Part shown: positions 1-64,000 of the stretch, one piece after another | How positions within the stretch are numbered: position 1 is the stretch's first letter | Layout of the letters: each line of letters opens with the position of its first letter | NCBI RefSeq assembly: GCF_003334315.1 | Contig: NZ_QOWR01000009.1 | Strand: one strand, 5' to 3' | DNA: 64,000 bases | DNA from: Escherichia coli | Lineage (GTDB): Bacteria; Pseudomonadota; Gammaproteobacteria; Enterobacterales; Enterobacteriaceae | Program-made: the position numbers and the translations under genes | Notes under the pieces: model-generated | The model's database searches: none | Seen by the model: only the letters and a program-made list of their open reading frames with translations | What the model was told of the DNA's origin: nothing

Positions 1-395
1 ATATAAATGCGGCGTTTCGCTGTGTCCGTGCAGTCCTGCCGCATATGATTGCGCAGAGGTCGGGCGATATAATTTTTACCAGTTCCATCGCGGGCGTCGT
101 TCCGGTTATCTGGGAACCGATCTACACCGCGTCCAAATTTGCCGTTCAGGCATTCGTACACACTACCCGCCGCCAGGTTTCTCAATATGGCGTGCGTGTG
201 GGTGCGGTGCTGCCAGGACCAGTAGTCACTGCCCTGCTTGATGACTGGCCAAAAGCCAAAATGGAAGAAGCCCTGGCAAATGGTAGCCTGATGCAACCGA
301 TTGAAGTGGCGGAATCAGTATTGTTTATGGTGACCCGCTCGAAAAATGTCACCGTGCGAGATTTAGTGATCCTGCCTGGCAGTGTCGATCTGTAA
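1..395 (+). CDS. rbtD: Ribitol 2-dehydrogenase (short-chain dehydrogenase/reductase), 5'-truncated by the window edge; the reading frame is open from position 3
   Basis: Frame is open from the window start into ORF 45..395. The C-terminal sequence (...[29 protein letters not shown]...[11 protein letters not shown]...) has the SDR catalytic Y-x3-K and closely matches Klebsiella/E. coli C ribitol dehydrogenase as I remember it. Confidence 0.8.
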
Positions 396-405
396 GGGCG
401 CAATC

Positions 406-2010
406 ATGACAATAACCAAAACCGTTATTGGTGTTGATGTGGGATCAGGCAGTGTCCGCGCCGGGATTTTTGATCTCAACGGATCTCTGCTATCCCATGC
501 CACAGAAAAAATCACGACTACGCGGCGCAGCGGAAGCCGCGTGGAACAGTCCAGCCAGGAGATCTGGCAGGCGGTCTGTTCATGTATTCGTAATGCGCTC
601 ACTCTGGCAGACGTTTGTGCACAAAGTGTGGCAGGCATCGGTTTTGATGCCACCTGTTCTCTGGTGGTACTGGATAAAAACGGTGATCCATTGCCTGTCA
701 GCCCGGAAGGAGATGCAAAGCAAAATATCATTGTGTGGATGGATCACCGCGCCACCGAACAAGCAGAGCGAATCAATGCCACTCACCATCCGGTGCTGAA
801 CTACGTCGGTGGTAAAATTTCGCCTGAAATGGAAACACCGAAAATTCTCTGGCTGAAAGAAAATATGCCAGAGATCTACGAACGTGCCGGACAATTTTTC
901 GATCTGGCCGATTTTCTGACCTGGCGGGCTACCGGTGATTTAGCGCGTTCAGTATGCACTGTTACCTGTAAATGGACGTGGCTGGCACATGAAAATCGCT
1001 GGGATCCAGATTATTTCCGCACCATTGGCCTTGCAGAGTTAGCGGATGAAGATTTTATTCGCATTGGTCATCATATTGTTTCTCCCGGAACACCTTGTGG
1101 AAATGGTTTAACAGCACAAGCCGCGGCAGAGATGGGATTACTCCCCGGCACACCTGTCGCTGTAGGGTTAATTGATGCTCACGCTGGTGGCATCGGTACG
1201 GTTGGCGTAGAAGGTGGAGCGCTGAACAATCTCGCGTATGTTTTCGGCACTTCTTCATGCACCATGGCATCTACCACTTCTCCCTCGTTTGTACCGGGTG
1301 TCTGGGGGCCGTATTACAGTGCGATGGTTCCAGGTCTGTGGTTAGTTGAAGGCGGGCAAAGTGCTGCGGGAGCAGCTATTGACCAGCTACTTGATTTCCA
1401 TCCGGCTGTTGAAGAAGCTCGCGAAATGGCACAACGTGTGAATCAGCCCCTCCCCGTCTGGCTTGCTGATCGAATCCTCGAAAAAACGGCGCAACCATCA
1501 GATGCTGTCGCCCTGGCGAAAGGGCTACACGTGGTGCCGGAATTTCTCGGAAATCGCGCCCCCTTCGCAGATCCTCATGCCAGAGCGGTAATTTGTGGCC
1601 TGGGTATGGAGCGAGATCTGGATAATTTACTCGCCTTGTATATCGCTGGATTATGCGGAATTGGTTATGGTCTGCGCCAAATTCTCGACGCTCAAACAGC
1701 GCAGGGAGTAGTGAGTAAAAATATCGTTATTAGCGGCGGTGCCGGGCAGCATCCACTGGTACGACAAATTCTGGCAGATACCTGCGGTATTCCGGTCATT
1801 ACCACGCAATGCTGCGAACCGGTTTTATTAGGCTCGGCCATTCTTGGTGCTGTCGCCGGAAATATTGCACCTTCTGTTGGCGAAGCGATGCAACAATTCA
1901 CCCATGTGGATAAATATTATTATCCGCAAGAACGCTATCAATCTCTTCATCATCGTCGATATGAGGCCTATAAGCAGTTGCAGCATACTGCAAAATTACT
2001 CAGAGACTAA
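406..2010 (+). CDS. rbtK: D-ribulokinase, FGGY carbohydrate kinase family
   Basis: The N-terminal motif IGVDVGSGSVRAGIFD is typical of FGGY kinases and the protein is about 534 aa. It lies directly downstream of rbtD. Start chosen at the second ATG (406), which follows the rbtD stop and an AGGG Shine-Dalgarno-like sequence. Confidence 0.75.
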   Translation: MTITKTVIGVDVGSGSVRAGIFDLNGSLLSHATEKITTTRRSGSRVEQSSQEIWQAVCSCIRNALTLADVCAQSVAGIGFDATCSLVVLDKNGDPLPVSPEGDAKQNIIVWMDHRATEQAERINATHHPVLNYVGGKISPEMETPKILWLKENMPEIYERAGQFFDLADFLTWRATGDLARSVCTVTCKWTWLAHENRWDPDYFRTIGLAELADEDFIRIGHHIVSPGTPCGNGLTAQAAAEMGLLPGTPVAVGLIDAHAGGIGTVGVEGGALNNLAYVFGTSSCTMASTTSPSFVPGVWGPYYSAMVPGLWLVEGGQSAAGAAIDQLLDFHPAVEEAREMAQRVNQPLPVWLADRILEKTAQPSDAVALAKGLHVVPEFLGNRAPFADPHARAVICGLGMERDLDNLLALYIAGLCGIGYGLRQILDAQTAQGVVSKNIVISGGAGQHPLVRQILADTCGIPVITTQCCEPVLLGSAILGAVAGNIAPSVGEAMQQFTHVDKYYYPQERYQSLHHRRYEAYKQLQHTAKLLRD

Positions 2011-2111
2011 TTAACCAGCCGCCTGACGCTGTTTTCAGGCAATCACTAATAACGACTCACTCCGGTAATATCCCGGAGTGCATTCATCTGCACCCTAAAA
2101 ACGAGGTTTAT

Positions 2112-3386
2112 ATGTCCAGAAATAATAAACAGTGGTTGGGTTTGCCACTGCATCTGATATGGGGATATATCGCCATCGCAGTATTTATGACTGGTGATGG
2201 TTTCGAACTCGCATTCTTATCGCACTATATTAAATCGTTAGGCTTCACACCTGCGGAAGCCTCTTTTGCCTTTACGCTCTACGGCCTGGCGGCTGCCCTT
2301 TCCGCCTGGGTTTCTGGGGTAGTAGCGGAAATCATCACGCCGCAAAAAACCATGCTGATTGGTTTTGTCCTATGGTGCGTATTCCATGTTCTGTTTCTGG
2401 TCTTTGGATTAGGACAGGCAAACTATGGGTTAATCCTGCTGTTTTACGGGATTCGTGGTTTAGCGTATCCGCTATTTCTCTACTCATTTATCGTCGTTAT
2501 TATTCATAACGTGCGTAGCGAAAATTCCAGTTCTGCTCTGGGTTGGTACTGGGCGGTATATTCAGTAGGGATCGGTGTTGCTGGCAGTTATATTCCCAGT
2601 TTTACGATACCGATTATGGGTGAAATGGGAACCTTATGGCTGGCACTGGCGTTCTGCTTTGCTGGCGGTGTCATTGCCATGATCTCCTTGCGTCATGTTA
2701 AAACGCCTGGACATATGCATAATTTAACTCCCCGTGAGAAGTTTGCAGAATTAAGTCGGGCAGTAACTTTACTTTATACCAACCGCAATATTTTTCTCTC
2801 CAGTATTGTGCGCATTATAAATACCTTATCGTTATTCGGTTTTGCGGTCATTATGCCAATGATGTTTGTGGATGAACTGGGATTCACCACCTCTGAATGG
2901 TTGCAGGTCTGGGCGGCATTTTTCTTTACCACTATTTTCTCTAATATTTTTTGGGGGATTGTGGCAGAAAAAATGGGCTGGATGCGTGTTATTCGCTGGT
3001 TTGGTTGCCTCGGGATGGCAGCATCAAGTTTAGCGTTTTACTACATGCCGCAATACTTTGGTCACAACTACTGGATGGCAATGATTCCGGCGATTGCTCT
3101 GGGAACTTTTGTTGCTGCATTTGTGCCGATGGCCGCTGTCTTCCCGGCACTGGAACCAAAACACAAAGGTGCTGCAATCTCGGTTTACAACCTCTCTGCG
3201 GGTATGTCTAACTTCCTGGCTCCGGCAATTGCCGTGGTGTTATTACCGTGGTTTAGCACTATCGGTGTGGTCATTGCCTATACAGCATTGTATCTATTGG
3301 CCTTTGTCCTTTGCGCATTCATTCGCGTTGAGCAGCCAGGATTCAGTTCTGCGCCAGTGACTGAGAAGGCATTGAATATCTCCTGA
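2112..3386 (+). CDS. Polytopic membrane transporter (MFS-like), probable ribitol/pentitol permease
   Basis: 424-aa highly hydrophobic ORF with about 12 predicted helices and a GAGG ribosome-binding site; position after rbtD-rbtK suggests the substrate. Confidence 0.6.
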   Translation: MSRNNKQWLGLPLHLIWGYIAIAVFMTGDGFELAFLSHYIKSLGFTPAEASFAFTLYGLAAALSAWVSGVVAEIITPQKTMLIGFVLWCVFHVLFLVFGLGQANYGLILLFYGIRGLAYPLFLYSFIVVIIHNVRSENSSSALGWYWAVYSVGIGVAGSYIPSFTIPIMGEMGTLWLALAFCFAGGVIAMISLRHVKTPGHMHNLTPREKFAELSRAVTLLYTNRNIFLSSIVRIINTLSLFGFAVIMPMMFVDELGFTTSEWLQVWAAFFFTTIFSNIFWGIVAEKMGWMRVIRWFGCLGMAASSLAFYYMPQYFGHNYWMAMIPAIALGTFVAAFVPMAAVFPALEPKHKGAAISVYNLSAGMSNFLAPAIAVVLLPWFSTIGVVIAYTALYLLAFVLCAFIRVEQPGFSSAPVTEKALNIS

Positions 3387-3408
3387 AAAACGAAACGCAT
3401 CAGGCACT

Positions 3409-3434
3409 CATCCTCTCCCTCATGGGAGAGGATG
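3409..3434. terminator. Bidirectional intrinsic terminator hairpin between the convergent transporter gene and fbaB
   Basis: Perfect 11-bp inverted repeat CATCCTCTCCC/GGGAGAGGATG with a 4-nt loop, flanked by an A-rich run upstream and T-rich sequence downstream. Confidence 0.5.
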
Positions 3435-3442
3435 ATTTCACA

Positions 3443-4495
3443 TCAGGCAATAGTGACTTTGTTATCGAGATAAACGTCCTGCACGGCGTTAATCAGTTTC
3501 ACGCCGTCAGCCATCGATTTCTTAAATGCTTTCCGCCCCAGAATCAGCCCCATTCCGCCTGCGCGTTTGTTGATAACCGCAGTACGCACTGCATCGCTGA
3601 GGTCAGTTTCACCGCCCGCAGCACCGCCGGAGTTTATCAACCCAGCCCGACCCATATAGCAGTTAGCTAACTGATAACGCACCAGATCAATCGGGTTTTC
3701 GCTGGTCAATTTGCTGTAAACACGATCGTCGGTGTAACCGTAATTAATTGCTTTATAGCCGCCGTTATTTTCCGCCATTTTTTGTTTGACGATATCTGCA
3801 CCGATGGTTGCCGCCAGATGGTTTGCCTGACCGGTCAGGTCGGCGGAAACATGGTAATCAACGCCATCTTTCTTAAAGGCGGAGTTACGCAAATAGGCCC
3901 ACAGCACTGTCACCATACCCAGCTCGTGCGCACGTTCAAAAGCCGCAGAAATTTCTTCAATCTGGCGACGTGACTCTTCCGAGCCAAAATAGATAGTCGC
4001 ACCAACCGCAACCGCGCCCATGTTGAACGCCTGCTCCACGCTGGCATACAGCGTTTGATCGTAGGTATTCGGGTAACTTAGCGTCTCGTTGTGATTAAGT
4101 TTGACGAGGAATGGAATGCGATGCGCATAACGCCGCGATACCGACGCCAGCACGCCGTAAGTTGACGCCACACAGTTACAGCCCGCTTCGATCGCCAGTT
4201 CAACAATGTTTTTCGGGTCAAAGTAGAGCGGGTTAGCAGCAAATGAAGCTCCGGCAGAGTGCTCAACGCCCTGGTCAACCGGCAGAATAGAAAGATATCC
4301 TGTGCCAGCCAGACGCCCGGTGTTGTACAACGTCTGCATATTACGTAACACCGCTGGCGGGCGATTATTGTCAATCATTACGCGGTCTACGTAGTCATGT
4401 CCGGGGAGATAAAGCTGGTCAGAAGGAATTGTCATACAACGGTGCTGTAAAAGGTTGTCGGCGTCTTTGCCAAGCAACTGCGCAATATCTGTCAT
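3443..4495 (-). CDS. fbaB: Fructose-bisphosphate aldolase class I
   Basis: Protein begins [16 protein letters not shown]...; 350 aa when started at the internal ATG of ORF 3443..4567. Confidence 0.9.
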
Positions 4496-4751
4496 TACTA
4501 TGCTCCCGTAAATTCCGATTGGATATCGGCTATGGATTGTCCTGGCCCGCCTTTTGCGGGCAATCATAATCCTGGTCGTTACGGGCGAGTTTTTCCATCT
4601 TTTGGATGTTTTTTCAGCGTTTTCTGTTGGCTCGATTCATCAGAAAAAATGTTAGCGCGGTCAAGTTTTCACCGCAAAGGTATTTAAAAGGTATTATTAA
4701 GTGGTATTGTCATCGCGTACCTTACATTACCTGTCATGAAGGAATTAAAAG

Positions 4752-6029
4752 ATGAAAACAACAGCAAAGCTGTCGTTCATGATGTTTGTTGAATGGTTTA
4801 TCTGGGGCGCGTGGTTTGTGCCATTGTGGTTGTGGTTAAGTAAAAGCGGTTTTAGTGCCGGAGAAATTGGCTGGTCGTATGCCTGTACCGCCATTGCGGC
4901 GATCCTGTCGCCAATTCTGGTTGGCTCCATCACTGACCGCTTTTTCTCGGCGCAAAAAGTGCTGGCGGTATTGATGTTCGCAGGCGCGCTGCTGATGTAT
5001 TTCGCTGCGCAACAGACCACTTTTGCCGGGTTCTTTCCGTTACTGCTGGCTTACTCTCTAACCTATATGCCGACCATTGCGCTGACTAACAGCATCGCTT
5101 TTGCCAACGTGCCGGATGTGGAGCGTGATTTCCCGCGCATTCGTGTGATGGGCACTATCGGCTGGATTGTCTCCGGTCTGGCATGTGGTTTCTTGCCGCA
5201 AATACTGGGGTATGCCGATATCTCACCGACTAACATCCCGCTGCTGATTACCGCCGGAAGTTCTGCTCTGCTCGGTGTGTTTGCGTTTTTCCTGCCCGAC
5301 ACGCCACCAAAAAGCACCGGCAAAATGGATATTAAAGTCATGCTCGGCCTGGATGCGCTGATCCTGCTGCGCGATAAAAACTTCCTCGTCTTTTTCTTCT
5401 GTTCATTCCTGTTTGCGATGCCACTGGCGTTCTATTACATCTTTGCCAACGGTTATCTGACCGAAGTCGGCATGAAAAATGCCACCGGCTGGATGACGCT
5501 CGGCCAGTTCTCTGAAATATTCTTTATGCTGGCATTACCGTTTTTCACTAAACGCTTTGGTATCAAAAAGGTATTATTGCTTGGTCTGGTCACCGCTGCG
5601 ATCCGCTATGGCTTCTTTATTTACGGTAGTGCGGATGAATATTTCACCTACGCGTTACTGTTCCTCGGTATTTTGCTTCACGGCGTAAGTTACGATTTTT
5701 ACTACGTTACCGCTTACATCTATGTCGATAAAAAAGCCCCCGTGCATATGCGTACCGCCGCGCAGGGGCTGATCACGCTCTGCTGCCAGGGCTTCGGCAG
5801 TTTGCTCGGCTATCGTCTTGGCGGTGTGATGATGGAAAAGATGTTCGCTTATCAGGAACCGGTAAACGGACTGACTTTCAACTGGTCCGGGATGTGGACT
5901 TTTGGCGCGGTGATGATTGCCATTATCGCCGTGCTGTTCATGATTTTTTTCCGCGAATCCGACAACGAAATTACGGCTATCAAGGTCGATGATCGCGATA
6001 TTGCGTTGACACAAGGGGAAGTTAAATGA
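4752..6029 (+). CDS. yegT: Putative nucleoside transporter (MFS)
   Basis: 425-aa polytopic ORF in the yegTUV arrangement downstream of fbaB. Confidence 0.85.
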   Translation: MKTTAKLSFMMFVEWFIWGAWFVPLWLWLSKSGFSAGEIGWSYACTAIAAILSPILVGSITDRFFSAQKVLAVLMFAGALLMYFAAQQTTFAGFFPLLLAYSLTYMPTIALTNSIAFANVPDVERDFPRIRVMGTIGWIVSGLACGFLPQILGYADISPTNIPLLITAGSSALLGVFAFFLPDTPPKSTGKMDIKVMLGLDALILLRDKNFLVFFFCSFLFAMPLAFYYIFANGYLTEVGMKNATGWMTLGQFSEIFFMLALPFFTKRFGIKKVLLLGLVTAAIRYGFFIYGSADEYFTYALLFLGILLHGVSYDFYYVTAYIYVDKKAPVHMRTAAQGLITLCCQGFGSLLGYRLGGVMMEKMFAYQEPVNGLTFNWSGMWTFGAVMIAIIAVLFMIFFRESDNEITAIKVDDRDIALTQGEVK

Positions 6030-7030
6030 AAACAGAACGTATTCTCGGTGCTCTTTATGGGCAGGCGTTAGGGGATGCGATGGGGATGCCCTCCGAGCTT
6101 TGGCCACGCAGCCGCGTTAAAGCACACTTTGGCTGGATTGACCGTTTTCTTCCTGGACCAAAGGAGAATAACGCGGCCTGTTATTTTAACCGCGCCGAAT
6201 TCACCGACGATACCTCGATGGCGCTGTGTCTGGCGGATGCGTTACTGGAACGTGAAGGCAAGATCGATCCGAATCTGATTGGGCGTAATATTCTCGACTG
6301 GGCGCTGCGTTTCGACGCCTTTAACAAAAACGTACTTGGTCCGACCTCGAAGATTGCGCTTAACGCCATTCGCGACGGTAAACCCATTGCTGAACTGGAA
6401 AACAACGGCGTGACCAACGGCGCAGCGATGCGCGTCTCGCCATTAGGTTGTTTGCTTCCGGCGCACGATGTTGATTCCTTTATTGATGATGTGGCGCTGG
6501 CGTCCAGCCCGACCCATAAATCCGATCTGGCGATTGCAGGCGCGGTAGTCATCGCATGGGCGATTTCTCGTGCCATTGACGGAGAAAGCTGGTCAGCGAT
6601 TGTAGATTCACTGCCTTCAATTGCGCGACATGCACAGCAAAAACGCATCACTACCTTCAGCGCCTCACTGGCAGCACGTCTGGAGATTGCGCTGAAAATT
6701 GTGCGCAATGCCGACGGCACCGAATCCGCCAGCGAACAGCTTTACCAGGTCGTTGGCGCAGGTACCAGCACTATTGAGTCCGTTCCGTGCGCCATTGCGC
6801 TGGTTGAACTGGCACAAACCGACCCGAATCGCTGCGCCGTCCTGTGCGCTAACCTTGGCGGCGACACAGACACCATCGGCGCTATGGCGACGGCGATTTG
6901 CGGCGCGTTGCATGGCGTTAACGCTATCGATCCTGCATTAAAGGCGGAACTGGATGCGGTAAATCAGCTTGATTTCAACCGCTATGCCACAGCGCTGGCG
7001 AAATATCGTCAACAACGGGAGGCGGTATGA
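6026..7030 (+). CDS. yegU: ADP-ribosylglycohydrolase family protein
   Basis: 334 aa; start overlaps the yegT stop by 4 nt (translational coupling). Confidence 0.85.
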   Translation: MKTERILGALYGQALGDAMGMPSELWPRSRVKAHFGWIDRFLPGPKENNAACYFNRAEFTDDTSMALCLADALLEREGKIDPNLIGRNILDWALRFDAFNKNVLGPTSKIALNAIRDGKPIAELENNGVTNGAAMRVSPLGCLLPAHDVDSFIDDVALASSPTHKSDLAIAGAVVIAWAISRAIDGESWSAIVDSLPSIARHAQQKRITTFSASLAARLEIALKIVRNADGTESASEQLYQVVGAGTSTIESVPCAIALVELAQTDPNRCAVLCANLGGDTDTIGAMATAICGALHGVNAIDPALKAELDAVNQLDFNRYATALAKYRQQREAV

Positions 7031-7992
7031 GCGGCGCTCGATTACACACGCTGCTGCCTGAATTAACCTCGCGTCAGCCGGTGATGGTCGTCGGCGCGGC
7101 GGTCATTGATGTGATCGCCGACGCTTATGCCCTCCCCTGGCGTGGGTGCGATATCGAACTGAAGCAGCAGAGCGTTAACGTTGGCGGCTGCGCACTGAAT
7201 ATTGCCGTGGCGTTAAAGCGCCTCGGCATCGAAGCGGGTAATGCCTTGCCGCTCGGTCAGGGCGTGTGGGCGGAGATTATTCGCAACCGGATGGCGAAAG
7301 AGGGGTTAATCAGCCTGATCGATAACGCCGAAGGCGATAACGGCTGGTGTCTGGCGCTGGTTGAGCCGGATGGCGAACGCACTTTTATGTCATTCAGCGG
7401 TGTGGAAAATCAGTGGAATCGCCAGTGGCTGGCGCGATTAACCGTTGCGCCTGGCAGCCTGCTCTATTTTTCCGGTTATCAACTGGCCTCGCCCTGCGGC
7501 GAATTGTTAGTGGAATGGCTGGAAAAGCTGCAAGACGTGACGCCGTTTATCGATTTTGGCCCACGTATCGGCGATATCCCGGACGCATTACTGGCGCGGA
7601 TCATGGCCTGTCGACCTTTAGTATCACTCAATCGTCAAGAGGCTGAGATTGCCGCCGAACGTTTTGCTTTATCCGCAGAGATAACAACACTTGGCAAGCA
7701 ATGGCAGGAGAAATCTGCCGCGCCGTTGATCGTTCGTCTCGATAAAGAGGGTGCATGGTATTTCAGCAACGACGCTTCTGGCTGCATTCCGGCATTTCCA
7801 ACGCAAGTTGTAGACACCATTGGGGCGGGCGACAGTCATGCAGGTGGCGTACTTGCCGGGCTGGCCTCTGGTCTGCCACTGGCGGATGCCGTATTACTGG
7901 GCAATGCAGTGGCGTCGTGGGTTGTCGGGCATCGGGGCGGTGATTGTGCGCCAACGCGCGAGGAACTACTCCTCGCACACAAAAACGTATAG
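7027..7992 (+). CDS. yegV: PfkB/ribokinase-family sugar or nucleoside kinase
   Basis: 321 aa with the GAGD motif near the C-terminus; 4-nt overlap with yegU. Confidence 0.85.
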   Translation: MSGARLHTLLPELTSRQPVMVVGAAVIDVIADAYALPWRGCDIELKQQSVNVGGCALNIAVALKRLGIEAGNALPLGQGVWAEIIRNRMAKEGLISLIDNAEGDNGWCLALVEPDGERTFMSFSGVENQWNRQWLARLTVAPGSLLYFSGYQLASPCGELLVEWLEKLQDVTPFIDFGPRIGDIPDALLARIMACRPLVSLNRQEAEIAAERFALSAEITTLGKQWQEKSAAPLIVRLDKEGAWYFSNDASGCIPAFPTQVVDTIGAGDSHAGGVLAGLASGLPLADAVLLGNAVASWVVGHRGGDCAPTREELLLAHKNV

Positions 7993-8712
7993 ATCGCTGC
8001 GACAGTGGCTAATGCTGTACTCAATAGGCCGTTGCTGTTGGTCAAGCGCCACTTGCTTGATCACCAGCACCGGTATTTTGCTATCTAACTGAATATGTGA
8101 CTGAAACTCGGCATCCGGCATCCGGGCGCTAACGCGGGAACGTGTACGTTGTGGGTAAATGTGCTGGCTGCGGAAATAGTCATAAAGTGAAATCCCGATG
8201 GCATCAACATCATGAATTAAATGCGCCGGAACCCACGATTCCTCAATCGATACCGCTTCTTCATCGACATAGCGAATACGCTTAAGCAAAAAGACATCAC
8301 TTCCTGCTTCGACCGCCAGCTGCTGCGCGACTTCTTCGGGACATTTCACGACACGCTTGTTAACCCATAGCGTATCGGGCTTTTTCCCGCGCAATACCAC
8401 CTGCTGAGAAAAACCTCGCGCTTCTTTCAACGAGTATTCGAAGATGTTGTTGATCTGCGTGCCGTAACCGCGCGAACGCGTCACCACACCCTCTTCTTCC
8501 AGCGCCTGCATCGCCTTGCGCACCGTAATGCGCGAAACGCCGGTTAACTGACTTAAATCACGCTCACCGGGCAAAATATTGCCATGCTCCAGCACCCCGC
8601 TGCGCACGGCATTTTTTACCGTTTCGGCAAACTTAATATAAAGCGGCGTGTTATCCGCAGCTAAAATACGCTCGTTCAGTTGGGCAATCAGCTGGGTATG
8701 CGCTTGTTCCAT
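7966..8712 (-). CDS. yegW: GntR/HutC-family transcriptional regulator
   Basis: 248 aa; N-terminal winged-helix region (...LPGERDLSQLTGVSRITVRKAMQAL...) and a UTRA-like C-terminal part. Confidence 0.85.
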   Translation of the reverse strand: MEQAHTQLIAQLNERILAADNTPLYIKFAETVKNAVRSGVLEHGNILPGERDLSQLTGVSRITVRKAMQALEEEGVVTRSRGYGTQINNIFEYSLKEARGFSQQVVLRGKKPDTLWVNKRVVKCPEEVAQQLAVEAGSDVFLLKRIRYVDEEAVSIEESWVPAHLIHDVDAIGISLYDYFRSQHIYPQRTRSRVSARMPDAEFQSHIQLDSKIPVLVIKQVALDQQQRPIEYSISHCRSDLYVFVCEE

Positions 8713-8763
8713 TTGTCTTTTTCCTGCCAGGGAGTCTGGTGGGAGTATATCACTGCTTCTTAT

Positions 8764-9591
8764 TTAAGGCGTTTCTTTAATCCCATCAACGAATCCCTGC
8801 AACTCCTCCACCGTGCCATTAAACACATTAAAATCCACCGGACCATTGATGCCATCTACCTGTCCACGGTCGGAATGCTGCCAGAAGCGCCAGGCCATTC
8901 CGTCATTGTCCGGACGACGTTGATAATAGTGAGCCACCCACCACGGATATTCATTAAAATAGCCCGCCAGATTCGTGTGATAAAAAACGGCTCCTGAGTA
9001 AATAATCGGCTTTTTTCCCGTGCGTTTTTCTACCATTTTTAGCCACTGACTTACCCGCTTGCGTAATTCTTTTGCCGATAATTTTCCCCGTTCTTCTACG
9101 TCCAGCACGGCAGGGAAATCGCCTTGTGAGAAATCCACCGTTTGCAGAAATAATCGTGCCTGAACCGGCGCTGCTACCGACGGGGAGAAATAATGATACG
9201 CCCCGCGCAGCAGGCCATTTTCGCGGCTTAGTTGCCAGTTACGCGAAAAATAGGGGTCCACCAGCTTTTCGCCTTCCGTCGCCTTAATAAAAGCAAACTG
9301 TAAGCGGATACCGTTGTCGCGCATTTTTGCCACCCGCTGCCAGTCGATCCGCTCCTGCCAGCGAGAAACATCTATTCCGTGAATGGTGTAACTGGCAGGA
9401 ATGCGAATAGCGAAAGATTTAACCGGGCGATAACCGTAGAAATGGATGTAGTCTTTAATCTGAATTGCTGTCGAATAGAAAAAATTCACCGTCTGACGCG
9501 GATAAATTGCAACGATAGAAATTAGCCCAAGAGCGCATAATAGAGAGGTGAGTTTTTTTCGACTGGTAATTCTTAGCTGCATTGGTTTCAT
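8764..9591 (-). CDS. yegX: Glycoside hydrolase family 25 (lysozyme-like) protein
   Basis: 275-aa ORF with an N-terminal signal/anchor; the true start may be the internal ATG 3 codons downstream. Confidence 0.8.
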   Translation of the reverse strand: MKPMQLRITSRKKLTSLLCALGLISIVAIYPRQTVNFFYSTAIQIKDYIHFYGYRPVKSFAIRIPASYTIHGIDVSRWQERIDWQRVAKMRDNGIRLQFAFIKATEGEKLVDPYFSRNWQLSRENGLLRGAYHYFSPSVAAPVQARLFLQTVDFSQGDFPAVLDVEERGKLSAKELRKRVSQWLKMVEKRTGKKPIIYSGAVFYHTNLAGYFNEYPWWVAHYYQRRPDNDGMAWRFWQHSDRGQVDGINGPVDFNVFNGTVEELQGFVDGIKETP

Positions 9592-9646
9592 CCCTGAATG
9601 TCAGTGCAAAAGACTGACAATAACCAAAGCAGCTATAGTACGGTGC

Positions 9647-10447
9647 TCACCACCAGGCGTGGAAGTGGTGAACCGGACCAATACCGTGACCAACTTCCAG
9701 CGTGTCGGCCTGGGCTAACGCCGATGAAAGCCAGCTTTTTGCCTCCTGTACGGTGTCAGCCCAGTTTGTATGGCGCGGGCGTAGTGCAGCCAACGCCGCA
9801 GAGAGTGTACAACCAGTGCCGTGGGTGTTTTTGGTCATAATGCGCGGTGCGGTAAACCGTTGTTCACCCTCGCGGGTAAACAGCCAGTCCGGGCTTTGCT
9901 CATCATCCAGATGACCACCTTTCATTAGCACTGCGCCACAGCCCATCGCCAACAGCGATCGCCCTTGTTCCAGCATTTCCTGTTCGGTGCGCGCGTGTGG
10001 CGCGTCGAGCAAGGCGGCAGCTTCGGGCAAGTTTGGCGTTATTAATGAAACCTGTGGCAATAATCGACTGCGCAGCGTAGCAACCGCCGAAGGTGAAAGC
10101 AGCGGGTCGCCGCTTTTTGCCAGCATAACGGTGTCGAGTACCACGTTTTGGATCTGATAACGTTGCAACCGTTCTGCCACCGCTTCAACAATATCGGTTT
10201 CCGCCAACATACCGATTTTAGTGGTATCGATTCGCACATCGCTGAACACCGAATCGAGCTGGGCGGCGACAAAATCAGGCTCAATGCGATACACCGACTG
10301 TACGCCACGGGTATTTTGCGCCACCAGTGCAGTAATAACTGAGCAACCATAAGCGCCAAGTGCCGAGAAGGTTTTAAGATCGGCCTGAATCCCCGCACCA
10401 CCACTCGGATCAGTACCGGCAATCGTCAGAGCGTTAATTCGTTTCAT
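9647..10447 (-). CDS. thiD: Hydroxymethylpyrimidine/phosphomethylpyrimidine kinase
   Basis: 266 aa, beginning [31 protein letters not shown].... Confidence 0.9.
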
Positions 10448-11232
10448 GCCTGCACCTCCTGCGTCAATTGCCAGAGCGCATCAAGGAAATGTGGAACAAA
10501 ACTGCCTGGCCCCTCGCTTCTGGCGACTGCGCGTTCTCCGGCTTGTTTCATCCAGTGACAGGCAGATGCGACATTTTCCAGCATATCGCCTGGTAACGCA
10601 CAACAGGCAGCGACAACCGCCGATAATGCACAGCCAGTTCCTACCACTTTGGTCATTAACGGATCGCCACCGTGAATGCCAATGATACGATGTCCATCGG
10701 TAACATAATCCACCTCGCCAGTGACCACGACGATTGCGCCAGTTTCCCGTGCCAGTGTTTGTGCAGCGGGTATCGCGTTAGCTGCGGCGTCAGTGGTATC
10801 CACTCCCCGCCCACCATTAGCAATGCCAGCTAATGCCATGATTTCCGAAGCATTACCACGTATCGCTGCCGGTTTAAAAGATAAAAGTTCATGACAAAAA
10901 TGGCGGCGATAATCGAGCGCACCCACCGCTACTGGATCAAGCGTCCAGGGTGTTTGAGAGCTTTTTGCTTGCTCAACGGCAGCACGCATCGCCTGTGTGC
11001 GTGGCTGCGTCAGTGTGCCAACGTTAATCAACAAGGCACTGGCGATAGCCGCAAACTGACTGGCCTCTTCGGTTTCGATAACCATCGCTGGCGATGCACC
11101 GAGCGCCAGCAAGGTATTGGCAGTAAAGGTTTGCACCACATCGTTGGTCATGCAGTGCACAAGAGGGGAATGTTGGTGAAAAAGGTGTAACGTGTGCGCA
11201 GATTGCGCTGAACTCAGCAGGTCGACTTGCAT
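10444..11232 (-). CDS. thiM: Hydroxyethylthiazole kinase
   Basis: 262 aa; stop overlaps the thiD start (thiMD operon). Confidence 0.9.
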
Positions 11233-11261
11233 AGTTTGCTCCTGCCATAACGTGAAGAAGC

Positions 11262-11385
11262 AATGACCTGGTGGTCCGTGACTTCCCTACGCTGGCATTA
11301 TCCAGATCAGGTGATACGGGTATTTCTCAGCCTTCACGCAGAAGGGCACCCCGAGTCGTTTGGTTGCGATGATAAATCGCAGAGG
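11262..11385 (-). promoter_or_regulatory. TPP (THI-box) riboswitch in the thiM 5' leader
   Basis: The reverse complement of the leader contains ...GGGGUGCCCUUCUGCGUGAAGGCUGAGAAAUACCCGUAUCACCUGAUCUGGAUAAUGCCAGCGUAGGGAA..., including the conserved CUGAGA thi-box. It lies immediately upstream of the thiM start. Boundaries are approximate. Confidence 0.75.
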
Positions 11386-11454
11386 AGGATGGTAATGTCC
11401 AGCGCACGCGTTGTAAACGAGGAAAAACGGCAGTTTTACAATCGCGTTAATAAA

Positions 11455-11727
11455 TTATTTGATATATGAATCCAGCACCTTCAGAACGACATCCAGATCT
11501 TCTTCACGTTTTAGCTCATCCCCCTGGTGAACGATATGTTCCGTTAGATGACCTTTAATCACTTCCCGCATCAGACCGTTTACCGCGCCACGGATAGCAG
11601 CAATCTGTTGTAAAACTGCAGCGCATTCGTGCGGCTCGTCGAGCATTTTCTTGAGCGCCACGACCTGGCCCTGAATCTTACTGGCACGCGCTTTCAGTTT
11701 CTGTTTATCACGGATTGTATGAGACAT
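11455..11727 (-). CDS. rcnR: Ni(II)/Co(II)-responsive transcriptional repressor (CsoR/RcnR family)
   Basis: 90 aa; divergent from rcnA. Confidence 0.9.
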
Positions 11728-11775
11728 GGCAACACCTGGTTAACAAGAACATGAAAAATCATAGCACTATTAATC

Positions 11776-11810
11776 TACTGGGGGGTAGTATCAGGTACTG
11801 GGGGGGAGTA
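11776..11810. promoter_or_regulatory. Tandem RcnR operator sites (TACT-G6/7-N-AGTA) in the rcnR-rcnA intergenic region
   Basis: tactggggggtagta and tactgggggggagta are seen directly between the divergent rcnR and rcnA genes; this is the known G-tract operator architecture. Confidence 0.7.
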
Positions 11811-11847
11811 GAATCAGATTGCCGAATTAATACTAAGAATTATTATC

Positions 11848-12672
11848 ATGACCGAATTTACAACTCTTCTTCAGCAAGGAAACGCCTGGTTCTTCATCCC
11901 CAGCGCCATCTTACTTGGTGCGCTTCATGGCCTGGAACCAGGGCACTCAAAAACGATGATGGCGGCGTTTATCATCGCCATCAAAGGCACCATTAAACAG
12001 GCGGTGATGCTCGGACTGGCAGCAACCATTTCGCATACCGCGGTGGTCTGGTTGATTGCCTTTGGCGGGATGGTGATCAGTAAGCGCTTTACTGCTCAAT
12101 CAGCAGAACCGTGGCTCCAGCTGATTTCCGCAGTGATCATTATTGGCACCGCGTTCTGGATGTTCTGGCGTACCTGGCGCGGCGAACGCAACTGGCTGGA
12201 GAATATGCACGGGCATGATTATGAGCATCATCACCACGATCACGAAGATCACCACGACCATGGACATCATCACCATCACGAACATGGCGAGTATCAGGAT
12301 GCCCATGCACGAGCCCATGCCAATGACATTAAACGACGCTTTGATGGTAGAGAGGTCACCAACTGGCAAATTTTGCTATTTGGCTTAACCGGTGGCCTTA
12401 TCCCCTGCCCGGCAGCAATTACCGTGCTGTTGATATGCATTCAGTTGAAAGCCCTGACACTGGGCGCAACACTGGTCGTCAGTTTCAGCATTGGCCTGGC
12501 GTTAACGCTTGTCACCGTAGGCGTTGGCGCAGCAATCAGCGTTCAGCAGGTCGCAAAACGCTGGAGCGGATTTAACACTCTCGCTAAACGCGCCCCCTAT
12601 TTTTCCAGTCTGTTGATTGGCTTAGTTGGTGTGTATATGGGCGTACATGGCTTCATGGGCATAATGCGATAA
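11848..12672 (+). CDS. rcnA: Nickel/cobalt efflux protein
   Basis: 274-aa membrane protein with a His-rich cytoplasmic loop (HGHDYEHHHHDHEDHHDHGHHHHHEHGE). Confidence 0.9.
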   Translation: MTEFTTLLQQGNAWFFIPSAILLGALHGLEPGHSKTMMAAFIIAIKGTIKQAVMLGLAATISHTAVVWLIAFGGMVISKRFTAQSAEPWLQLISAVIIIGTAFWMFWRTWRGERNWLENMHGHDYEHHHHDHEDHHDHGHHHHHEHGEYQDAHARAHANDIKRRFDGREVTNWQILLFGLTGGLIPCPAAITVLLICIQLKALTLGATLVVSFSIGLALTLVTVGVGAAISVQQVAKRWSGFNTLAKRAPYFSSLLIGLVGVYMGVHGFMGIMR

Positions 12673-12890
12673 CTCAATCCTTTAGGCTTGCATGTTATCT
12701 TCAGCCCAGGATGATTCTTAAATCAGCTATTTCCGCTGACTCTCTGCTCGCTAAGGATGCTTTTAGGGCATCCTTTCATTTACACTTTTTACGAAATCAT
12801 GGGATCACTAACAAAATATCGCTTGTCAGTTATATTGTATGGCAGGAAAGATATGCGACTGATATTACAGATCCCCAAAGTGGAGAGTTT

Positions 12891-13229
12891 ATGACCATTA
12901 AAAATAAGATGTTGCTGGGTGCGCTTTTGCTGGTTACCAGTGCCGCCTGGGCCGCACCAGCCACCGCGGGTTCGACCAATACCTCGGGAATTTCTAAGTA
13001 TGAGTTAAGCAGTTTCATTGCTGACTTTAAGCATTTCAAACCAGGGGACACCGTACCAGAAATGTACCGTACCGATGAGTACAACATTAAGCAGTGGCAG
13101 TTGCGTAACCTGCCCGCACCTGACGCCGGAACCCACTGGACCTATATGGGTGGCGCGTACGTGTTGATCAGCGACACCGACGGAAAAATCATTAAAGCCT
13201 ACGACGGTGAGATTTTTTATCATCGCTAA
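12891..13229 (+). CDS. rcnB: Periplasmic protein modulating Ni/Co efflux
   Basis: 112 aa with signal peptide (MTIKNKMLLGALLLVTSAAWA). Start set at the internal ATG of ORF 12711..13229. Confidence 0.8.
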   Translation: MTIKNKMLLGALLLVTSAAWAAPATAGSTNTSGISKYELSSFIADFKHFKPGDTVPEMYRTDEYNIKQWQLRNLPAPDAGTHWTYMGGAYVLISDTDGKIIKAYDGEIFYHR

Positions 13230-13240
13230 AAAAAGCCCCC

Positions 13241-13259
13241 TCGGAGAGAGGGGGAAATG
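13241..13259. terminator. Bidirectional terminator hairpin between rcnB and yehA
   Basis: CCCCCTC-ggaga-GAGGGGG stem-loop flanked by an A-run and T-rich sequence, between convergent genes. Confidence 0.45.
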
Positions 13260-13310
13260 CAGACACCTTATTATTTCTTATTATTAGCCACTTGCTCGTC
13301 TTGCTTGTTA

Positions 13311-14345
13311 TTAGTCGTATTTCACGTTGATTAATGCGGTTGCTTCCAGTGCGCCAGATTTAACTTTGTTTGTATCGTAGACGTAGTAACTGGCTGTTAT
13401 CGGAATTGAAACCGTTGTATCTGTAAGTTTTGACTTTGCCGCAATTTCTTTTAAATTTGTGTATCCTTTACTGCTGTTAGTGATATTTAAAAGTGTGACT
13501 GGCGAACTATTACTTTCAAGAATAAATCCTACGCCATTATCTTCCGCACCTTTCAGTATTGTGTTGCTGTTGGTTAACAAGTCAGAACTTGATAAATACA
13601 CCTGCATTTTCCGTGATGTTTGATTTTGTTGACCTAATAAATTTTTACAACGCAGAATAATATCCCCTTGTTTACTATTTATTGTTGCTTTGTTACCTGT
13701 GGCTGGTAATTGTGAAACGGGAATACTGTCTAAAGTAATTAATAAATCGTCCGGTTTGCAGGTTGTGGTTATCGGGTTGTATGACAATGTCAGATTAAAG
13801 GAATAGACACCTGCATTTTGTGCCAATGCATTTCTGTAGCTATTTACACATGCATCCCATGACTTGCCACCTAATAAACACAGTAGAAATTGTACTGCGG
13901 CACTCCCGCGTGTCGATGATGAAGCACTGGATAATGTTGCAACACCATTAATCATCACTGAACCGCCGCCCCCCGCAGAAACATTCACTTTTGCATTACT
14001 GGCCGCAGGTGTCACCGTTACCGAATAACCATTGGTGAAACTGGTCTGATTATTTGACAACGTGATGTTATTTTTATTGGTCCATTCAAAATGTAAATTT
14101 AATTTAATGGTATCGTTATAAAGTCCAACAATAATATCCGACGGGCTCATAGGGGTGATAGTATTTGTACTTACGCATGACGAATCATTAAAATTATGCT
14201 CATATGTCGCCATTTGTGTTTGAGTAAGTGCAAAACCCCCCTGAACAACCAAGTTGTGCTGAACAGATAACTCACTATAACATGCCGCATAGCTCACAGG
14301 CATAACCATCATCATTAATATAAATAGCATTATGCGAATTTCCAT
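13311..14345 (-). CDS. yehA: Fimbrial adhesin-like (tip) subunit of the Yeh chaperone-usher fimbriae
   Basis: 344 aa with signal peptide; last gene of the yehDCBA operon. Confidence 0.85.
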   Translation of the reverse strand: MEIRIMLFILMMMVMPVSYAACYSELSVQHNLVVQGGFALTQTQMATYEHNFNDSSCVSTNTITPMSPSDIIVGLYNDTIKLNLHFEWTNKNNITLSNNQTSFTNGYSVTVTPAASNAKVNVSAGGGGSVMINGVATLSSASSSTRGSAAVQFLLCLLGGKSWDACVNSYRNALAQNAGVYSFNLTLSYNPITTTCKPDDLLITLDSIPVSQLPATGNKATINSKQGDIILRCKNLLGQQNQTSRKMQVYLSSSDLLTNSNTILKGAEDNGVGFILESNSSPVTLLNITNSSKGYTNLKEIAAKSKLTDTTVSIPITASYYVYDTNKVKSGALEATALINVKYD

Positions 14346-14360
14346 AGAACCACCTGACTA

Positions 14361-16841
14361 TTACTGGCAAATATAATTTCTACTTTCATCAATCTCTTTA
14401 CCGAAGGTGATTGTGCATGAAAGTCCTTGTTGCTTATCAATTGCCACATTAACCGATGGCGGTACTTCATTGGTGCGAATAAATAACTGACTTCCCTGGC
14501 CGACAACGCCAATATTATGACCATGGATATCATTGACTTCATAACCAAACGTTAATGATTGCCCATCTGCTCTTAACGCTTTTATAAACCATGGCTTGCG
14601 CTGATCGGTATCAAAATTAACAAGTACAACCGCGCCGCGATAAGGGGCGGCAATTTTCCGGTTGCCACGTAATTCTGCTTCGCTATCGCTTTGCGACACA
14701 TCCAGCATCAGGTGATTTTCCCGATAAGGTGTCATTCCGTCGTATATCACCACTCCATTACGGTTTGTTGTGCGATATTTTTGCCCATTGACATAAGCAT
14801 CTTTAATTCCTGGCGCATTCATCACAGCAAACGTTTCGGAAAGACGGTTCGCCAGATTAACGCCACCCGACCAGGCGACAATGCCCCCTAAAACACTGGC
14901 TCCAGCCTGTCGATAAGTACTCGACTGACTATAACTGCCATTCACTGTCGCAACCGGCGCGTTCCAGGTCAAATTCGCCCCAGCTGTCGTTTCATTTCCC
15001 TGATGTTGATGACTCAGGTTGACACCATAATTGAACTGATCCCGACTCCCTACTGTTCCTGATAATCCCGTATTATTTGAGGCAAACCCCTGATCATCAA
15101 ACGTCGTTGAGTTAGACATATATATTTGCCGACGAGGCGTCGAAACGTCATCACCCCAATCAAAGGGAATCGATATAAAAATATTAAAACGTTTCTCTTC
15201 ATGATGATTCTCGTCATAAGCCTGGCTTGCCGCGAGGGTATAGCTTATCCGTCGCAGGTTGTTGGAATAACTCAACTGATAATCCTTACTACTGCCGCTA
15301 CGCCCCCAGTAATCTCGCCATAACGTACTTAATGACACAGACCCCCAACCTTCTGGCAATGACTGGCTCATATTGGCGGAAAAGCTATTTTTGCGGCCAA
15401 AATCGTTCTGGTAATAATCGGCAATGTCATAGACATCGTTTTCATCACGGCGATAATTATCTTTATTGTTTGCCCAAACGTGATCGTTAAATGTCCGGTA
15501 ATCACGCGACGAATAACGCCAGGCCGCCAGACCAAAACGCGTCGACGTTTGGCTCACAAATTTGTTGTAGGCAATTTGATAACTTTGCCCGTCAAACACA
15601 TCGCCGTTGTCTTGTTTACTATGCGACTTAGTGGCATCGACGGAAATGGCACCAATGCGTGTATTCCAGCCAGCCCCCAAAGTAAACGCGTAATAATTAT
15701 TCGCGACCATCGAGCCACCATACAGCGTCAATAAATTATTAAAACCATACTGATAACCCGCCTGGACAAAATCACTTTGTTTGCTCGCCCCTTCAATATG
15801 GCTACGACCCGCCGCTAAATCATATTTCGACACGCCGGGTTGCAGCATATTTGGCACCGCTGCATAAGGCACCAGATAGGTGGTTACCGAGCCGTCCGCC
15901 TCTTTCACGCTGACATCAAGATCTGCTCCACCACCGGCCAACTGCAAATCTGTAATCGCGAACGGGCCAGGAGGAACCTCTTTCTGATAAACCACAAAAC
16001 CATTCTGTTCAATAGTTACCAGCGCGTTACTCTGAGCAATCCCCTGCACCCGTGGCGTAAAATTTTGTTTCGAGTTAGGCAACATCTGCATATCACGAAA
16101 CAACCGCACACCTCTGAAGCGAACAGAATCAAAAATATCGCTTGATGTGTACATATCACCCACGCGAAGCGTGCCGAGAAGTTGGGCAAATCCACGTTCC
16201 AGATACAGGGTATTGCTTTTCCACACCCCTGGATTGTTATTTGTTTTACTGAAACTGGCATCAGAATGCAGTTGCCACCCCAGTAAATTTAACCCGCTGT
16301 TAAAACGTACATATGTACTCTTGTTATTACCCGACGCTTTATAGTCGCTGTAATACTGACTCAGATAATAAGAGGTATAAAACGCATTAATACCCCGCTC
16401 CCAGTTTTCCGGTGGAACATAGCCACTTTCCAGTTCTTCCACCCAGGCCTGCGGGACACTGAAATCGAGACGAAAAACCCCGATATCCCAGGTATAGCTC
16501 CCACCCTGAACAAGTTGCTCAAATGTTAAACATTGCTTACCGCTGGCGAAGTTATCGCTATTAATGCCTAACCGCTTGATAACTTCTCTTGATAAACATG
16601 TTTCTTGCGGGTTGTCTTTAACAATAATCTCATATTTCCCGCGCCATTGCTTATTGACATAAATATCGATGTCATACTGCCCCGGTAAGGGTTGATTATC
16701 ATCAAGACGAATATTTGCAACCTGCTGGTCTTTCATTCCACCTATCATAAAATGGGTATCAAAGGTTTCTTCAGCTGCATAAGCTTCAATGCCGAGCAAT
16801 AACGCTACGATTGCTGATGCAAGTGGGGTCATTCTCAACAT
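14361..16841 (-). CDS. yehB: Fimbrial outer-membrane usher
   Basis: About 826 aa usher-family protein. Start could alternatively be the upstream ATG at 16856. Confidence 0.85.
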   Translation of the reverse strand: MLRMTPLASAIVALLLGIEAYAAEETFDTHFMIGGMKDQQVANIRLDDNQPLPGQYDIDIYVNKQWRGKYEIIVKDNPQETCLSREVIKRLGINSDNFASGKQCLTFEQLVQGGSYTWDIGVFRLDFSVPQAWVEELESGYVPPENWERGINAFYTSYYLSQYYSDYKASGNNKSTYVRFNSGLNLLGWQLHSDASFSKTNNNPGVWKSNTLYLERGFAQLLGTLRVGDMYTSSDIFDSVRFRGVRLFRDMQMLPNSKQNFTPRVQGIAQSNALVTIEQNGFVVYQKEVPPGPFAITDLQLAGGGADLDVSVKEADGSVTTYLVPYAAVPNMLQPGVSKYDLAAGRSHIEGASKQSDFVQAGYQYGFNNLLTLYGGSMVANNYYAFTLGAGWNTRIGAISVDATKSHSKQDNGDVFDGQSYQIAYNKFVSQTSTRFGLAAWRYSSRDYRTFNDHVWANNKDNYRRDENDVYDIADYYQNDFGRKNSFSANMSQSLPEGWGSVSLSTLWRDYWGRSGSSKDYQLSYSNNLRRISYTLAASQAYDENHHEEKRFNIFISIPFDWGDDVSTPRRQIYMSNSTTFDDQGFASNNTGLSGTVGSRDQFNYGVNLSHQHQGNETTAGANLTWNAPVATVNGSYSQSSTYRQAGASVLGGIVAWSGGVNLANRLSETFAVMNAPGIKDAYVNGQKYRTTNRNGVVIYDGMTPYRENHLMLDVSQSDSEAELRGNRKIAAPYRGAVVLVNFDTDQRKPWFIKALRADGQSLTFGYEVNDIHGHNIGVVGQGSQLFIRTNEVPPSVNVAIDKQQGLSCTITFGKEIDESRNYICQ

Positions 16842-16856
16842 AGGCAGCTCCTGCAA

Positions 16857-17531
16857 TTAAATTTTGTCACTAATATAGTTGCCATGGTCATCGATAATGG
16901 TCAGATGCCAGTTATTTGCATTATTACTTTTGACATTAACACTCTGACTTTCTAAGGGGGCAATCATAATAGTTTCATAATTGACTTTGACATTATTAGC
17001 TTTGACATCCGAAATCGTCACCCAATTAGCTGAGTCATTTTTTATCACCAAACCATTGCCACTGCGATTTACCAGCAATTTTTTAAATGTCGCTTTATTT
17101 ACCGGAGCAATACCCGCTGGCCGGTAAAACAACTTAATTCTGTTTTGCATCGCAAACTTCAGTGCATTCTTACCTTCTTGCTCTGGACTATTTGGTGGAA
17201 TATCCAGAACATTCAGATAAAAAATGCTTTCTTTATTAGTGGGCAGTTTATTCGGCATAGTTTTGATTTTTACTTGCTGCCCGGAATTTGCCCCTATTTT
17301 TGCCACTGGTGGCGTTAACATGAAAGGAACCTGAATTTTTTCTGGTGGTAATGACGTATCGCCATCATCAATCCACGCCTGCAGCAGCGAAGAACGGTTT
17401 CCCTGGTTCATCAACTGCACCATCACTTCTTTATTTTCTGCCGGGTAAATAATGCGCGTCCCGTAGATAACAATTCCGGCATGTGCAGGAAGGACCATAG
17501 AAAAAATGAGTAAAGATAATAATCCTTTCAT
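16857..17531 (-). CDS. yehC: Fimbrial periplasmic chaperone (PapD-like)
   Basis: PapD-like chaperone sequence. Start chosen at 17531 (MKGLLSLL... signal peptide) because a strong AAGAGGA Shine-Dalgarno sits 5-6 nt upstream. The ORF-track start at 17576 would place the intergenic hairpin inside the coding sequence. Confidence 0.75.
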   Translation of the reverse strand: MKGLLSLLIFSMVLPAHAGIVIYGTRIIYPAENKEVMVQLMNQGNRSSLLQAWIDDGDTSLPPEKIQVPFMLTPPVAKIGANSGQQVKIKTMPNKLPTNKESIFYLNVLDIPPNSPEQEGKNALKFAMQNRIKLFYRPAGIAPVNKATFKKLLVNRSGNGLVIKNDSANWVTISDVKANNVKVNYETIMIAPLESQSVNVKSNNANNWHLTIIDDHGNYISDKI

Positions 17532-17553
17532 TTTAATTCCTCTTAAATTAAAA

Positions 17554-17574
17554 GGCCGCCATGGGATAGCGGCC
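17554..17574 (-). promoter_or_regulatory. Intercistronic stem-loop between yehD and yehC
   Basis: GGCCGC-catgggata-GCGGCC inverted repeat between the major-subunit and chaperone genes; partial terminator/mRNA-stability elements at this position are typical of chaperone-usher operons. Confidence 0.4.
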
Positions 17575-17610
17575 ATGTTTATTACCTGGAGAAACTTACA
17601 ATTTTATTTA

Positions 17611-18153
17611 TTAATCCTGCGCCACACGCATAACCAGAGAAGATAACACATCACCTGATTGCACTGAGTTATCTGTCAGTTTCAGGTATTTTGCTTTAAA
17701 CGGAATAGCATATTGACCTTCCGCTGTTTTATAACTCTCAATGTTAAAAGGTGCAGAAACATCCAGGACATCGCTGTTATCACCTAAATAGAGATAGTAA
17801 CCCACGGTATCGTTGCTACTGGCTATCGCCTTATCGTTACCGGTTATTTTATCGTTGGTAATCAACGAGAGTTTTACACCAGCAACTTCTTTCGGGCAGC
17901 TAATTTTTAACATGCTGCTGGTTACACCGACTGCATCATCATAGGTAGAATATTTAGCTTTACCTTCAAAGACACTGGTTGGTACAGTCGGCATATTAAT
18001 ACTTACTGAATCACCACCCGCTTCGAATTTACACGGAGATTCTGCAATATTCCCCTTAATAGTTAATGTTCCGGTATCAACGTCTGCAGCAAATACTCCA
18101 GCGCTCATAAAAAAAGAAGAAAAGACAGCGGCAGCAATAATTGAACGTTTCAT
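17611..18153 (-). CDS. yehD: Fimbrial major subunit (fimbrillin)
   Basis: 180 aa with signal peptide and fimbrillin-like C-terminus. Confidence 0.85.
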   Translation of the reverse strand: MKRSIIAAAVFSSFFMSAGVFAADVDTGTLTIKGNIAESPCKFEAGGDSVSINMPTVPTSVFEGKAKYSTYDDAVGVTSSMLKISCPKEVAGVKLSLITNDKITGNDKAIASSNDTVGYYLYLGDNSDVLDVSAPFNIESYKTAEGQYAIPFKAKYLKLTDNSVQSGDVLSSLVMRVAQD

Positions 18154-18380
18154 AATATGTTCCTTAATAAAATTTATTTTTGGTTGTTAAGAGTCTGTAT
18201 CTCTTGGAAACAAATTTCTCACATCAAAAAAGTTGCCGCAATGTAAACACATTGTTTTATTGATTTAAAAAAAATTAACAATTGCAATATAAATACAACA
18301 AATATTTAAGAGTATTAACTATTTATCGCATCTATCAATTAATGTAGATTTATGTAAATGGTATTGTTGATATCAATAAA
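18154..18380 (-). promoter_or_regulatory. AT-rich upstream/promoter region of the yehDCBA fimbrial operon
   Basis: More than 75% A+T with A/T tracts; this is the kind of curved AT-rich DNA that is typically silenced by H-NS. Confidence 0.4.
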
Positions 18381-18420
18381 AAAGCCGAAATCATTTATAT
18401 AAATGATTTCGGCTTTCTAA
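18381..18420 (-). terminator. Intrinsic terminator downstream of yehE
   Basis: AGCCGAAATCATTT-ataaa-AATGATTTCGGCT hairpin with flanking A/T runs. Confidence 0.5.
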
Positions 18421-18445
18421 ATGCAATTAAAATCAGGTTGCCAAA

Positions 18446-18727
18446 TTAATCGTAGCGATTTAACACGATTCGACGTTTGCTATCGCTACCTGCAACAACC
18501 ACTTCTGTCGTTACACCTTTGACGGGCGAAGAAAACAGATGACGGGTGTCAACATTATACGTTAACTGACCACAATGCTGTTGAGGTTGACCATTAACCA
18601 TAGCCATACTGCATGTTGGGGGACTGATCCTGCCATTAATCGCTAATGTGGCAGTCTCTGAAGAGAATGCGGGAGAAGCCAATCCATAGGCAAGAAAAAT
18701 AATTCCTGACAGCCAATACTTATTCAT
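18446..18727 (-). CDS. yehE: Small secreted protein of unknown function
   Basis: 93 aa with signal peptide. Confidence 0.8.
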   Translation of the reverse strand: MNKYWLSGIIFLAYGLASPAFSSETATLAINGRISPPTCSMAMVNGQPQQHCGQLTYNVDTRHLFSSPVKGVTTEVVVAGSDSKRRIVLNRYD

Positions 18728-18989
18728 TGAACGTTATCCCTGTAGTAAAGGTTATGCCTGGATAGAATGAGTGCATAACAAACTATAGCTGTACATCCAC
18801 TACACAGCCACGAAGGATGATAATGAAGCATTGCCTGTATGATCAATCGACTTTGTAGAGTTTCGGACGAAGGTCCGCAGAATATTCGCAGTATTAAATA
18901 AGTGTTCATTAATGCGGCAAAAACTAATACACCGCATCAATGTAACATCTCTGCGGTGTATGAAGAATAACCAGAATGGTTAATAGGCG

Positions 18990-20099
18990 TTAGACCGCGC
19001 GGAAGGAAATCTCGCCTGGAATGACTTCACCCTGCCAGTAGAGCTGAGCTGCAACGCGGTCAGCCAGCTGGCGGTAGATAGCGGTAAATTCGCTCTCCGG
19101 ACGGCTGATAACCGTTGGCGTACCTTTATCGAGATCCTCACGTAAGGAGATGTGTAACGGCATCTGCCCCAGCAGCTGTGTATGGTATTTTTCAGCCAGT
19201 TTCTCTGCACCACCGGTACCGAAAATCGGTTCATGGTGACCACAGTTACTGCAAATATGCACACTCATGTTCTCGACAATACCGAGCACCGGAACCTCGA
19301 CTTTCTCGAACATCACAATGCCTTTTTTCGCATCGATCAGCGCGATGTCCTGCGGGGTGGTGACCACGACTGCACCGGTTACTGGAATGTTTTGCGCCAG
19401 CGTCAATTGAATGTCACCGGTGCCTGGCGGCATATCAAGCACCAGATAGTCGAGATCCGGCCACAAGGTTTCCTGCAACATCTGCATTAACGCCTTGCTC
19501 GCCATCGGTCCACGCCACACCATCGCATTGTCGTCAGTGACCAGATAACCAATTGAATTGGTTGCCAGGCCATGAGACATAATCGGTGCCATATGGGTAC
19601 CGTCCGGCGAAGTTGGACGCTGATTTTCTGCGCCCAACATTGTTGGGATTGATGGGCCGTAGATATCGGCGTCCAGAATGCCGACTTTCGCCCCTTCTGC
19701 CGCCAGCGCCAGTGCCAGGTTTACCGCCGTGGACGATTTACCCACGCCGCCTTTACCGGAACTCACCGCGATAATGTTCTTCACACCGTTAATTCCCGGC
19801 TGATTCTTCACGCGTTTCAGAGTGGCTATGTTATACGACAGTTTCCAGTCGATAGCTTTCGCCCCGGTGATGCGCAGCAGTTCGGCGCTACATTGCTCTT
19901 TTAACTCTTCGAACGCGCTATGCCAGACAAACGGCATAACCAGTTCCACATGCAACGTGTCGTCCATCCAGGCGACATGGTGCAACGCTTTCAGCGTGGT
20001 GAGGTTATGCTTCAGGGTTGGGTGCTGAAAATTGGCCAGTGTCCCGGCGACCATTGCGCGCAAGGCTTCTGGTGATTTGGCCTGGGATTGTTCGTTCAT
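18990..20099 (-). CDS. mrp: Fe-S cluster carrier ATPase (Mrp/NBP35 family)
   Basis: 369 aa from the internal ATG (MNEQSQAK...); P-loop SGKGGVGKS; divergent from metG. Confidence 0.9.
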   Translation of the reverse strand: MNEQSQAKSPEALRAMVAGTLANFQHPTLKHNLTTLKALHHVAWMDDTLHVELVMPFVWHSAFEELKEQCSAELLRITGAKAIDWKLSYNIATLKRVKNQPGINGVKNIIAVSSGKGGVGKSSTAVNLALALAAEGAKVGILDADIYGPSIPTMLGAENQRPTSPDGTHMAPIMSHGLATNSIGYLVTDDNAMVWRGPMASKALMQMLQETLWPDLDYLVLDMPPGTGDIQLTLAQNIPVTGAVVVTTPQDIALIDAKKGIVMFEKVEVPVLGIVENMSVHICSNCGHHEPIFGTGGAEKLAEKYHTQLLGQMPLHISLREDLDKGTPTVISRPESEFTAIYRQLADRVAAQLYWQGEVIPGEISFRAV

Positions 20100-20230
20100 C
20101 CCGACTCCTTTTTTGTATAGATAAACCATCAGCTGATAGTTTACCTGAAGAATATAGAGAAGTACTTACTTAACATTTTCCCATTTGGTACTATCTAACC
20201 CCTTTTCACTATTAAGAAGTAATGCCTACT

Positions 20231-22264
20231 ATGACTCAAGTCGCGAAGAAAATTCTGGTGACGTGCGCACTGCCGTACGCTAACGGCTCAATCCACCTCG
20301 GCCATATGCTGGAGCACATCCAGGCTGATGTCTGGGTCCGTTACCAGCGAATGCGCGGCCACGAGGTCAACTTCATCTGCGCCGACGATGCCCACGGTAC
20401 ACCGATCATGCTGAAAGCTCAGCAGCTTGGTATCACCCCGGAGCAGATGATTGGCGAAATGAGTCAGGAGCATCAGACTGATTTCGCAGGCTTTAACATC
20501 AGCTATGACAACTATCACTCGACGCACAGCGAAGAGAACCGCCAGTTGTCAGAACTTATCTACTCTCGCCTGAAAGAGAACGGTTTTATTAAAAACCGCA
20601 CCATCTCTCAGCTGTACGATCCGGAAAAAGGCATGTTCCTGCCGGACCGTTTTGTGAAAGGCACCTGCCCGAAATGTAAATCCCCGGATCAATACGGCGA
20701 TAACTGCGAAGTCTGCGGCGCGACCTACAGCCCGACTGAATTGATCGAGCCGAAATCGGTGGTTTCTGGCGCTACGCCGGTAATGCGTGATTCTGAACAC
20801 TTCTTCTTTGATCTGCCCTCTTTCAGCGAAATGTTGCAGGCATGGACCCGCAGCGGTGCGTTGCAGGAGCAGGTGGCAAATAAAATGCAGGAGTGGTTTG
20901 AATCCGGCCTGCAACAGTGGGATATCTCCCGCGACGCGCCATACTTTGGTTTTGAAATTCCGAACGCGCCGGGCAAATATTTCTACGTCTGGCTGGACGC
21001 ACCGATTGGCTACATGGGTTCTTTCAAGAATCTGTGCGACAAGCGCGGCGACAGCGTAAGCTTCGATGAATACTGGAAGAAAGACTCCACCGCCGAACTG
21101 TACCACTTCATCGGTAAAGATATCGTTTACTTCCACAGCCTGTTCTGGCCTGCCATGCTGGAAGGCAGCAACTTCCGCAAGCCGACCAACCTGTTTGTTC
21201 ATGGCTATGTGACGGTGAACGGCGCGAAGATGTCCAAGTCTCGCGGCACCTTTATTAAAGCCAGCACCTGGCTGAATCATTTTGACGCTGACAGCCTGCG
21301 TTACTACTACACTGCGAAACTCTCTTCGCGCATTGATGATATCGATCTCAACCTGGAGGATTTCGTTCAGCGCGTGAATGCCGATATCGTTAACAAAGTG
21401 GTTAACCTGGCCTCCCGTAACGCGGGCTTTATCAACAAACGTTTTGACGGCGTGCTGGCAAACGAACTGGCTGACCCGCAGTTGTACAAAACCTTCACTG
21501 ATGCCGCTGAAGTGATTGGTGAAGCGTGGGAAAGCCGTGAATTTGGTAAAGCTGTGCGCGAAATCATGGCGCTGGCTGATCTGGCTAACCGCTATGTCGA
21601 TGAACAGGCTCCGTGGGTAGTCGCAAAACAGGAAGGTCGCGATGCTGACCTGCAGGCGATTTGCTCAATGGGCATCAACCTGTTCCGCGTGCTGATGACT
21701 TACCTGAAGCCGGTACTGCCGAAACTGACCGAGCGTGCAGAAGCCTTCCTCAATACGGAACTGACCTGGGATGGTATCCAGCAACCGCTGCTGGGCCACA
21801 AAGTGAATCCGTTCAAGGCGCTGTATAACCGCATCGATATGAAACAGGTTGAAGCTCTGGTGGAAGCCTCTAAAGAAGAAGTGAAAGCAGCTGCCGCGCC
21901 AGTTACTGGCCCACTGGCAGATGATCCGATTCAGGAAACCATCACCTTTGACGACTTCGCCAAAGTTGACCTGCGCGTAGCGCTGATCGAAAACGCAGAG
22001 TTTGTTGAAGGTTCTGACAAACTGCTGCGCCTGACACTGGATCTCGGCGGTGAAAAACGCAATGTCTTCTCCGGTATTCGTTCTGCCTACCCGGATCCGC
22101 AGGCACTGATTGGTCGTCACACCATTATGGTGGCTAACCTGGCACCACGTAAAATGCGCTTTGGAATCTCCGAAGGCATGGTGATGGCTGCCGGTCCAGG
22201 CGGGAAAGATATCTTCCTGCTAAGCCCGGATGCTGGTGCTAAACCGGGTCATCAGGTGAAATAA
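20231..22264 (+). CDS. metG: Methionine--tRNA ligase
   Basis: 677 aa; HIGH motif (ANGSIHLGH) and KMSKS seen in the translation; begins [11 protein letters not shown].... Confidence 0.95.
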
Positions 22265-22274
22265 TCCCCCTTCA

Positions 22275-22303
22275 AGGCGCTGCATCGACAGCGCCTTTTC
22301 TTT
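22275..22303 (+). terminator. Intrinsic terminator of metG
   Basis: AGGCGCTG-catcgaca-CAGCGCCT hairpin followed by TTTCTTT. Confidence 0.6.
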
Positions 22304-22404
22304 ATAAATTCCTAAAGTTGTTTTCTTGCGATTTTGTCTCTCTCTAACCCGCATAAATACTGGTAGCATCTGCATTCAACTGGATAAAATTACAGGGATG
22401 CAGA

Positions 22405-25400
22405 ATGAGACACTTTATCTATCAGGACGAAAAATCACATAAATTCTGGGCGGTGGAGCAACAGGGAAACGAGTTGCATATCAGTTGGGGAAAAGTTGGC
22501 ACCAAAGGGCAAAGTCAGATAAAAAGTTTTTCAGATGCTGCGGCAGCGGAAAAAGCGGAACTTAAGCTGATTGCGGAGAAGGTGAAGAAGGGGTATGTGG
22601 AGCAAGCGAAGGATAATTCTTTGCAACCTTCCCAAACGGTAACGGGCTCTCTCAAGGTAGCGGACTTATCCACCATTATTCAGGAACAACCCTCTTTCGT
22701 AGCAGAAACCCGTGCGCCTGACAAAAATACAGATGCTGTTTTACCGTGGCTGGCGAAAGATATTGCTGTCGTTTTTCCGCCCGAAGTTGTACACACCACG
22801 TTAAGTCATCGCCGCTTTCCCGGAGTTCCTGTTCAGCAAGCAGACAAATTGACCCAATTACGTCGCTTAGCCTGTAGTGTGTCGCAACGGGATAATAAAA
22901 CAGCCACATTTGACTTCAGCGCCTGTTCTTTAGAATGGCAAAACACCGTCGCCCAGGCGATCAGTCAGATCGACGGCCTGAAAACAACACAGTTACCATC
23001 ACCAGTAATGGCTGTACTCACGGCACTTGAAATGAAATGCACAAGATATAAAGTGCGTGAGGATGTTATGGATCAGATCGTCCAGGAAGGCGGTCTGGAA
23101 TATGCTACTGATGTAATAATACACCTTCAACAGATTGATATTGAATGGGATTATGCGAATAATGTCATTATTATTCTGCCGTCTGGCATTGCACCTAGCT
23201 ACTTGGAGCAATATTCCAGATTTGAATTACGCCTACGTAAACATTTATCACTGACGGAAGAGTCTCTCTGGCAAAAATGTGCACAAAAACTTATTGCCGC
23301 AATTCCACATATTCCAGAATGGCGGCAACCATTAATTGCTTTGTTATTACCCGAAAAACCAGAAATTGCACATGAAATTGCCCAGCGTCTACTGGGGCAA
23401 AAAAAATTACCCTCGCTTGAGTGGTTAAAAATAGTGGCGACTGATGAGCACATTCTTGCCTCATTAGAAAAATATCACGAACCATATGCCATTTTTGATG
23501 ATTACTATTGTGGTGCGATATGGTCAGCCACCGTATTACAGGAGCAAGGTGTTGCAGCCCTGCCCCGATTTGCTCCCTATGCCGCAAGTGACTACTGCGC
23601 CGATGTGTTGCGTCATATCAATCATCCGTTCGCATTGACACTGCTTATACGTGTAGCCGGGCAAACTAAACGCTGTCACGATCGGATGACGAAAGCCATT
23701 GCTGCGTTCCCACATGCAGCAATGGCGGCACTGACGGAACTTCTTGGGCAAAAAGAAGAGAACAGTTGGCGCATTATGCTAATGACAATGCTTATCTCAC
23801 AACCAGCACTGGCAGAACAGGTCATTCCCTGGCTCTCGACACCCGCAGTTGCCGTACTGAAATCATGCCAGCAACAACTGACACAGCCCTCAAACCATGC
23901 CAGCGCCGATCTACTGCCAGCCGTAGTAGTCTCCCCTCCCTGGCTTTCGAAAAAGAAAAAATCGCCGATTCCGGTGCTGGATTTAGCGCCATTAGGCATT
24001 GAGCCAATCTGTTATCTGACAGAAGAAATCAGTAATCAACTTTTGGCGAAATATATCTGGTATTCAAAACACATCACGGTTAGCCATGAAGAAAGTACTA
24101 CCAACCTGTTGGCAAGGATGGGTTTTCAACGACGGATCGCTGGTACATATATTAAAGCTCCCGAAGCGGTAGTTGAGGCATGGCTAAATGAAGATTATTC
24201 AACCTTACTAAGTGAATTTAAGGTGTTTCATTCACCTACCGGGCATTATTGGCAGTTGGGGATTTTGACAACATTGCCGCTGGAGAAAGCAGTAAAAGCA
24301 TGGAATGCCCTTACCCTATCTCCACATACCGATACCGAATACTCCATGTTACATTTTGGACTCAAAGGGTTACCTGGGTTAGTAAACTCACTTGCACGCT
24401 ATCCACAAGAAGCCTTGCCCATCACGAATTACTTCGCAGCGAGTGAGCTGGCTCCTGCCGTCGCCCGTGCCTTCAACAAACTGAAAACGCTACGCGAAAA
24501 CGCCCGTAGCTGGCTGTTGAAATACCCGGAACATGCCCTTACCGGCCTGCTGCCTGCGGCGCTCGGCAAAGCCGGTGAAGCACAGGATAACGCCCGCGCT
24601 GCCTTGCGTATGCTTACCGAAAACGGTCATCAGCCATTACTGCAAGAAATCGCCCGACGTTATAACCAGCCGGAAGTAACCGATGCGGTGAACGCTCTGC
24701 TTGCGCTCGATCCCTTAGATAATCACCCGACAAAAATCCCCACTCTTCCGGCCTTTTATCAGCCATCGCTCTGGACGCGCCCGGTATTAAAAGCAAATGC
24801 CCAATCACTGCCAGATAGCGCCCTCCTCCACCTCGGTGAAATGCTCCGCTTCCCTCAGGAAGAGGCTCTGTATCCGGGATTATTGCAGGTGAAAGACGTC
24901 TGTTCCGCCGACTCACTGGCGGGATTTGCCTGGGATCTGTTTACCGCCTGGCAGACCGCTGGCGCGCCGTCGAAAGAGAGTTGGGCGTTCACTGCGTTAG
25001 GCGTTCTCGGTAACGATGACACCGCCCGCAAACTGACGCCATTAATACGCGCCTGGCCTGGTGAATCCCAGCATAAACGCGCCACCGTTGGGTTGGATAT
25101 TCTCGCTGCTATCGGTAGTGATATCGCCCTTATGCAGCTTAACGGCATCGCCCAGAAACTGAAATTCAAAGCATTACAGGAGCGGGCAAAAGAAAAAATT
25201 GCCGACATTGCCGAGAGCCGCGAACTCACGGTGGCGGAGCTTGAAGATCGGTTAGCACCGGATCTCGGTCTGGATGATAACGGTTCGCTGCTGCTGGATT
25301 TTGGCCCACGGCAGTTCACCGTCAGCTTTGATGAAACCTTAAAACCGTTTGTGCGTGATGTTTCCGGCAGCCGCCTGAAGGACCTGCCCAAACCGAACAA

Positions 25401-26199
25401 AAGCGATGATGAAACGCGGGCGAACGATGCGGTTAACCGCTACAAATTGCTGAAAAAAGATGCGCGTACCATCGCCGCCCAGCAGGTAGCAAGGCTGGAA
25501 TCCGCCATGTGCCTGCGCCGCCGCTGGTCGCTGGAAAACTTCCAGCTCTTCCTGGTTGAGCATCCGCTGGTTCGTCACTTAACCCGCCGTCTGATTTGGG
25601 GCGTTTATAGCGCCGAAAACCAGCTACTGGCTTGCTTTCGCGTAGCAGAAGATAACAGCTCCAGCACCGCTGACGATGATCTTTTCACCCTGCCGGAAGG
25701 CGATATCTCTATCGGCACTCCTCACGTTCTGGAAATATCACCAACGGATGCTGCCGCCTTTGGTCAGCTTTTTGCCGACTACGAACTGCTACCACCGTTC
25801 CGCCAGCTCGACCGTAACAGCTACGCCCTGACAGAAGCCGAGCGCAATGCCAGTGAACTGACCCGCTGGGCAGGCAGAAAATGCCCGAGTGGTCGGGTCA
25901 TGGGGCTGGCGAATAAAGGCTGGATAAAGGGCGAACCACAGGATGGAGGCTGGATCGGATGGATGATCAAACCTTTGGGTCGCTGGTCGTTAATCATGGA
26001 AATCGATGAAGGCTTTGCGGTAGGCATGTCGCCAGCCGAACTCAGCGCTGAGCAGCTCTTAAGCAAGCTGTGGCTATGGGAAGGCAAAGCAGAAAGATAT
26101 GGCTGGGGGAGTAATTCAACACAGGAAGCGCAGTTCTCCGTAATCGATGCCATCACCGCCAGCGAGCTAATTAACGATATTGAAGCCCTGTTTGAATAA
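22405..26199 (+). CDS. molR: Giant WGR-domain protein (so-called molybdate metabolism regulator), intact here
   Basis: Uninterrupted 1264-aa ORF. The N-terminal ~80 aa form a WGR domain (FWAVEQQGNELHISWGKVGTKGQ...). The rest is paralogous to YehI. Confidence 0.8.
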   Translation: MRHFIYQDEKSHKFWAVEQQGNELHISWGKVGTKGQSQIKSFSDAAAAEKAELKLIAEKVKKGYVEQAKDNSLQPSQTVTGSLKVADLSTIIQEQPSFVAETRAPDKNTDAVLPWLAKDIAVVFPPEVVHTTLSHRRFPGVPVQQADKLTQLRRLACSVSQRDNKTATFDFSACSLEWQNTVAQAISQIDGLKTTQLPSPVMAVLTALEMKCTRYKVREDVMDQIVQEGGLEYATDVIIHLQQIDIEWDYANNVIIILPSGIAPSYLEQYSRFELRLRKHLSLTEESLWQKCAQKLIAAIPHIPEWRQPLIALLLPEKPEIAHEIAQRLLGQKKLPSLEWLKIVATDEHILASLEKYHEPYAIFDDYYCGAIWSATVLQEQGVAALPRFAPYAASDYCADVLRHINHPFALTLLIRVAGQTKRCHDRMTKAIAAFPHAAMAALTELLGQKEENSWRIMLMTMLISQPALAEQVIPWLSTPAVAVLKSCQQQLTQPSNHASADLLPAVVVSPPWLSKKKKSPIPVLDLAPLGIEPICYLTEEISNQLLAKYIWYSKHITVSHEESTTNLLARMGFQRRIAGTYIKAPEAVVEAWLNEDYSTLLSEFKVFHSPTGHYWQLGILTTLPLEKAVKAWNALTLSPHTDTEYSMLHFGLKGLPGLVNSLARYPQEALPITNYFAASELAPAVARAFNKLKTLRENARSWLLKYPEHALTGLLPAALGKAGEAQDNARAALRMLTENGHQPLLQEIARRYNQPEVTDAVNALLALDPLDNHPTKIPTLPAFYQPSLWTRPVLKANAQSLPDSALLHLGEMLRFPQEEALYPGLLQVKDVCSADSLAGFAWDLFTAWQTAGAPSKESWAFTALGVLGNDDTARKLTPLIRAWPGESQHKRATVGLDILAAIGSDIALMQLNGIAQKLKFKALQERAKEKIADIAESRELTVAELEDRLAPDLGLDDNGSLLLDFGPRQFTVSFDETLKPFVRDVSGSRLKDLPKPNKSDDETRANDAVNRYKLLKKDARTIAAQQVARLESAMCLRRRWSLENFQLFLVEHPLVRHLTRRLIWGVYSAENQLLACFRVAEDNSSSTADDDLFTLPEGDISIGTPHVLEISPTDAAAFGQLFADYELLPPFRQLDRNSYALTEAERNASELTRWAGRKCPSGRVMGLANKGWIKGEPQDGGWIGWMIKPLGRWSLIMEIDEGFAVGMSPAELSAEQLLSKLWLWEGKAERYGWGSNSTQEAQFSVIDAITASELINDIEALFE

Positions 26200-26208
26200 G
26201 GAAAGAGC

Positions 26209-29200
26209 ATGGACAAGGAATTACCGTGGCTGGCGGATAACGCCCAACTGGAACTGAAATATAAAAAAGGCAAAACGCCGCTCAGTCATCGTCGCTGGCC
26301 GGGCGAACCAGTGTCCGTTATCACTGGAAGTCTCATCCAGACATTGGGTGATGAATTGCTACAAAAAGCTGAGAAGAAAAAAAACATTGTCTGGCGTTAT
26401 GAGAATTTTTCACTGGAGTGGCAGTCCGCCATCACGCAGGCCATCAACTTGATCGGCGAACACAAACCCTCAATCCCGGACCGGACAATGGCGGCGCTAG
26501 CCTGTATCGCGCAAAATGACAGCCAACAGTTGCTCGACGAAATCGTCCAACAAGAGGGGCTGGAATATGCGACTGAGGTGGTGATTGCACGCCAGTTTAT
26601 TGCGCGGTGTTATGAGAGTGATCCTCTGGTAGTGACATTGCAGTATCAGGACGAGGATTATGGCTATGGTTATCGCTCAGAAACCTATAACGAATTCGAT
26701 CTCCGACTGCGTAAGCATCTCTCTCTGGCAGAGGAAAGCTGCTGGCAGCGTTGCGCCGACAAACTCATTGCCGCACTACCAGGAATAACCAAAGTTCGCC
26801 GCCCTTTTATTGCGCTGATCCTCCCGGAAAAACCAGAAATAGCCAATGAGTTGGTAGGCCTTGAATGCCCGCGAACTCATTTTCATTCTAAGGAGTGGTT
26901 AAAAGTTGTTGCTAATGACCCCACAGCGGTGAGAAAACTCGAACACTACTGGAGCCAGGATATATTTAGCGATCGAGAAGCCAGCTACATGTCGCATGAA
27001 AACCACTTCGGCTACGCGGCCTGCGCCGCCCTTTTGCGCGAACAAGGACTGGCAGCCATTCCGCGCCTCGCGATGTATGCCCATAAAGAAGATTGCGGCA
27101 GTCTGCTGGTACAAATTAACCATCCGCAAGTCATCCGCACCTTGCTACTGGTGGCTGATAAAAACAAACCCAGCCTGCAACGTGTAGCTAAATACCATAA
27201 AAACTTCCCCCATGCGACGCTCGCCGCACTGGCAGAACTGCTGGCGTTAACAGAACCACCAGCCCGCCCTGGTTATCCAATCATCGAAGACAAAAAGCTG
27301 CCTGCACAGCAAAAAGCACGCGATGAATACTGGCGTACGCTGTTACAAACGCTGATGGCATCGCAGCCACAACTGGCAGCAGAAGTGATGCCGTGGTTAA
27401 GTACTCAACCCCAGTCAGTGCTGAAGAGTTATTTATCGGCACCGCCCAAACCGGTTATTGATGGCACCGATAACAGCAATCTGCCAGAAATCCTCGTTTC
27501 ACCACCGTGGCGTAGTAAGAAAAAAATGACAGCTCCACGTCTTGATTTGGCACCGCTCGAATTAACTCCGCAAGTTTACTGGCAACCAGGCGAACAAGAG
27601 AGGCTTGCCGCCACTGAGCCTGCCCGTTATTTCAGCACGGAATCTCTTGCGCAACGCATGGAACAAAAAAGTGGACGAGTTGTATTACAGGAACTGGGTT
27701 TTGGGGATGATGTATGGCTGTTTCTGAATTATATACTCCCCGGAAAACTGGATGCTGCACGCAATTCACTCTTTGTTCAGTGGCATTACTACCAGGGGCG
27801 GGTTGAAGAGATCCTGAATGGCTGGAACTCCCCGGAAGCACAATTAGCAGAACAGGCGCTCCGCAGCGGTCACATAGAAGCGTTAATTAACATATGGGAA
27901 AATGACAACTACTCACATTATCGTCCGGAAAAGAGTGTCTGGAACCTGTATTTATTGGCACAGTTGCCGCGTGAGATGGCTTTGACCTTCTGGCTGCGTA
28001 TCAATGAGAAAAAGCATCTGTTCGCGGGTGAGGACTATTTTCTCAGTATCCTCGGATTGGATGCGCTACCAGGTCTGCTGTTGGCTTTTTCACATCGTCC
28101 AAAAGAAACATTTCCGTTAATTTTAAATTTTGGCGCAACAGAACTGGCGCTGCCTGTTGCCCACGTCTGGCGACGTTTCGCGGCGCAGCGTGATCTGGCT
28201 CGCCAGTGGATTTTACAATGGCCGGAACATACGGCTAGTGCACTTATCCCTCTTGTCTTTACCAAACCCAGCGATAATAGCGAAGCCGCATTACTTGCCC
28301 TGCGTTTACTGTACGAACAGGGACATGGCGAATTGCTACAAACCGTGGCAAACCGCTGGCAGCGTACAGATGTATGGTCTGCCCTGGAGCAGTTGCTTAA
28401 ACAGGGTCCAATGGACATTTACCCGGCACGCATTCCAAAAGCCCCTGATTTCTGGCATCCGCAAATGTGGTCCAGGCCGCGCCTTATCACTAATAATCAA
28501 ACTGTTACCAATGACGCTCTGGAAATTATCGGCGAAATGCTGCGCTTTACCCAGGGGGGACGTTTTTATAGCGGGCTGGAACAACTGAAAACGTTCTGCC
28601 AGCCACAAACGCTGACAGCTTTTGCCTGGGATCTCTTCACTGCGTGGCAACAAGCTGGTGCCCCCGCAAAAGACAACTGGGCATTTCTGGCGTTAAGTCT
28701 CTTTGGTGACGAAAGCACGGCACGGGATCTGACGACACAGATCCTCGCCTGGCCACAAGAAGGCAAATCTGCCCGTGCTGTCAGCGGCCTGAACATCCTT
28801 ACCCTGATGAATAATGATATGGCGCTGATACAGCTGCATCATATATCGCAACGGGCTAAATCCCGCCCCTTACGTGATAACGCGGCGGAATTTCTTCAGG
28901 TGGTCGCAGAAAATCGCGGGCTAAGCCAGGAAGAGCTAGCGGACAGATTAGTCCCAACCCTGGGCCTTGATGATCCGCAGGCGTTGAGTTTTGATTTTGG
29001 TCCCCGGCAGTTTACCGTTCGCTTCGATGAAAATCTCAACCCGGTTATCTTTGATCAGCAAAACGTTCGCCAGAAAAGCGTTCCCCGTTTGCGCGCCGAT
29101 GACGATCAACTGAAAGCGCCCGAGGCACTGGCCCGACTAAAAGGGCTAAAAAAAGATGCTACTCAGGTGAGCAAAAACCTGCTCCCGCGTCTTGAAACGG

Positions 29201-29841
29201 CCCTACGTACCACCCGACGCTGGTCGCTGGCAGATTTTCATTCTCTGTTTGTTAATCATCCCTTTACCCGTCTGGTTACCCAGCGATTAATATGGGGGGT
29301 TTATCCGGCAAATGAACCGCGTTGTTTACTCAAAGCCTTTCGTGTGGCCGCAGAGGGGGAGTTCTGCAATGCGCAAGATGAGCCAATTGACCTGCCTGCG
29401 GACGCTCTGATTGGCATTGCCCACCCGTTAGAAATGACAGCAGAAATGCGCAGTGAATTTGCACAGCTTTTTGCCGATTACGAAATTATGCCGCCTTTTC
29501 GCCAGTTGTCGCGCCGCACGGTGCTGCTCACACCTGACGAGTCAACCAGTAACAGCCTGACTCGCTGGGAAGGTAAATCCGCTACCGTTGGGCAACTTAT
29601 GGGAATGCGATACAAAGGCTGGGAGTCAGGCTATGAGGACGCATTTGTCTATAACCTGGGTGAGTACCGGCTGGTCCTTAAGTTTTCACCCGGTTTTAAC
29701 CACTACAATGTTGATAGCAAAGCGCTAATGAGCTTCCGTTCTCTTCGAGTGTACCGTGACAATAAATCCGTCACTTTTGCCGAACTTGATGTGTTTGATT
29801 TGAGTGAGGCGTTAAGCGCACCTGACGTCATTTTCCATTAA
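26209..29841 (+). CDS. yehI: Giant uncharacterised protein, MolR paralogue lacking the WGR domain
   Basis: 1210 aa; long blocks shared with MolR (VSPPW.SKKK, FDFGPRQFTV.FDE, LFADYE..PPFRQL). Confidence 0.85.
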   Translation: MDKELPWLADNAQLELKYKKGKTPLSHRRWPGEPVSVITGSLIQTLGDELLQKAEKKKNIVWRYENFSLEWQSAITQAINLIGEHKPSIPDRTMAALACIAQNDSQQLLDEIVQQEGLEYATEVVIARQFIARCYESDPLVVTLQYQDEDYGYGYRSETYNEFDLRLRKHLSLAEESCWQRCADKLIAALPGITKVRRPFIALILPEKPEIANELVGLECPRTHFHSKEWLKVVANDPTAVRKLEHYWSQDIFSDREASYMSHENHFGYAACAALLREQGLAAIPRLAMYAHKEDCGSLLVQINHPQVIRTLLLVADKNKPSLQRVAKYHKNFPHATLAALAELLALTEPPARPGYPIIEDKKLPAQQKARDEYWRTLLQTLMASQPQLAAEVMPWLSTQPQSVLKSYLSAPPKPVIDGTDNSNLPEILVSPPWRSKKKMTAPRLDLAPLELTPQVYWQPGEQERLAATEPARYFSTESLAQRMEQKSGRVVLQELGFGDDVWLFLNYILPGKLDAARNSLFVQWHYYQGRVEEILNGWNSPEAQLAEQALRSGHIEALINIWENDNYSHYRPEKSVWNLYLLAQLPREMALTFWLRINEKKHLFAGEDYFLSILGLDALPGLLLAFSHRPKETFPLILNFGATELALPVAHVWRRFAAQRDLARQWILQWPEHTASALIPLVFTKPSDNSEAALLALRLLYEQGHGELLQTVANRWQRTDVWSALEQLLKQGPMDIYPARIPKAPDFWHPQMWSRPRLITNNQTVTNDALEIIGEMLRFTQGGRFYSGLEQLKTFCQPQTLTAFAWDLFTAWQQAGAPAKDNWAFLALSLFGDESTARDLTTQILAWPQEGKSARAVSGLNILTLMNNDMALIQLHHISQRAKSRPLRDNAAEFLQVVAENRGLSQEELADRLVPTLGLDDPQALSFDFGPRQFTVRFDENLNPVIFDQQNVRQKSVPRLRADDDQLKAPEALARLKGLKKDATQVSKNLLPRLETALRTTRRWSLADFHSLFVNHPFTRLVTQRLIWGVYPANEPRCLLKAFRVAAEGEFCNAQDEPIDLPADALIGIAHPLEMTAEMRSEFAQLFADYEIMPPFRQLSRRTVLLTPDESTSNSLTRWEGKSATVGQLMGMRYKGWESGYEDAFVYNLGEYRLVLKFSPGFNHYNVDSKALMSFRSLRVYRDNKSVTFAELDVFDLSEALSAPDVIFH

Positions 29842-29901
29842 AACACAGCGGGCAGTGATGCAACTGCCCGTTATCAACACGACTTACCAGCGGGGAAAGC
29901 G

Positions 29902-30219
29902 ATGATCGTGCAAAAAGAGCTGGTTGCTATTTACGATTATGAGGTCCCTGTACCTGAAGATCCGTTTTCCTTCAGACTTGAGATCCATAAATGCTCTGAA
30001 TTATTTACAGGTTCCGTCTATCGACTGGAGCGATTCCGGCTACGTCCAACATTTCATCAACGTGATCGAGAAGATGCTGACCCGCTAATAAATGATGCGT
30101 TGATTTATATAAGAGATGAGTGTATTGATGAGCGGAAATTACGAGGTGAATCACCTGAAACTGTAATAGCAATTTTTAATCGTGAACTACAGAATATATT
30201 CAACCAAGAAATAGAATAA
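29902..30219 (+). CDS. yehK: Small uncharacterised protein
   Basis: 105-aa ORF directly downstream of yehI. Confidence 0.75.
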   Translation: MIVQKELVAIYDYEVPVPEDPFSFRLEIHKCSELFTGSVYRLERFRLRPTFHQRDREDADPLINDALIYIRDECIDERKLRGESPETVIAIFNRELQNIFNQEIE

Positions 30220-30389
30220 TATACTCTAAATAATTCAAATTGGTCCGATCCGGCGCACCGTCCCAATGGCCTGGATTATAAATCTCATTATCTTAATTGC
30301 AACGGGGTCCAGCCGTGGTTATAATTCGTTCGTTGGAACACGATGTTGCACAGGCTGTGGTGTTAGGCCTGAAAATAGTAAATAAAAGA

Positions 30390-30416
30390 ACCTGCCTCAC
30401 CAGCAGGTTTTTTTAT
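30390..30416 (+). terminator. Intrinsic terminator downstream of yehK
   Basis: AACCTGC-ctcacc-AGCAGGTT hairpin followed by TTTTTTT. Confidence 0.55.
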
Positions 30417-30525
30417 TTACTGTGATCTGCTTTCCAGATATTTTTCGCTCAAACAACTAATGCGCCAAACATTTATTGCGCGTAAAATATCGTTTATTTC
30501 ATTAATACATTTCAGGGATGAATAT

Positions 30526-31613
30526 ATGTCACCGCAGAATAATCATCTGCAGCGTCCGCCTGCTGCTGTGTTATACGCCGATGAACTGGCAAAATTAAAA
30601 CAAAATGATAACGCACCTTGCCCGCCCGGTTGGCAGTTAAGTTTGCCTGCGGCCCGTGCTTTTATCCTTGGCGACGAAGCGCAAAATATCAGCCGTAAAG
30701 TGGTGATTAGCCCCTCCGCTGTCGAACGTATGTTAGTCACTCTTGCTACCGGCCGCGGTTTGATGTTGGTGGGGGAACCGGGTACCGCAAAATCTCTTCT
30801 TTCTGAATTACTGGCAACCGCTATTAGCGGCGATGCCGGGTTAACCATCCAGGGCGGGGCATCTACCACCGAAGATCAAATCAAGTATGGCTGGAACTAC
30901 GCCCTGCTTATCAATCATGGTCCGTCAACGGAAGCGCTGGTCCCTGCCCCGCTTTATCAGGGAATGCGCGACGGCAAAATCGTCCGTTTCGAAGAGATAA
31001 CGCGTACACCGCTGGAAGTGCAGGACTGTCTGTTAGGTATGCTTTCTGACAGGGTGATGACGGTGCCGGAACTCACTGGTGAAGCCAGTCAGCTCTATGC
31101 GCGAGAAGGCTTTAATATTATTGCCACTGCCAATACCCGCGATCGCGGCGTCAATGAAATGAGTGCTGCGCTAAAGCGTCGCTTCGATTTTGAAACGGTT
31201 TTTCCGATTATGGATTTCGCCCAGGAGTTGGAACTGGTCGCCAGTGCTTCGGCGCGTTTGCTGGCCCATAGCGGTATTCCGCATAAAGTGCCTGACGCGG
31301 TACTGGAATTACTGGTCCGCACCTTCCGCGATCTGCGTGCCAACGGCGAAAAGAAAACGTCAATGGATACACTGACAGCGATTATGTCCACCGCTGAAGC
31401 CGTGAACGTGCCCATGCTGTGGGCGTCCGCGCCTGGTTTTTAGCGAATCGCGCGGGGGAGCCTGCCGACCTGGTGGAATGTATTGCCGGAACCATCGTCA
31501 AAGATAACGAAGAAGATCGCGCGCGTCTGCGCCGTTACTTCGAACAGCGTGTCGCCACACATAAAGAAGCTCACTGGCAGGCTTATTATCAAGCCCGCCA
31601 CCGCCTGCCGTGA
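30526..31613 (+). pseudogene. yehL: MoxR-type AAA+ ATPase, reading frame broken by a frameshift near 31395-31443
   Basis: Walker A (VGEPGTAKS) lies in ORF 30460..31443. The C-terminal part continues in a different frame (ORF 31419..31613) and ends 10 nt before the yehM start. The span is 1088 nt against the 1089 nt expected for the 362 aa I recall for K-12 YehL. Confidence 0.65.
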
Positions 31614-31623
31614 GGAAAGATGC

Positions 31624-33903
31624 ATGAGCGAGCCGTTAATTGTCGGCATCCGGCATCATAGTCCGGCCTGCGCCCGGCTGGTGAAATCGTTAATCGAAAG
31701 CCAGCGGCCACGATACGTGTTGATTGAAGGCCCGGCTGATTTTAATGACCGGGTAGACGAACTGTTTTTAGCCCACCAGCTTCCGGTAGCTATTTACAGT
31801 TATTGCCAGTATCAGGACGGTGCAGCCCCCGGGCGTGGTGCCTGGACGCCATTTGCTGAATTTTCGCCGGAGTGGCAGGCGCTACAAGCCGCACGTCGCA
31901 TTCAGGCACAAACTTACTTCATCGATTTGCCTTGCTGGGCGCAGAGTGAAGAAGAGGACGATTCGCCTGATACGCAAGATGAAAGCCAGGCCTTACTGCT
32001 GCGTGCCACCCGCATGGATAACAGCGATACCCTGTGGGATCACTTGTTCGAAGATGAAAGCCAGCAAACTGCATTACCCTCTGCGCTGGCGCACTATTTT
32101 GCCCAACTGCGGGGCGACGCCTCCGGCGATGCGCTCAATCGTCAGCGCGAAGCCTTTATGGCCCGCTGGATTGGATGGGCGATGCAGCAAAATAATGGCG
32201 ACGTGTTAGTTGTCTGCGGTGGCTGGCACGCTCCGGCACTGGCAAAGATGTGGCGCGAATGCCCTCAGAAAATTAACAAGCCAGAATTGCCCTCGCTGGC
32301 AGATGCCGTTACAGGTTGTTATCTCACACCCTACAGTGAAAAGCGCCTTGATGTGCTGGCAGGATACCTTTCAGGAATGCCTGCCCCGGTATGGCAAAAC
32401 TGGTGCTGGCAGTGGGGCTTGCAGAAGGCCGGTGAACAACTGCTAAAAACTATCCTTACCCGTTTGCGCCAGCACAAATTGCCCGCTTCTACCGCGGATA
32501 TGGCTGCCGCTCATCTGCATGCGATGGCGCTGGCACAGTTGCGCGGTCATACACTACCGTTACGCACTGACTGGCTGGATGCCATAGCAGGCTCGCTGAT
32601 TAAAGAAGCCCTGAACGCGCCGTTGCCGTGGAGCTATCGCGGCGTTATTCATCCCGATACCGATCCGATTCTGCTAACGTTGATAGACACATTAGCGGGT
32701 GACGGATTCGGTAAACTTGCCCCTTCTACGCCACAACCGCCTCTGCCAAAAGATGTCACCTGCGAACTGGAACGTACCGCAATCTCCCTTCCGGCGGAGC
32801 TTACCTTAAATCGCTTTACCCCCGATGGGCTGGCGCAAAGTCAGGTGTTACATCGGCTGGCAATACTGGAGATCCCTGGGATTGTACGCCAGCAGGGAAG
32901 TACACTGACACTTGCAGGCAACGGTGAAGAACGCTGGAAATTAACCCGCCCGCTTAGCCAGCATGCGGCATTGATTGAGGCCGCCTGTTTTGGTGCCACA
33001 CTCTAGGAAGCCGCACGCAATAAATTAGAAGCCGATATGCTGGACGCGGGCGGAATCGGCAGTATCACCACATGTCTTAGCCAGGAGGCGTTAGCGGGTC
33101 TGGCGTCCTTCAGTCAACAATTACTGGAGCAACTCACACTATTAATCGCCCAGGAAAATCAATTTGCCGAAATGGGCCAGGCGCTGGAAGTGCTTTATGC
33201 CTTATGGCGGCTGGATGAAATTAGCGGTATGCAAGGCGCGCAGATATTACAAACGACGTTATGCGCGACTATCGATCGCACGCTGTGGCTGTGTGAATCT
33301 AACGGCAGACCGGATGAAAAGGAGTTTCACGCTCACCTGCATAGCTGGCAAGCGCTTTGCCATATTCTGCGCGATCTACATAGCGGCGTTAATTTACCCG
33401 GCGTTTCTCTTTCTGCGGCGGTAGCCTTACTGGAGCGACGCAGTCAGGCAATTCATGCCCCGGCGCTGGATCGCGGCGCGGCTCTTGGCGCACTAATGCG
33501 TCTGGAACATCCCAACGCCAGTGCCGAAGCGGCGCTGACGATGCTGGCGCAGTTATCCCCGGCACAATCTGGTGAGGCGCTGCACGGTTTGCTGGCGCTG
33601 GCCCGCCATCAACTGGCCTGTCAGCCGGCATTTATCGCCGGTTTCAGCAGTCATTTAAATCAACTGAGTGAAGCCGATTTTATTAACGCCCTGCCCGATT
33701 TACGCGCGGCGATGGCCTGGCTACCACCACGAGAACGCGGGACGCTGGCGCATCAGGTGCTTGAGCATTATCAACTGGCGCAACTTCCCGTTTCGGCGCT
33801 GCAAATGCCGTTGCATTGTCCACCACAGGCCATTGCACATCATCAACAACTCGAACAGCAGGCACTGGCATCGCTGCAAAACTGGGGAGTTTTCCATGTC
33901 TGA
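31624..33903 (+). pseudogene. yehM: Large uncharacterised protein interrupted by an in-frame TAG at 33004-33006
   Basis: ORF 31483..33006 and ORF 33037..33903 are in the same frame, separated only by one amber codon. The total span is 2280 nt, exactly 759 codons plus stop. GAGGAAA ribosome-binding site before the ATG at 31624. Confidence 0.65.
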
Positions 33904-35032
33904 ACTGAACGATCTTCTGACCACCCGTGAGCTACAACGCTGGCGATTAATTCTTGGCGAAGCGGCAGAAACGACGCTTTGTGGGCTGGATGACAACGCC
34001 CGGCAGATAGACCACGCGCTGGAGTGGCTGTATGGGCGCGATCCTGAACGGCTCCAGCGTGGTGAACGTTCCGGTGGATTAGGTGGCTCAAATCTCACCA
34101 CCCCTGAGTGGATCAACAGTATTCACACGCTGTTTCCGCAGCAGGTGATTGAGCGGCTGGAAAGCGATGCCGTGCTGCGCTACGGCATTGAAGATGTGGT
34201 GACGAATCTCGACGTGCTGGAACGTATGCAGCCTTCTGAAAGCCTGCTACGCGCTGTTTTGCACACCAAACATCTGATGAACCCCGAAGTACTGGCTGCC
34301 GCCCGCCGGATAGTGTGCCAGGTTGTTGAAGAAATTATGGCTCGACTGGCAAAGGAAGTTCGTCAGGCTTTTTCTGGTGTCCGCGATCGCCGTCGCCGTT
34401 CATTTATTCCACTGGCGCGAAACTTTGATTTCAAAAGTACTCTGCGCGCCAACCTGCAACACTGGCACCCGCAACACGGCAAGTTGTATATCGAATCCCC
34501 CCGCTTTAACAGCCGCATTAAACGCCAAAGCGAACAATGGCAACTGGTCTTACTGGTTGATCAAAGCGGATCGATGGTCGATTCGGTGATCCACTCTGCG
34601 GTGATGGCGGCCTGTTTGTGGCAGTTACCCGGCATTCGTACCCATCTGGTGGCGTTTGACACAAGCGTCGTTGATCTCACGGCAGACGTTGCCGATCCGG
34701 TAGAGTTATTAATGAAAGTACAGTTGGGCGGCGGGACCAATATCGCCAGTGCCGTGGAGTATGGTCGGCAACTTATTGAACAACCAGCGAAAAGCGTCAT
34801 TATCCTCGTGAGCGATTTTTACGAAGGGGGTTCATCATCATTACTGACGCATCAGGTGAAAAAGTGTGTCCAGAGCGGCATCAAAGTGCTGGGACTGGCA
34901 GCGCTCGATAGCACCGCAACACCTTGCTATGACCGCGATACGGCCCAGGCGCTGGTTAATGTCGGCGCACAAATAGCCGCCATGACGCCGGGCGAGCTGG
35001 CATCATGGCTTGCGGAGAATCTTCAGTCATGA
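33896..35032 (+). CDS. yehP: von Willebrand factor A (VWA) domain protein with a MIDAS motif
   Basis: 378 aa from MSELNDLL; the MIDAS motif D-x-S-x-S (DQSGSM) is present; 8-nt overlap with the yehM stop. Confidence 0.85.
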   Translation: MSELNDLLTTRELQRWRLILGEAAETTLCGLDDNARQIDHALEWLYGRDPERLQRGERSGGLGGSNLTTPEWINSIHTLFPQQVIERLESDAVLRYGIEDVVTNLDVLERMQPSESLLRAVLHTKHLMNPEVLAAARRIVCQVVEEIMARLAKEVRQAFSGVRDRRRRSFIPLARNFDFKSTLRANLQHWHPQHGKLYIESPRFNSRIKRQSEQWQLVLLVDQSGSMVDSVIHSAVMAACLWQLPGIRTHLVAFDTSVVDLTADVADPVELLMKVQLGGGTNIASAVEYGRQLIEQPAKSVIILVSDFYEGGSSSLLTHQVKKCVQSGIKVLGLAALDSTATPCYDRDTAQALVNVGAQIAAMTPGELASWLAENLQS

Positions 35033-37029
35033 ATTCACTACGTCCGGAATTATTAGAACTGACACCGCAGGCCCTGACGGCGTTAAGCAATGCCGGTTTT
35101 GTTAAGCGCAGTCTTAAGGAACTGGAAAATGGCAACGTCCCGGAGATCAGCCATGAGAACGACGCTTTAATCGCCACCTTCAGTGACGGTGTCCGTACCC
35201 AGCTGGCGAACGGCCAGGCACTGAAAGAGGCTCAGTGCAGTTGCGGGGCCAACGGTATGTGCCGTCATCGCGTGATGCTGGTGTTAAGTTATCAACGACT
35301 TTGTGCCACCACTCAGTCTACGGAAAAAGAAGAAGAGTGGGATCCGGCAATCTGGCTGGAAGAACTGGCTACCCTTCCCGATGCTACCCGCAAACGCGCA
35401 CAGGCGCTGGTCGCTAAAGGCATCACCATTGAGTTGTTCTGTGCGCCGGGTGAAATTCCCTCTGCCCGCTTACCGATGAGCGATGTGCGTTTTTATTCCC
35501 GCAGCAGTATTCGTTTCGCCCGTTGTGATTGTATTGAAGGCACACTTTGCGAACATGTCGTACTGGCGGTACAGGCCTTCGTCGAGGCCAAAGCGCAGCA
35601 AGCAGAATTTAACCATTTAATCTGGCAGATGCGCAGCGAACACGTCACATCATCTGACGATCCGTTTGCCAGCGAAGAAGGCAACGCGTGTCGTCAATAT
35701 GTTCAGCAATTAAGCCAGACATTATGGCTTGGCGGCATCAGCCAGCCGCTCATCCATTACGAGGCAGCATTCAACCGCGCATTGCAGGCGGCAGAGACCT
35801 GCAACTGGCGCTGGGTGAGTGAATCGCTACGGCAACTGCGCGCCAGCGTTGATGCCTTCCACGCCCGCGCCAGCCACTATAATGCCGGAGAATGCTTACA
35901 TCAGCTTGCGGCATTAAACAGTCGATTAAATTGCGCACAAGAGATGGCCCGGCGCGACAGTATTGGTGAAGTTCCTCCTGTGCCGTGGCGCACGGTCGTT
36001 GGCTCTGGCATTGCCGGAGAAGCAAAGCTTGATCATCTGCGGCTGGTGTCTTTAGGTATGCGTTGCTGGCAGGATATTGAGCATTATGGTTTACGCATCT
36101 GGTTTACCGATCCCGACACCGGCAGTATTTTGCACCTTTCGCGCAGTTGGCCGCGAAGTGAACAGGAAAACTCACCGGCAGCTACGCGTCGGCTGTTTAG
36201 TTTTCAGGCTGGCGCACTGGCGGGCGGGCAAATTGTTTCACAAGCAGCAAAACGCAGTGCCGATGGCGAGCTGCTGTTAGCTACCCGCAACCGCTTAAGC
36301 AGCGTTGTGCCGCTGTCGCCTGATGCCTGGCAAATGTTGAGCGCGCCGTTACGCCAGCCGGGCATTGTGGCTTTGCGGGAATATTTACGCCAGCGTCCCC
36401 CCGCCTGCATACGGCCTCTTAATCAGGTCGATAACTTATTTATTCTGCCGGTCGCTGAGTGTATTTCGCTCGGTTGGGACAGCAGCCGCCAGACGCTGGA
36501 TGCGCAGGTCATTAGCGGCGAAGGGGAAGATAATGTGCTGACGTTATCATTACCAGCCTCAGCCAGCGCACCTTATGCCGTTGAACGCATGGCGGTGCTT
36601 TTGCAACAAACAGACGACCCCGTGTGTCTGGTTTCTGGCTTTGTCAGTTTTGTTGAAGGGCAATTGACACTGGAACCACGGGTGATGATGACAAAAACCC
36701 GTGCCTGGGCGCTGGACGCAGAAACTACGCCTGTGGCACCGCTACCTTCTGCCAGCGTTTTGCCTGTGCCGTCTACTGCTCATCAGTTGCTGATACGCTG
36801 CCAGGCGTTACTTATTCAACTGCTCCATAACGGCTGGCGCTATCAGGAACAGAGTGCTATTGGTCAGGCAGAGTTGCTGGCGAATGACCTCACCGCGGTG
36901 GGTTTTTATCGGCTGGCACATGTGTTGGGACAATTTCGTAATACAGAAAGCGAGGCACGGGTAGAAGCAATGAATAACGGTGTTTTGCTTTGCGAACAAT
37001 TATTCCCCATGCTTCAGCAACAAGGATGA
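35029..37029 (+). CDS. yehQ: SWIM zinc-finger domain protein
   Basis: Two C-x-C-x(n)-C-x-H motifs (CSCGANGMCRH and CDCIEGTLCEH). ATGA start/stop overlap with yehP. Length from this start is about 666 aa. Confidence 0.8.
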   Translation: MNSLRPELLELTPQALTALSNAGFVKRSLKELENGNVPEISHENDALIATFSDGVRTQLANGQALKEAQCSCGANGMCRHRVMLVLSYQRLCATTQSTEKEEEWDPAIWLEELATLPDATRKRAQALVAKGITIELFCAPGEIPSARLPMSDVRFYSRSSIRFARCDCIEGTLCEHVVLAVQAFVEAKAQQAEFNHLIWQMRSEHVTSSDDPFASEEGNACRQYVQQLSQTLWLGGISQPLIHYEAAFNRALQAAETCNWRWVSESLRQLRASVDAFHARASHYNAGECLHQLAALNSRLNCAQEMARRDSIGEVPPVPWRTVVGSGIAGEAKLDHLRLVSLGMRCWQDIEHYGLRIWFTDPDTGSILHLSRSWPRSEQENSPAATRRLFSFQAGALAGGQIVSQAAKRSADGELLLATRNRLSSVVPLSPDAWQMLSAPLRQPGIVALREYLRQRPPACIRPLNQVDNLFILPVAECISLGWDSSRQTLDAQVISGEGEDNVLTLSLPASASAPYAVERMAVLLQQTDDPVCLVSGFVSFVEGQLTLEPRVMMTKTRAWALDAETTPVAPLPSASVLPVPSTAHQLLIRCQALLIQLLHNGWRYQEQSAIGQAELLANDLTAVGFYRLAHVLGQFRNTESEARVEAMNNGVLLCEQLFPMLQQQG

Positions 37030-37153
37030 AATAGTGCTTTTTACTAAGAGTTCTACTCCAGTTCCGGACTGCTCACGCCACGGTATTAGGCATATCCTAT
37101 ATAGCCCCTGGTGAGAGTCACCAGTTCCTTGATTAAATAAAATGGAGTTTTAC

Positions 37154-37615
37154 ATGAAGGCTTTCAATAAGCTGTTTTCCCTCGTTGTTGCATCTGTTCT
37201 GGTTTTCTCTCTTGCTGGCTGCGGTGACAAAGAAGAATCGAAGAAATTCAGCGCCAATCTGAACGGCACTGAAATTGCCATTACCTATGTCTACAAAGGT
37301 GACAAGGTGCTTAAGCAATCTTCTGAAACCAAAATTCAATTTGCCTCCATTGGTGCAACCACCAAAGAAGATGCTGCCAAGACACTTGAGCCGTTAAGCG
37401 CCAAATACAAAAACATCGCGGGTGTTGAAGAAAAATTAACCTATACCGATACCTACGCGCAGGAAAACGTGACTATCGATATGGAAAAAGTGGATTTTAA
37501 AGCCCTGCAGGGTATTTCAGGAATCAACGTTTCTGCTGAAGATGCCAAAAAAGGTATCACTATGGCGCAAATGGAACTGGTGATGAAAGCCGCTGGTTTT
37601 AAAGAAGTGAAATAA
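37154..37615 (+). CDS. yehR: Lipoprotein (DUF1307 family)
   Basis: 153 aa; lipobox LAGC after the signal peptide. Confidence 0.85.
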   Translation: MKAFNKLFSLVVASVLVFSLAGCGDKEESKKFSANLNGTEIAITYVYKGDKVLKQSSETKIQFASIGATTKEDAAKTLEPLSAKYKNIAGVEEKLTYTDTYAQENVTIDMEKVDFKALQGISGINVSAEDAKKGITMAQMELVMKAAGFKEVK

Positions 37616-37620
37616 TCGGT

Positions 37621-37656
37621 TGGCGGTCATGCTCTAAACATGACCGCCAATTTTTT
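37621..37656. terminator. Bidirectional intrinsic terminator between yehR and yehS
   Basis: 11-bp stem TGGCGGTCATG/CATGACCGCCA with a 7-nt loop, followed by TTTTTT. Confidence 0.6.
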
Positions 37657-38125
37657 AGCCTTTTTTCACATGCTGGCGCGCTGCCAGTCCACGCAGAAAA
37701 TAACGTAAAAATTGATCGCCGCATTCGCGGAAGTTTTTATGATCCGGTGCGCGCATCATCGCTGTAATTTCCGGCATCGAAACGCGGAACTGCTGTTCGG
37801 TGAGGATAGCCAGAATGTCATCGGTTTTCAGCGAAAACGCGATGCGTAATTTTTTCAGCACGATGTTGTTATTAATGCGACGTTCCGGCTCCAGTGCCGG
37901 AGCAGACTCATCCTTGCCGCGTTTTTCATAAATCAGGCCATTGAGGAATGACGACAAAACAATGTCCGGACAACGCTGAAAACCCTCTTCGTCTTCTTTA
38001 CGTAGCCAGACGGCGATCTGTTCCGCGGTGGCTTCGACATTACCCAGCGCCAGAATACGCACCAGGTCATTATTATTGGCTTTCAAAATGTAGCGCACGC
38101 TGCGCAGAATATCGTTACTTAGCAT
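37655..38125 (-). CDS. yehS: DUF1456-family protein
   Basis: 156 aa from the internal ATG (MLSNDILRS...). Confidence 0.8.
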   Translation of the reverse strand: MLSNDILRSVRYILKANNNDLVRILALGNVEATAEQIAVWLRKEDEEGFQRCPDIVLSSFLNGLIYEKRGKDESAPALEPERRINNNIVLKKLRIAFSLKTDDILAILTEQQFRVSMPEITAMMRAPDHKNFRECGDQFLRYFLRGLAARQHVKKG

Positions 38126-38171
38126 GAGGCCTTCAGGTGTTGATGAGGCAAAAAGCCATTTTAGCAGTCTT

Positions 38172-38891
38172 TTACAGGCCAATCGCCTCTTTTAAGCTTT
38201 TCAGATAACGGCGGCTGACCGGCACGGTTAAGCCATTACGCAAAATCAACTCGGCCTGGCCGTTATCTTCCAGACGAATCTCCTGTAAATGCGCGAGGTT
38301 AACCAGATACTGACGATGGCAGCGCAGTAGTGGTGTACGACTTTCCAGGGTACGTAATGTCAATTCGGTAAAGCCCTCTTTCCCTTCGTGGCTGGTAACG
38401 TAGACACCGCTCATCCGACTGCTGACAAATGCCACATCTTTCATTTGCAGCAAATAAATCCGACTATGCCCCGTACAAGGGATAAATTTCAGCGCCTGTT
38501 GATTTTCCGGTAACAGCGAAACATCCTGCTTGCTGCGCTCCTGACGCAATCGCGCCAGCGTTTTCTCCAGTCGCGCTTCATCAATTGGCTTCAGCAGATA
38601 ATCAAAGGCATGTTCTTCAAAGGCTTTAATTGCGTATTCGTCAAACGCAGTGAGAAAAACAATATACGGGCGATGTTCCGGGTCAAGCATCCCCACCATT
38701 TCCAGACCACTGATGCGCGGCATCTGGATATCGAGAAACAGCACATCCGGGCGCAGTTTATGCACCGCGCCGATCCCTTCCACGGCGTTTGAACACTCTC
38801 CAACGATTTCAATATCGCTCTGCTCCTGCAAAAATACACGCAGGTTCTCCCGTGCTAACGGTTCATCATCGACAATTAAGACTTTAATCAT
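38172..38891 (-). CDS. btsR: LytTR-family two-component response regulator
   Basis: 239 aa from [16 protein letters not shown]; receiver domain plus LytTR DNA-binding domain. Confidence 0.9.
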
Positions 38892-40573
38892 GCCTCGTCC
38901 CTCCATGGTAGTCGTAACGTTATTCGGGTGTAACTATCAGGCTCACAGGCGACGCTTATTCCATAGTCATCGCCAAACCGTTCACGTAAACGCTTATCCA
39001 CCAGATTCATCCCCAGCCCACTGGCATTGGTTACCGGTTGATACAAACCGGCATTGTCTTCGATCTCCAGCATCAAATGTTGCCCCTCACGTCGGGCGCT
39101 GATTGCCACTCGCCCTGTATCCAGCAGTTGTGATGTCCCATGTTTAATGGCGTTTTCCACTATCGGTTGCAGGGTAAACGCGGGCAATTGCTGCTGGGAT
39201 AATTCTTGCGGAATAGCAATGTTGACCTGCAACCGCGACTGGAAGCGCGCCTTTTCAATTTGCAGATAAGCATTCACATGTTCAATTTCGTCGGCGAGAG
39301 TAACAAACTCCGAAGGCCGCTTTAAGTTTTTGCGGAAAAAAGTGGAAAGATACTGCACCAGCTGGCTGGCCTGTTCGCTGTCGCGGCGGATCACCGCTTT
39401 AATGGTGTTAAGCGCATTAAACAAAAAATGGGGATTCACCTGGGCGTGAAGCAGTTTGATCTCTGACTGGGTGAGCATCGCTTTTTGCCGCTCATATTGC
39501 CCGGCAAGGATCTGCGCCGAAAGCAATTGCGCAATCCCCTCACCCAACGTGCGGTTGATTGAACTGAATAAACGGTTTTTGGCTTCATACAATTTGATGG
39601 TGCCCATCACCCGCTGATTTTCACCACGCAACGGAATTACCAGCGTCGACCCCAGTTTGCATTGCGGATGCAAAGAGCAACGGTAAGGTACTTCGTTGCC
39701 ATCAGCGTAGACCACTTCACCGGTTTCAATCGCTTTTAAAGTATAAGTTGAAGAAATCGGTTTGCCGGGTAAATGGTGGTCGTCACCAATTCCGGTAAAG
39801 GCCAGCAATTTCTCTCGATCGGTAATCGCGACTGCACCAATATCCAGTTCCTGATACAGCACCTGAGCCACTTTCATGCTGTTCACTTCGTTAAACCCCT
39901 GGCGCAAAATGCCTTCCGTCGAGGCTGCCACTTTCAGCGCAGTGGCAGAAAAAGCCGAAGTGTATTTTTCAAACATCGCGCGTTTATCGAGCAATATACG
40001 CATAAACAGCGCCGCGCCGACGGTATTGGTGACCATCATTGGCGCAGCAATATTACTCACCAGACGCACCGCATCTTCATAAGGTCGGGCGATCGCAAGG
40101 ATGATCAGCATTTGCACCATTTCAGCGACGAACGTGACGGCACCGGCGGTAATGGGGTTAAAGACTTTATCAGTGCGCCCGCGGCGGATCAGGATGCTGT
40201 GTACCAGGCCACCGAGTAATCCTTCAACGATGGTCGAGATCATGCAACTTAACGCGGTCATGCCCCCCATCGAATATCGATGTAAGCCGCCGGTCAGCCC
40301 AACCAGCCCACCGACGACCGGACCGCCGAGTAAGCCGCCCATTACCGCGCCTATCGCACGGGTATTGGCAATAGAATCGTCAATGTGCAACCCAAACCAG
40401 GTGCCCATGATGCAGAAGATGGAAAAGACGATGTAGCAGAGAAATTTATGCGGCAGACGAACCGTGACCTGCATTAACGGTATGAATAATGGCGTTTTAC
40501 TCATTAACCATGCAATGACTAAAAAAACGCACATCTGCTGAAGCAGCAGCAACACCAGATTAAAATCGTACAT
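38888..40573 (-). CDS. btsS: Sensor histidine kinase (LytS family; 5TM-Lyt, GAF, His-kinase domains)
   Basis: 561 aa from MYDFNLV; stop overlaps the btsR start. Confidence 0.9.
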
Positions 40574-40794
40574 ACCCGCAAACCACACTTCCCTTTAAAA
40601 CGCGTAACATACATTGCCTGCGTTTAACTTTCTTTGAACTCTTGCAGAAAAATGAGAATTCGTGAGTACGATCACTCAAAATCGCCTGGCAAAAATAAAA
40701 TCACCCTATAGATGCACAAAAAACGGGCAAAACTACCTGGTTCGCAAAACTGCGTCTAAAGTTAAACCGGGACCTCGCGAGCAAGGGTGAGACG

Positions 40795-41526
40795 ATGGCG
40801 CTTTACACAATTGGTGAAGTGGCGTTGCTTTGTGATATTAATCCTGTCACGTTACGCGCGTGGCAGAGGCGTTACGGATTGCTGAAACCGCAACGGACAG
40901 ACGGCGGTCATCGGCTGTTCAACGATGCCGATATTGACCGGATCCGCGAGATCAAACGCTGGATCGACAACGGCGTGCAGGTCAGCAAAGTTAAAATGCT
41001 GCTCAGTAATGAAAATGTTGATGTGCAGAACGGCTGGCGCGATCAGCAAGAAACATTACTGACTTACCTGCAAAGCGGCAATCTACATAGCCTGCGAACG
41101 TGGATCAAAGAGCGCGGTCAGGATTACCCCGCCCAGACACTCACCACACATCTGTTTATTCCTCTGCGCCGACGGCTTCAGTGCCAACAACCGACTCTCC
41201 AGGCGCTGCTGGCGATCCTCGACGGCGTACTGATCAACTACATCGCCATTTGTCTGGCTTCGGCACGTAAAAAACAGGGTAAAGATGCGCTGGTGGTTGG
41301 CTGGAATATTCAGGATACCACCCGTCTGTGGCTGGAGGGCTGGATTGCCAGTCAACAAGGATGGCGCATTGATGTCCTCGCCCACTCGCTCAATCAACTA
41401 CGCCCTGAACTATTCGAAGGCCGTACATTGCTGGTGTGGTGCGGTGAAAATCGAACCTCCGCCCAACAGCAGCAACTCACCAGTTGGCAAGAACAAGGCC
41501 ATGATATTTTCCCACTCGGCATTTAA
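40795..41526 (+). CDS. mlrA: MerR-family transcriptional regulator (activator of csgD)
   Basis: 243 aa; N-terminal MerR helix-turn-helix (YTIGEVALLCDINPVTLRAWQRRYGLL). Confidence 0.9.
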   Translation: MALYTIGEVALLCDINPVTLRAWQRRYGLLKPQRTDGGHRLFNDADIDRIREIKRWIDNGVQVSKVKMLLSNENVDVQNGWRDQQETLLTYLQSGNLHSLRTWIKERGQDYPAQTLTTHLFIPLRRRLQCQQPTLQALLAILDGVLINYIAICLASARKKQGKDALVVGWNIQDTTRLWLEGWIASQQGWRIDVLAHSLNQLRPELFEGRTLLVWCGENRTSAQQQQLTSWQEQGHDIFPLGI

Positions 41527-41584
41527 TGATTCGTTAACAAATGCGCTTTACTGTACAATCCTTTCGTTAACATAAGGAGTGCAT

Positions 41585-41692
41585 TATGCGCATAGCTAAA
41601 ATTGGGGTCATCGCCCTGTTCCTGTTTATGGCGTTAGGCGGAATTGGTGGCGTCATGCTCGCAGGTTATACCTTTATTTTGCGTGCTGGCTA
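41585..41692 (+). CDS. yohO: Small membrane protein (35 aa)
   Basis: [35 protein letters not shown], with a strong AAGGAG Shine-Dalgarno; its 3' end overlaps the convergent yehW by 19 nt. Confidence 0.75.
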
Positions 41693-42405
41693 AGCGCCTG
41701 CACCAGCCTTTCAAACAGGCGGTCTGCGATGATCGCCGCCAGTGCCACCAGTAACGCCCCCTGGATCACATACGCGGTATTAAATCCGCTAAGCCCGATG
41801 ATGATGGGCGTACCCAGCGTGCTGGCCCCTACCGTTGAGGCGATCGTCGCCGTACCAATGTTGATAATCACCGAAGTTCGCACGCCCGCCAGAATCACCG
41901 GAGCCGCCAGCGGTAGCTCGACCTTACGCAGTCGCTGACCACGACTCATTCCCATACCTTTCGCAACTTCTGTCACGCTGGCATCAATCGCTCCCAGCCC
42001 GGCAAGTGTCGCCTGCAGGACGGGCAGCACACCGTAAAGGATCAAGGCGATAATCGCTGGTTGCAGACCAAAGCCGATCACCGGAACGGCGATCGCCAGC
42101 ACTGCGACGGGCGGAAAAGTCTGTCCAACGGCGGCAATAGTTTCCACCAGTGGGCGAAATTCCGCGCCCCACGGGCGAGTGACAGCAATTCCGGCACCAG
42201 TGCCAATGATCACCGCAAACAAACTCGAAATTCCCACCAGCCAGAAATGAGCCAGTGCCAGAGCTGCAAAACTTTCTTGCTGATAAACGGGTCGTGGCAG
42301 TTGTGGGAACAAGGCAGCAAACAGCGGCTGGCTGTAAGGCAGCCAGAAAATCAGCGCCACAAACAGAGCAATGAGCCAGAACAGCGGATCGCGCAACATC
42401 TTCAT
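41674..42405 (-). CDS. yehW: Osmoprotectant (glycine betaine) ABC transporter permease
   Basis: 243-aa polytopic permease, last gene of the osmF-yehYXW operon. Confidence 0.9.
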
Positions 42406-42409
42406 ACGC

Positions 42410-43336
42410 TTACGCCTCCACCAGCAGATCCTGAAAATGCAGCGTGCCGCAAGGCTGGCCCTGCATGTTCACCACCGGCAGCACCTCGCATCCCCGCGCA
42501 ACAAACAGAGAGAGCGCATCGCGTAGCGTCATCTCTTCTGCCAGTGCCTCACCATCTGCTCGTTCTTCGCGACGCACGTAATCCGCCACACTACGTAACG
42601 AAAGCAGGCGCACACCCAGTTCACTACGTCCAAAAAACTGGCGGACAAAATCATTCGCCGGACGAGTCAGCATCGTCAGCGGATTGCCCTGCTGCACTAC
42701 TTCACCGTGATCCATCAATACCAGATGTTCTGCCAGCCGTAGCGCCTCATCAATATCATGAGTGACCAGCACAATGGTACGCCCCAGCAAACGGTGAATG
42801 CGCGTCATCTCTTGTTGCAACGCGCCGCGCGTTACCGGGTCCAGTGCGCCAAAAGGTTCATCCATTAGTAAGACTTGCGGATCGGCAGCCAGTGCACGCG
42901 CCACTCCCACACGTTGCTGCTGACCACCGGAAAGCTGATGCGGATAACGCTCACGCAAATTTGACTCCAGCCCCAGTAGCGCCATTAATTCGTCGATACG
43001 ATCGTCAATCCGCGCCCGCGACCATTTTTGTAATTGCGGCACGGTAGCGATGTTTTGCGCCACGCTCCAGTGGGGGAACAGGCCAATAGATTGAATGGCA
43101 TAGCCCATCCGGCGGCGCAACTCCAGTACTGGCAGCGAGCGAATTTCTTCTCCGGCAAAGCGGATCTCTCCGCTGTCATGCTCCACCAGGCGGTTAATCA
43201 TTTTCAGGGTGGTGGATTTGCCGGAGCCAGATGTGCCAATCAGCACCGAAAAACTCCCTTCCTGAAAATTGAGATTGAGATCGTTAACGGCTTTTTGTGC
43301 GCCGAACAGTTTGCTGACATGGCTAAATTCAATCAT
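42410..43336 (-). CDS. yehX: Osmoprotectant ABC transporter ATP-binding protein
   Basis: 308 aa; Walker [10 protein letters not shown], signature LSGGQQQR, C-terminal CBS-like region. Confidence 0.9.
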
Positions 43337-44486
43337 TACGTTTCACCTTCAGCAGTGCGATAAGCAAATCGAACAGCACGTCGGTAAGCACCGCCAGAAC
43401 AATTACCGGGATCACCCCCAGCAACACTAAATCAATGGCGCTGCTTAGCAGCCCCTGGAAAACCAGCGCACCAAAACCGCCTGCGCCGATTAACGCCGCA
43501 ATCACCGCCATACCTACAGTTTGCACCATCACCACCCGCAGGCTGCGCAGAAATACCGGTAACGCCAGCGGTAACTGAACATGCAGAAAACGCTGCGCCC
43601 CGCTCATCCCCATCGCTCTGGCGCTTTCCAGCACATCGCGCGGGATCTGGTTCAAACCGACTACCACGCCGCGCACCAGCGGCAGCAAGGCATAGAGCAC
43701 CAGCGCAATCAGTGCGGGTGTCATTCCGGTTCCTGCTATGCCGAGCGTCCCCAGCCACGGAAAGGCCGTAACCAGCGCGGCAAGCGGCGCAATCAACAGG
43801 CCAAAGAGCGCCACCGAAGGCACGGTCTGAATCACATTGAGCAGAGAAAAAATTGCCCCCTGCCGAGCAGTGGAAAAGTAGCACCAGATGCCCAACGGCA
43901 CACCAATCACTAACGCAGGCAGCACCGCACCAAACAGCAACGTCAGATGTTGTGCCAGCGCGTCGTCAAACACATCCTGACGGTTGGCGTATTCTTTCAT
44001 TAGTGAGAGATCGTTAAGCGTGCCGGAGTACAGCAACCACAGCGGAATAATGGCAATCTGCATATGCAACAACCAGCGCCACAGCGGATGCGTGGAGATT
44101 CGGCGGATGGCATCGCTACAGGCCAGCAATGCCAGCGCCGCAGCCAGCCAGAAACCACTGCCGAGGCTGGTACGCGCCAGCGCACTGCCATTTTGCGCCA
44201 GTTGGGTCGCCGCCTTTCCAGCTCCCCACACCAGCAATACGAAGACGAATTGCGCCAGAATGAGTGCACAAATGCTGCCTTTTTTACCGGGAATAAAACA
44301 GGCCGTCAGCCAGGCGCAACCAACGCCCACCAGCATCCAGATCGTTTGCGGCCACAGCTGCCAGAGATGACGCCCCTCACCCGAAACTAAACGATTAGGC
44401 GCGTAACTGATAAACGGCAGCGCCGCTGCGATTGCCGTCAGCAACAGCAGCAGCGCCAGAACAGGATTAATACGGAAATAAGTCAC
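43329..44486 (-). CDS. yehY: Osmoprotectant ABC transporter permease
   Basis: 385-aa permease; 8-nt overlap with yehX. Confidence 0.9.
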
Positions 44487-44492
44487 GGGAAA

Positions 44493-45410
44493 TTACTTCG
44501 TCCACCCTTTTTGTTTCAGGTAGTCGGCAGCCACTTTTTTGGCATCCAGTCCTTCCACAGCAATGCTGGCATTCAGTTGCTGCAATGTTTTTGCATCGAG
44601 GCTGGCGAAGACTGGCTGTAGCCACTGTGCCATTTGCGGATACTCCCTCAACACCGACTCACGCACCACTGGTGCAGGCGCGTAGATAGGTTGCACACCT
44701 TGCGGATCGCTTAAGGTTTGCAGCCCCAGCGCCGCTACCGGGCCGTCAGTGCCGTAAGCCATTGCAGCATTAACGCCAGAGGTTTGCTGGGCAGCGGCTT
44801 TGATCGTCACCGCCGTGTCGCCACCAGCCAGTGACAGCAACTGATCCTGACCGAGCTTAAAGCCATAGGCTTTTTCAAACGCGGGTAACGCATCGGCGCG
44901 TTCGATAAACTCTGCCGAGGCTGCCAGTTTGAAGGTGCCGCCCTCTTGCAGATAACGACTCAGGTCGGCAAGCGAAGTGAGTTTATTTTTCTCTGCCACA
45001 TCCTGACGCACGGCGATAGTCCAGGTGTTATTTGCAGGCGCGGGCGTCAGCCAGATTAACTTGTTGTGCTCCGAATCGAGCTTTTTGACTTTCTCGTAAC
45101 CTTGCTGCGCGTTTTTCCACGCTGCATCGTTTTCATCTTTAAAGAAGAAAGCGCCATTGCCGGTATATTCCGGATAGATATCCAGTTCACCGGAAGTAAT
45201 CGCCCCGCGCACCACAGGAGTCGTTCCGAGTTGCACTTTATTCACCGTCGGTACGCCGTGGCTTTCCAGCACCTGCAAAATGATATTGCCGAGTAGCGCA
45301 CCTTCGGTATCGATTTTTGAACCGACTTTAACGGGGGAAGCCGCCTGTAGCGGCAGGCTCACGGCTGCCAACATAACCAGTGAACCTGCCCAGAGCTTTA
45401 AGAGTGGCAT
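44493..45410 (-). CDS. osmF: Osmoprotectant ABC transporter substrate-binding protein
   Basis: 305 aa with signal peptide; first gene of the operon. Confidence 0.9.
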   Translation of the reverse strand: MPLLKLWAGSLVMLAAVSLPLQAASPVKVGSKIDTEGALLGNIILQVLESHGVPTVNKVQLGTTPVVRGAITSGELDIYPEYTGNGAFFFKDENDAAWKNAQQGYEKVKKLDSEHNKLIWLTPAPANNTWTIAVRQDVAEKNKLTSLADLSRYLQEGGTFKLAASAEFIERADALPAFEKAYGFKLGQDQLLSLAGGDTAVTIKAAAQQTSGVNAAMAYGTDGPVAALGLQTLSDPQGVQPIYAPAPVVRESVLREYPQMAQWLQPVFASLDAKTLQQLNASIAVEGLDAKKVAADYLKQKGWTK

Positions 45411-45529
45411 GATGCTTTCCTCATTCTTTTACTGTTGTTTTCAGCGAATTAAGAGAAAAGCATAGTTGATAATGGCGGGGTTAGCTTGAGCGGAAGGATT
45501 CAGTTGCAGAATCAGATAAATACTTAAGA

Positions 45530-45612
45530 GGCATATTCGGTCCGGCGTTTCCTGCCGGATGCGGCGCGAGCGCCTTATCCGGCCTACAAAGGGCGCAAAC
45601 GTCGCGCCCTTA
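45530..45612. repeat. REP (repetitive extragenic palindrome) elements
   Basis: Contains GCCGGATGCGGCG...CGCCTTATCCGGCCTACAAA, the canonical E. coli REP sequence. Confidence 0.65.
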
Positions 45613-45620
45613 CTAAAGCA

Positions 45621-47918
45621 TTACAGCAACTCAAACTCGCCTTTCTTAACGCGTGCGGAATCAGTGCCGATAAAGACATTGAACTTGCCAGGCTCGGCGT
45701 CATATTTCATCTGTTGATTCCAGAACTTCAGCGCCTCAATATCGATCGGGAAGCTGACAGTCTGAGTTTCGCCCGGTTTCAGGGTGATTTTCTCAAAGCC
45801 TTTCAGCTGTTTCACAGGGCGACTCATGGAAGCCGTCACATCCTGCAAGTACATCTGCACTACCGTGGCACCCTCGCGCTTACCGGTGTTCGTCACCTGC
45901 ACGCTGGCAGTCACTTTGCCGTCACGCTTCATGGTCGGCGCAGAAAGTTTCACATCAGAGACGGTGAAAGTGGTGTAGCTCAGCCCATAGCCGAACGGAT
46001 ACAACGCCCCGTTAGCTTCATCAAAATAACGCGAAGTGTATTTGTTCGGCTTGTCGGCATTATACGGGCGACCGGTATTCAGATGGCTGTAGTACACCGG
46101 GATCTGCCCGACAGAACGCGGGAAGGACATTGGCAGCTTGCCGGACGGGTTGTAATCGCCAAACAATACATCGGCAATTGCATTACCGCCTTCAGTCCCC
46201 GCAAACCAGGTTTCCAGAATCGCATCAGCCTGCTGATCTTCTTTCACCAGCGCCAGCGGACGCCCGTTCATCAGCACCAGCACCAGCGGTTTACCGGTGG
46301 CTTTCAGCGCCGCAATCAAGTCACGTTGGCTTTGCGGAATAGTGATATCGGTCCGGCTGGAGGCTTCGTGCGCCATCCCCTGTGCTTCACCGACTACAGC
46401 CACCACCACATCAGATTGTTTCGCCGTCTGCACCGCTTCATCAATCATCTCTTGCGGCGAACGCGGATCGACTTTGACCGCTTCTTCATACTGATTCAGG
46501 AAATCGATAATGCCTTTGTCACTGGTAACGTTCGCCCCTTTGGCATACAGCACTTTACCGTTTTCACCGACGGCATTTTTAATCCCGGTCAGTACGGTCA
46601 CGGATTGATCGGCAACACCGGCTGCGGACCAGCTGCCCATCACGTCACGTTTACTGTCCGCCAGTGGCCCAACCACCGCAATGGTGGCCGATTTTTTCAG
46701 CGGTAACGTTTCGAGACGGTTTTTCAGCAACACCAAGCTTTCGCGCGCCACTTCACGCGCTTCTTTACGGTGCAGGCGGCTTTCGGCATTGGTATCCACC
46801 GGGTCAGACTCTTTCGGCCCCAAATGGCTGTATGGGTCGTTAAACAACCCCATATCATATTTAACGTTCAGTACATGGCGGGCAGCATCGTCCAGCTCTG
46901 CCATCGTCACTTTGCCGGATTTAATCAACCCAGGCAGATACTTCGAGTAGTACTCGTCGCTCATGCTCATGTTGATTCCGGATTTCAGCGCCACGCGCAC
47001 CGCATCTTCCGGGTCTGCCGCCGTGCCATGTTTAATCAGCTCTTTGATTGCACCGTGATCGGAAACGGTGATGCCTTTAAAGCCCCACTGGTCGCGCAGA
47101 ACATCTTTCAGCAGCCAGGAATCGGAGGTGGCTGGCGTGCCGTTCAGCGAGTTCAGCGCCACCATCACCGCGCCGCTGCCTGCGTCCAGCCCCGCTTTGT
47201 ACGGCGGCATATAATCATTAAACAGGCGCTGCGGACTCATATCGACGGTGTTGTACTCTTTACCGCCTTCTACCGCGCCGTATGCGGCAAAGTGTTTGAC
47301 GCTGGTCATCACCGAGTAGCGATCTGCCGGGCTTTTACCCTGCATCGCTTCCACCATGGTTTTACCCATTGTTGAGGTGAGATACGTATCTTCGCCAAAA
47401 CCTTCGGAAGCACGTCCCCAGCGCGGATCGCGCGAGACATCGACCATCGGTGCCCAGGTCATATTCAGGCCATCATCTGCCGCTTCATAAGCAGAGACAC
47501 GTCCGACCGTTTTCACTGCATCGAGGTTAAAAGACGAGGCCAGACCGAGGCTAATCGGGAACACCGTGCGCTGACCGTGCAGCACGTCGTAAGCAAAGAA
47601 AAGAGGAATTTTCAGGCGGCTTAATTCCATCACCTGATCCTGCATGGCGCGGATATCCTGACGGGTTACGGTGTTGAAAATCGCCCCAACCTGACCGTCT
47701 TTGATCATCTCGCGGATCGCCTCTTTCGGGTTATCCGGGCCGACGCTGATTAAGCGCAGCTGACCAATTTTCTCATCAACTGTCATTTTCTTAAGCAGTT
47801 CGGTGACGAACGCATCCCGCGCTTCGGGCGTTAATGGATGGTTGCCGAATAAATCATCCGCCAGTGCTGGCTGCAGGGCCAGACTCACCGCGATTCCTAC
47901 TGAACATAGCCATTTCAT
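45621..47918 (-). CDS. bglX: Periplasmic beta-glucosidase (glycoside hydrolase family 3)
   Basis: 765 aa from MKWLCSVGIAVSLALQPALA (signal peptide). Confidence 0.9.
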   Translation of the reverse strand: MKWLCSVGIAVSLALQPALADDLFGNHPLTPEARDAFVTELLKKMTVDEKIGQLRLISVGPDNPKEAIREMIKDGQVGAIFNTVTRQDIRAMQDQVMELSRLKIPLFFAYDVLHGQRTVFPISLGLASSFNLDAVKTVGRVSAYEAADDGLNMTWAPMVDVSRDPRWGRASEGFGEDTYLTSTMGKTMVEAMQGKSPADRYSVMTSVKHFAAYGAVEGGKEYNTVDMSPQRLFNDYMPPYKAGLDAGSGAVMVALNSLNGTPATSDSWLLKDVLRDQWGFKGITVSDHGAIKELIKHGTAADPEDAVRVALKSGINMSMSDEYYSKYLPGLIKSGKVTMAELDDAARHVLNVKYDMGLFNDPYSHLGPKESDPVDTNAESRLHRKEAREVARESLVLLKNRLETLPLKKSATIAVVGPLADSKRDVMGSWSAAGVADQSVTVLTGIKNAVGENGKVLYAKGANVTSDKGIIDFLNQYEEAVKVDPRSPQEMIDEAVQTAKQSDVVVAVVGEAQGMAHEASSRTDITIPQSQRDLIAALKATGKPLVLVLMNGRPLALVKEDQQADAILETWFAGTEGGNAIADVLFGDYNPSGKLPMSFPRSVGQIPVYYSHLNTGRPYNADKPNKYTSRYFDEANGALYPFGYGLSYTTFTVSDVKLSAPTMKRDGKVTASVQVTNTGKREGATVVQMYLQDVTASMSRPVKQLKGFEKITLKPGETQTVSFPIDIEALKFWNQQMKYDAEPGKFNVFIGTDSARVKKGEFELL

Positions 47919-48113
47919 ATGGATTTTTCTTCCTTTGTTGCCCGACGTGGCAGCGAAAATGGTGCAAAAACCGTAGTTTGCCATAAGCATGATGGAGAGA
48001 GAAAAAGAATGCTCAGTTTCTTGTCTGAATTTTCAAAATATTCACTCGCTGAATTGTTATACAAGGCGCTATTCTAGTTTGTGATATTTTTTCGCCACCA
48101 CAAGGAGTGGAAA

Positions 48114-49829
48114 ATGTCTTCCATGACAACAACTGATAATAAAGCCTTTTTGAATGAACTTGCTCGTCTGGTGGGTTCTTCACACCTGCTCACCGATCCC
48201 GCAAAAACGGCCCGCTATCGCAAGGGCTTCCGTTCTGGTCAGGGCGACGCGCTGGCTGTCGTTTTCCCTGGCTCACTACTAGAATTGTGGCGGGTGCTGA
48301 AAGCCTGCGTCACCGCCGACAAAATTATTCTGATGCAGGCCGCCAATACAGGCCTGACCGAAGGATCGACGCCAAACGGTAACGATTATGATCGCGATGT
48401 CGTTATCATCAGCACCCTGCGTCTCGACAAGCTGCACGTTCTTGGCAAGGGCGAACAGGTGCTGGCCTATCCGGGCACCACGCTCTATTCGCTGGAAAAA
48501 GCCCTCAAACCGCTGGGACGCGAACCGCACTCAGTGATTGGATCATCGTGTATAGGCGCATCGGTCATCGGCGGTATTTGTAACAACTCCGGCGGCTCGC
48601 TGGTGCAACGTGGCCCGGCGTATACCGAAATGTCGTTATTCGCGCGTATAAATGAAGACGGCAAACTGACGCTGGTGAACCATCTGGGGATTGATCTGGG
48701 CGAAACGCCGGAGCAGATCCTTAGCAAGCTGGATGATGATCGCATCAAAGATGACGATGTGCGTCACGATGGTCGTCACGCCCACGATTATGACTATGTC
48801 CACCGCGTTCGTGATATTGAAGCCGACACGCCCGCACGTTATAACGCCGATCCTGATCGGTTATTTGAATCTTCTGGTTGCGCCGGGAAGCTGGCGGTCT
48901 TTGCAGTACGTCTTGATACCTTCGAAGCGGAAAAAAATCAGCAGGTGTTTTATATCGGCACCAACCAGCCGGAAGTGCTGACCGAAATCCGCCGTCATAT
49001 TCTGGCTAACTTCGAAAATCTGCCGGTTGCCGGGGAATATATGCACCGGGATATCTACGATATTGCGGAAAAATACGGCAAAGACACCTTCCTGATGATT
49101 GATAAGTTAGGCACCGACAAGATGCCGTTCTTCTTTAATCTCAAGGGACGCACCGATGCGATGCTGGAGAAAGTGAAATTCTTCCGTCCGCATTTTACTG
49201 ACCGTGCGATGCAAAAATTCGGTCACCTGTTCCCCAGCCATTTACCGCCGCGCATGAAAAACTGGCGCGATAAATACGAGCATCATCTGCTGTTAAAAAT
49301 GGCGGGCGATGGCGTGGGCGAAGCCAAATCGTGGCTGGTGGATTATTTCAAACAGGCCGAAGGCGATTTCTTTGTCTGTACGCCGGAGGAAGGCAGCAAA
49401 GCGTTTTTACACCGTTTCGCCGCTGCGGGCGCAGCAATTCGTTATCAGGCGGTGCATTCCGATGAAGTCGAAGACATTCTGGCGTTGGATATCGCTCTGC
49501 GGCGTAACGACACCGAGTGGTATGAGCATTTACCGCCGGAGATCGACAGCCAGCTGGTGCACAAGCTCTATTACGGCCATTTTATGTGCTATGTCTTCCA
49601 TCAGGATTACATAGTGAAAAAAGGCGTGGATGTGCATGCGTTAAAAGAACAGATGCTGGAACTGCTACAGCAGCGCGGCGCGCAGTACCCTGCCGAGCAT
49701 AACGTCGGTCATTTGTATAAAGCACCGGAGACGTTGCAGAAGTTCTATCGCGAGAACGATCCGACCAACAGCATGAATCCGGGGATCGGTAAAACCAGTA
49801 AACGGAAAAACTGGCAGGAAGTGGAGTAA
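48114..49829 (+). CDS. dld: FAD-dependent D-lactate dehydrogenase (quinone)
   Basis: 571 aa from MSSMTTTDNKAFLNELARL. Confidence 0.9.
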   Translation: MSSMTTTDNKAFLNELARLVGSSHLLTDPAKTARYRKGFRSGQGDALAVVFPGSLLELWRVLKACVTADKIILMQAANTGLTEGSTPNGNDYDRDVVIISTLRLDKLHVLGKGEQVLAYPGTTLYSLEKALKPLGREPHSVIGSSCIGASVIGGICNNSGGSLVQRGPAYTEMSLFARINEDGKLTLVNHLGIDLGETPEQILSKLDDDRIKDDDVRHDGRHAHDYDYVHRVRDIEADTPARYNADPDRLFESSGCAGKLAVFAVRLDTFEAEKNQQVFYIGTNQPEVLTEIRRHILANFENLPVAGEYMHRDIYDIAEKYGKDTFLMIDKLGTDKMPFFFNLKGRTDAMLEKVKFFRPHFTDRAMQKFGHLFPSHLPPRMKNWRDKYEHHLLLKMAGDGVGEAKSWLVDYFKQAEGDFFVCTPEEGSKAFLHRFAAAGAAIRYQAVHSDEVEDILALDIALRRNDTEWYEHLPPEIDSQLVHKLYYGHFMCYVFHQDYIVKKGVDVHALKEQMLELLQQRGAQYPAEHNVGHLYKAPETLQKFYRENDPTNSMNPGIGKTSKRKNWQEVE

Positions 49830-49866
49830 AAATTACGGATGGCAGAGTATCGCCATCCGAATTCAC

Positions 49867-50799
49867 TTAATCGTTCTGTGCCGTCTGCCCCGCCGCCGCC
49901 ATTTGGGCGGCTTTTTGTTTTTTATAGCTCAACGCTGCTGCCGGCACAGGCATCACTTTACCGGTTTCAATCCAGGTACGCAGGCGGCTGGCATCGGCAA
50001 AATGGGTATATTTGCCAAACGCGTCCATCACTACCAGCGCCACCGGTTTATTATTGATAACCGTACGCATCACCAGACAATGGCCCGCCGCATTGGTAAA
50101 GCCGGTTTTGGTTAACTGAATATTCCAGTTATCGCGATACACCAGATGATTAGTATTGCGGAACGGCAGCGTATACGTCGGATTAGAGAAGGTTGCCATA
50201 TCTTCCCGGGTAGTACTTAACTGCCCGATCAACGGATATTGTTTGCTGGCAATGAGCAGTTTGGTTAAGTCACGGGCAGTTGAAACGTTATGCACCGACA
50301 ATCCGGTAGGTTCAACAAAGCGCGTGTTGTTCATTCCGAGCGATTTCGCTTTCGCATTCATTGCCTTAATAAAGGCTTTGTAACCACCGGGATAATGGTG
50401 CGCAAGGCTTGCCGCCGCGCGGTTTTCTGAAGACATCAGCGCCAGCAACAGCATATCTTTACGGCTGATTTCGCTATTCAGTCGTACGCGCGAATAGACC
50501 CCTTTCATCTCCGGCGTCTGGCTGATATCCACTTTTAGTTTTTCATCCAGCGGCAGTCGTGCATCCAGCACAACCATCGCGGTCATTAATTTGCTGATAG
50601 ACGCAATCGGACGCACCAGATCCGGGTGGTTCGAATAGATCACTTTGTTGGTATTCAGATCAACAATCATCGCGCTACCGGAGGCAATTTCCGGTTGTGA
50701 AGTGGTGGTAGCGGCTGCCGTTTTCGCAACGGCCTGCGGTGCAAAAGGCACAGCCAGCATCAGGGCCAGGCTAAATAAAGAAACTCGAAATTTCGGCAT
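49867..50799 (-). CDS. pbpG: D-alanyl-D-alanine endopeptidase (PBP7)
   Basis: About 310 aa with signal peptide and an SxxK active site (ASISKLMT). Confidence 0.9.
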
Positions 50800-50972
50800 G
50801 ATGAGCATTCAGATAGTGGTTCACGCGCACGGGTTGCGCACCGCCGGAGTAAGGATTTACTGAGGCTAGCGACGCCATCATAACGAGCAAAAAGTGCGAT
50901 CGTCAAAGGAGAATCGTGAGGAAATGCTGCATTGCTGACATTTACGCCAGCAATGCAACGTCAAAGAACTTT

Positions 50973-51560
50973 CTAGAACAAACGATAACCGTAGCCCCAT
51001 AGTATAACGGTTAGGGCGAGCAGCACTTCCAGTACCAGCACGCCAATCGCCAGCGTCGAACTAGAGAAGCTAAGGCCTTCCTCTTTGTTGATATTCAGGA
51101 AGCTCGGAATACCAAGGTAAAGCAGGTAGCCGGTGTAAAACAGCGCCACCGTGCCGACCAGCGCACACAACCAGACCAGTGGATAAAGCGCCACCAGACC
51201 GCTTAAAAACAGCGGAGTTGCAACGTAGCCCGCGAAGACCATGCAGTGCGCAAGTGACGGACGCTGCGGATAATTACGCGCCATCCACCAGATGACCCGC
51301 CCCATCACCGCGACCCCAGCCAGCATAACGCCGTAAAACAAGACAGCCAGCGCCAGTCCGGTAAACCAGGATAACTTCAGGATAGTGCCATCGCCAAAAT
51401 TCCAGCCAATCTGTGTAGTGCCAATGAAGGCGCAAATCACCGGAATCGCCGCCATCAGCAAAACGTGGTGGGTGTAATGGTGAGAAATCGTTTCGTTTTC
51501 GCGATTAATCACCTGCATTTCACGATCGGGATGGGAAAACAGTCCCCAGACATGGCTCAT
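50973..51560 (-). CDS. yohC: Yip1-family inner membrane protein
   Basis: About 195-aa polytopic protein. Confidence 0.8.
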   Translation of the reverse strand: MSHVWGLFSHPDREMQVINRENETISHHYTHHVLLMAAIPVICAFIGTTQIGWNFGDGTILKLSWFTGLALAVLFYGVMLAGVAVMGRVIWWMARNYPQRPSLAHCMVFAGYVATPLFLSGLVALYPLVWLCALVGTVALFYTGYLLYLGIPSFLNINKEEGLSFSSSTLAIGVLVLEVLLALTVILWGYGYRLF

Positions 51561-51729
51561 ACCGCCCCCTTGTTGTGAGTTCATGAACCTGACAGTTCAA
51601 GTATAAGTCAGCTTGTGATTATTTTTTGTTCGCCCATGTAATTTTCACTGTCTGATGAACGTCCTTTTTCAGCGTGAATGATTCACAGGGTGTATGCTTA
51701 CTGGCAACCAAAGGGAGACAGACTGGCCT

Positions 51730-52308
51730 ATGGATCTCAATACACTTATCTCACAATATGGTTATGCCGCGCTGGTGATCGGTAGCCTGGCGGAAGGTGA
51801 AACCGTGACTTTGCTGGGAGGCGTTGCGGCGCATCAGGGGCTATTAAAGTTCCCGCTGGTGGTACTTTCTGTGGCGCTTGGCGGCATGATTGGCGACCAG
51901 GTGCTCTATCTGTGCGGGCGGCGGTTTGGCGGCAAGCTGTTACGCCGTTTCTCGAAACATCAGGATAAAATTGAGCGGGCGCAGAAACTTATCCAACGCC
52001 ATCCGTATCTGTTTGTCATTGGTACGCGCTTTATGTATGGCTTTCGGGTGATTGGCCCGACGCTGATTGGTGCCAGCCAGCTGCCGCCGAAAATCTTTCT
52101 GCCGCTGAATATTCTCGGCGCATTTGCCTGGGCGTTGATTTTTACCACTATTGGTTACGCTGGTGGTCAGGTGATTGCGCCGTGGTTGCACAATCTCGAC
52201 CAGCATTTGAAGCACTGGGTCTGGTTGATTCTGGTCGTGGTTCTGGTGGTGGGCGTGCGCTGGTGGCTGAAACGACGCGGGAAGAAAAAGCCGGATCATC
52301 AGGCGTAA
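51730..52308 (+). CDS. yohD: DedA-family inner membrane protein
   Basis: 192 aa from MDLNTLISQYGYAALVIGSLAEGE. Confidence 0.85.
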   Translation: MDLNTLISQYGYAALVIGSLAEGETVTLLGGVAAHQGLLKFPLVVLSVALGGMIGDQVLYLCGRRFGGKLLRRFSKHQDKIERAQKLIQRHPYLFVIGTRFMYGFRVIGPTLIGASQLPPKIFLPLNILGAFAWALIFTTIGYAGGQVIAPWLHNLDQHLKHWVWLILVVVLVVGVRWWLKRRGKKKPDHQA

Positions 52309-52437
52309 AACCATTGCCCTGGATAAGGCGTTCGCGCCGCATCCGACATCCGGAGTACCATGCCTGATACGACGCTTGTGCGTCTTTTCATGCCGACCAA
52401 AATATTACCCAATGAAATATCCACGCACCTCACTGCG

Positions 52438-53199
52438 CTATTCTGGGTTGAACTGTGGATTCGCCAACATAAAGCCGCCATCCACTATCAACGACTGCCC
52501 GGTGGTGTAATTTGCGCCCTCCGAACAAAGCCACACCACCAGGCTGGCAATCTCATGCGTTGCGCCAAAACGCCGCAAGGGAATCGAAGGCTCCGCGTCG
52601 GGCTTCACGTCGCTGTCATCCATGCCATTCATTGGCGTGGCGATCGCCCCAGGCGCGACTGCGTTCACCAAAATCTTATGCCTGACCAGCTCCAGCGCCA
52701 TCGCTTTGGTTAACCCACCGAGCGCATGTTTAGCGGCTGTGTAGGCGCTGGCATCCGGCAGCGGCGTATGTTCATGTACCGACGTAATGTTGATGATGCG
52801 ACCGCCCTGCCCTTGTTTCACCATCTGACGAGCCGCAATTTGCGAGCATAAGAATGCACCATCGACATCAACGGTAAAAATCTTGCGCCACTCATCAAAA
52901 GCCATATCAAGAAACGGCGCTTTGGTCATTGCACCCGCATTATTCACCAGCACATCAATGCGCCCCAGCCGTTGAATGAGTTTCTCCAGCGCCAGTGCCC
53001 CTTCTGGTAGATTGCCGAGATCCAGCTGCACGATCTCCGCACGTACGCCGTGGCTAACTACCTCACGCGCGGTATCTTTTGCCCCTTCTTCATCTGAGTG
53101 CCAGGTAATACCAATATCAAACCCCTGCTGCGCCAGTAATAACGCGCACTCTTTGCCGATCCCCGAATCGGAGGCGGTAATAATCGCAACCTGTGCCAT
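52438..53199 (-). CDS. yohF: Short-chain dehydrogenase/reductase
   Basis: 253 aa; Rossmann motif TASDSGIG and Y-x3-K. Confidence 0.85.
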   Translation of the reverse strand: MAQVAIITASDSGIGKECALLLAQQGFDIGITWHSDEEGAKDTAREVVSHGVRAEIVQLDLGNLPEGALALEKLIQRLGRIDVLVNNAGAMTKAPFLDMAFDEWRKIFTVDVDGAFLCSQIAARQMVKQGQGGRIINITSVHEHTPLPDASAYTAAKHALGGLTKAMALELVRHKILVNAVAPGAIATPMNGMDDSDVKPDAEPSIPLRRFGATHEIASLVVWLCSEGANYTTGQSLIVDGGFMLANPQFNPE

Positions 53200-53251
53200 C
53201 GAGTTCTCCACTTAACGCTGAATAAACGTTAAGTATAGAAGGCGCATATCA

Positions 53252-54688
53252 TCAGCGTTTGTAACCCCCGCCCAACGCACCAGTGAGTTGAATGGAGGCA
53301 TCCAGCCACTGCCCTTGCAATAACAGGCCATTGGCCCGCTCACGCAGCGCGGGGATTCTGGCTTCGCTGACGCGGGAACCAGCAATGATGCCCGCGTTAA
53401 AGCGCGCCTGCGCAAGACCTACCACACGCAAGGCATCGCGCTCAATTTGCGCCTGATGCTGGTTTTTCTCCGCCAGTGTCTGAACCTGACTGGCTGCCCG
53501 CGCCACGTCATTCACCGCTTCAACCACCGCTTTGTTGTAGCTGGCGATAGACAAGTTGCTTTCGGCTTTTGCGATATCGAGATTGGCGTTAAGACGACCA
53601 CTATCGAAAATGGGTAGCGTCAGGCCTGCCGTAACGCCCATTTGCTGCGCGGAATGACGGAACAGATCGCTTAAGTGCAACGCATCCTGTTGCAGGAAGG
53701 CCATCAGGTTGATGTCAGGATAAAATGCCGCTTTTGCCGCATCAATGGTGCTTAGCGATGACTCAACGTACCAGTGCGCCGCCTGCAAATCTGCCCGCCG
53801 GGCCAGTAAGGAGTACCCCAGTTCATCAGGAAGCTGGCTTGCCACTTTCGGCAACGCGACCGGTTTAAGCTTCAATGACTTTGTCTGGTTATTTGTAAGT
53901 GCGCTTAACCGTGCCTCAATAATTTTCATTTTCCCCGCGACATCGTTGAGCTGCTGCCGGGTTTTGCTGGCATTAATATCGGTTTCCACACCTTCAACTG
54001 AAGAAGTAATCCCGTTCTGATATAGCTGGCGATCGGTCGCGATAATGGTGTTCTGCTCTTTTTCTATTTGCTGCAAGACCGTGTTTAACGCCGCCTGGGT
54101 TTGCCACTCCCAGTACAGGCGGGCTACGCTGCCAGCCAGCAATTGGCGGGTTTGCTCGCGTTCCGCCGCCCGTGCTTTAACCGTACCCAGGCGGGCAGTA
54201 ACCTCCGCCCGATTCTTTCCCCAGATATCGAGATGCCAGCCCGCCGTTAAGCCAAAAGTACCGTTGGTGTACCACGGGCCGGTCGTACCTGCGGCCGGAT
54301 CGTTCAGAGCAAACGGCCCCATTAAGCCTTCTGCCGACATTTTTTGCCGCTCCATATCCGCCGAAAAGTCGATCTGCGGACCATCCTGAGTGGCAACTGC
54401 CTTCGCCTGGGCTTCAGCTAGCTGAATGCGCTGTTCAGCCACCTGCATATCCGGTGCGTTCTGTAGTGCATTGTTAATTAAGGAAGTGAGTTGATTATCG
54501 TGATACTCCAGCCACCATTGGCTGTCTGGCCAACCATTTTTCAGCGCCGTGGGTAATGCGGTGTCAACTTGTGCAGCGGGCGTTTGCTGGCTTAACGCCT
54601 GGCGGGTTTCATGCATAGGCGCACACCCGGCCAGCATCAGTAACAGCGGAAAACAGGCGATGGCTGGATAAAAGGAATCACGATTCAT
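53252..54688 (-). CDS. mdtQ: Outer-membrane efflux lipoprotein (OMF/TolC-like), intact
   Basis: 478 aa from MNRDSFYPAIACFPLLLMLAGC (lipobox); no internal stops. Confidence 0.8.
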   Translation of the reverse strand: MNRDSFYPAIACFPLLLMLAGCAPMHETRQALSQQTPAAQVDTALPTALKNGWPDSQWWLEYHDNQLTSLINNALQNAPDMQVAEQRIQLAEAQAKAVATQDGPQIDFSADMERQKMSAEGLMGPFALNDPAAGTTGPWYTNGTFGLTAGWHLDIWGKNRAEVTARLGTVKARAAEREQTRQLLAGSVARLYWEWQTQAALNTVLQQIEKEQNTIIATDRQLYQNGITSSVEGVETDINASKTRQQLNDVAGKMKIIEARLSALTNNQTKSLKLKPVALPKVASQLPDELGYSLLARRADLQAAHWYVESSLSTIDAAKAAFYPDINLMAFLQQDALHLSDLFRHSAQQMGVTAGLTLPIFDSGRLNANLDIAKAESNLSIASYNKAVVEAVNDVARAASQVQTLAEKNQHQAQIERDALRVVGLAQARFNAGIIAGSRVSEARIPALRERANGLLLQGQWLDASIQLTGALGGGYKR

Positions 54689-54911
54689 GGGGGAATAATC
54701 AGGTAAGAAAAGGTGCGCGGAGATTACCGTGTGTTGCGATATATTTTTTAGTTTCGCGTGGCAATACATCAGTGGCAATAAAACGACATATCCAGAAAAA
54801 TATACACTAAGTGAATGATATCTTCCGATTTATCTTAATCGTTTATGGATAACGGCAAAGGGCTTCGTTTTTTCCTATACTTATTCAGCACTCACAAATA
54901 AAGGAACGCCA

Positions 54912-54995
54912 ATGAAAATTATACTCTGGGCTGTATTGATTATTTTCCTGATTGGGCTACTGGTGGTGACTGGCGTATTTAAGATGATATTTTAA
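54912..54995 (+). CDS. yohP: Small membrane protein (27 aa)
   Basis: MKIILWAVLIIFLIGLLVVTGVFKMIF with a GGAA Shine-Dalgarno-like sequence upstream. Confidence 0.7.
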   Translation: MKIILWAVLIIFLIGLLVVTGVFKMIF

Positions 54996-55079
54996 AATTA
55001 ATTAATGTCATCAGGTCCGAAAATAACGAGAATATTTCAGTCTCTCATCCTGTTGCGCTCCTGTCATGTGCATTGCTTC

Positions 55080-55330
55080 ATATAATCACTGGCGCAAGGA
55101 GCGCGCAGGGGGCGGCCAATCGCCGCCGCCCCCTGCACCCCCGGGCTCTGGCGAACAAAATCGCCGCTGCGCGGTGCCCTCGACTTATCCCTTACGGCTA
55201 CCGGGTCGGGCGCGAGGTAACATCCCTGTAAAACGCGCCCTCAGCCCACATCCATGTGGGCTGCCCCGGCCTTCAGGGAACGCCTCGGCAATTTTGACGC
55301 CACCAAACAACCGTGCGGCCTATTGATAAA
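55080..55330. repeat. GC-rich, highly palindromic non-coding island (unclassified intergenic repeat or structured element)
   Basis: Perfect 11-bp stem CAGGGGGCGGC/GCCGCCCCCTG at 55106..55135; 8-bp stem AGCCCACA/TGTGGGCT at 55243..55262; G+C is far above the flanking sequence. Confidence 0.4.
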
Positions 55331-55367
55331 GAGCTAACACATTGTCAAAAAACATCACTATGGTTTT

Positions 55368-56315
55368 TTAGAGTTTCTCGATATCAATTGCCTGAATAGC
55401 CCTTGCAATATCAGGGGAATTATTCAACACCCGAACATGCTGAAATAATTCCGTTGCTTCATCGTATTCTTTACGCAAATAACTCAACCACTGTTTAATC
55501 CGCGCAACGTGATATAACCCGGTATCGCCCTGCTTTTCCAGACGGGTATATTTTTGCAGCAAAGCAACCACCTCCGGCCACGGCATTCGCGGTTCGTTAT
55601 ATTTTACCACCCGGCTCAGGTTGGGAATATTGAGCGCCCCGCGACCAATCATCACTGCGTCGCAGCCGCTGATCGCCATGCATTGTTGCGCGCTCTGCCA
55701 GTCCCAGATTTCACCGTTGGCAATCACCGGAATATTCAGCCGCTGGCGAATATCGCCAATCGCCTGCCAGTCAATATGCTCCGCGCGGTAACCCTGCTCT
55801 TTCGTCCGCCCATGCACCACCAGCTCCGTAGCACCAGCCTGTTGAACCGCATCGGCGATTTCAAATTTCTTCTCACCGCTGTCCCAGCCCAGACGCACTT
55901 TCACGCTGACGGGCAAATGCGCCGGTACAGCTTCACGCATCGCTTTTGCACCCTGGTAGATGAGTTCAGGATCTTTGAGTAACGTCGCCCCGCCGCCGCT
56001 ACCGTTAACCGTTTTCGACGGGCAGCCGCAATTGAGATCCACGCCCCAGGAACCTAACTCCACCGCACGGGCGGCGTTCTCTGCCAGCCATTGTGGGAAC
56101 TGACCTAACAACTGCACGCGCACCAGCGTACCAGATGGTGTCCGGCTGGCGTTTTGTAGCTCAGGGCAAATGCGATGAAAGACTTTTACCGGCAGCAGTT
56201 GATCCACCACGCGGACAAACTCGGTGATGCACAGATCGTAGTCGTTAACTTCGGTCAGCAATTCACGCACCAGAGAGTCAAGCACTCCCTCCATCGGTGC
56301 CAGTAACACACGCAT
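55368..56315 (-). CDS. dusC: tRNA-dihydrouridine(16) synthase
   Basis: 315 aa from [13 protein letters not shown]. Confidence 0.9.
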
Positions 56316-56517
56316 ATCATCACCCGCAAAAAAATGAGGCGCTATGTTAGCGCCTATGGTCAGCGGATTAAAGGTCTGCAAAGAGGGATTGCTGCAAACT
56401 GCAATCCCTCTCTATGCTTGATGTATGCCTGAGTTCGCTGCGCATTGCGTAATGCCGGGGAGCGAAAAAATAAGCGCTGATTTCTTAATGTGATCGGTAG
56501 CACGTTTTACGAATTAA

Positions 56518-57644
<1,127 letters not shown>

Positions 57645-57773
57645 AATTTGCGATGCGTCGCGCATTTTTGATGTATGTTTCACGCGTTGCATAATTAATG
57701 AGATTCAGATCACATATAAAGCCACAACGGGTTCGTAAACTGTTATCCCATTACATGATTATGAGGCAACGCC

Positions 57774-59769
<1,996 letters not shown>

Positions 59770-59962
59770 TATTCCCCTCTCCAGTTAATTATTGAGAATA
59801 ATTATTACTTCACCTGATAAGCTGCGGATATCACATTCCTAACCGCAGCTATTTGTGAATCTTTTCACAGTTTAAATTCCCCCGCACGCTTAGCCTTAAT
59901 ATCAGTACATTATTATTTACTAAACGCTCGCCTTAATTACCTATAGCATTAAGGAAGATCAC

Positions 59963-61201
59963 ATGCCGCAACAAAATTATCTGGATGAACTCACTCCGGC
60001 TTTTACGTCTTTACTGGCGATTAAAGAAGCCTCTCGCTGTTTATTATGTCACGACGCTCCCTGTAGTCAGGCTTGCCCGGCACAGACCGATCCGGGGAAA
60101 TTTATTCGCTCAATCTACTTTCGTAATTTTAAAGGCGCTGCCGAGACAATTCGCGAAAATAATGCCCTCGGTGCCGTTTGTGCCAGAGTGTGCCCGACGG
60201 AGAAATTATGCCAAAGCGGTTGTACCCGTGCCGGTGTTGATGCTCCCATTGATATCGGCCGCTTACAGCGTTTTGTTACTGATTTTGAACAACAAACCGG
60301 AATGGAAATTTATCAGCCCGGTACTAAAACGCTCGGCAAAGTCGCGATTATTGGCGCAGGTCCTGCCGGATTGCAGGCCAGTGTGACACTGACAAACCAG
60401 GGTTATGACGTCACGATTTATGAGAAAGAAGCGCACCCCGGTGGCTGGTTGCGTAACGGTATTCCGCAATTCCGGTTACCGCAATCAGTGCTGGATGCAG
60501 AGATCGCCCGTATTGAAAAAATGGGCGTGACCATTAAGTGCAACAACGAAGTCGGTAACACACTCACCCTTGAGCAGCTGAAAGCAGAAAACCGCGCGGT
60601 ACTGGTCACCGTGGGGTTATCAAGCGGTTCCGGGCTACCGCTGTTTGAGCATAGTGACGTTGAGATTGCCGTCGACTTCTTGCAACGTGCACGACAGGCG
60701 CAAGGCGATATCAGCATTCCACAAAGCGCATTAATTATCGGCGGCGGTGATGTCGCGATGGACGTAGCCAGCACGCTGAAAGTTCTCGGCTGTCAGGCGG
60801 TAACTTGCGTAGCGCGTGAAGAGTTAGATGAGTTTCCGGCAAGCGAAAAAGAGTTTACCAGCGCCCGGGAGCTGGGCGTTTCGATCATCGATGGATTCAC
60901 GCCAGTAGCCGTGGAAGGCAATAAAGTCACGTTTAAGCATGTACGGTTATCGGGCGAACTGACGATGGCGGCAGATAAAATTATTCTCGCCGTCGGTCAG
61001 CATGCCAGACTAGATGCCTTTGCGGAGTTAGAGCCGCAGCGTAACACCATCAAAACACAAAATTACCAGACCCGCGACCCGCAAGTCTTTGCTGCTGGCG
61101 ATATTGTTGAGGGTGACAAAACCGTGGTCTATGCCGTGAAAACCGGGAAAGAAACCGCCGAGGCGATTCATCACTATTTAGAGGGAGCTTGCTCATGTTA
61201 A
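59963..61201 (+). CDS. preT: NAD-dependent dihydropyrimidine dehydrogenase subunit PreT
   Basis: 412 aa; Cys clusters for an Fe-S centre and an FAD/NAD Rossmann motif (IIGAGPAG). Confidence 0.9.
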
Positions 61202-62430
61202 CGAAAGATCTTTCGATTACTTTTTGCGGCGTGAAGTTTCCCAACCCGTTCTGCCTCTCTTCTTCGCCGGTAGGCAACTGCTATGAGATGTGTGCCAAAG
61301 CCTACGACACAGGTTGGGGCGGTGTGGTGTTTAAAACGATCGGCTTTTTTATCGCCAACGAAGTCTCGCCGCGTTTTGATCATCTGGTGAAAGAAGATAC
61401 CGGTTTTATCGGCTTCAAAAATATGGAGCAGATTGCTGAACATCCGTTGGAAGAGAATCTGGCCGCCCTGCGTCGGCTGAAGGAAGATTACCCGGACAAA
61501 GTATTGATCGCTTCGATCATGGGGGAAAATGAGCAGCAATGGGAGGAGCTGGCGCGCCTGGTGCAAGAAGCTGGCGCGGATATGATCGAGTGTAACTTCT
61601 CCTGTCCGCAAATGACTTCTCATGCGATGGGTAGCGATGTCGGGCAAAGCCCGGAGCTGGTAGAAAAATATTGTCGGGCAGTGAAACGGGGTTCCACGCT
61701 GCCAATGCTGGCGAAGATGACGCCGAATATCGGTGATATGTGCGAAGTGGCGCTGGCGGCGAAGCGCGGCGGCGCAGATGGCATTGCGGCGATTAACACC
61801 GTTAAATCCATCACCAATATCGATCTTAATCAGAAAATCGGTATGCCGATCGTTAACGGAAAATCGAGTATTTCCGGATATTCCGGTAAAGCGGTAAAAC
61901 CGATCGCCCTGCGCTTCATTCAGCAAATGCGCACCCATCCAGAACTGCGCGATTTCCCAATCAGCGGTATCGGCGGCATTGAAACCTGGGAGGATGCGGC
62001 TGAGTTTTTATTGCTCGGCGCAGCAACGTTACAGGTGACCACCGGCATCATGCAGTACGGGTATCGGATAGTGGAAGATATGGCAAGCGGGTTGTCGCAT
62101 TATCTCGCCGATCAGGGATTTGATTCGCTGCAGGAGATGGTAGGTCTGGCGAATAACAATATTGTCCCGGCGGAAGATTTAGACCGCAGTTATATTGTCT
62201 ATCCCCGTATCAATCTTGATAAATGTGTTGGCTGTGGACGCTGTTATATTTCCTGTTACGACGGCGGTCACCAGGCGATGGAATGGAGCGAGAAAACCCG
62301 CACACCGCATTGTAATACCGAGAAATGTGTGGGTTGTCTGCTTTGTGGTCACGTCTGCCCGGTGGGTTGTATTGAGCTCGGGGAAGTGAAGTTTAAGAAA
62401 GGCGAGAAAGAACACCCGGTAACGTTGTAA
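61195..62430 (+). CDS. preA: NAD-dependent dihydropyrimidine dehydrogenase subunit PreA
   Basis: 411 aa; dihydroorotate-dehydrogenase-like fold; C-terminal 4Fe-4S ferredoxin motifs (CVGCGRC, CVGCLLC). Confidence 0.9.
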
Positions 62431-62439
62431 AACCAGAGA

Positions 62440-62640
62440 CGCATCCGGCATTTGGTTCCTGTCGCCGGATGCGGCTTGAACGCCTTATCCGGCCTACAAA
62501 ACCATACAAATCAGTATGTTGAGCTTATTGTAGGCCGGATAAAACGCGCCAGCGTTGCATCCGGCATTTGGCTCCTGTTGCCGGATGCGGCGTGAACGCC
62601 TTATCCGGCCTACAAAACCACACAGATCATGATGTTATGT
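62440..62640. repeat. Cluster of REP elements (BIME)
   Basis: Repeated GCCGGATGCGGC(G/T)TGAACGCCTTATCCGGCCTACAAA units in alternating orientation. Confidence 0.75.
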
Positions 62641-62672
62641 GCGTTTATGACCGAATGCGGACCACATTCACA

Positions 62673-63683
62673 TCATTTCTTACGCGCGTATTTCAGTGAA
62701 TCCAGCGCTACGGCGAAGATAATAATCGCCCCTTTGATGATATACTGCCAGTATGGGTTTACGCCGATATACGTCAGGCCATAGTTGATGACGGTAAAAA
62801 TAATTACCCCGGTCACCACGCCAATCACCGTCCCCACACCGCCGCTGAACGATACACCGCCTACCACGCACGCCGCGATAGCATCCAGCTCATACATAAA
62901 GCCGAGGTTGTTGGTGGCAGAGCCGATACGTCCGGCTTCTAACATCCCGCCAAAGGCATAGAACACGCCAGACAACGCGTAGATCATCAGCAGGTTCAGG
63001 CCGACGTTGACACCAGATACTTTTGCCGCTTCCGGGTTACCGCCAATGGCAAAAATGTTCTTACCGAAGCGGGTTTTGTTCCACAACACCCAGACGAACG
63101 CCACCGCAATCAACGCGTAGAAGGTGATGTAAGAGAGACGGAAACTCCCCAGCGCGACAAAGCCCTGAGCAAAGGTAGAGAAGCCACTGTCAAAACCAGA
63201 AATTGGCGACGCCCCGACAAAGTCGTAATAGAGCGAGTTGATGCCATAGACGATGATCATCGTGCCGAGCGTGGTAATGAACGGCGTCACGTTGAGATAA
63301 GCGATAATCAGACCGTTGATCAAACCGATCACCGCACCAATGGCACAGACAATCAGAATAACCAGCGCAATCGGCATCGTCGCCATTTCCGGGAACACTT
63401 TGTTGGCGTTATCCATGGACTGCAATAATGTCGCAGCCACCACTGCCGCCAGCCCTACCTGACGACCAGCAGAAAGATCGGTCCCCTGGGTGACAATTAA
63501 CCCTGCCACACCGAGCGCGATAATAATACGCACCGATGACTGGGTGAGAATATTACTTAAGTTCAACAGACTTAAAAATGTTGGGTCCTGGAAAATAATA
63601 ATCGCCAGCAAAACTAAAAGAACGACGTAAATACCGCCCTCTTTCAGGTAAGTAAGAAAACTTTTCTTATTTAACGCACTCAT
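62673..63683 (-). CDS. mglC: Galactose/methyl-galactoside ABC transporter permease
   Basis: 336-aa polytopic permease. Confidence 0.9.
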   Translation of the reverse strand: MSALNKKSFLTYLKEGGIYVVLLVLLAIIIFQDPTFLSLLNLSNILTQSSVRIIIALGVAGLIVTQGTDLSAGRQVGLAAVVAATLLQSMDNANKVFPEMATMPIALVILIVCAIGAVIGLINGLIIAYLNVTPFITTLGTMIIVYGINSLYYDFVGASPISGFDSGFSTFAQGFVALGSFRLSYITFYALIAVAFVWVLWNKTRFGKNIFAIGGNPEAAKVSGVNVGLNLLMIYALSGVFYAFGGMLEAGRIGSATNNLGFMYELDAIAACVVGGVSFSGGVGTVIGVVTGVIIFTVINYGLTYIGVNPYWQYIIKGAIIIFAVALDSLKYARKK

Positions 63684-63698
63684 GGGAAGCCCCTAATC

Positions 63699-64000
63699 TT
63701 AAAGGTGCAAAGACGCAAGACGCAGAATTTCGTTTTGCGTTGTTGTTTTTGTATCGACAATTCCGGAAACGAGACCATTGCTCATGACCAGAATACGGTC
63801 TGTTATCCCTAACAACTCAGGCATTTCAGAGGAGATAATAATAATCCCCTTGCCTTTCTTCGCCAGTTCGGCAATTAACTGATAAATTTCAAACTTCGCC
63901 CCGACATCAATACCGCGCGTCGGTTCATCGAGCATTAATATTTCTGGTTGCGTTAGTAGCCAGCGACCAATAATCACCTTTTGCTGATTACCACCGGAGA
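63699..64000 (-). CDS. mglA: Galactose/methyl-galactoside ABC transporter ATP-binding protein, 5'-truncated by the window edge (only the C-terminal ~100 codons are present)
   Basis: C-terminal sequence ...[53 protein letters not shown]... (second ABC domain); the gene start lies beyond position 64000. Confidence 0.85.

Follow-up and report, generated by a model that had tools for sequence, protein, structure and literature searches.

Which genes take the place of the galactitol (gat) operon next to fbaB in this Escherichia coli strain, how far does the replacing segment extend, and why do the two sets of genes exclude each other? The DNA that we analysed, referred to below as the window, is a stretch of 64,000 nucleotides from contig NZ_QOWR01000009.1 (assembly GCF_003334315.1). 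The original prediction, made from the letters alone, was that the window opens with ribitol genes where K-12 carries gat, and that this matches the 'genotypic exclusion' of rtl-atl and gat, which was described by Link & Reiner 1983 (Mol Gen Genet 189:337) to the extent that their paper is related in PMC6805351 and PMC2806823. This reading of the window is confirmed, and the rbt-for-gat polymorphism is already known from that 1980s description. Beyond it, we consider it very probable that window positions 1-3539 are the right-hand third of an 11.2-kb block, here called the C-type block, that is allelic to gat and has spread by recombination in its flanks.

The first gene in the window is rbtD (positions 1-395, + strand; stop codon at 393-395), coding for an SDR-family ribitol 2-dehydrogenase. 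Its frame is open from base 3, and codons 120-249 of 249, i.e. 130 codons or the 3′ 53% of the gene, lie inside the window, with the catalytic YTASK (YxxxK) motif in the translation; the 5′ 355 nt, including the N-terminal NAD-binding half, fall upstream. The complete gene occupies positions 15646-16395 of the E. coli C locus (L001), which is identical in sequence. Compared with PDB entry 9x6o, 'Ribitol 2-dehydrogenase', 123 of the 130 residues of the fragment are the same and 7 differ (~95% identity). The open reading frame of rbtK (406-2010, + strand) begins 10 nt past the rbtD stop, with the RefSeq start at L001 position 16406 corresponding to window position 406. It encodes a 534-aa D-ribulokinase of the FGGY pentulose kinase type that scores 919.8 bits against the NCBIfam model TIGR01315 'FGGY family pentulose kinase' (cutoff 408.7), and the nearest solved structure is 3gg4/3l0q (E=1e-155). 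The polytopic transporter is the 424-aa ribitol permease RbtT (2112-3386, + strand), assigned to the MFS RbtT/DalT/CsbX family by a score of 514.7 bits against TIGR00897 (cutoff 375); at the amino acid level it is 86% identical to RbtT of K. pneumoniae and 85% identical to DalT, its paralogue. Convergent to rbtT lies fbaB (3443-4495, - strand), the class I fructose-bisphosphate aldolase gene according to both its RefSeq annotation and NF006706 (814 bits), a conserved core gene bordering the polymorphic site on the right. Reading frames, family scores and identity to E. coli C all agree with the predicted content: the end of rbtD, then rbtK and a transporter gene adjoining fbaB. The RefSeq labels for the first two products are generic, namely 'SDR family oxidoreductase' and 'FGGY family pentulose kinase'.

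The spacer between rbtK and rbtT (2011-2111, + strand) has predicted hairpins at 2021-2040 and 2058-2080 and an RNA fold of -24.6 kcal/mol (z = -2.65). Since there is no T-tract on the + strand at either of these hairpins, and the terminator-like pattern is found on the - strand only, rbtT is likely co-transcribed with rbtDK. The convergent stop codons of rbtT and fbaB are separated by 56 bp (3387-3442) with a hairpin of 12-bp stem at 3408-3435, the spacer folding at -28.4 kcal/mol on the + strand (z = -5.2) and at -30.1 kcal/mol on the - strand (z = -4.1). Judging from the folding, this hairpin is probably a shared terminator or transcript-end structure. A promoter and terminator consensus scan of positions 1-4800 yielded sites in numbers not above those in shuffled controls, and it did not call the rbtT/fbaB hairpin as a canonical terminator. 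By alignment, the K-12 counterpart is a gatY-fbaB spacer of 307 bp that contains REP sequence and is unlike the 56-bp one.

Positions 1-3616 of the window are base for base those of E. coli C (NZ_CP020543.1; 100% identity over 1-3450), where the rtl-atl region has the same block sequence at the same yegS-fbaB site and gat is likewise absent. The full order in E. coli C is yegS, then HAD-dalT-dalK-dalD, dalR, rbtR and rbtD-rbtK-rbtT, then fbaB, with dalK annotated as xylB and HAD standing for a HAD hydrolase gene. The divergent LacI-type rbtR and the adjacent D-arabitol (dal) operon with dalR thus lie outside the window, and homologous regulators carry Pfam LacI/Peripla_BP and Sugar-bind domains. 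In K-12 MG1655 the stop codons of these two convergent core genes, yegS and fbaB, enclose gatR-gatDCBAZY, with gatY adjoining fbaB, and the alignment of E. coli C with K-12 shows that homology of the two haplotypes stops at these two codons. K-12 therefore does have gat where the window has rbt, as originally proposed. The further proposal that the window begins inside the accessory segment of an rtl+ lineage also holds: in the identical E. coli C, rbtR, dalR, dalD, dalK, dalT and the HAD gene follow upstream as far as yegS, and it is these dal-rbt genes and not gat that are found directly upstream. In the window strain itself, rbtR and the dal genes would be expected upstream as well, given that genomes identical over the window start carry them.

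Where does the imported segment end? The accessory segment had been placed at 1-3386; its location stands, whereas its right end does not. As far as sequence comparison can place it, the right edge of the imported segment is at ~3539, within the 3′-terminal part of fbaB. In our variable-site table, the last 97 nt of fbaB (3443-3539, - strand) carry nine block-linked substitutions, the window and E. coli C sharing nine differences from K-12 at sites 3449-3539. At eight of the nine, the three other gat strains compared (RHB-type, E2348/69 and CB9615) carry the K-12 base, and at site 3449 the RHB-type strain has the block-linked base. A mirror tract lies at the other end, where the final 31 nt of yegS contain six block-linked SNPs, of which C. 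koseri shares four. Such tracts in the ends of both flanking genes argue for replacement by flank recombination, and not for transposition. Mismatch profiles of the window, E. coli C and K-12 also place a crossover interval of the window strain at 3540-3616: to its left the window is identical to E. coli C, while from 3617 the fbaB gene and the downstream flank follow K-12 as far as ~4990, with 18 differences from E. coli C. Beyond 3616 the window and E. coli C differ at 217 positions over 19.4 kb. Identical blocks are joined to different fbaB alleles in the two strains, with breakpoints at 3540-3616 and ~4540.

We next consider how strict the exclusion is. Among 5426 complete E. coli genomes searched by megablast, a search that a gat operon of under ~85% identity would escape, the C-type block was present in 308 and gat in 5106. 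A concatenated rbt and gat query matched 5414 genomes, exactly the sum of 308 and 5106, and therefore no genome holds both the C-type block and gat. In all 308 C-type genomes gat is absent genome-wide and not merely at this site. The predicted rtl/atl versus gat exclusion is thus borne out for the C-type allele, with zero double carriers in 5426 genomes. The block was located at 309 places, all chromosomal and none on a plasmid, and with a single exception each genome had only one. In a few genomes there are IS insertions within the block.

The exclusion does not extend to a second dal-rbt allele, present in tandem with gat in 27 of the 5426 genomes (O55:H7 and E2348/69 types). With 79-84.5% nucleotide identity to the C-type block, it was missed by megablast with the window sequence, to which it is only ~84% identical; it surfaced through an RbtD protein search combined with gene context, and was counted with its own DNA as the query. 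O55:H7 CB9615 and, in decayed form, EPEC E2348/69 have the same site and the same dal/rbt order from the HAD gene to rbtK, but, unlike the C-type, this haplotype is without rbtT, and directly after rbtK come gatR and a full gat operon. In 14 of the 27 genomes rbtR, rbtD and rbtK are pseudogenes, and the other 13 have intact dal, rbtRDK and gat. The tandem dal-rbt-gat arrangement had already been noted for O55:H7 CB9615 by Zhou et al. 2010 (PMC2806823). Because the second allele co-occurs with gat, the exclusion is allele-specific and not absolute: it is a property of the C-type allele and not of the dal/rbt genes as such. The rbtT-less O55:H7-type allele may be the form that E. coli had ancestrally, in which case deletion would have produced the widespread gat-only haplotype.

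Could the three genes of the window be rbt-like only, and serve some other pathway for a polyol or pentulose, such as xylitol, L-arabitol, erythritol or L-ribulose? Generic RefSeq names, and homologues that some databases label 'glucose dehydrogenase' or 'ribulokinase', leave room for this, but the sequence is 100% that of E. coli C, the classical ribitol/D-arabitol-positive strain (PMC6805351), RbtD closely matches a solved ribitol 2-dehydrogenase, RbtK stays under the NCBIfam cutoffs of AraB (L-ribulokinase), XylB (xylulokinase), GlpK, FucK and other FGGY equivalogs, and the gene order is that of the characterised Klebsiella rbt operon (Heuel et al. 1998, to the extent that it is covered in PMC12307932). 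BLAST comparison likewise returned rbt genes as the top matches, with 100% identity to E. coli C and 72-86% amino acid identity to the syntenic rbtD-rbtK-rbtT of K. pneumoniae. We therefore regard another pathway as extremely improbable and effectively refuted by the E. coli C identity, the 9x6o match, the kinase scores and the gene order. A different question is whether the block is a composite-transposon-like mobile element with long inverted repeats that inserts and displaces gat. A 1-kb-scale inverted repeat does exist: its right arm lies at 2089-3344 and its left arm 7.7 kb upstream of the window, the 1256-nt arms being 78% complementary and bracketing most of the block. Inverted repeats of ~1.4 kb around the E. 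coli C rtl-atl genes were reportedly described by Link & Reiner in 1982, and are said to have prompted the suggestion of a transposon, to which the IS insertions in a few genomes would lend some colour. However, the arms in E. coli C (L001 9151-10406 and 18089-19344) match the coding regions of dalT and rbtT, respectively, which share 85% amino acid identity with a longest identical run of 26 nt and constitute the block's only long repeat. By these coordinates, the classical 'inverted repeats' are the paralogous genes dalT and rbtT. Neither a transposase nor an integrase is annotated between yegS and fbaB in E. coli C, and a repeat search of the locus gave no direct repeats of 30 nt or longer. 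Though part of the block, the HAD gene falls beyond the left arm, the edges are SNP tracts in the 3′ ends of conserved genes and not sharp insertion junctions, the same gene order is found beside fbaB in Klebsiella and C. koseri, and all 309 places are chromosomal. With the arms explained as dalT and rbtT, the machinery missing from the block and the edges formed by SNP tracts, the transposon reading is largely refuted, and we give it almost no credence.

The exclusion might instead be maintained mainly by physiological incompatibility, with selection purging double-positives, and not by allelic position. Cells with the galactitol PTS are said to be poisoned by D-arabitol and other pentitols via dead-end pentitol phosphates, reportedly in work by Reiner in 1977 (J Bacteriol). 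The lack of gat anywhere in the 308 C-type genomes fits such a scenario, as does the pseudogenisation of rbtR, rbtD and rbtK in 14 of the 27 genomes in which the second allele sits beside gat. Against it, 13 genomes, the O55:H7 lineage included, keep intact dalTKD, dalR and rbtRDK beside gatRDCBAZY, and in E2348/69 it is rbt that has decayed and not dal. Furthermore, with the junctions coinciding exactly, position alone suffices to account for the data. As the main cause, physiological incompatibility is thus unlikely; it is compatible with allelic replacement, and the two are not mutually exclusive.

Comparable loci exist in relatives. In K. pneumoniae and K. aerogenes the dal-rbt genes have the same order (HAD-dalT-dalK-dalD, dalR, rbtR, rbtD-rbtK-rbtT), fbaB likewise converges on rbtT, and the protein families are shared, at 69-77% nucleotide and 72-86% amino acid identity to the C-type block (RbtK, 72% amino acid identity). 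Unlike the C-type, Klebsiella has its own rbtT-fbaB spacer and hairpin, and its fbaB is followed by thiDM and not by yegTUVWX. The dal-rbt regulon of Klebsiella is reportedly the subject of Heuel et al. 1998 (Microbiology 144:1631) and Neuberger et al. 1981. In C. koseri ATCC BAA-895 the order is yegS-HAD-dal-rbtRDK-fbaB-yegT, so that both flank genes are shared and gat is lacking. A donor would be expected to have such an arrangement, and of the six block-linked yegS-end SNPs four match; however, C. koseri is without rbtT and, at 74-81% nucleotide identity, too distant to be the donor. DarK (fucose locus of E. coli B) and RblK (Rbl ABC locus of C. rodentium) are likewise FGGY D-ribulokinases that feed D-ribulose-5-phosphate to the pentose-phosphate pathway, but their contexts differ in locus, transporter (ABC or none) and inducer, and are uncoupled from a polyol dehydrogenase. 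These contexts are described by Cottam et al. 2025 (PMC12307932), as are Klebsiella-like ribitol loci in some Escherichia (PMC12307932).

The C-type block is nearly uniform, with at least 99.8% identity in the full-length matches listed and at least 99% in all 308 genomes; gat, by contrast, shows 95-99% identity in 2856 genomes. When 5.8 billion proteins were searched, the closest RbtK from another species was that of C. koseri (84% identity), and protein searches with RbtD and RbtK left the range from 85% to ~99% identity empty outside E. coli. Because of this gap, no donor can be named. From the low diversity together with the flank SNPs we infer a single introgression from a relative. The block would have entered E. 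coli once, its source being a relative with the same yegS...fbaB synteny and without gat, and its route recombination in the conserved flanks; crossovers within the final ~31 nt of yegS and ~97 nt of fbaB would have removed gat in the same event. From then on, ordinary homologous recombination between flanking sequences would have carried the block from one E. coli lineage to another, each transfer swapping gat out, and this would be the mechanism of the 'genotypic exclusion'. A fuller account, to which we give an even chance, has two ancient dal-rbt alleles, 16-21% divergent, at yegS-fbaB, the C-type having come in by one recent introgression, its source an unsampled lineage that is Escherichia-proximal, and the exclusion applying to the C-type only.

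By analogy with the Klebsiella and E. coli C literature, RbtT would import ribitol, RbtD would oxidise it with NAD+ to D-ribulose, and RbtK would convert D-ribulose to D-ribulose-5-phosphate for entry into the pentose-phosphate pathway. The rbtDKT genes would be under the control of RbtR, a LacI-family repressor whose gene would lie immediately upstream of the window. The phenotype, growth on ribitol and induction by ribitol/D-ribulose, is known from the literature on E. coli C (PMC6805351) and Klebsiella (PMC12307932).

Taken together, the window strain is among the ~6% of sequenced E. coli that have the ribitol/D-arabitol block and are without the galactitol genes. The value of the block lies in marking strains and predicting metabolism, and goes no further. 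Its edges in yegS and fbaB, the zero co-occurrence with gat, the near-monomorphic block, the mosaic flanks and the second allele provide a sequence-level account of a 40-year-old genetic curiosity, and correct claims that E. coli C is the sole pentitol-positive E. coli.

The ORF listing for window 1-9000 placed on the plus strand, from the left end, the C-terminal fragment of an SDR (rbtD; read in frame from base 3, with its stop codon at 393-395), the FGGY kinase gene rbtK (406-2010, 534 aa) and rbtT (2112-3386), which encodes a polytopic MFS protein of 424 aa. On the minus strand fbaB (3443-4495) converges on the rbt genes, and yegT, yegU, yegV, yegW and yegX follow. In the dehydrogenase fragment the SDR YxxxK motif is present as YTASK, and 7 of the 130 residues differ from PDB entry 9x6o ('Ribitol 2-dehydrogenase'). 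Using NCBIfam, the kinase scored 919.8 bits against TIGR01315 ('FGGY family pentulose kinase', cutoff 408.7), and stayed below cutoff for each of the L-ribulokinase, xylulokinase, glycerol kinase and fuculokinase equivalogs; its closest solved structure is the structural-genomics entry 3gg4/3l0q. The transporter scored 514.7 bits against TIGR00897 ('RbtT/DalT/CsbX', cutoff 375). ORFs, family scores and likeness to 9x6o all agree with the original prediction of ribitol genes at this end of the window. The spacing between rbtD and rbtK is 10 nt; folding and a consensus scan of the 101-nt rbtK-rbtT spacer revealed hairpins and no plus-strand terminator, and a strong 12-bp hairpin (3408-3435) folds between the convergent stops of rbtT and fbaB. 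While genes, order and spacers are read directly from the sequence, we infer function from the literature on Klebsiella (Neuberger 1981 and Heuel 1998, as presented in PMC12307932) and on E. coli C (Link & Reiner 1983, as presented in PMC6805351): RbtT would take up ribitol, RbtD would produce D-ribulose, RbtK would produce D-ribulose-5-phosphate and RbtR would repress the operon.

Window 1-3450 matches E. coli C (NZ_CP020543.1) at 100% identity, as it does many other genomes. From yegS to fbaB, E. coli C encodes a HAD hydrolase, dalT, dalK (annotated xylB), dalD, dalR, rbtR, rbtD, rbtK and rbtT, and no transposase or integrase is annotated in this interval. K-12 MG1655 has gatR (split by IS3E), gatD, gatC, gatB, gatA, gatZ and gatY in the same interval, and in pairwise alignments homology between the block and gat haplotypes ends at the yegS and fbaB stop codons. 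Annotation and alignments thus bear out that K-12 carries gat where the window has rbt genes. The K-12 yegS-gatR and gatY-fbaB spacers (4612-4694 and 12205-12513 of K-12 locus L002) hold REP-like GCCGGATG... palindromes, which are absent from the C-type junctions; the unique 12-bp hairpin is found there instead. The E. coli C locus has just one long repeat, two inverted arms of 1256 nt with 78% complementarity, one being dalT and the other rbtT (window 2089-3344). We rejected its reading as IS-like termini because the arms are paralogous permease genes; the DalT and RbtT proteins are 85% identical, and their genes share no identical stretch longer than 26 nt.

The block (window 1-3450) was found in 308 of 5426 complete E. 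coli genomes, always chromosomal and with at least 99% identity, and the K-12 gatD-gatY segment (5372 nt) in 5106. A query joining the two matched 5414 genomes, exactly the sum of 308 and 5106; therefore, at megablast sensitivity (roughly at least 85% identity), none of the 5426 carries both. Neither rbt nor gat was matched in 12. The reading as rtl/atl versus gat 'genotypic exclusion' holds accordingly for the C-type block: same site, no double carriers. Query coverage is below 80% in six of the 308; in some block-positive genomes (among H103, H138, H146 and H147) an IS2 or IS1 element has inserted into rbtK or rbtT, and in PSS-08-2 just the last 609 nt of rbtT are left, adjoining fbaB. PMC6805351 calls E. 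coli C the only pentitol-using E. coli, a statement contradicted by the gene content of these 308 genomes with an identical block.

A second, divergent allele breaks the exclusion rule, as judged by its gene order. An RbtD protein search identified an E. coli variant (P0050, 94% identical) on contigs reading yegS-HAD-dalT-dalK-dalD-dalR-rbtR-rbtD-rbtK-gatR-gatD-gatC-gatB-gatA-gatZ-gatY-fbaB, i.e. pentitol and galactitol genes in tandem, without rbtT. This allele has only 79-84.5% nucleotide identity to the C-type block, and the flanking yegS and fbaB are 97-99% identical. It is carried by 27 of the 5426 genomes: 13 have it intact, including O55:H7 CB9615, RM12579 and DEC5 strains, and in the other 14, E2348/69 among them, rbtR, rbtD and rbtK are pseudogenes with dal and gat intact. 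In E2348/69 (locus L009, NC_011601.1 2297546-2299841) and the 13 genomes like it these three genes are truncated or frameshifted, with dalT, dalK, dalD, dalR and the entire gat operon undamaged. Zhou et al. 2010 (PMC2806823) had already described the tandem genes of CB9615 and their loss in the O157:H7 lineage. The polymorphism at window 1-3386 is accurately described, textbook and already known; the zero-overlap count, the junction mapping and the recognition of two deeply divergent alleles refine it modestly.

The locus reads yegS-HAD-dalT-dalK-dalD-dalR-rbtR-rbtD-rbtK-fbaB-yegT in C. koseri, without rbtT or gat, and HAD-dalT-...-rbtD-rbtK-rbtT-fbaB-thiD-thiM in K. pneumoniae; the placement of dal-rbt next to fbaB is thus old and conserved in Enterobacteriaceae. 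Per-gene identities group the C-type with the O55-type allele, then C. koseri, then K. pneumoniae. In a protein search the nearest RbtK outside E. coli was that of C. koseri (84% identical), with none between 85% and ~99%, and this search therefore gave no candidate donor of the C-type allele.

Elsewhere in the window, the OrzO-P type I antitoxin RNA (RF02083) has a full-length Rfam match at 30339-30414 (plus strand; 99.9 bits, gathering score 60) between yehK and yehL. Among ORFs of at least 20 aa, no obvious ZorO-like small hydrophobic toxin lies nearby; the zor-orz locus here may be orphaned or have degenerated. Expected core-genome RNA elements, all on the minus strand, are the TPP riboswitch upstream of thiM (11267-11363), the Peptidase-S11 RNA motif near pbpG (50804-50884) and the REP-derived nucleoid-associated RNA naRNA4 (62533-62610).

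The window comes from a strain other than E. coli C: there are 217 mismatches over 19.4 kb, distributed in a mosaic within 3617-19450 and clustering at 13001-13500 and 15001-15500 (yehA-yehB fimbrial genes), and at 16001-17250 the two are once more identical. At about 5000 the window begins to differ from K-12 as well as from E. coli C, and the best complete-genome match to 3400-28000 reaches only 99.6%.

Finally, we compared fbaB site by site in the window, E. coli C, K-12, three gat-carrying strains, C. koseri and K. pneumoniae. Nine substitutions at window 3449-3539, in the last 97 nt of fbaB, are all present in both block-carrying sequences; eight are absent from every gat-carrying E. coli compared, and the ninth (3449) is common to one gat-carrying strain, an RHB-type genome. 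The last 31 nt of yegS hold six block-specific substitutions, four of which match C. koseri. This places the ends of the imported segment near nt 870 of yegS and near window 3539, a length of some 11.2 kb, and by these alignments the block edges are homeologous-recombination tracts within conserved genes, not insertion junctions. Past 3539 the block carriers have ordinary E. coli alleles in their flanks, and these vary from carrier to carrier: the window equals E. coli C up to 3616 and K-12 from 3540 to about 4990, and 3617-4539 contains 18 sites at which E. coli C departs from K-12, placing the crossover at 3540-3616 in the window's strain and near 4540 in E. coli C. Among the full-length matches listed, block identity is 99.8-100% across a spread of 308 genomes, versus 95-99% for gat in 2856. 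Low block diversity and mosaic flanks indicate that the block entered E. coli once, recently, and then spread laterally, a spread that would have proceeded by homologous recombination within the flanks; gat is necessarily swapped out whenever this happens, which explains the exclusion.

Follow-up and report, generated by a model that had tools for sequence, protein, structure and literature searches.

Two questions are raised by the short stretch of DNA between yehD and yehC in Escherichia coli: at which ATG does translation of yehC begin, and what is the role of the GC-rich inverted repeat that lies between the two candidate start codons? We addressed both in a stretch of 64,000 nucleotides (hereafter the window; contig NZ_QOWR01000009.1 of assembly GCF_003334315.1), where the two genes are read from the minus strand. 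The original prediction held that a hairpin, a ribosome-binding site and ATG 17531 follow one another in this order, and that the hairpin acts as a partial terminator or stability element setting the ratio of pilus subunit to chaperone.

The yeh operon and its first spacer

The yehDCBA genes form a chaperone-usher pilus operon of the gamma-4 Yeh/Stc type. Genes for the major subunit, a PapD-like chaperone, an usher and a tip adhesin succeed one another in that order, as established by NCBIfam matches for four of four proteins, the MG1655 annotation, and chaperone matches in the PDB. The window's YehD matches the NCBIfam model 'fimbrial protein YehD' with an E value of 1e-32. Its score of 113 bits is below the equivalog cut-off of 136, and the best models for YehC also score below cut-off (StcB, 344 bits against 500; PRK15218, 320 against 372); the curated YehD and YehC models seem to be built on somewhat different sequences. 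The gap-free identity to the matching 8 kb of MG1655 is 99.56%, so the window comes from a strain that is K-12-like, yet not MG1655. The operon has been described previously (PMC12778044), under a UPEC nomenclature that follows the order of transcription (yehA subunit, yehB chaperone, yehC usher, yehD adhesin) and runs opposite to the K-12 lettering adopted here. In laboratory K-12, the operon lies within a static silenced protein-occupancy domain (bioRxiv 10.1101/2024.06.20.599902). The yehD-yehC junction has no match in 514 of 5426 complete E. coli genomes; in 32 genomes of this set the locus is present with none of the three loop classes described below, and in genome 2018-11-1BCC the match is limited to the first 55 nt, under the name 'type 1 fimbrial protein'. 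These junction-less and aberrant genomes suggest that the locus has been lost or replaced in some lineages.

Two further minus-strand hairpins are found at the borders of the operon. The first, at 18379-18418 between yehE (18446-18727) and yehD, is perfect (AAAGCCGAAATCATTTA-TATA-TAAATGATTTCGGCTTT, -20 to -22 kcal/mol) and runs into TTTTTT just past the yehE stop, followed by ~225 nt of very AT-rich DNA before yehD. It looks like a strong intrinsic terminator, and the arrangement suggests that yehE is a separate transcription unit, although one preprint writes 'yehEDCBA operon'. The second, at 13236-13254, is GC-rich (CCCCCTCTCTCCGAGGGGG then CTTTTTTT) and is located 56 nt past the yehA stop and 7 nt past that of rcnB, a convergent gene. 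It probably terminates the yeh operon and may be common to yehA and rcnB.

The features of the spacer itself are collected in Table 1. Read on the minus strand, every element lies at the coordinates originally assigned to it: the GGCCGC...GCGGCC hairpin is present, with a 9-bp stem that is longer than first described, and AAGAGGA stands just before ATG 17531. The 5' arm of the stem (17574-17566, GGCCGCUAU) is joined to the 3' arm (17562-17554, AUGGCGGCC) by a loop of sequence CCC (17565-17563). The stem contains six G-C pairs and a single U-G wobble at 17568/17560, and its first paired base is the G of the upstream ATG.

Table 1. Coordinates of the yeh genes and of the elements of the yehD-yehC spacer in the window
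Feature	Position	Strand	Remarks
yehD	17611..18153	-	major fimbrial subunit gene, 180 aa; first of yehDCBA; ORF and MG1655 b2111
yehD stop codon TAA	17613..17611	-	second TAA adjoins (tandem TAATAA)
yehD-yehC spacer	17532-17610	-	79 nt
yehD 3' UTR, AU-rich	17575..17610	-	36 nt; single-stranded, unpaired in the centroid fold
upstream ATG	17574..17576	-	spurious; opens the 239-aa YehC of the curated K-12 entry
stem-loop	17554..17574	-	9 bp, -14.1 kcal/mol
U-rich tract UUUUAAUUU	17545..17553	-	directly 3' of the stem; predicted site of transcript 3' ends
yehC Shine-Dalgarno AAGAGGA	17538..17544	-	6 nt before ATG 17531
downstream ATG, yehC start	17531..17529	-	
signal peptide MKGLLSLLIFSMVLPAHA	17478..17531	-	18 residues; by inspection
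yehC	16857..17531	-	PapD-like periplasmic chaperone gene, 224 aa; start codon ATG 17531-17529
yehB	16841..14361	-	usher gene, 826 aa
yehA	14345..13311	-	tip adhesin gene

An AU-only inverted repeat of 8 nt (17546-17553 and 17531-17538; UUUUAAUU and AAUUAAAA) places the yehC Shine-Dalgarno sequence in a loop. We considered this second hairpin as a translational element and rejected it: its stability is -3.2 kcal/mol in K-12-like strains, and no fold forms in the strains with a CCCC or CUCC loop in the main hairpin (GGCAUUAAG). The AU-only repeat is probably fortuitous.

The start codon of yehC

The open-reading-frame track of the window does open yehC at 17576, which is simply the first ATG after a stop. 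This is also the start given in the curated MG1655 record (b2110; 720 nt, 239 aa). Four lines of evidence strongly support the order hairpin, ribosome-binding site, ATG 17531: the reading frame, the PGAP annotation, the leaders of related chaperones, and the N-termini of mature chaperones.

First: the reading frame. Alignment of E. coli strains revealed a length difference of one nucleotide that falls exactly within the hairpin loop. We typed the loop in complete genomes with short queries in which all 28-mer seeds span it. The 4880 typed E. coli genomes divide into three loop classes, CCC (2017 genomes), CCCC (2353) and CUCC (510, including Nissle 1917 and the type strain), while the query for the loop variant of SCPM-O-B-8794 gave zero matches among complete E. 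coli genomes. Within these classes, the upstream ATG is in frame with yehC solely when the loop has 3 nt; because the loop has four instead, it is out of frame in 2863 of the 4880 genomes (59%). The frame then reads ATG GCC GCT ATC CCC ATG GCG GCC TTT TAA (MAAIPMAAF-stop), which makes a long YehC impossible in those 2863 genomes, though yehC is intact there. The 3-nt loop looks derived, because loops in sister Escherichia species have at least 4 nt, and the in-frame fusion to the upstream ATG would be an accident of one lineage.

Second: the RefSeq annotation. PGAP calls a 675-nt yehC in six of the six records read directly; the spacer is free of features in 13 further RefSeq records listed, and is thus left uncoded in all 19 records from strains other than K-12. 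Among the records inspected, the 720-nt yehC is confined to the curated MG1655 entry.

Third: the leader. We compared 36 loci, namely the window and 35 relatives from Escherichia, Salmonella, Citrobacter, Superficieibacter, Klebsiella, Pseudescherichia, Edwardsiella and Pluralibacter. The ATG next to the Shine-Dalgarno sequence opens a signal peptide of 18-19 residues beginning with MK or MR in 36 of 36, with the conserved GTR motif at residue 24 (34 loci) or 25 (two loci); an upstream in-frame start is found in only a few of them. By inspection, the 224-aa YehC of the window carries a Sec signal peptide of a length that is conserved in all 36 loci: the 18-residue leader MK-GLLSLLIFSMVLP-AHA, standing before a G, combines a basic n-region (K), a hydrophobic core and an AxA site. 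Cleavage is predicted after AHA, which would leave a mature protein beginning with GIVIYGTR.

Fourth: the mature chaperones. Residue 1 of mature FimC and SfaE, as seen in PDB chains, aligns with residue 34 of the long form, which is the G after AHA, so that the signal peptide of the short form has 18 residues. The short YehC aligns from 1 to 224 with positions 1-224 of the StcB profile, and related NCBIfam chaperone profiles likewise align from position 1.

The ribosome-binding sites point to ATG 17531 as well. The duplex with the 3' end of 16S rRNA has a predicted energy of -6.0 kcal/mol for ATG 17531, within the top 7% of ATGs in the window, against a weaker -3.8 kcal/mol (top 20%) for ATG 17576. 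The AAGAGG core is invariant across ten Escherichia sequences.

These data bear directly on the competing proposal that YehC is translated from ATG 17576 as a 239-aa protein, with the hairpin inside the coding sequence and perhaps limiting initiation. In its favour, both the window and MG1655 have an open frame from 17576, E1V33 and MOD1-EC7003 likewise show an in-frame ATG at -48, and a signal peptide of 33 residues with a basic n-region is conceivable. All the same, this proposal is very improbable: not only is the upstream ATG frameshifted away from an otherwise intact yehC in the majority of typed E. coli and replaced by CTG in E. whittamii, but it has the weaker Shine-Dalgarno sequence and its G is paired in the stem. 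Moreover, the paired compensatory changes in the stem arms (see below) are non-synonymous in the long-form frame, and the 18-19 residue leader is common to all 36 loci. We conclude that yehC starts at ATG 17531, not at ATG 17576, that the long form is essentially excluded, and that the 79-nt spacer is non-coding.

Other codons near the hairpin were also inspected. In non-coli Escherichia (loci L009, L010, L011 and L033), an in-frame ATG or TTG occurs inside the hairpin at -48, -33 or -21, with the frame open for 54-90 nt and the 18-residue leader still kept. Some of these lineages keep the codon at -48 or -33, so the frame by itself cannot exclude longer forms there; we take these codons to be by-products of a stem that contains CATGG. 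In strains with a 4-nt loop, the nine-codon open reading frame that begins at the upstream ATG ends 16 nt before the yehC ATG. It was considered as a coupling device and rejected, since E. whittamii has CTG and E. albertii TTG in place of its start codon, and Nissle has lost its weak AGG.

Over-extension by the open-reading-frame list recurs elsewhere in the window. The list opens yehB at TTG 16856, abutting the yehC stop, where MG1655 uses ATG 16841; the 826-aa protein from ATG 16841 aligns over 1-826 of 826 positions with the NCBIfam usher profile, and the TTG start is an over-extension of the same kind as that of yehC. Likewise, rcnB (plus strand, 12711-13229) is listed with 172 aa from ATG 12711, compared with 339 nt and 112 aa in MG1655, and is another over-extended call.

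Pairing in the spacer hairpin

The stability of the hairpin was compared with that of the best simple hairpin in 5000 dinucleotide-preserving shuffles of the 79-nt spacer. Only eight shuffles were as stable (mean -3.3, sd 2.6 kcal/mol) and the real hairpin surpassed the other 4992. The minimum free energy of the whole 106-nt region is not significant against shuffles (z = -0.57), a statistic that is uninformative here because it dilutes a 21-nt element. Over both strands of the 64-kb window, nine hairpins have an energy of -12 kcal/mol or lower and at least five T in the next 8 nt.

Base pairing in the hairpin is under selection. We aligned ten Escherichia sequences, comprising six E. coli variants, E. 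albertii, E. whittamii and two cryptic lineages, and found that 95.9% of cells form standard pairs, compared with at most 63% when the 3' partners are slid out of register. Double compensatory changes occur at three pairs and account for four doubly changed cells: G-C is replaced by A-U at 17573/17555 in two species and at 17570/17558 in one species, and the third is one outer pair. The covariation score was reached by none of 500 shuffles, in a sample that is small and to which the usual caveats on relatedness apply.

Beyond Escherichia, the hairpin persists while its sequence does not. The original prediction called for comparison with other chaperone-usher operons, and in our alignment-free survey each of the 36 loci proved to hold, between its subunit and chaperone genes, a contiguous hairpin with an energy between -12 and -23 kcal/mol. 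The hairpin sequences are unrelated among loci (GGCCGC.., ACCGGCAG.., GCCGGTG.., ATCGGCGGC.., CCCGGCAG.., GGGACTCC..); the upstream gene encodes a detectable YehD homologue in 35 loci; and, as a control, only three of 3075 length-matched coding segments from flanking genes are as stable. Other pilus operons of K-12 share the feature: the elfA-elfD and yraH-yraI spacers hold hairpins of -17.9 and -23.0 kcal/mol, yadN-yadV has a 13-bp stem followed by UUUUAAUUAA, and fimA-fimI also has a hairpin. In more distant loci (L042-L086), a strong hairpin lies within 170 nt upstream of the chaperone match in 22 of 43, a count to be read against noisy controls in GC-rich genomes. The rule that a hairpin separates subunit from chaperone gene is therefore firm within the Enterobacteriaceae set alone. 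The yeh hairpin has the position and properties of a stem-loop that follows a major subunit gene: it lies in the spacer, on the coding strand, and its pairing is kept by selection.

A DNA-level explanation, by which the inverted repeat would have no RNA role and be a palindrome that binds a protein, a REP-like element or a product of chance, deserves next to no credence in view of these observations. The repeat does enclose the palindromes CCATGG and GGCC/GCGGCC, and a simple terminator scan of a 6.2-kb region returned seven sites against 5.5 expected, which is no overall excess. Shuffles rarely reproduce the hairpin, however, and relatives keep the pairing, not the sequence, at the same position, as fits an RNA structure rather than a sequence-specific protein site. 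Nor is the hairpin a repeat of the REP or BIME type, since it was found at one place per genome in all 4880 genomes typed and such elements are multi-copy.

A proposed role in termination, 3'-end protection and the subunit-to-chaperone ratio

Which function does the selected structure serve? In E. coli, the element resembles a Rho-independent attenuator within an operon, with a U-rich tract adjoining a GC-rich stem of 9 bp. The loop measures 3 nt here and 4 nt in other E. coli, and the stem-loop has a stability of -14.1 to -14.5 kcal/mol. The first 8 nt of the tract UUUUAAUUU include six T, and its T-tail score is 3.67; on the same scale, the terminator at the end of the operon scores 2.9 and a perfect T8 scores 5.1. 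UUUUAA(U/C)U adjoins the stem on its 3' side in every E. coli loop class, and the scores are 3.3-3.8. The element differs from a canonical terminator in that its U-tract is interrupted by AA and lacks conservation beyond E. coli. Scores of 0.25-0.64, which amount to absence of the U-tract, were obtained for E. albertii, E. whittamii and two cryptic Escherichia lineages, and these four non-coli lineages have a stronger hairpin, of -17 to -19 kcal/mol. Of the 36 loci, 14 carry five T or more in the 8 nt that follow the stem. Since only these have a U-rich tail, canonical termination cannot be the conserved function, and the absence of the U-tract from the sister species identifies the hairpin as the conserved property. 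As far as these comparisons indicate, the conserved function is more probably protection of the 3' end after processing, to which E. coli and some other lineages may have added canonical termination.

Termination at this place, if it occurs, can only be partial. A gap of 9 nt separates the stem from the yehC ribosome-binding site, and no promoter-like site was seen between the two, so that expression of yehCBA depends on polymerases that pass the stem; with the next Shine-Dalgarno sequence this close, the element must be leaky for the operon to function. We propose that the stem-loop and UUUUAAUUU would act as a leaky intrinsic terminator during transcription of yehDCBA. A share of the polymerases would stop at the spacer and release a short, yehD-only mRNA, which the 3' hairpin would shield from 3'-to-5' exonucleases, while the remaining polymerases would read through to yehC, yehB and yehA. 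The outcome would be more mRNA for the subunit, of which many copies are needed, than for the chaperone, usher and adhesin. This functional reading fits the covariation, the recurrence of the hairpin in all 36 loci, the U-tract of E. coli and the precedents from pap and fim. Taken as a whole, the combination of the spacer anatomy, a start at 17531 and a leaky terminator or 3'-end protector yielding excess yehD mRNA is probable, and from it we infer, as originally suggested, that the hairpin sets the ratio of subunit to chaperone as a partial terminator or stabilising element.

The precedents share the position of the hairpin and differ in other respects. According to PMC5927463, which cites Baga 1988 and Bricker & Belasco 1999, the papA mRNA ends in an RNase-resistant terminator structure; as in yeh, the stem-loop comes directly after the major subunit gene, and there it ends and protects the abundant subunit mRNA, with the downstream genes at a lower level. 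The pap operon differs in having a regulator gene, papB, upstream and a cut by RNase E that is accompanied by a protective 5' hairpin, and the pap element has been shown experimentally, whereas that of yeh is predicted. In fim, where fimA mRNA exceeds fimI ~8-fold and fimC ~12-fold (PMC10673952), the fimA-fimI hairpin is placed as in yeh, behind the major subunit gene; unlike that of yeh, it is imperfect and has no U-tract, and the two spacers have no sequence similarity. By its sequence, the yeh element qualifies as a candidate for both kinds of structure, the post-subunit stem-loop and the attenuating terminator.

An unlikely reading, and the main live alternative, is that the hairpin is a decay barrier alone: an endonuclease such as RNase E would cut downstream, 3' exonucleases would degrade the RNA as far as the stem, and a stable yehD mRNA would remain, with no termination involved. 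By stopping 3' exonucleases, intercistronic stem-loops of this kind make the upstream cistron more abundant. PMC5927463 counts puf, the malE-malF REP and CFA/I among the classical examples of such decay terminators, cites differential decay in the CFA/I operon, and, with the references given there, treats the principle as established for pap and CFA/I. The REP elements in this group are multi-copy and in this respect differ from the single-copy yeh hairpin. The survey of relatives agrees with a barrier, because the hairpin is conserved and the U-tract is not (a U-rich tail in 14 of 36 loci and in no sister Escherichia); on the other side, the tail that every E. coli loop class retains after the stem has the architecture of an intrinsic terminator. 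Barrier and termination are compatible roles.

The fim spacer suggests one more possibility, since it is processed into the trans-acting sRNA FimR2 (PMC9723502). The yehD 3' UTR and hairpin (~17610-17550) could similarly be released as a stable sRNA when the Yeh pilus is switched on, and act in trans on adhesin, motility or biofilm genes. FimR2, a 35-nt product dependent on RNase E, comes from the equivalent spacer (PMC9723502) and is annotated in MG1655 as b4838 (locus L088, 1175-1209, fimA-fimI spacer), and the yehD 3' UTR has a suitable layout, an AU-rich single-stranded stretch followed by a stable hairpin. The yeh spacer nevertheless bears no sequence resemblance to FimR2, its single-stranded part varies between Escherichia species, and it has no Rfam family match above threshold: a scan at a permissive threshold returned sub-threshold chance matches alone (SCARNA15, CyaR and DnaX), the best being CyaR with 19.5 bits against a threshold of 47. 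We regard such an sRNA, argued by analogy with fim, as quite improbable; were it real, the post-subunit hairpins of cryptic pilus operons would constitute a family of cross-talk regulators. No feature is annotated in the yehD-yehC spacer of the curated MG1655 record.

The literature covered contains no description of a terminator or 3' end at yehD or in the yehD-yehC spacer, and a paper on riboswitch entropy lists windows upstream and downstream of the yeh operon, not this spacer (PMC4448311). The hairpin thus appears to be previously undescribed, and it is an ordinary one that would not surprise a specialist. The short start of yehC is already present in the RefSeq pipeline and is not in the curated K-12 entry; b2110 should lose 15 codons, from 239 to 224 aa, in line with what the pipeline has elsewhere, a correction that touches signal-peptide predictions and constructs for expressing the Yeh chaperone. 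The spacer offers a ready-made candidate attenuator, and deleting or keeping the hairpin should alter the ratio of subunit to chaperone when the cryptic yeh operon is expressed. That a stem-loop follows the major subunit gene in pilus operons is already known as a rule; to it, the yeh spacer adds one more case and a survey of 36 loci.

Follow-up and report, generated by a model that had tools for sequence, protein, structure and literature searches.

[quoted passage not shown]

Introduction

What occupies the spacer between the Escherichia coli genes yehK and yehL? We analysed a stretch of 64 kb (here called the window) in which an intrinsic terminator stands well downstream of the yehK stop codon, and in which the initial annotation had offered three readings of the interval at 30220-30420: a long 3' untranslated region (UTR), a terminator-associated small RNA (sRNA), or an unannotated small membrane protein. 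The standard RefSeq annotation of yehK-yehL overlooks an expressed sRNA gene, and other strains have two toxin genes there that it misses too; because the spacer is unannotated, a reader working without tools sees an unexplained gap.

[quoted passage not shown] The identity of the gene, its anatomy, the absence of toxin and target, and its frequency in the population were computed here; expression in MG1655 and the pairing mechanism come from the literature; and we infer the 5' end of the RNA and the lack of a current cis-encoded job. Earlier literature stated that MG1655 is without this locus (PMC3919570), and the orz-only locus has since been described by Shore et al. (2024, mSystems, PMC11264685). 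Both that locus and its MG1655 sRNA, OrzPmg, are already known, and there is no discovery here.

Results

The yehK-yehL spacer

The region under study is yehI-yehK-yehL. A 711-nt query over the interval found a match in 5247 of the 5426 complete E. coli genomes, where RefSeq annotates yehK and yehL beneath it. This query has a 100% identical counterpart in an O20:H12 pig isolate. The two neighbours are placed as follows.

29902..30219, plus strand: yehK coding sequence, 105 aa, the upstream neighbour (ORF list and RefSeq E. coli annotation)
30526..30560, plus strand: start of yehL, encoding a MoxR-type AAA ATPase, the downstream neighbour (RefSeq annotation transferred from locus L002)

The stop codon of yehK (TAA, 30217-30219 in the ORF list) ends at 30219, just where the initial annotation had put it, and the yehL start is in frame with a listed ORF at 30460..31443. 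The spacer measures 306 nt in the window versus 1240 nt in O157:H7 (locus L001). In every genome examined, including O157:H7 and the strains of loci L003 and L004, RefSeq/PGAP leaves zor ORFs and orz sRNAs unannotated, and the spacer is blank even in strains with two complete toxin-antitoxin pairs.

An intact orzP gene with its own promoter and terminator

The initial annotation had proposed an Rfam scan. Run over 29000-31500, it matched RF02083, the OrzO-P RNA antitoxin family, to 30339-30414 on the plus strand at 99.9 bits (E = 9e-17; gathering score 60), spanning model positions 1-76 of 76, and a scan of the whole window recovered the same match. A full-length family match, combined with the presence of orz in 5232 of the 5426 complete E. 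coli genomes, puts the interval beyond chance. A permissive scan also returned the Thr, Trp and Phe leaders and STnc370, together with a minus-strand OrzO-P match of 25 bits; all lie far under the gathering score and arise from the terminator palindrome. Elsewhere in the window, three other families scored above gathering, all on the minus strand: naRNA4/CssrE (62533-62610, 88.3 bits), a Peptidase-S11 RNA motif (50804-50884, 72.8 bits) and a TPP riboswitch (11267-11363, 71.2 bits).

30332..30415, plus strand: orzP (OrzPmg) antitoxin sRNA, about 84 nt (Rfam, O157:H7 identity, Term-seq 3' end)
30332-30351, plus strand: 5' targeting segment of orzP, GTTGGAACACGATGTTGCAC
30297-30302 and 30320-30325, plus strand: orzP promoter, -35 TTGCAA and -10 TATAAT with a 17-nt spacer (promoter scan, 10/12)

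The subtype can be read from the V1 triplet, which separates OrzP (ACG) from OrzO (GAA) (Wen et al. 2014, PMC3919570): ACG occupies 30340-30342 in the window, which assigns the gene to the OrzP subtype. Its orz gene is 100% identical to the yehL-proximal orzP of O157:H7 (L001 2924-2999), as is the promoter region upstream, and Shore et al. likewise give the MG1655 copy as 100% identical to EDL933 orzP (PMC11264685). The promoter hexamers are unchanged across five aligned loci, and Table 3 of PMC11264685 puts the conservation of the promoter boxes of orz-only loci above 98%. The -35 box is palindromic and is common to two divergent promoters, that of orzP on the plus strand and that of zor on the minus strand. 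From the -10 box and the onset of complementarity, transcription would start at about 30332 (the G of GTTGG...), which in complete loci is the first position of the stretch complementary to the toxin mRNA; the near-consensus promoter ends 7 nt upstream of this sRNA start.

At the 3' end, the hairpin and T7 run noted in the initial annotation are real, lying at 30389-30414 instead of 30390..30416: AACCTGC (30389-30395), a CTCACCA loop, GCAGGTT (30403-30409) and the T run (30408-30414). In the minimum-free-energy fold, flanking A/U pairs lengthen this stem to 14 bp. The 84-nt RNA at 30332-30415 folds at -27.4 kcal/mol (z = -3.28; 0 of 200 shuffles as stable), with a small 5' stem-loop, a single-stranded A-rich linker and the 14-bp terminator stem in the predicted structure. 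All 14 terminator-stem pairs are kept in eight aligned homologues, except for one pair broken in the BL21-Gold locus (L005); across the aligned homologues the terminator stem is otherwise invariant and the 5' stem carries one-sided changes only, as seen in a covariation check. With a whole-model score above gathering, the OrzP V1 triplet, its own sigma-70 promoter and a Rho-independent terminator, the gene is a member of RF02083.

Expression of the unit and its independence of yehK

The window and a K-12 derivative differ at a single base in this locus (30258), which falls outside the orz promoter and transcript, so experiments on MG1655 should apply to the window as well. In that strain OrzPmg gives a northern blot signal that is lost in a deletion strain, where the deletion covers the promoter together with the 34 nt at the start of the gene (PMC11264685). 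Term-seq places plus-strand 3' ends of MG1655 at 2204485 and 2204446 (Adams et al. 2021, PMC7815308, supplementary files 1 and 3), which lie 111 and 150 nt upstream of yehL and are classed there as 'orphan', not as primary ends of yehK. With identical flanking sequences, the first corresponds to window position 30415, immediately after the T7 run, and the second to linker position 30376.

These data bear on the long 3' UTR offered as a reading in the initial annotation, and on the related possibility of an sRNA processed from the 3' UTR of the yehI-yehK mRNA; in both cases the hairpin would serve as the yehK terminator. Between the yehK stop and 30389 there is no other terminator-like site on the plus strand, so that yehK transcripts probably end at the same hairpin, and the second Term-seq end, at 30376, suggests some processing (PMC7815308). 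Read-through from yehK could thus add to the RNA over the interval. The promoter 7 nt upstream of the sRNA start nevertheless speaks against a 3' UTR origin, as do the 'orphan' label of the MG1655 ends and the fact that the signal-abolishing deletion took the promoter and the start of the gene. In O157:H7, moreover, two convergent zor genes, each with a terminator, separate the promoter-sRNA-terminator unit from yehK by over 1 kb, which makes orzP an autonomous gene. Since a 3'-UTR-derived sRNA is one without an independent promoter, the sequence evidence does not favour placing orzP in that class, and we regard a yehK 3' UTR origin as very unlikely. The earlier suggestion of a terminator-associated sRNA was therefore essentially right (RF02083), the sRNA coming from the orzP promoter and not from the yehK 3' UTR; read-through to the terminator may occur, but it is orzP that defines the interval.

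Complete zor-orz loci in other strains

What has been lost becomes apparent from strains in which the locus is complete. In O157:H7 the spacer holds two tandem modules, each made up of an orz gene and, divergent from it, a toxin gene whose 5' UTR is long, and each encoding a 29-aa ORF on the minus strand, either MDTLTQKLTVLIAVLELLVALLRLIDLLK (ZorO) or a T3S variant (ZorP). The ZorP variant, which begins MDSL..., is the toxin that neighbours the yehL-proximal orz copy. A Zor ORF is present at loci L001, L003, L004, L007 and L009-L011. Many strains besides O157:H7 have one or two complete zor-orz pairs in this slot.

Complete loci carry a pair of direct repeats about 166 nt apart, one forming the 5' end of orz and the other the target in the zor UTR. 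The O-type repeat reads GTTGGTACGAAA(T/C)GTTGC and the P-type repeat GTTGGA(A/C)CACGATGTTGC; from these two repeat pairs, orz and its zor-UTR target co-vary between the paralogues. In the window, the K-12 derivative and BL21, a regular-expression scan found only the orz member of the pair. Two further strains, JA0266 (L003 1053-1369) and APEC IMT5155 (L007 56-372), carry a third orz/zor variant with the pairing segment GTTGGGGCGCCATGTTGC, probably the 'Q' type of Shore et al.; in both, yehK is annotated as frameshifted (pseudogene).

The locus is not confined to E. coli. Escherichia whittamii (L009 11880-12950) has two zor-orz pairs between yehK and yehL, as in E. coli, with a Q6R substitution in the second Zor (MDTLTRKL...). 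Pairs in the same slot in this species suggest that the locus is older than the split of these Escherichia species.

Where the locus is complete, Orz uses its first 18-20 nt to pair with the zor 5' UTR (PMC3919570), and this is how the antitoxin would act in strains that keep the toxin. For the O-type pair, repression of zorO toxicity by OrzO is RNase III-dependent and Hfq-independent, and it needs pairing over 15 contiguous or 17 discontinuous nucleotides; OrzP has no such repressive effect on zorO (PMC3919570).

A deletion scar and the remains of zor

30234..30239, no strand assigned: deletion junction (scar), TTCAAA (alignment with the yehK 3' flank and the zor UTR of three zor-containing strains)
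30237..30267, minus strand: remnant of the zor mRNA 5' UTR, about 30 nt, without target site or toxin ORF (alignment)
30302-30297 and 30280-30275, minus strand: leftover zor promoter, -35 TTGCAA and -10 TATAAT with a 16-nt spacer (promoter scan, 10/12)

Between the end of yehK and the promoter region lies a scar that joins the yehK-proximal flank (ATAATTCAA/G, the slash marking the break) to the zor 5' UTR (CTTGAA/ATTGG). The junction reads ATAATTCAA/ATTGGTCC, and its parents are the flank ATAATTCAAG... and the zor 5' UTR ...CTTGAAATTGG. The crossover falls within the 2-nt 'AA' of an imperfect repeat, TT(C/G)AA, and homology to the zor side begins at about 30237 in the alignment. Compared with intact loci, the window is shorter by 325 nt than the one-copy strain of locus L004 and by 934 nt than O157:H7.

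Little of zor survives. The zorO 5' UTR is 174 nt long (PMC5397157); when this length is mapped from O157:H7 onto the window, the position homologous to the zor transcription start would be 30267, which leaves about 30 nt of the UTR in place. Shore et al. report that more than 99% of orz-only assemblies keep 27-29 nt of it (PMC11264685). The leftover promoter (30275..30302) is unchanged relative to zor-containing loci and is directed into yehK in antisense; in orz-only loci its conservation is given as 99.7%/100% (PMC11264685, Table 3). No Zor-like ORF was found in any frame of the 64-kb window, and the OrzP pairing 19-mer GGAACACGATGTTGCACAG, searched on either strand with up to three mismatches, occurs once in it, in orzP itself. 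The window thus has neither the divergent 29-aa Zor ORF nor the zor-UTR target site of a complete zor-orz system.

Position 30258, in the UTR remnant, is C in the window and A in the seven other orz-only alleles examined and in all zor-containing loci. This private SNP marks the window as a non-K-12 allele.

The most probable history is the following. The zor-orz module, which occupies the yehK-yehL slot in most E. coli, would have suffered a deletion running from the yehK-proximal flank to the start of the zor 5' UTR, removing the 29-aa Zor ORF, its terminator and the UTR segment that pairs with the antitoxin, and leaving the bidirectional promoter region and a complete orzP. From TTGCAA-17-TATAAT, orzP would then be transcribed on the plus strand from about 30332 and stop at the intrinsic terminator near 30415, for a transcript length of about 84 nt. 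Because its cognate target is deleted in the window, OrzP would be an orphan antitoxin there, with no cis-encoded function.

The 39-codon ORF

30266..30385, plus strand: 39-codon ORF MAWIINLIILIATGSSRGYNSFVGTRCCTGCGVRPENSK, starting MAWIINLIILIATG... (ORF list; judged non-coding)

The initial annotation had also drawn attention to a 39-codon ORF with a hydrophobic N-terminus, as a possible small membrane protein. Such an ORF exists, although its ATG is at 30266 rather than 30268, and a protein beginning MAWIINLIILIATG... might be imagined to be translated from a yehK read-through transcript: the frame is intact in the window and in the K-12 and BL21-type alleles, and the hydrophobic stretch is there. 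Its position suggests another origin, since the ORF overlaps the zor transcription start, both promoters and 54 nt of orzP, and the hydrophobic residues (IINLIILIA) are simply the TATAAT...TTGCAA boxes of the divergent, AT-rich promoters read as codons. The N-terminal sequence is therefore conserved because the boxes are conserved for transcription.

Several further features count against translation. The initial annotation saw no clear Shine-Dalgarno sequence, and there is none, the 12 nt before the ATG reading CGCACCGTCCCA. The ATG itself owes its T to a C-to-T change at the base that corresponds to the mapped zor transcription start. When the equivalent frame was translated in 10 homologous loci, none of the five zor-containing copies had the ATG, their codon being ACG or ACA, and L014 and L015, both orz-only, likewise had ACG. 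In the orzO paralogue the frame reaches a stop at codon 10, and a 2-nt indel lies beyond it. The sole peptide-changing substitution within the ORF among orz-only alleles, S21L in BL21, is non-synonymous. A search among about 15 billion predicted proteins did not find the exact 39-aa peptide, even though it is encoded in K-12 genomes, and the peptide had no NCBIfam match. A small membrane protein gene, lacking here a ribosome-binding site, a conserved start, a frame preserved in homologues and a family match, is extremely unlikely, and judging from sequence the ORF is considered a non-coding by-product of the promoters and the sRNA.

Distribution and decay of orz-only loci

The 153-nt orz query has 7072 places in the 5232 genomes that it matches, and a query comprising the zor UTR and ORF has 5230 places in 3399 of the same 5426 genomes. 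By subtraction, orz without zor occurs in about 1833 genomes (34% of 5426), with about one orphan copy per genome. This agrees with the published survey, in which about 30% of E. coli assemblies keep orz without zor and 96% of these are orzP-like (PMC11264685). Outside E. coli, the exact 26-nt terminator pattern was found in representatives of three other Escherichia species among 100,044 species genomes, an exact match that underestimates the spread; all three, E. whittamii and two others, have full zor-orz pairs.

In some strains the locus is itself disrupted. IS1 elements lie in or just after the orz locus in S1-INA-02-A (L008 1501-2304) and WCHEC025985 (L016 1845-2598). The match of the former to the window ends at 30318, within the orz promoter spacer, and in both strains yehR follows directly after IS1, with yehL-yehQ deleted; loss of orzP and the yehLMPQ cluster is thus tolerated. 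BL21-Gold (L005) and the strain of locus L006 have a G to T change at 30407, by which the orz terminator stem loses a C-G pair, and a C to T change at 30327, between the -10 box and the start, to which L006 adds C to T at 30313. These B-type mutations may represent early decay of an orphan gene.

Discussion

In about a third of E. coli, the K-12 and B laboratory strains among them, the antitoxin RNA is present and its toxin is not. Such orphans could be neutral relics, a form of immunity against re-acquisition or re-purposed regulators; this modest question has already been raised by the Fozo laboratory. We take orphan OrzP to be, on present indications, a neutral relic.

A case for retention can be made, either for targets in trans or as immunity against an incoming zorP (anti-addiction). 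The orz-only state is common, at about 34% of genomes; the promoter boxes of orz-only loci are the more than 98% conserved noted above (PMC11264685, Table 3); OrzPmg is expressed in MG1655 (PMC11264685); and eight orz-only alleles have one polymorphic site in the 84-nt transcript versus five in 95 nt of UTR remnant and promoter, a difference that in this small sample is not significant. However, all orz-only alleles share one junction, so their frequency may reflect a single event spread by descent or recombination. The window has no site complementary to OrzP, some strains have lost the locus to IS1 events, which destroyed or removed it, BL21-type alleles carry a mutation in the terminator stem, and the available portions of PMC11264685 mention no phenotype of the MG1655 deletion strain. 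Weighing these points, we think retention for such a role unlikely.

A wider proposal, that the orphan locus is still active, would include OrzP acting on other mRNAs or as immunity against incoming zorP, and also the leftover zor promoter, no longer followed by the zor terminator, driving antisense transcription over yehK; this we hold to be distinctly unlikely. The candidate antisense RNA would run from about 30267 on the minus strand through the 3' part or all of yehK to a terminator-like hairpin at 29870-29849, between yehI and yehK, which is the first such site on the minus strand, some 420 nt from 30267. If the proposal were true, antisense RNA from a former toxin promoter would regulate the yehI-yehK operon; no minus-strand Term-seq 3' ends are listed over yehK or at 29870-29849 by Adams et al. 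(2021, PMC7815308).

Comparison with known systems

The neutral remnant that we favour can be set beside its relatives, starting with the most distant. In IstR-1/tisB and OhsC/shoB, as in zor-orz, the sRNA is divergent from the toxin and its 5' end pairs with a long toxin 5' UTR (PMC3919570), although the sequences are unrelated to zor-orz. Antitoxin-only strains are far rarer for shoB/ohsC (two strains) than for zor/orz, and the copy-number section of the same survey reports none for tis/istR (PMC11264685). OrzO, of the zorO-orzO pair, is much closer: it has the architecture, the terminator and the 5'-end pairing principle of OrzP, but differs in its V1, its pairing segment (GTTGGTACGAAATGTTGC), its first stem-loop and a 2-nt indel.

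OrzP of the zorP-orzP pair of O157:H7 EDL933 (Fozo 2010; Wen et al. 2014, PMC3919570; RF02083) is the identical sRNA, with the same promoter and terminator and the same V1, ACG. O157:H7, however, keeps the divergent zorP and, 166 nt upstream, the 5' UTR target GTTGGACCACGATGTTGCAC, whereas the window is without both. The closest counterpart of all is OrzPmg of MG1655 (PMC11264685): it shares with the window the yehK-yehL slot, the junction, the promoter, the transcript and the absence of toxin and target, and differs from it by the one SNP at 30258 in the zor UTR remnant and by nothing else of substance.

Follow-up and report, generated by a model that had tools for sequence, protein, structure and literature searches.

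The yehLMPQ genes of Escherichia coli form a tight array, in which a MoxR-type ATPase gene is followed by a gene for a very large protein, a gene for a VWA protein and a gene for a protein with two SWIM fingers. The question raised by this locus is what such a combination may do, and whether the copy in the stretch analysed here (the window, 64,000 nucleotides of GCF_003334315.1, NZ_QOWR01000009.1) is still able to do it. The papers searched gave no characterised function for the combination, in agreement with the preliminary description of this DNA.

Genes and proteins of the locus

The features of the locus are listed below. The coordinates of yehL, yehM, yehP and yehQ are those of the RefSeq annotation of E. 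coli VR50 mapped onto the window.

22380-22395, + strand: LexA-box-like CTGG-N8-ACAG found by pattern search, ending 10 nt before the molR ATG
22405-26199, + strand: molR-like gene, an intact ORF of 1264 aa with an N-terminal WGR domain, a long helical region and DUF4132 near the C-terminus
26209-29841, + strand: yehI, annotated, 1210 aa, a molR paralogue without the WGR domain
29902-30219, + strand: yehK, encoding a 105-aa protein
30339-30414, + strand: orphan OrzO/OrzP-type antitoxin small RNA gene (Rfam RF02083), between yehK and yehL
30526-31613, + strand: yehL, MoxR-type AAA+ ATPase (AAA_5), frameshifted here; Walker A GEPGTAKS at 30772-30795
31624-33903, + strand: yehM (DUF5682), interrupted by a stop codon here; its N-terminal ~250 residues are encoded at 31624-32373
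33896-35032, + strand: yehP, CoxE-type VWA protein; MIDAS DQSGS at 34559-34573, plus T281 and D307
34754-34769, + strand: +1 frameshift-prone cassette GTGGAGTATGGTCGGC inside yehP, exact match
35029-37029, + strand: yehQ, 666 aa; SWIM CxCxnCxH fingers at 35236-35268 and 35524-35556, helical bundles and two beta-rich OB-like regions

The mapped annotation reproduces the 10-nt gap and the 8-nt and 4-nt overlaps that had been described, and each of the motifs quoted before (GEPGTAKS, DQSGSM, CSCGANGMCRH and CDCIEGTLCEH) is found in the translations. The identification of MoxR AAA+, VWA-MIDAS and SWIM proteins is likewise upheld by Pfam (AAA_5, VWA_CoxE and weak SWIM matches). The claim that MolR adjoins yehL does not hold in the window, where yehI, yehK and the orz small RNA gene intervene; in the loci of other taxa no gene lies between the MolR homologue and that of YehL. 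Beginning at residue ~107, YehI shares ~37% identity with MolR. The yehK gene is seen only in Escherichia loci, being absent from those of Klebsiella, Serratia and more distant taxa, and it is probably outside the ancestral module. The orz gene scores 99.9 bits for RF02083, whose gathering score is 60, and has a promoter-like site (30297-30325) and a terminator hairpin with a T-run (30389-30416); such 'orz-only' loci, that of MG1655 included, have already been described and are expressed (PMC11264685). The cassette in yehP has been published as +1 frameshift-prone (PMC2790909).

YehL matches Pfam AAA_5 at 2.6e-34, and its Walker A, Walker B (VRFEE, with EE rather than DE), sensor 1 (TAN) and arginines (RDRG...KRRF) are invariant in 9 homologues. 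The best solved-structure matches of its profile are the AAA modules of midasin (3e-16), and a weak match to bpMoxR is also found (0.0024). It has been treated as a separate MoxR subfamily since 2006, with no function assigned. YehP matches VWA_CoxE at 3.2e-72 and terminates directly after the VWA domain; none of its MIDAS residues (D222, S224, S226, T281, D307) varies among 7 homologues. In YehQ the first SWIM finger, C70-x-C72-x5-C78-x-H80, is invariant in 16 homologues, and the second (C166, C168, C174, H176) is at least 90% conserved, the Pfam SWIM matches being weak (0.0013 and 0.21). Its AF2 model (pLDDT 87.7) weakly matches the OB folds of RPA70, POT1, CTC1, Stn1 and SSB (Foldseek E at least 0.05). 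In MolR, the WGR region (residues 2-70) matches PDB 2ra8 at 2.4e-17, and DUF4132 lies at about residues 988-1173 (9.7e-50).

YehM had been described as lacking any recognisable motif. Its model (pLDDT 90.1) revises this: a TIKI/TraB/ChaN/Ere-like alpha/beta N-terminal domain, with a parallel beta-sheet core flanked by helices as in the TIKI fold, is predicted to lead into a middle domain, with a HEAT-like solenoid at the C-terminus, and GxxH, Glu and GxxH motifs are conserved. The invariant polar residues of the family (R10, H11, E35, H51, E83, D101, E143, R175, E176 and H202) all fall in the N-terminal domain. Among them, G8xxH11, E35 and G199xxH202 mirror, in similar order and spacing, G38xxH41, E67 and G249xxH252 of YbaP, an E. 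coli member of the TraB family. The catalytic set of the superfamily consists of two His, two Glu and a basic residue, for which H11, H202, E35, R10, R175 and several of the invariant acidic residues are candidates. The alignment of YehM with YbaP/TraB is not significant (hhalign probability 0.2%), Pfam detects no TraB, ChaN or Ere domain in YehM, and no member of the TIKI superfamily was found in a PDB profile search with it. As there is no profile or Pfam match to the TraB family, the link of YehM to TIKI is one of fold and motif logic only. Members with the fold and without catalysis also exist, namely ChaN and PMT.

Conservation of a five-gene module

Co-occurrence of these genes outside E. 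coli had been proposed as a check. A five-gene order, consisting of a WGR + DUF4132 (MolR-like) gene, the MoxR AAA+ gene (yehL), the DUF5682 gene (yehM), the VWA_CoxE gene (yehP) and the double-SWIM gene (yehQ), is kept in seven of eight distant loci, where neighbouring genes overlap or abut. It occurs in Serratia, Variovorax, Vulcanimicrobiota, Streptomyces, one metagenome contig and one genome assembly, and the module is present in several bacterial phyla. In the same proportion of the distant loci (7/8) the WGR + DUF4132 gene lies immediately upstream of the AAA_5 gene, which strongly bears out the suspected link of MolR to the module, and the VWA_CoxE gene lies two genes downstream of the AAA_5 gene in 7/8, as it does in E. 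coli. The yehLMPQ cluster makes up the 3' portion of this ancient module, and the MolR-like gene is its fifth member. In 4 of 123 full-length family representatives YehM and YehP form a single fused protein, and the DUF5682 family comprises 2,252 clusters at 50% identity.

Within E. coli the module belongs to the core genome: of 5,426 genomes, 5,414 have it at one and the same place in the chromosome. Among 72,556 plasmid records only 39 carry it, and most of these are megaplasmids or chromosomes labelled as plasmids by mistake; among 50,697 phage records only one does. The dN/dS values between E. coli and E. whittamii are 0.029 for yehL, 0.039 for yehP, 0.085 for yehQ and 0.088 for yehM, and indicate that the module is under strong purifying selection.

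Lesions in yehL and yehM of this strain

All four genes had been taken to be intact. This is not the case in the window, where two of them carry the following lesions.

31409-31410, + strand: 1-bp deletion in yehL, one G of a GG lost after codon 294
33004-33006, + strand: premature TAG in yehM, C to T at 33004 (CAG to TAG), codon 461 of 759

The G is present in all close genomes, and its loss results in 10 aberrant codons and a stop at 31441-31443, so that YehL has 304 aa instead of 362; the frameshift removes 68 C-terminal residues, invariant positions among them. In yehM all close genomes have CAG at codon 461. The stop means that the 759-codon ORF is absent here; it cuts off the C-terminal 299 residues, which make up the HEAT-like part, and probably uncouples the translation of yehP. 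With an 81-nt probe over each lesion, no identical copy of either was found in 5,426 complete E. coli genomes, the closest match to each probe being always one difference away. Both lesions are recent and private to the source strain, and the module in this window is almost certainly non-functional.

It is very unlikely that both lesions arose as errors of sequencing or assembly and that the strain really has an intact module. Such a reading draws on the fact that neither change occurs in another complete genome and that single-base deletions are a common type of error. The yehL deletion, however, sits in a GG dinucleotide rather than in a long homopolymer, and the yehM lesion is a substitution, a much rarer type of error. 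The deletion is the sole indel in 19.5 kb aligned to VR50, and the next 23.2 kb differ from their closest genome by 8 SNPs, with 0 indels and 0 nonsense changes; since these ~43 kb of flanking alignment hold no other indel or nonsense change, the lesions do not reflect general assembly noise. Moreover, the private changes in the operon are four, all protein-altering and none synonymous, in keeping with a constraint that was relaxed once the first hit had occurred. In E. coli, yehM and molR have commonly been inactivated independently: in K-12 molR is inactivated, as is yehQ, and several truncated yehM alleles are found in databases.

Function of the intact module and its relation to known systems

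A nucleic-acid or stress link of the module is plausible in view of the WGR domain, the SWIM fingers, the weak OB-fold resemblance of YehQ and the listing of molR among the LexA-regulated genes with a known SOS box (PMC6590174). The box upstream of molR has one mismatch to the core CTGT-N8-ACAG; the strict form is absent from the window, and the LexA 20-mer consensus has no match within 3 mismatches. In the non-Escherichia loci, those of Serratia and Variovorax included, a search before the homologous genes gave no LexA-like box. The molR box lies 8 kb upstream of yehL with a terminator between them, and no evidence of LexA regulation extending to yehLMPQ was found. In Deinococcus, homologues with WGR and DUF4132 are members of the DdrO/IrrE radiation regulon and were strongly induced in the study of that regulon.

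The reading that we favour for the intact module is a remodelling machine of the midasin kind, in control of a TIKI-fold hydrolase and possibly tied to DNA damage via molR, the copy in the window being broken. This reading is tentative, with a probability of roughly 0.45. The order and content of the genes, their conservation, the integrity of the motifs, the fusion of YehM with YehP, the fold of YehM and the lesions are what the analysis shows; complex formation, the hydrolase activity and the nature of the target are what we infer. The YehL ring and YehP as a MIDAS adaptor would form an ATP-driven remodelling pair, as in midasin, CbbQ/CbbO, NorQ/NorD and CoxD/CoxE, and YehM would be the dedicated partner of the pair. 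Active hydrolases of the superfamily typically have two GxxH motifs and a Glu, all of which the N-terminal domain of YehM keeps, and the HEAT-like tail of YehM may serve as a docking surface. The target would be chosen by YehQ, with its SWIM fingers and OB-like barrels, and by MolR, with its WGR domain and long helical region, and is plausibly a nucleic-acid-bound or DNA-damage-related substrate. ATP hydrolysis would then either turn on the activity of YehM or bring the target to it.

A further reading, which we regard as highly improbable, sees in the intact module a protease machine that is linked to the SOS response, powered by the AAA+ ATPase and directed at DNA-associated targets. MolR, through its WGR domain, and YehQ, through its SWIM fingers and OB-like barrels, would recognise damaged or single-stranded DNA on which a protein is trapped; the midasin-like motor of YehL and YehP would extract or present this protein, and the TIKI-fold YehM would cleave it. 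If this is true, bacteria would have in the module a functional counterpart of the p97/SPRTN pathway, acting on DNA-protein crosslinks or stalled nucleoprotein complexes.

Two other functions have to be weighed against the remodelling machine. An anti-phage or other conflict system is unlikely. In such a system the MoxR-VWA pair would be a switch dependent on NTP, YehQ and MolR would sense the invader, and YehM, with its TIKI fold, would act as a toxic effector, either protease or esterase. A switch function has been proposed for MoxR-vWA pairs in ternary conflict systems that descend from CoxD-CoxE (PMC7159879), and the TIKI fold is also found in the toxin RRSP, in the type III effector HopBA1 and in the toxin PMT, the last of which lacks the catalytic motif and endopeptidase activity. 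The fastest evolving components are YehQ (27-37% identity) and the DUF4132 proteins (32-45%), compared with 53-76% for YehL; the DUF4132 copy number varies from 1 to 3; H-NS silences the operon; and its inactivation is recurrent, as seen in the window, in K-12 and in the truncated yehM alleles. On the other hand, none of seven proteins matches PADLOC-DB 2.0 (E ≤ 0.01), no defence genes are among the neighbours in the 8 loci, and the dN/dS values of 0.03-0.09 carry no sign of an arms race. The single fixed chromosomal site is unlike patchy defence islands, the module is almost absent from phages and true plasmids, and the eLife survey of MoxR-vWA conflict systems makes no mention of YehL, SWIM, WGR or DUF4132 (PMC7159879). 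The phage-related role suggested in the preliminary description is left without direct support.

A dedicated chaperone for the insertion of metals or cofactors, as in the CoxD/CoxE, NorQ/NorD or Mg-chelatase systems, with YehM as a ChaN-like carrier of metal or haem, is quite unlikely. The maturation of metalloenzymes is the task of most characterised MoxR-VWA pairs, YehP is a member of the VWA_CoxE family, and the old name of MolR, 'molybdate metabolism regulator', is in line with such a role. A conserved client enzyme, however, lies beside the module in none of the 8 loci, the WGR and SWIM domains are foreign to the known maturation systems, and YehM keeps the hydrolase-type residues. In the Deinococcus regulon study, genes of molybdate metabolism were not differentially expressed, and a molybdate role of MolR was called only a possibility.

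The module resembles several known systems, and differs from each. With the MoxR-vWA ternary conflict systems (VMAP, iSTAND; Kaur et al. 2020) it shares a CoxD/CoxE-derived MoxR-vWA core with extra large components, and the weak bpMoxR match of YehL also points to them. It differs from them in that Pfam detects no VMAP/STAND component and no effector domain on YehP, finding only DUF5682, SWIM and VWA_CoxE, in showing no enrichment in multicellular bacteria within the sample seen, and in being missing from that survey (PMC7159879). Compared with the TIKI, TraB, PrgY, ChaN and erythromycin-esterase proteins, YehM has no significant profile similarity or Pfam match, and its domain, in contrast to the TIKI superfamily, is fused to ~500 residues of helical and HEAT-like structure within an AAA+/VWA operon.

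The pairs CoxD-CoxE, NorQ/NorD, CbbQ/CbbO, RavA/ViaA and BchI/BchD have a MoxR-class AAA+ gene beside a VWA gene, as here, and YehP is of the VWA_CoxE type with its MIDAS intact; the yeh module differs in having no nearby client enzyme and in having three further large conserved partners. In midasin/Rea1, a eukaryotic AAA_5 ring with its MIDAS domain at the C-terminus, the ATPase and the MIDAS are not separate small proteins as they are in the yeh module, which has no ribosome-assembly partners and whose TIKI-fold, SWIM and WGR/DUF4132 parts have no counterpart in midasin. What the two have in common is the pairing of an AAA_5 ATPase, for which a midasin AAA module is the best solved-structure match of YehL, with a MIDAS-bearing VWA domain, and the same logic may be expected, in which the MIDAS site would grip a partner and ATP hydrolysis would pull or remodel it.

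The five-gene module

The ORF listing and the annotated E. coli genomes give the gene series metG, molR, yehI, yehK, yehL, yehM, yehP, yehQ and yehR. The yehLMPQ genes were located by mapping the RefSeq annotation of E. coli VR50 onto the window.

Positions of yehLMPQ from the VR50 annotation
30526-31613, plus strand: yehL
31624-33903, plus strand: yehM
33896-35032, plus strand: yehP
35029-37029, plus strand: yehQ

The mapping recovered the gap of 10 nt and the overlaps of 8 and 4 nt noted in the preliminary description, and all the yehLMPQ motifs quoted there were found in the window translations. Inside yehP, at 34754-34769 (plus strand), lies an exact copy of the 16-nt cassette GTGGAGTATGGTCGGC, which has been reported to drive +1 ribosomal frameshifting in this gene, the predicted shifted product being 75 aa shorter (FSscan study, PMC2790909).

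Pfam matches of the module proteins
YehL: AAA_5, E = 2.6e-34
YehM: DUF5682 over the whole length, E = 3.1e-98
YehP: VWA_CoxE, E = 3.2e-72
YehQ: SWIM, two weak matches, E = 0.0013 and 0.21
MolR: DUF4132 near the C-terminus, E = 9.7e-50

MolR has in addition a WGR domain at its N-terminus, with a match to PDB 2ra8 (2.4e-17). The DUF5682 family contains 2,252 clusters at 50% identity (E <= 1e-3). A single-protein query of genome contigs gave only close relatives (Escherichia, Klebsiella); the genomic context was sampled for eight YehM relatives, 31-49% identical to YehM. Seven of the eight loci have a common gene order, namely WGR+DUF4132, AAA_5, DUF5682, VWA_CoxE and a SWIM-like protein of 620-880 aa, and the neighbouring genes mostly abut or overlap. 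These loci are found in Serratia fonticola, in Variovorax, in two bacteria (one on a metagenome contig, the other in a genome assembly), at two places in a Vulcanimicrobiota genome, and in Streptomyces xinghaiensis. The eighth, in a Sandaracinaceae genome, is cut by the contig end. Moreover, YehM and YehP are fused as one polypeptide in 4 of the 123 full-length family representatives, a classical indication of joint action.

The Pfam families and the shared order in 7/8 loci bear out the unit of MoxR AAA+, VWA-MIDAS and SWIM proteins proposed from the sequence. The true unit consists of five genes, the MolR-like WGR+DUF4132 gene and yehLMPQ, and is old and conserved from Enterobacteria to Streptomyces.

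Protein features and a proposed mechanism

Walker A, Walker B (which reads VRFEE), sensor 1 and the arginines of YehL are kept in all nine aligned homologues. The best matches of the YehL family profile among solved structures are the AAA modules of midasin (3e-16), followed by archaeal Lon, a MoxR structure and McrB. YehP keeps a complete MIDAS site (D222, S224, S226, T281 and D307). Sequence and profile searches of the PDB gave no matches for YehM, YehP or YehQ.

YehM, in which no motif had been recognized from the sequence, yields a confident AlphaFold model (pLDDT 90.1, pTM 0.86), in which an alpha/beta domain at the N-terminus is followed by a part of mixed structure and then by a tail made up of helices alone. 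Its invariant polar residues in an alignment of 29 sequences (R10, H11, E35, H51, E83, D101, E143, R175, E176 and H202) all fall within the first ~200 residues. The TIKI superfamily, according to the RRSP structural paper, comprises ChaN, HopBA1, Bcr135 and PMT, and its active members are defined by a 2-His/2-Glu site and a nearby basic residue. In YehM, G8-x-x-H11 follows strand 1, E35 ends strand 2, and G199-x-x-H202 follows a later strand; the spacing is similar to that in YbaP, a TraB-family protein of E. coli (G38-x-x-H41, E67, G249-x-x-H252). The hhalign comparison of YehM with TraB/YbaP, made with a shallow TraB alignment (at least 65% identity), was not significant, and therefore a resemblance in fold and motif, but not homology, is claimed. 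The model thus resembles a hydrolase of TIKI/TraB-like fold with candidate catalytic residues. It offers specific residues to mutate; this, together with the five-gene definition and the degeneracy of the copies commonly used in laboratories, makes the question of the module testable.

The conserved operon couples a midasin-like AAA+ protein and a MIDAS adaptor with TIKI-fold, SWIM and WGR proteins. In MoxR-VWA pairs and in midasin, a partner bound by the MIDAS domain is remodelled or released by the AAA+ ring at the expense of ATP. YehM would be the object or the instrument of YehL and YehP, which would switch on its putative hydrolase site or supply it with a substrate, and the targets would be recognized by YehQ and MolR.

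There may be a weak connection of the module with DNA damage. WGR senses DNA breaks in PARP enzymes, and WGR and DUF4132 homologues belong to the radiation-response regulon of Deinococcus. A LexA-like box (CTGG-N8-ACAG) precedes the molR start by 10 nt, and molR has been listed as a LexA-regulated gene (PMC6590174). The link to LexA is weak, however, because the core of the box has a mismatch, no CTG-N10-CAG was found upstream of MolR homologues outside Escherichia, and the box is separated from yehL by a terminator in E. coli. Neither a strict SOS-box core nor the 20-mer consensus with up to three mismatches was found in the window.

The E. coli locus and the decay of the window copy

In E. 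coli, the ancestral operon has been both expanded and interrupted. The stretch 22405-29841 of the window holds a pair of DUF4132 genes, molR with the WGR domain and its duplicate yehI without it, and yehK and a remnant of the zor/orz type I toxin-antitoxin system are inserted in the operon. Most taxa have one DUF4132 gene; there are two in E. coli and in comparison locus L009 (3227-8883), and three in tandem in Klebsiella spallanzanii (locus L005, 1-8662). This varying copy number suggests that DUF4132 is the diversifying component that gives specificity.

Elements of the orz remnant
30297-30325: promoter-like site of the sRNA
30339-30414, plus strand: orphan OrzO/OrzP-type antitoxin sRNA gene (Rfam RF02083, 99.9 bits)
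30389-30416: hairpin of the sRNA

The sRNA gene stands between yehK and yehL with no zor toxin gene beside it; the 29-aa ZorO ORF is preserved at L002 (8382-8471, minus strand), a related locus of Escherichia. 'Orz-only' loci, including that of MG1655, are already known from the literature, and their expression has been demonstrated (PMC11264685). The sRNA terminator precedes the yehL start by ~110 nt and therefore probably shields yehLMPQ from transcription that begins further upstream. No sigma-70-like promoter was found at the scan threshold between this terminator and the yehL start. The G+C content over 29500-30999 (yehK and the yehK-yehL spacer) falls to 0.44-0.45, compared with about 0.55 in yehLMPQ, which matches the published binding of H-NS to the spacer; yehL and yehM are up in an hns/stpA mutant (PMC3686432).

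The dN/dS values indicate that the intact genes are under strong purifying selection.

dN/dS between E. coli and E. whittamii
yehL: 0.029
yehP: 0.039
yehQ: 0.085
yehM: 0.088
yehI: 0.157

Values against Klebsiella were set aside, being saturated (dS > 2) and based on approximate coordinates. The cluster occupies one shared locus in 5,414 of 5,426 genomes. Despite the constraint, independent inactivation of module genes is frequent, and public data contain several yehM products truncated in different ways, some with hundreds of member sequences. In K-12 MG1655 (locus L015, 2196474-2210944), molR is split into yehF, with WGR only, and the pseudogene yehH; YehQ has 614 aa, compared with 666 aa in the window. 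This degeneracy may explain why K-12 screens have been uninformative. Screens based on K-12 may be blind to the function of the module, and an intact allele is preferable. The module appears to be useful in nature, yet many lineages can do without it, as can strains in the laboratory.

The four genes had been taken as intact, but in the window yehL is frameshifted and yehM is split by a stop codon. Base-by-base alignment of the operon with VR50 gave four differences.

Differences of the window operon from VR50
31409/31410, plus strand: one G lost in yehL
33004, plus strand: C to T, changing CAG to TAG at yehM codon 461
33086: C to A, yehM A488E, past the stop codon
36596: C to T, yehQ A523V

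In the six-frame ORF list, the yehL frame ends at 31443 and the yehM frame forms two ORFs, 31483-33006 and 33037-33903. The last 68 residues of YehL, invariant positions among them, and the entire HEAT-like tail of YehM are gone. A programmed frameshift in yehL was ruled out, because no other genome has the deletion and a stop closes the shifted frame 10 codons on.

The ten complete genomes that match best all score as VR50 does, and therefore none has the four changes. None of 5,426 complete genomes has a copy identical to the 81-nt probes across the deletion and the stop, the best matches all being one difference off. Sequencing error is a possible but unlikely source of the lesions, considering that the flanks look normal: the yehL deletion is the single indel in the 19.5 kb aligned to VR50, and the downstream 23.2 kb differ from the closest genome by eight SNPs, of which three are synonymous, three are non-synonymous and two fall between genes, and contain neither indels nor nonsense changes. 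Given the lack of identical copies and the normal flanks, a genuine inactivation of both yehL and yehM in this strain is the most likely reading, and the inactivation is most likely recent. All four private changes in the 6.5-kb operon alter proteins and none is synonymous, which fits relaxed constraint after inactivation. The operon in the window is a fresh pseudogene cluster.

Alternative functions and relation to known systems

A defence or conflict system would accord with several observations: YehQ and MolR evolve fast, paralogues have expanded, loss recurs, H-NS silences the operon, and the TIKI fold has precedents among toxins. It is nonetheless an unlikely role, for the seven proteins searched gave no PADLOC match, the chromosomal placement is core and fixed, the module is nearly absent from phages and true plasmids, the neighbours are non-defence genes, and dN/dS is low. 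The lack of PADLOC matches, the site and the neighbours likewise speak against the phage-related role suggested earlier. Still less probable is a chaperone for cofactor maturation; the CoxE-type VWA domain and a resemblance to ChaN point that way, but a client enzyme is linked in no locus examined. An NCBIfam search of the module proteins gave nothing specific.

A literature search on the gene names, DUF5682, DUF4132, and MoxR with SWIM and WGR found no functional study, in agreement with the earlier statement that no function is known. The mentions are incidental: besides the H-NS silencing and the yehP frameshift cassette described above, yehL is listed in a table of in-vitro transcription profiling of sigma-S versus sigma-70, and a cross-linking study used YehQ as a decoy. 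YehL has given its name to one of seven MoxR subfamilies since 2006, with its role unassigned. E. coli K-12 has only one other MoxR protein. MoxR-VWA pairs are widespread, and clients are known for only a handful.

The genes are thus already annotated and the system is catalogued, with its function unassigned. Added here are the definition of the module as five genes spread over several phyla, the fusion of YehM with YehP, the predicted TIKI-like fold of YehM with candidate catalytic residues, and a window copy degenerate like that of K-12. From the preliminary description, the MoxR/VWA/SWIM module of unassigned function is retained, while the intact copy and phage defence are not. The window copy offers little except a further case of decay; the system itself merits work with an intact allele. 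The module is best described as an uncharacterized variant of the MoxR-VWA remodelling kind, distinguished by three dedicated partners that have not been seen in the characterized systems of this kind.

Follow-up and report, generated by a model that had tools for sequence, protein, structure and literature searches.

The coding sequence of the AAA+ ATPase YehL occupies two reading frames in the Escherichia coli contig analysed here, which raises the question of whether the gene has been inactivated by mutation, whether its sequence was damaged in sequencing or assembly, or whether both frames are used, through switching or recoding. The whole stretch of DNA that was analysed, referred to below as the window, is 64,000 nt long and is phylogroup-A-like E. 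coli; the features on which the argument turns are collected in Table 1.

Table 1. Positions in the window of the yehL and yehM lesions and of the genes around them.
Feature	Position	Strand	Description
yehL pseudogene	30526..31613	+	1088 nt, against 1089 nt for the intact orthologue, whose product is a MoxR-type AAA+ ATPase of 362 aa
Deletion site	31408..31413	+	GTGCCC in the window, GTGGCCC in intact genes; boundary of codons 295 and 296
Truncated yehL frame	30526..31443	+	305 aa: wild-type residues 1-295 followed by out-of-frame PMLWASAPGF
Premature TAG	31441..31443	+	begins with the final T of the T5 run at 31437-31441
Stranded wild-type C-terminal yehL frame	31413..31613	+	residues 297-362
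yehM (DUF5682) pseudogene	31624..33903	+	frame otherwise intact, one amber codon
yehM amber Q461*	33004..33006	+	CAG to TAG; splits the gene into 460-aa and 288-aa ORFs
yehP (vWA domain)	33896..35032	+	intact; 100% identity to reference, no internal stop; Pfam VWA_CoxE, VWA_2
yehQ (SWIM zinc finger)	35029..37029	+	intact, last gene of the operon; 2 substitutions, no internal stop

A missing G in yehL

The YehL start, MSPQNN, lies at 30526 in the first of the two open reading frames (30460..31443), which terminates with the TAG at 31441-31443; the second (31419..31613) closes at the TGA at 31611-31613. As mechanically called, the latter begins with a GTG at 31419 and encodes 64 aa; no Shine-Dalgarno-like sequence was found upstream of this GTG. 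Between the yehL TGA and the ATG of yehM (31624) are ten nucleotides; the ribosome-binding site, GAGGAAAG, shares bases with the TGA of yehL. A terminator-like hairpin at 31420-31435, followed by a T-run, also came up in a consensus scan; every strain has it within its wild-type coding sequence, and it was judged not meaningful.

Of 5,426 complete E. coli genomes searched by megablast with positions 30460-31700, 5,224 contain the segment. No match was identical, the best ones measuring 1242 nt against the 1241 nt of the query. The yehL genes annotated in three complete-genome records are 1089 nt long and encode a 362-aa ATP-binding protein (WP_001300974.1), followed after 10 nt by yehM (DUF5682) and then by yehP (vWA). 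The 1241-nt segment, aligned with three complete genomes, differs from them only at 31410, where it lacks a G; the lost base belongs to a GG pair that directly precedes the CCC run at 31411-31413. The frame of YehL is lost after Val295, and ten wrong codons lead into the TAG, giving 305 rather than 362 aa. The original prediction had described the split ORFs, 1088 nt where 1089 would be needed, and had attributed them to a 1-nt deletion in the gene for a 362-aa ATPase. The ORF list and the annotated genes agree with the first statement and the alignment to intact genes with the second, so that its core reading of the frameshift is supported. It had also proposed an alignment with yehL from other E. 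coli genomes, which returned the single missing G, and it had put the lost base in the C-run around 31411-31413, a placement that the alignment corrects to the GG pair.

A frameshift pseudogene is recognised by an indel whose length, measured against close intact orthologues, is not divisible by three and which leads to an early stop; the window carries such an indel. The surroundings of the gene are those of yehL, with yehK upstream and yehM, yehP and yehQ downstream in the locus order yehI-yehK-yehL-yehM-yehP-yehQ. The locus and synteny are those of E. coli yehL (b2119 in K-12; WP_001300974.1), and the 1241 nt are alike bar one base; relative to the intact gene, the window allele lacks one G, encodes 305 aa and has lost the C-terminal helical region.

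Just upstream of yehL, the yehK-yehL intergenic region contains a full-length Rfam match to OrzO-P, a type I antitoxin sRNA, at 30339-30414 on the plus strand (99.9 bits; gathering score 60). The match is accompanied by a sigma-70-like promoter at 30297-30325 and by a hairpin with a T-run at 30389-30420. In positions 30150-30530 we saw no ORF of at least 20 aa that resembles the ZorO toxin, so the antitoxin may be orphaned.

An amber codon in yehM and the order of events

The yehL deletion is one of only two disruptive changes in the window, the other being the amber codon in yehM, where position 33004 is T in the window and C in strain 027_SK3 (codon 461). The amber codon is present in none of the complete E. 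coli genomes. Exact matches to the two fragments that it creates were found on 27 and 20 public contigs, several NCBI draft assemblies among them. In four of the five amber-carrying places shown, yehL is intact and encodes 362 aa (SRR30285751, ERR972103, GCA_015675075.1 and GCA_025412885.1), the sole one with a 305-aa YehL being SRR3824135. The nearest sisters of the window (GCA_015675075.1 and SRR30285751) differ from it by 1-2 substitutions plus the G. Because a wider set of drafts has the amber codon together with an intact yehL, we place the yehL deletion as a second hit; by parsimony, the amber codon would be the earlier change, defining a clade, and the deletion a later one in a single sub-lineage. 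The original prediction was right about the frameshift in yehL and missed the adjoining amber codon, by which that frameshift is seen to be a second hit.

The history that we propose from these comparisons would begin with yehM Q461*, arising first in the wider clade while yehL remained intact. After that, yehL was probably released from selection and decayed, through the presumed deletion of one G of the GG pair at the boundary of codons 295 and 296. Ribosomes would then read PMLWASAPGF and stop at the TAG, with the nucleotide-binding core kept. In K-12, yehL and yehM are up-regulated only on deletion of hns together with stpA, so the operon is silenced (PMC3686432), and a segment of ~7 kb that includes yehM and yehL has been deleted in Shigella sonnei lineages 2 and 3, where the deletion is fixed (PMC12795559). 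Both observations fit a dispensable locus in neutral erosion.

Several other routes to a damaged yeh locus are on record in public sequences. In other E. coli, 305-aa YehL variants (P0032, P0033, P0035 and P0038) result from three or more further, independent 1-nt deletions that fall within the 40 nt leading up to this TAG (31405-31443); the commonest of them reduces the T5 run at 31437-31441 to T4 (P0032 and P0038), and one such sequence is on 38 contigs. Strain 720632 has an IS1 between yehK and yehL and an internal stop in yehI, and IS1 lies inside the yehL-yehM segment in NZ_OZ547461.1 and NZ_CP147044.1. These 1-nt deletions and insertions, and the S. sonnei deletion, resemble the window allele as erosion of the same dispensable locus and differ from the G deletion at 31410 in position or type. 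Given that the locus is dispensable and that other strains carry IS1, frameshifts or a deletion there, a private frameshift in yehL is an ordinary event, and the lesion is an ordinary strain- or sub-lineage-specific pseudogene of an already known kind. A change of another sort was seen in yehI of GCA_025412885.1, an otherwise near-identical relative, in which the equivalent of window positions 28131-28416 has 52 substitutions in 286 nt; this patch looks like recombination or gene conversion, possibly from the paralogous DUF4132 gene directly upstream.

Neutral decay is set against the idea that the second loss was selected, an orphan YehL having become harmful once YehM was truncated, so that the frameshift would be a compensatory inactivation rather than drift. 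In favour of this, the lesions lie in neighbouring genes in a nested order, the amber codon preceding the frameshift, and nothing else among the 31 substitutions and one indel in the conserved 54 kb of the window is disruptive. We nevertheless consider selected loss unlikely: most of the amber-clade members shown keep an intact yehL, with no repeated or rapid loss seen, little protein is expected from an H-NS-silenced operon, and one event was observed. The present data fit either neutral decay or selected loss, and nothing in them points to selection. It would follow, if the frameshift were the compensatory silencing of an orphan MoxR-type ATPase made harmful by YehM truncation, to which we assign a slight chance, that YehL and YehM form a mutually restraining pair in an uncharacterised MoxR-vWA-SWIM system. 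The system containing YehL is about 75% conserved between Enterobacteriaceae and Burkholderiales.

Authenticity of the deletion

The deletion allele is rare. An 81-nt query centred on it matched 5,216 complete E. coli genomes, none of which has the allele (best identity 98.8%, the shortfall being the single gap), and the 41-nt deletion junction gave no matches in metagenome contigs. These absences, together with the fact that a single-base deletion is the commonest type of consensus error and that the support here comes from assembled contigs, are what a sequencing or assembly error would predict, the missing G then being a consensus artefact in a strain whose yehL is really intact. Set against this is the quality of the rest of the sequence. 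Over 60,560 nt aligned to the closest complete genome, that of strain 027_SK3, the window has 111 substitutions and one indel, the G in yehL; since this is the sole indel in 60.5 kb, the assembly is not indel-prone. All of the 50 other window genes tested, yehM excepted, could be mapped from 027_SK3 uninterrupted. The G is missing from a GG pair and not from a homopolymer, T5 (31437) and G5 (31454) being the closest runs; about 20 nt separate the site from the closest Dcm motif, CCTGG at 31432.

The same allele was, in addition, recovered from other data. The exact 305-aa product (P0031) is encoded by two Logan contigs in the public protein collection. One of these, SRR3824135_123 (27.1 kb), comes from a k-mer-based assembly and is 100% identical to window positions 24526-37443 (12.9 kb), deletion included. 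Because this contig does not reach the length of the window and has one end next to the palindrome at 18381-18416, we conclude that the raw reads behind it were assembled separately from the window. With the same deletion in a separately assembled contig, and a second Logan contig encoding the same product, an artefact of the assembler or of polishing becomes very unlikely. SRR3824135 and the window may represent one isolate, and a mutation acquired in the sequenced culture or laboratory stock would then be compatible with the data. Apart from the window, the two Logan contigs are the only sequences in which the deletion at 31410 was found. Two short contigs that encode the 64-aa C-terminal ORF (P0016) were considered as further support and set aside as uninformative: one starts at the equivalent of window position 31416, behind adapter-like sequence, and the other has a run of N across the deletion site.

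In our judgement the yehL deletion is, with high probability, a genuine lineage-specific loss-of-function mutation, the second hit after the yehM amber codon. The original prediction had left room for a real strain-specific inactivation, a phase-variable tract or an assembly error; the independent contig and the sole indel in 60.5 kb favour the first, and the second finds no support, given the GG pair, the lack of a repeat and the lack of on/off variation at the site. A contingency tract that toggles yehL by slipped-strand mispairing might be suspected because differing 1-nt deletions in other strains reach the same TAG and give 305 aa, including T5 to T4 at 31437-31441. It is scarcely credible, however, at a run of two bases with no simple-sequence repeat, where the off state occurs in 0 of 5,216 genomes and the nearest sisters all have GG. 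The other 305-aa alleles arise at different positions and have the TAG in common only because no stop comes earlier in that frame; that they fall in one cluster reflects the grouping of proteins at 90% identity in the collection. Members of that cluster were examined as possible recurrences of the window allele and rejected, being different 1-nt deletions, and so they give no evidence of a hotspot at 31410.

The comparison with 027_SK3 also brought out features elsewhere in the window. Positions 1-3441 do not align to 027_SK3, which has the gat operon beside fbaB; the window has pentitol-type genes there (an FGGY pentulose kinase, an RbtT/DalT MFS transporter and an SDR oxidoreductase), an arrangement found in about 302 of 5,426 complete genomes, E. 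coli C included. From fbaB to thiD (3455-10080) the window has about 1.2% substitutions relative to 027_SK3 (80 in 6.6 kb), with 31 in the other 54 kb, and this part looks like a recombination tract beside the island junction. Between yehE and apbC, the sequence at 18381-18416 is a perfect 36-nt palindrome, AAAGCCGAAATCATTTATATAAATGATTTCGGCTTT, adjoined by one Logan contig end, which looks like a bidirectional terminator. Between preA and mglC are two 80-nt direct copies, at 62441-62520 and 62557-62636, that are about 91% identical and REP/BIME-like (GCCGGATGCGGCGTGAACGCCTTATCCGGCCTAC).

Consequences for YehL and relation to known systems

YehL has a MoxR-like structure and distant sequence similarity to midasin AAA modules. 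Pfam PF07728 (AAA_5) matches residues 79-220 of the repaired protein (E = 2.6e-34), a part that is kept in the truncated product, and the Walker A (GEPGTAKS, 83-90) and Walker B (IVRFEE, 152-157) motifs, which are largely invariant in an alignment of 28 sequences, are present in the window. The 28 homologues span Enterobacterales, Burkholderiales, Lysobacterales and Neisseriales-like taxa; full-length ones that are 73-87% identical come from Erwinia, Lysobacter, Burkholderia, Variovorax, Acidovorax, Chitinibacter and Iodobacter. Full-length identity of about 75% between E. coli and Burkholderia, Variovorax, Acidovorax, Lysobacter or Chitinibacter is unusually high, suggesting very strong constraint or a recent horizontal spread of the system.

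What the frameshift removes is also conserved. It falls within a near-invariant motif, MSTAEAVNVAHAVGVRAW, and residues 296-362 include 27 invariant and further near-invariant columns in the 28-sequence alignment. An AlphaFold model built on that alignment has a mean pLDDT of 64.5, with a poorly modelled ATPase core, and confident C-terminal helices (pLDDT about 80-90) at residues 289-307, 315-325, 329-345 and 349-358; in this predicted structure, the last 67 residues that are lost comprise half of the first of these helices and the three that follow. The C-terminal helical domain (about 231-362) is no longer complete in one frame in the window, and because of this loss we treat its yehL as a pseudogene allele and not as a functional member. 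Judged from the conserved columns and the model, the truncated YehL is very probably inactive or unstable. With translation ending 180 nt short of the yehM start, the tight translational coupling of yehL and yehM should be lost as well, which hardly matters where yehM is already broken.

Recoding at the T5 run, by a -1 shift of the ribosome or by slippage during transcription, could in principle yield a near-full-length protein, since a -1 slip of Phe-tRNA on GGT TTT TAG would regain the wild-type frame and the same operon has an experimentally supported +1 frameshift-prone site in yehP (PMC2790909), but such recoding is extremely improbable: no X XXY YYZ heptamer was found between 31396 and 31443, every homologue is encoded in one frame (full-length proteins of about 360-390 aa), the rescued product would keep PMLWASAPGF in place of AHAVGVRAWF, with eight invariant residues destroyed, the yehP site is +1, in another gene and in the wrong direction for a 1-nt deletion in yehL, and yehM is broken anyway. 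The 16-nt cassette GTGGAGTATGGTCGGC that constitutes the yehP site, an experimentally supported +1 ribosomal frameshift hotspot according to FSscan (PMC2790909), is present unchanged at 34754-34769.

A genuine deletion following the yehM amber codon has consequences for how the locus should be described. Both yehL and yehM are best annotated here as pseudogenes, in place of two or four hypothetical proteins listed separately, and yehLMPQ should be treated as a non-functional system in this strain. The nested lesions, yehM and then yehL, are a small and clean example of the stepwise erosion of an H-NS-silenced, dispensable operon, and the two of them could serve as lineage markers for the clade. 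They reveal nothing new about what the unusually conserved YehLMPQ does.

The operon encodes a MoxR-type ATPase, a DUF5682 protein, a vWA protein and a SWIM zinc-finger protein, with two DUF4132 proteins encoded upstream. None of the seven proteins of the yeh locus matched the PADLOC defence models, and searches of NCBIfam with the proteins of the locus gave sub-threshold matches only. The division of a coding sequence between two frames is shared with programmed frameshift genes such as prfB (+1) and dnaX (-1) and with the +1 hotspot in yehP. Unlike prfB and dnaX, yehL has no slippery site and its split is not conserved, and the deletion explains that split fully. With MoxR-vWA systems (MoxR/RavA-ViaA) the operon shares an AAA_5 ATPase encoded together with a vWA protein, here YehP; the bpMoxR domain of the ternary MoxR-vWA systems is also matched weakly (E = 0.0024). 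We read this as a resemblance, and not as evidence of membership. Unlike those systems, the yeh operon adds a DUF5682 protein (YehM) and a SWIM zinc-finger protein (YehQ).

Follow-up and report, generated by a model that had tools for sequence, protein, structure and literature searches.

Two oppositely oriented genes of Escherichia coli, yohO and yehW, run into each other tail to tail, one encoding a 35-residue membrane protein and the other a permease of the OsmF-YehYXW ABC transporter. The question raised by an earlier note on the 64,000-nt stretch of DNA analysed here (the window) is whether this arrangement couples the small protein to the transporter operon or is an incident of compact gene layout.

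Layout of the locus and the shared coding stretch

The window is E. coli chromosomal DNA; it differs from that of E. coli K-12 MG1655 at 3 bases in the 5 kb around yohO, and its coordinates equal those of MG1655 minus 2,174,071, an offset checked for 38929-43929 only. The local order is btsS (-), mlrA (+), yohO (+), yehW (-), yehX, yehY and osmF (Table 1), with yohO and yehW adjacent, on opposite strands and with their 3' ends facing, which is the geometry of a convergent excludon. The earlier note had already recognised the gene as yohO, although its coordinates (41585..41692) were one base low, and its description of a tail-to-tail overlap with the oppositely oriented yehW, at the end of osmF-yehYXW, agrees with the coordinates obtained here. 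The size of the overlap, previously put at 19 nt, has to be corrected to 20 nt, both stop codons included (14 nt from stop to stop), as measured on the open reading frames of the window and likewise in the MG1655 annotation.

Table 1. Features of the yohO/yehW locus in window coordinates
Feature	Position	Strand	Remarks
mlrA	40795..41526	+	upstream same-strand neighbour of yohO; gap 59 nt
Distal direct-repeat copy TTCGTTAACA	41530..41539	+	TTCATTAACA in most genera; 14 nt upstream of the -10 box
Candidate -10 hexamer TACAAT	41554..41559	+	TATAAT in most genera; proposed from conservation
Proximal direct-repeat copy TTCGTTAACA	41563..41572	+	between -10 box and Shine-Dalgarno; GTTAACA conserved across genera
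Shine-Dalgarno TAAGGAG	41573-41579	+	6-nt spacer to ATG; (A/C)AGGAG kept in most orthologous loci
yohO CDS	41586..41693, stop included	+	35 aa; MG1655 2215657..2215764; b4542
yehW CDS	41674..42405	-	permease, final gene of osmF-yehY-yehX-yehW; MG1655 2215745..2216476
Two-strand coding stretch	41674..41693	.	20 nt; yohO codon 30 (bases 2-3) through stop
GC-rich hairpin GGCGGUC-UGCGAU-GAUCGCC	41718..41737	+	7 bp; -12.5 kcal/mol; no U-tract; 5 nt before 41742
yohO Term-seq 3' end	41742	+	MG1655 2215813; 49 nt past yohO stop, 69 nt inside yehW; PMC7815308
Rho termination region peak antisense to yehW	~41924	+	MG1655 2215995; Rho score 5.64, p = 9.4e-16; PMC7815308 file 2

On the yehW side the shared stretch comprises the stop, the five codons before it and two bases of the codon preceding these; the stop is the reverse complement of a T-T-A that spans Phe30 and Ile31 of yohO. 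Because the two coding sequences themselves overlap, any full-length mRNA of either gene spans the shared 20 nt, and a pair of transcripts that both end before the overlap is impossible. Convergent coding overlap is found in two of the eight convergent pairs of the region, yohO/yehW and yegV/yegW, and the presence of the second pair indicates that such overlaps are nothing unusual here. yegV (7027..7992, +) and yegW (7966..8712, -) have 27 nt in common (window 7966-7992) and figure on the published ExcludonFinder list considered below.

yohO as a gene and the block upstream of it

Reading frames of 35 codons are frequent by chance, 54 frames of at least 20 aa overlapping these 3.5 kb, and the frame alone is therefore no proof of a gene; the proof comes from independent tests. 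YohO matches the NCBIfam equivalog NF010225 with 80.1 bits against a curated cut-off of 57 and over its full length (residues 1-35 on profile positions 1-35), which assigns it to the YohO / UPF0387 family, and it carries the label 'protein YohO' in all RefSeq records inspected. Compared with the catalogued member of that family (b4542, NF010225), the gene has the same length, encodes the same single helix, lies at the same place between mlrA and yehW, and differs in nothing. The 701-nt locus was found in 5424 of 5426 complete E. coli genomes. A search with a degenerate DNA pattern for the core peptide, one genome per species, yielded at least 120 loci, and 118 of the 120 matches listed are clear orthologues, distributed over the Enterobacteriaceae, Erwinia and Sodalis. 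Over the 114 distinct orthologous coding sequences among these matches, mean entropy at codon positions 1, 2 and 3 amounts to 0.60, 0.24 and 1.25 bits, the pattern that purifying selection on a protein leaves behind. [quoted passage not shown] It is an already annotated E. coli gene in a catalogued arrangement. In Shigella flexneri, RNA-seq addressing anaerobiosis and FNR reported yohO down about 8-fold (log2 -2.96).

The family appears to be confined to a small group of bacteria. Among 1.84 billion protein cluster representatives, YohO matched no more than 17 clusters, and several of these represent frameshifted or adapter-fused copies; this indicates a narrow enterobacterial family. The metagenome-derived representatives P0002, P0005, P0012 and P0017 are such frameshifted or adapter-peptide fusions (e.g., ...LIHISEPTRPY), and copies of this kind inflate the diversity that cluster counts suggest.

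YohO is strongly hydrophobic (GRAVY 1.58) and is modelled by AlphaFold as a single helix spanning residues 3-33 with a mean pLDDT of 86.9, so it is predicted to be a 35-residue single-pass inner-membrane protein. The identification of yohO as the gene of a 35-aa membrane protein, made in the earlier note, is borne out by the profile match, the RefSeq label and this one-helix model. It displays the features that characterise the family, namely a length of 34-37 residues, one hydrophobic helix and the conserved core; the core is invariant in 22 diverse aligned orthologues, an invariance that is partly by construction, since the core served as the search pattern. One face of the helix carries a conserved small-xxx-small arrangement (G/S18, G22, A26). 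Motifs of this type are typical of transmembrane helix packing, and the conserved face suggests that YohO packs against another transmembrane helix. A Pfam search with YohO returned just a chance-level match to B12D (E = 0.39).

A small and very hydrophobic peptide with an overlapping antisense transcript also recalls type I toxins, and yohO could be imagined as a toxin-like gene restrained by the antisense yehW 3' end. This we regard as barely credible, and the candidate was rejected. An Rfam search at the locus gave only a sub-threshold chance match, with no antitoxin or sRNA family above threshold, and a PADLOC search at yohO found no match; the antisense partner is a coding mRNA that covers the 3' end of yohO and not its start region; and yohO is a single-copy gene with vertical conservation. 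Furthermore, a growth-based screen at 0.1 mM IPTG yielded an ASKA clone over-expressing yohO, and the viability of this clone implies that YohO is not strongly toxic.

The Shine-Dalgarno sequence of yohO had been called one of the strongest in the window, a fair description: its duplex with the 16S 3' end, at -8.8 kcal/mol, ranks 7th among the 57 coding sequences annotated in the corresponding part of E. coli ATCC 8739, where yehW ranks first. The motif AAGGAG by itself means little, as it occurs in the window more rarely than chance would predict (13 times against 20 expected). The Shine-Dalgarno sequence is embedded in a block that in nearly all species reads TTCATTAACA, 14 nt, TATAAT, about 6 nt, GTTAACA, two bases, AGGAG, 6 nt, ATG. 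Bases T1, A2, A4 and T6 of the hexamer (TAnAnT) are invariant in a 25-genus alignment, and the distance from the hexamer to the ATG is fixed in nearly all species among the matches listed. We infer that TACAAT is the -10 box of yohO's own promoter; transcripts would then begin near 41566 and carry a leader of about 20 nt. This promoter would have a poor -35 region, the best match being TTAACA at 14-nt spacing; a simple promoter scan made no call at the -10 site, and the supplement of a SMRT-Cappable-seq study, searched for a mapped yohO start, does not mention the genes of the locus. A promoter-like site on the minus strand (41611-41583) was discarded, as one match was found where 1.1 were expected.

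Around the putative -10 box, TTCGTTAACA forms a perfect 10-nt direct repeat with a spacing of 33 nt, and both RTTAACA copies are kept in most enterobacterial genera, also where mlrA is not upstream. The distal copy is a candidate operator or -35-region element, and the pair looks like an operator pair for some factor. Visual comparison with the MlrA box, OmpR half-sites and the operators of TrpR and LexA gave no convincing match for the block.

A promoter of its own is one of two ways in which yohO could be transcribed. If the gene lacked one, it would be the second cistron of an mlrA-yohO operon: both genes lie on the same strand, the terminator scan found no terminator-like site in the 59-nt gap between them, the Term-seq tables (PMC7815308) contain no 'primary mlrA' 3' end, and mlrA lies upstream of yohO in most species among the matches listed. 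Against this stand the invariant -10 box within the gap and the persistence of yohO together with its upstream block in genomes where metG or btsS takes the place of mlrA (loci L035, L095, L120 and L037). In addition, Term-seq records the yohO 3' end at OD 0.4 in LB, a condition in which the sigma-S-dependent mlrA is poorly expressed. We hold it rather unlikely that yohO depends on mlrA transcription entirely; read-through from mlrA and an internal yohO promoter can both exist, and read-through probably adds to yohO expression. The start of mlrA itself harbours a hairpin followed by a U-rich run (window 40799-40833, +, within the first 39 nt), as found by the terminator scan, and a published Term-seq 3' end, MG1655 2214904, equals window 40833; it was recorded in LB at OD 2.0 as ORF-internal, 38 nt from the mlrA start, and may reflect premature termination or attenuation.

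Transcript ends at the junction

Published Term-seq data (Adams et al. 2021, eLife, PMC7815308, supplementary file 1) list the 3' end at MG1655 2215813 as 'primary yohO, antisense yehW' in all three growth-condition sheets, with 861 reads in LB at OD 0.4 and 1115 in LB at OD 2.0, as compared with about 49,000 for the neighbouring yehS. The yohO RNA is thus antisense to at least the final 69 nt of yehW. The same tables hold no 3' end of a yehW transcript. ExcludonFinder (Nucleic Acids Res 2025, PMC12288877) places yohO-yehW among the 165 convergent excludons that recur in half or more of 58 MG1655 RNA-seq sets, so transcript overlap is documented by two published sources and also follows from the coding overlap. 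The claim that the layout permits antisense contact is supported on both counts.

The mapped end is not that of an intrinsic terminator. A scan for an intrinsic or bidirectional terminator (GC hairpin plus U-tract) found no site at the yohO/yehW junction; the hairpin just upstream of the end is probably an exonuclease block. A Rho termination region peaks further downstream on the same strand, at a position that is approximate, the Rho score being computed over 800-nt windows (PMC7815308). With its 'primary / antisense' class, a GC hairpin without U-tract and a bicyclomycin-sensitive region downstream, yohO shares the properties of the Rho-terminated, hairpin-trimmed antisense 3' ends described in that study; the trimming step would be our extension to this locus.

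Comparison across genera revealed no conserved RNA structure at the junction. In the covariation analysis of the hairpin at 41718-41737, 68% of cells were paired, equal to shuffles and not beyond slid controls or the yehW coding constraint. Structure was likewise not conserved across the 25-genus alignment, with a covariation term of -0.32, and a long-range fold on the plus strand in E. coli (z = -2.99) was rejected, as that alignment contains neither conserved structure nor covariation. The minus-strand fold of 41500-41700 is no better than shuffles (z = -0.06).

On the opposing strand, DirectRNA-seq with and without bicyclomycin places a Rho termination region within osmF, at about window 45350 (-; MG1655 2219421), with a score of 3.27 and p = 4.4e-7. 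A Rho region in the first gene of the opposing operon implies that few polymerases reach yehW under those conditions. In LB, much of the osmF-yehYXW transcription may halt before yehW. A genomic SELEX table for an extracytoplasmic-stress sigma factor, which we take to be sigma-E, records a weak peak (4.0, type D) inside yehW, between yohO and yehX, at U00096.2 coordinate 2214150.

Conservation of the overlap and the case for regulation

Among the matches listed, the tail-to-tail overlap is present in 105 of the 108 species with adjacent yohO and yehW. In Sodalis a 10-nt gap separates the two genes, and in two further loci yehW is apparently broken or contains Ns; only Sodalis among these matches has shortened YehW so that the overlap breaks, which speaks for some selection. 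Most often in this set the overlap measures 26 nt (61 loci) or 20 nt (38 loci), while 5 loci have 23 nt and 1 has 17 nt; the range of 17 to 26 nt arises because the length of the YohO tail alone varies (34 to 37 residues). Wherever the yohO start is clean, in 101 loci among the matches listed, the yehW stop occupies the identical position in yohO (codon 30 bases 2-3 and codon 31 base 1). The two codons encode Phe (rarely Val or Ile) followed by Ile, xTY-ATy, and read as TAA or TGA on the other strand. Conservation of the overlap is accordingly explained by a yehW stop locked in two conserved yohO codons, and regulation is not needed to explain it.

The variability of the two tails indicates a constraint from one side. 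Residues of the YohO tail vary by 0-0.97 bits, those of YehW just before the overlap by 2.0-2.45 and those of YehW inside it by 0.4-1.7, and the YohO tail motif F/I-I-V/L-R/H is retained without a neighbouring yehW, in Erwinia and in Cedecea-like genomes. On the simplest reading of these alignments, YohO's own sequence need would set the end of YehW and its last residues. It is nevertheless possible that the layout or the YehW tail is under some selection, since a stop could arise earlier in the variable YehW linker and yet the overlap is kept in 105 of the 108 species. A protein search with YehW recovered close relatives only, at least 78% identical.

The neighbourhood of yohO is stable but not fixed. 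The gene adjoins yehW in about 90% of the species sampled among the matches listed. It stands without adjacent yeh transporter genes in Erwinia (L022, L040, L068), in Cedecea-like genomes (L039, L047, L063, L108) and in Escherichia sp. MOD1-EC7003 (L065), and bglX adjoins yohO in four Cedecea-like genomes and in L065, where mlrA-yohO is followed by bglX and the whole osmF-yehYXW operon is missing. Upstream, metG replaces mlrA in Entomohabitans, Mangrovibacter and a related metagenome-assembled genome, and in Klebsiella spallanzanii (L037) there is no mlrA between btsS and yohO. The variants of MOD1-EC7003 and K. spallanzanii represent natural controls for any coupling hypothesis.

The association with yehW and the conserved helix face invite the idea that YohO serves the OsmF-YehYXW transporter as an accessory or regulatory subunit, by analogy with KdpF in KdpABC or AcrZ with AcrB. 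AcrZ, KdpF, CydX and MgtS are small single-helix E. coli proteins that bind larger membrane complexes, and several of them are co-transcribed with their partners. YohO resembles them in its size, its one helix and its strong ribosome-binding site, and in having come to light through tagging, MS or ribosome profiling; those proteins have known partners, and YohO, unlike them, is convergent to its neighbour. Convergent orientation precludes co-transcription with the transporter genes, yohO is retained in the genomes listed above that lack these genes at the locus, and a sequence search against solved structures (E up to 1) found no relative of YohO. A subunit role would therefore be very improbable.

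A selected excludon, in which colliding polymerases or cutting of the RNA duplex by RNase III would make YohO and the betaine transporter mutually exclusive, has more in its favour: the ExcludonFinder entry, the antisense RNA over the end of yehW and the wide conservation of the overlap. Like the convergent excludons in that catalogue, the pair has 3'-overlapping transcripts, and here even the coding sequences overlap; a classic excludon, however, includes reciprocal repression, whereas yohO-yehW is known by overlap only and its layout is explained without regulation. The locked stop codon accounts for the conservation; the same promoter block, Shine-Dalgarno and tail accompany yohO where the yeh operon is absent (L065, Erwinia and Cedecea-like genomes); conserved RNA structure is lacking; and both units are weak in published data. 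In addition, the transcript on the yohO strand extends about 230 nt beyond the stop before Rho ends it, and the opposing operon is Rho-terminated inside osmF. Given weak expression and Rho termination on both sides, collisions should be rare, and we consider such an excludon unlikely, with a limited share of our confidence. Quite doubtful, too, is the broader notion of a selected overlap in which the yohO promoter, maybe via the RTTAACA pair, would send antisense RNA or polymerases into yehW and so tune the transporter, or in which YohO would dock on YehW or YehY.

The most plausible description, and in our view a likely one, is that yohO is an ordinary gene, expressed on its own, whose overlap with yehW is frozen and incidental. 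It would be transcribed from its own conserved -10 promoter, probably with a contribution of read-through from mlrA, and it is translated from its strong, conserved Shine-Dalgarno sequence. Its 3' end is fused tail-to-tail with yehW throughout the Enterobacteriaceae, with neither intergenic space nor an intrinsic terminator, and its transcript runs into yehW. Transcription would be terminated by Rho inside yehW, in the region further downstream on the same strand, and exonuclease trimming back to the GC hairpin would then leave the stable end at 41742, just after it. The overlap would be a frozen piece of compact gene layout and antisense pairing a by-product, whose effect should be at most small because both units are weakly expressed under the conditions measured. 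Regulatory coupling of yohO and yehW is possible, and the evidence leans against control of OsmF-YehYXW by the overlap or by YohO.

Public annotation or papers already covered the yohO gene and its translation, the membrane location of its product, the 3' end of its mRNA and the overlap of this mRNA with the yehW transcript. What is new is descriptive only: the depth of conservation of the overlap, the position of the yehW stop inside the Phe-Ile codons and the promoter block with its repeated RTTAACA. If the overlap or YohO did control OsmF-YehYXW, an orphan small protein would gain a function, and if the overlap were a selected device or YohO docked on the transporter, the gene of a 35-residue protein would regulate an adjacent ABC transporter across the Enterobacteriaceae. 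As it stands, yohO/yehW offers a clean example of one gene dictating where its neighbour ends, with a stop codon written on the back of two conserved codons, and yohO emerges as a gene that carries its own conserved putative promoter block with an unexplained repeated motif.
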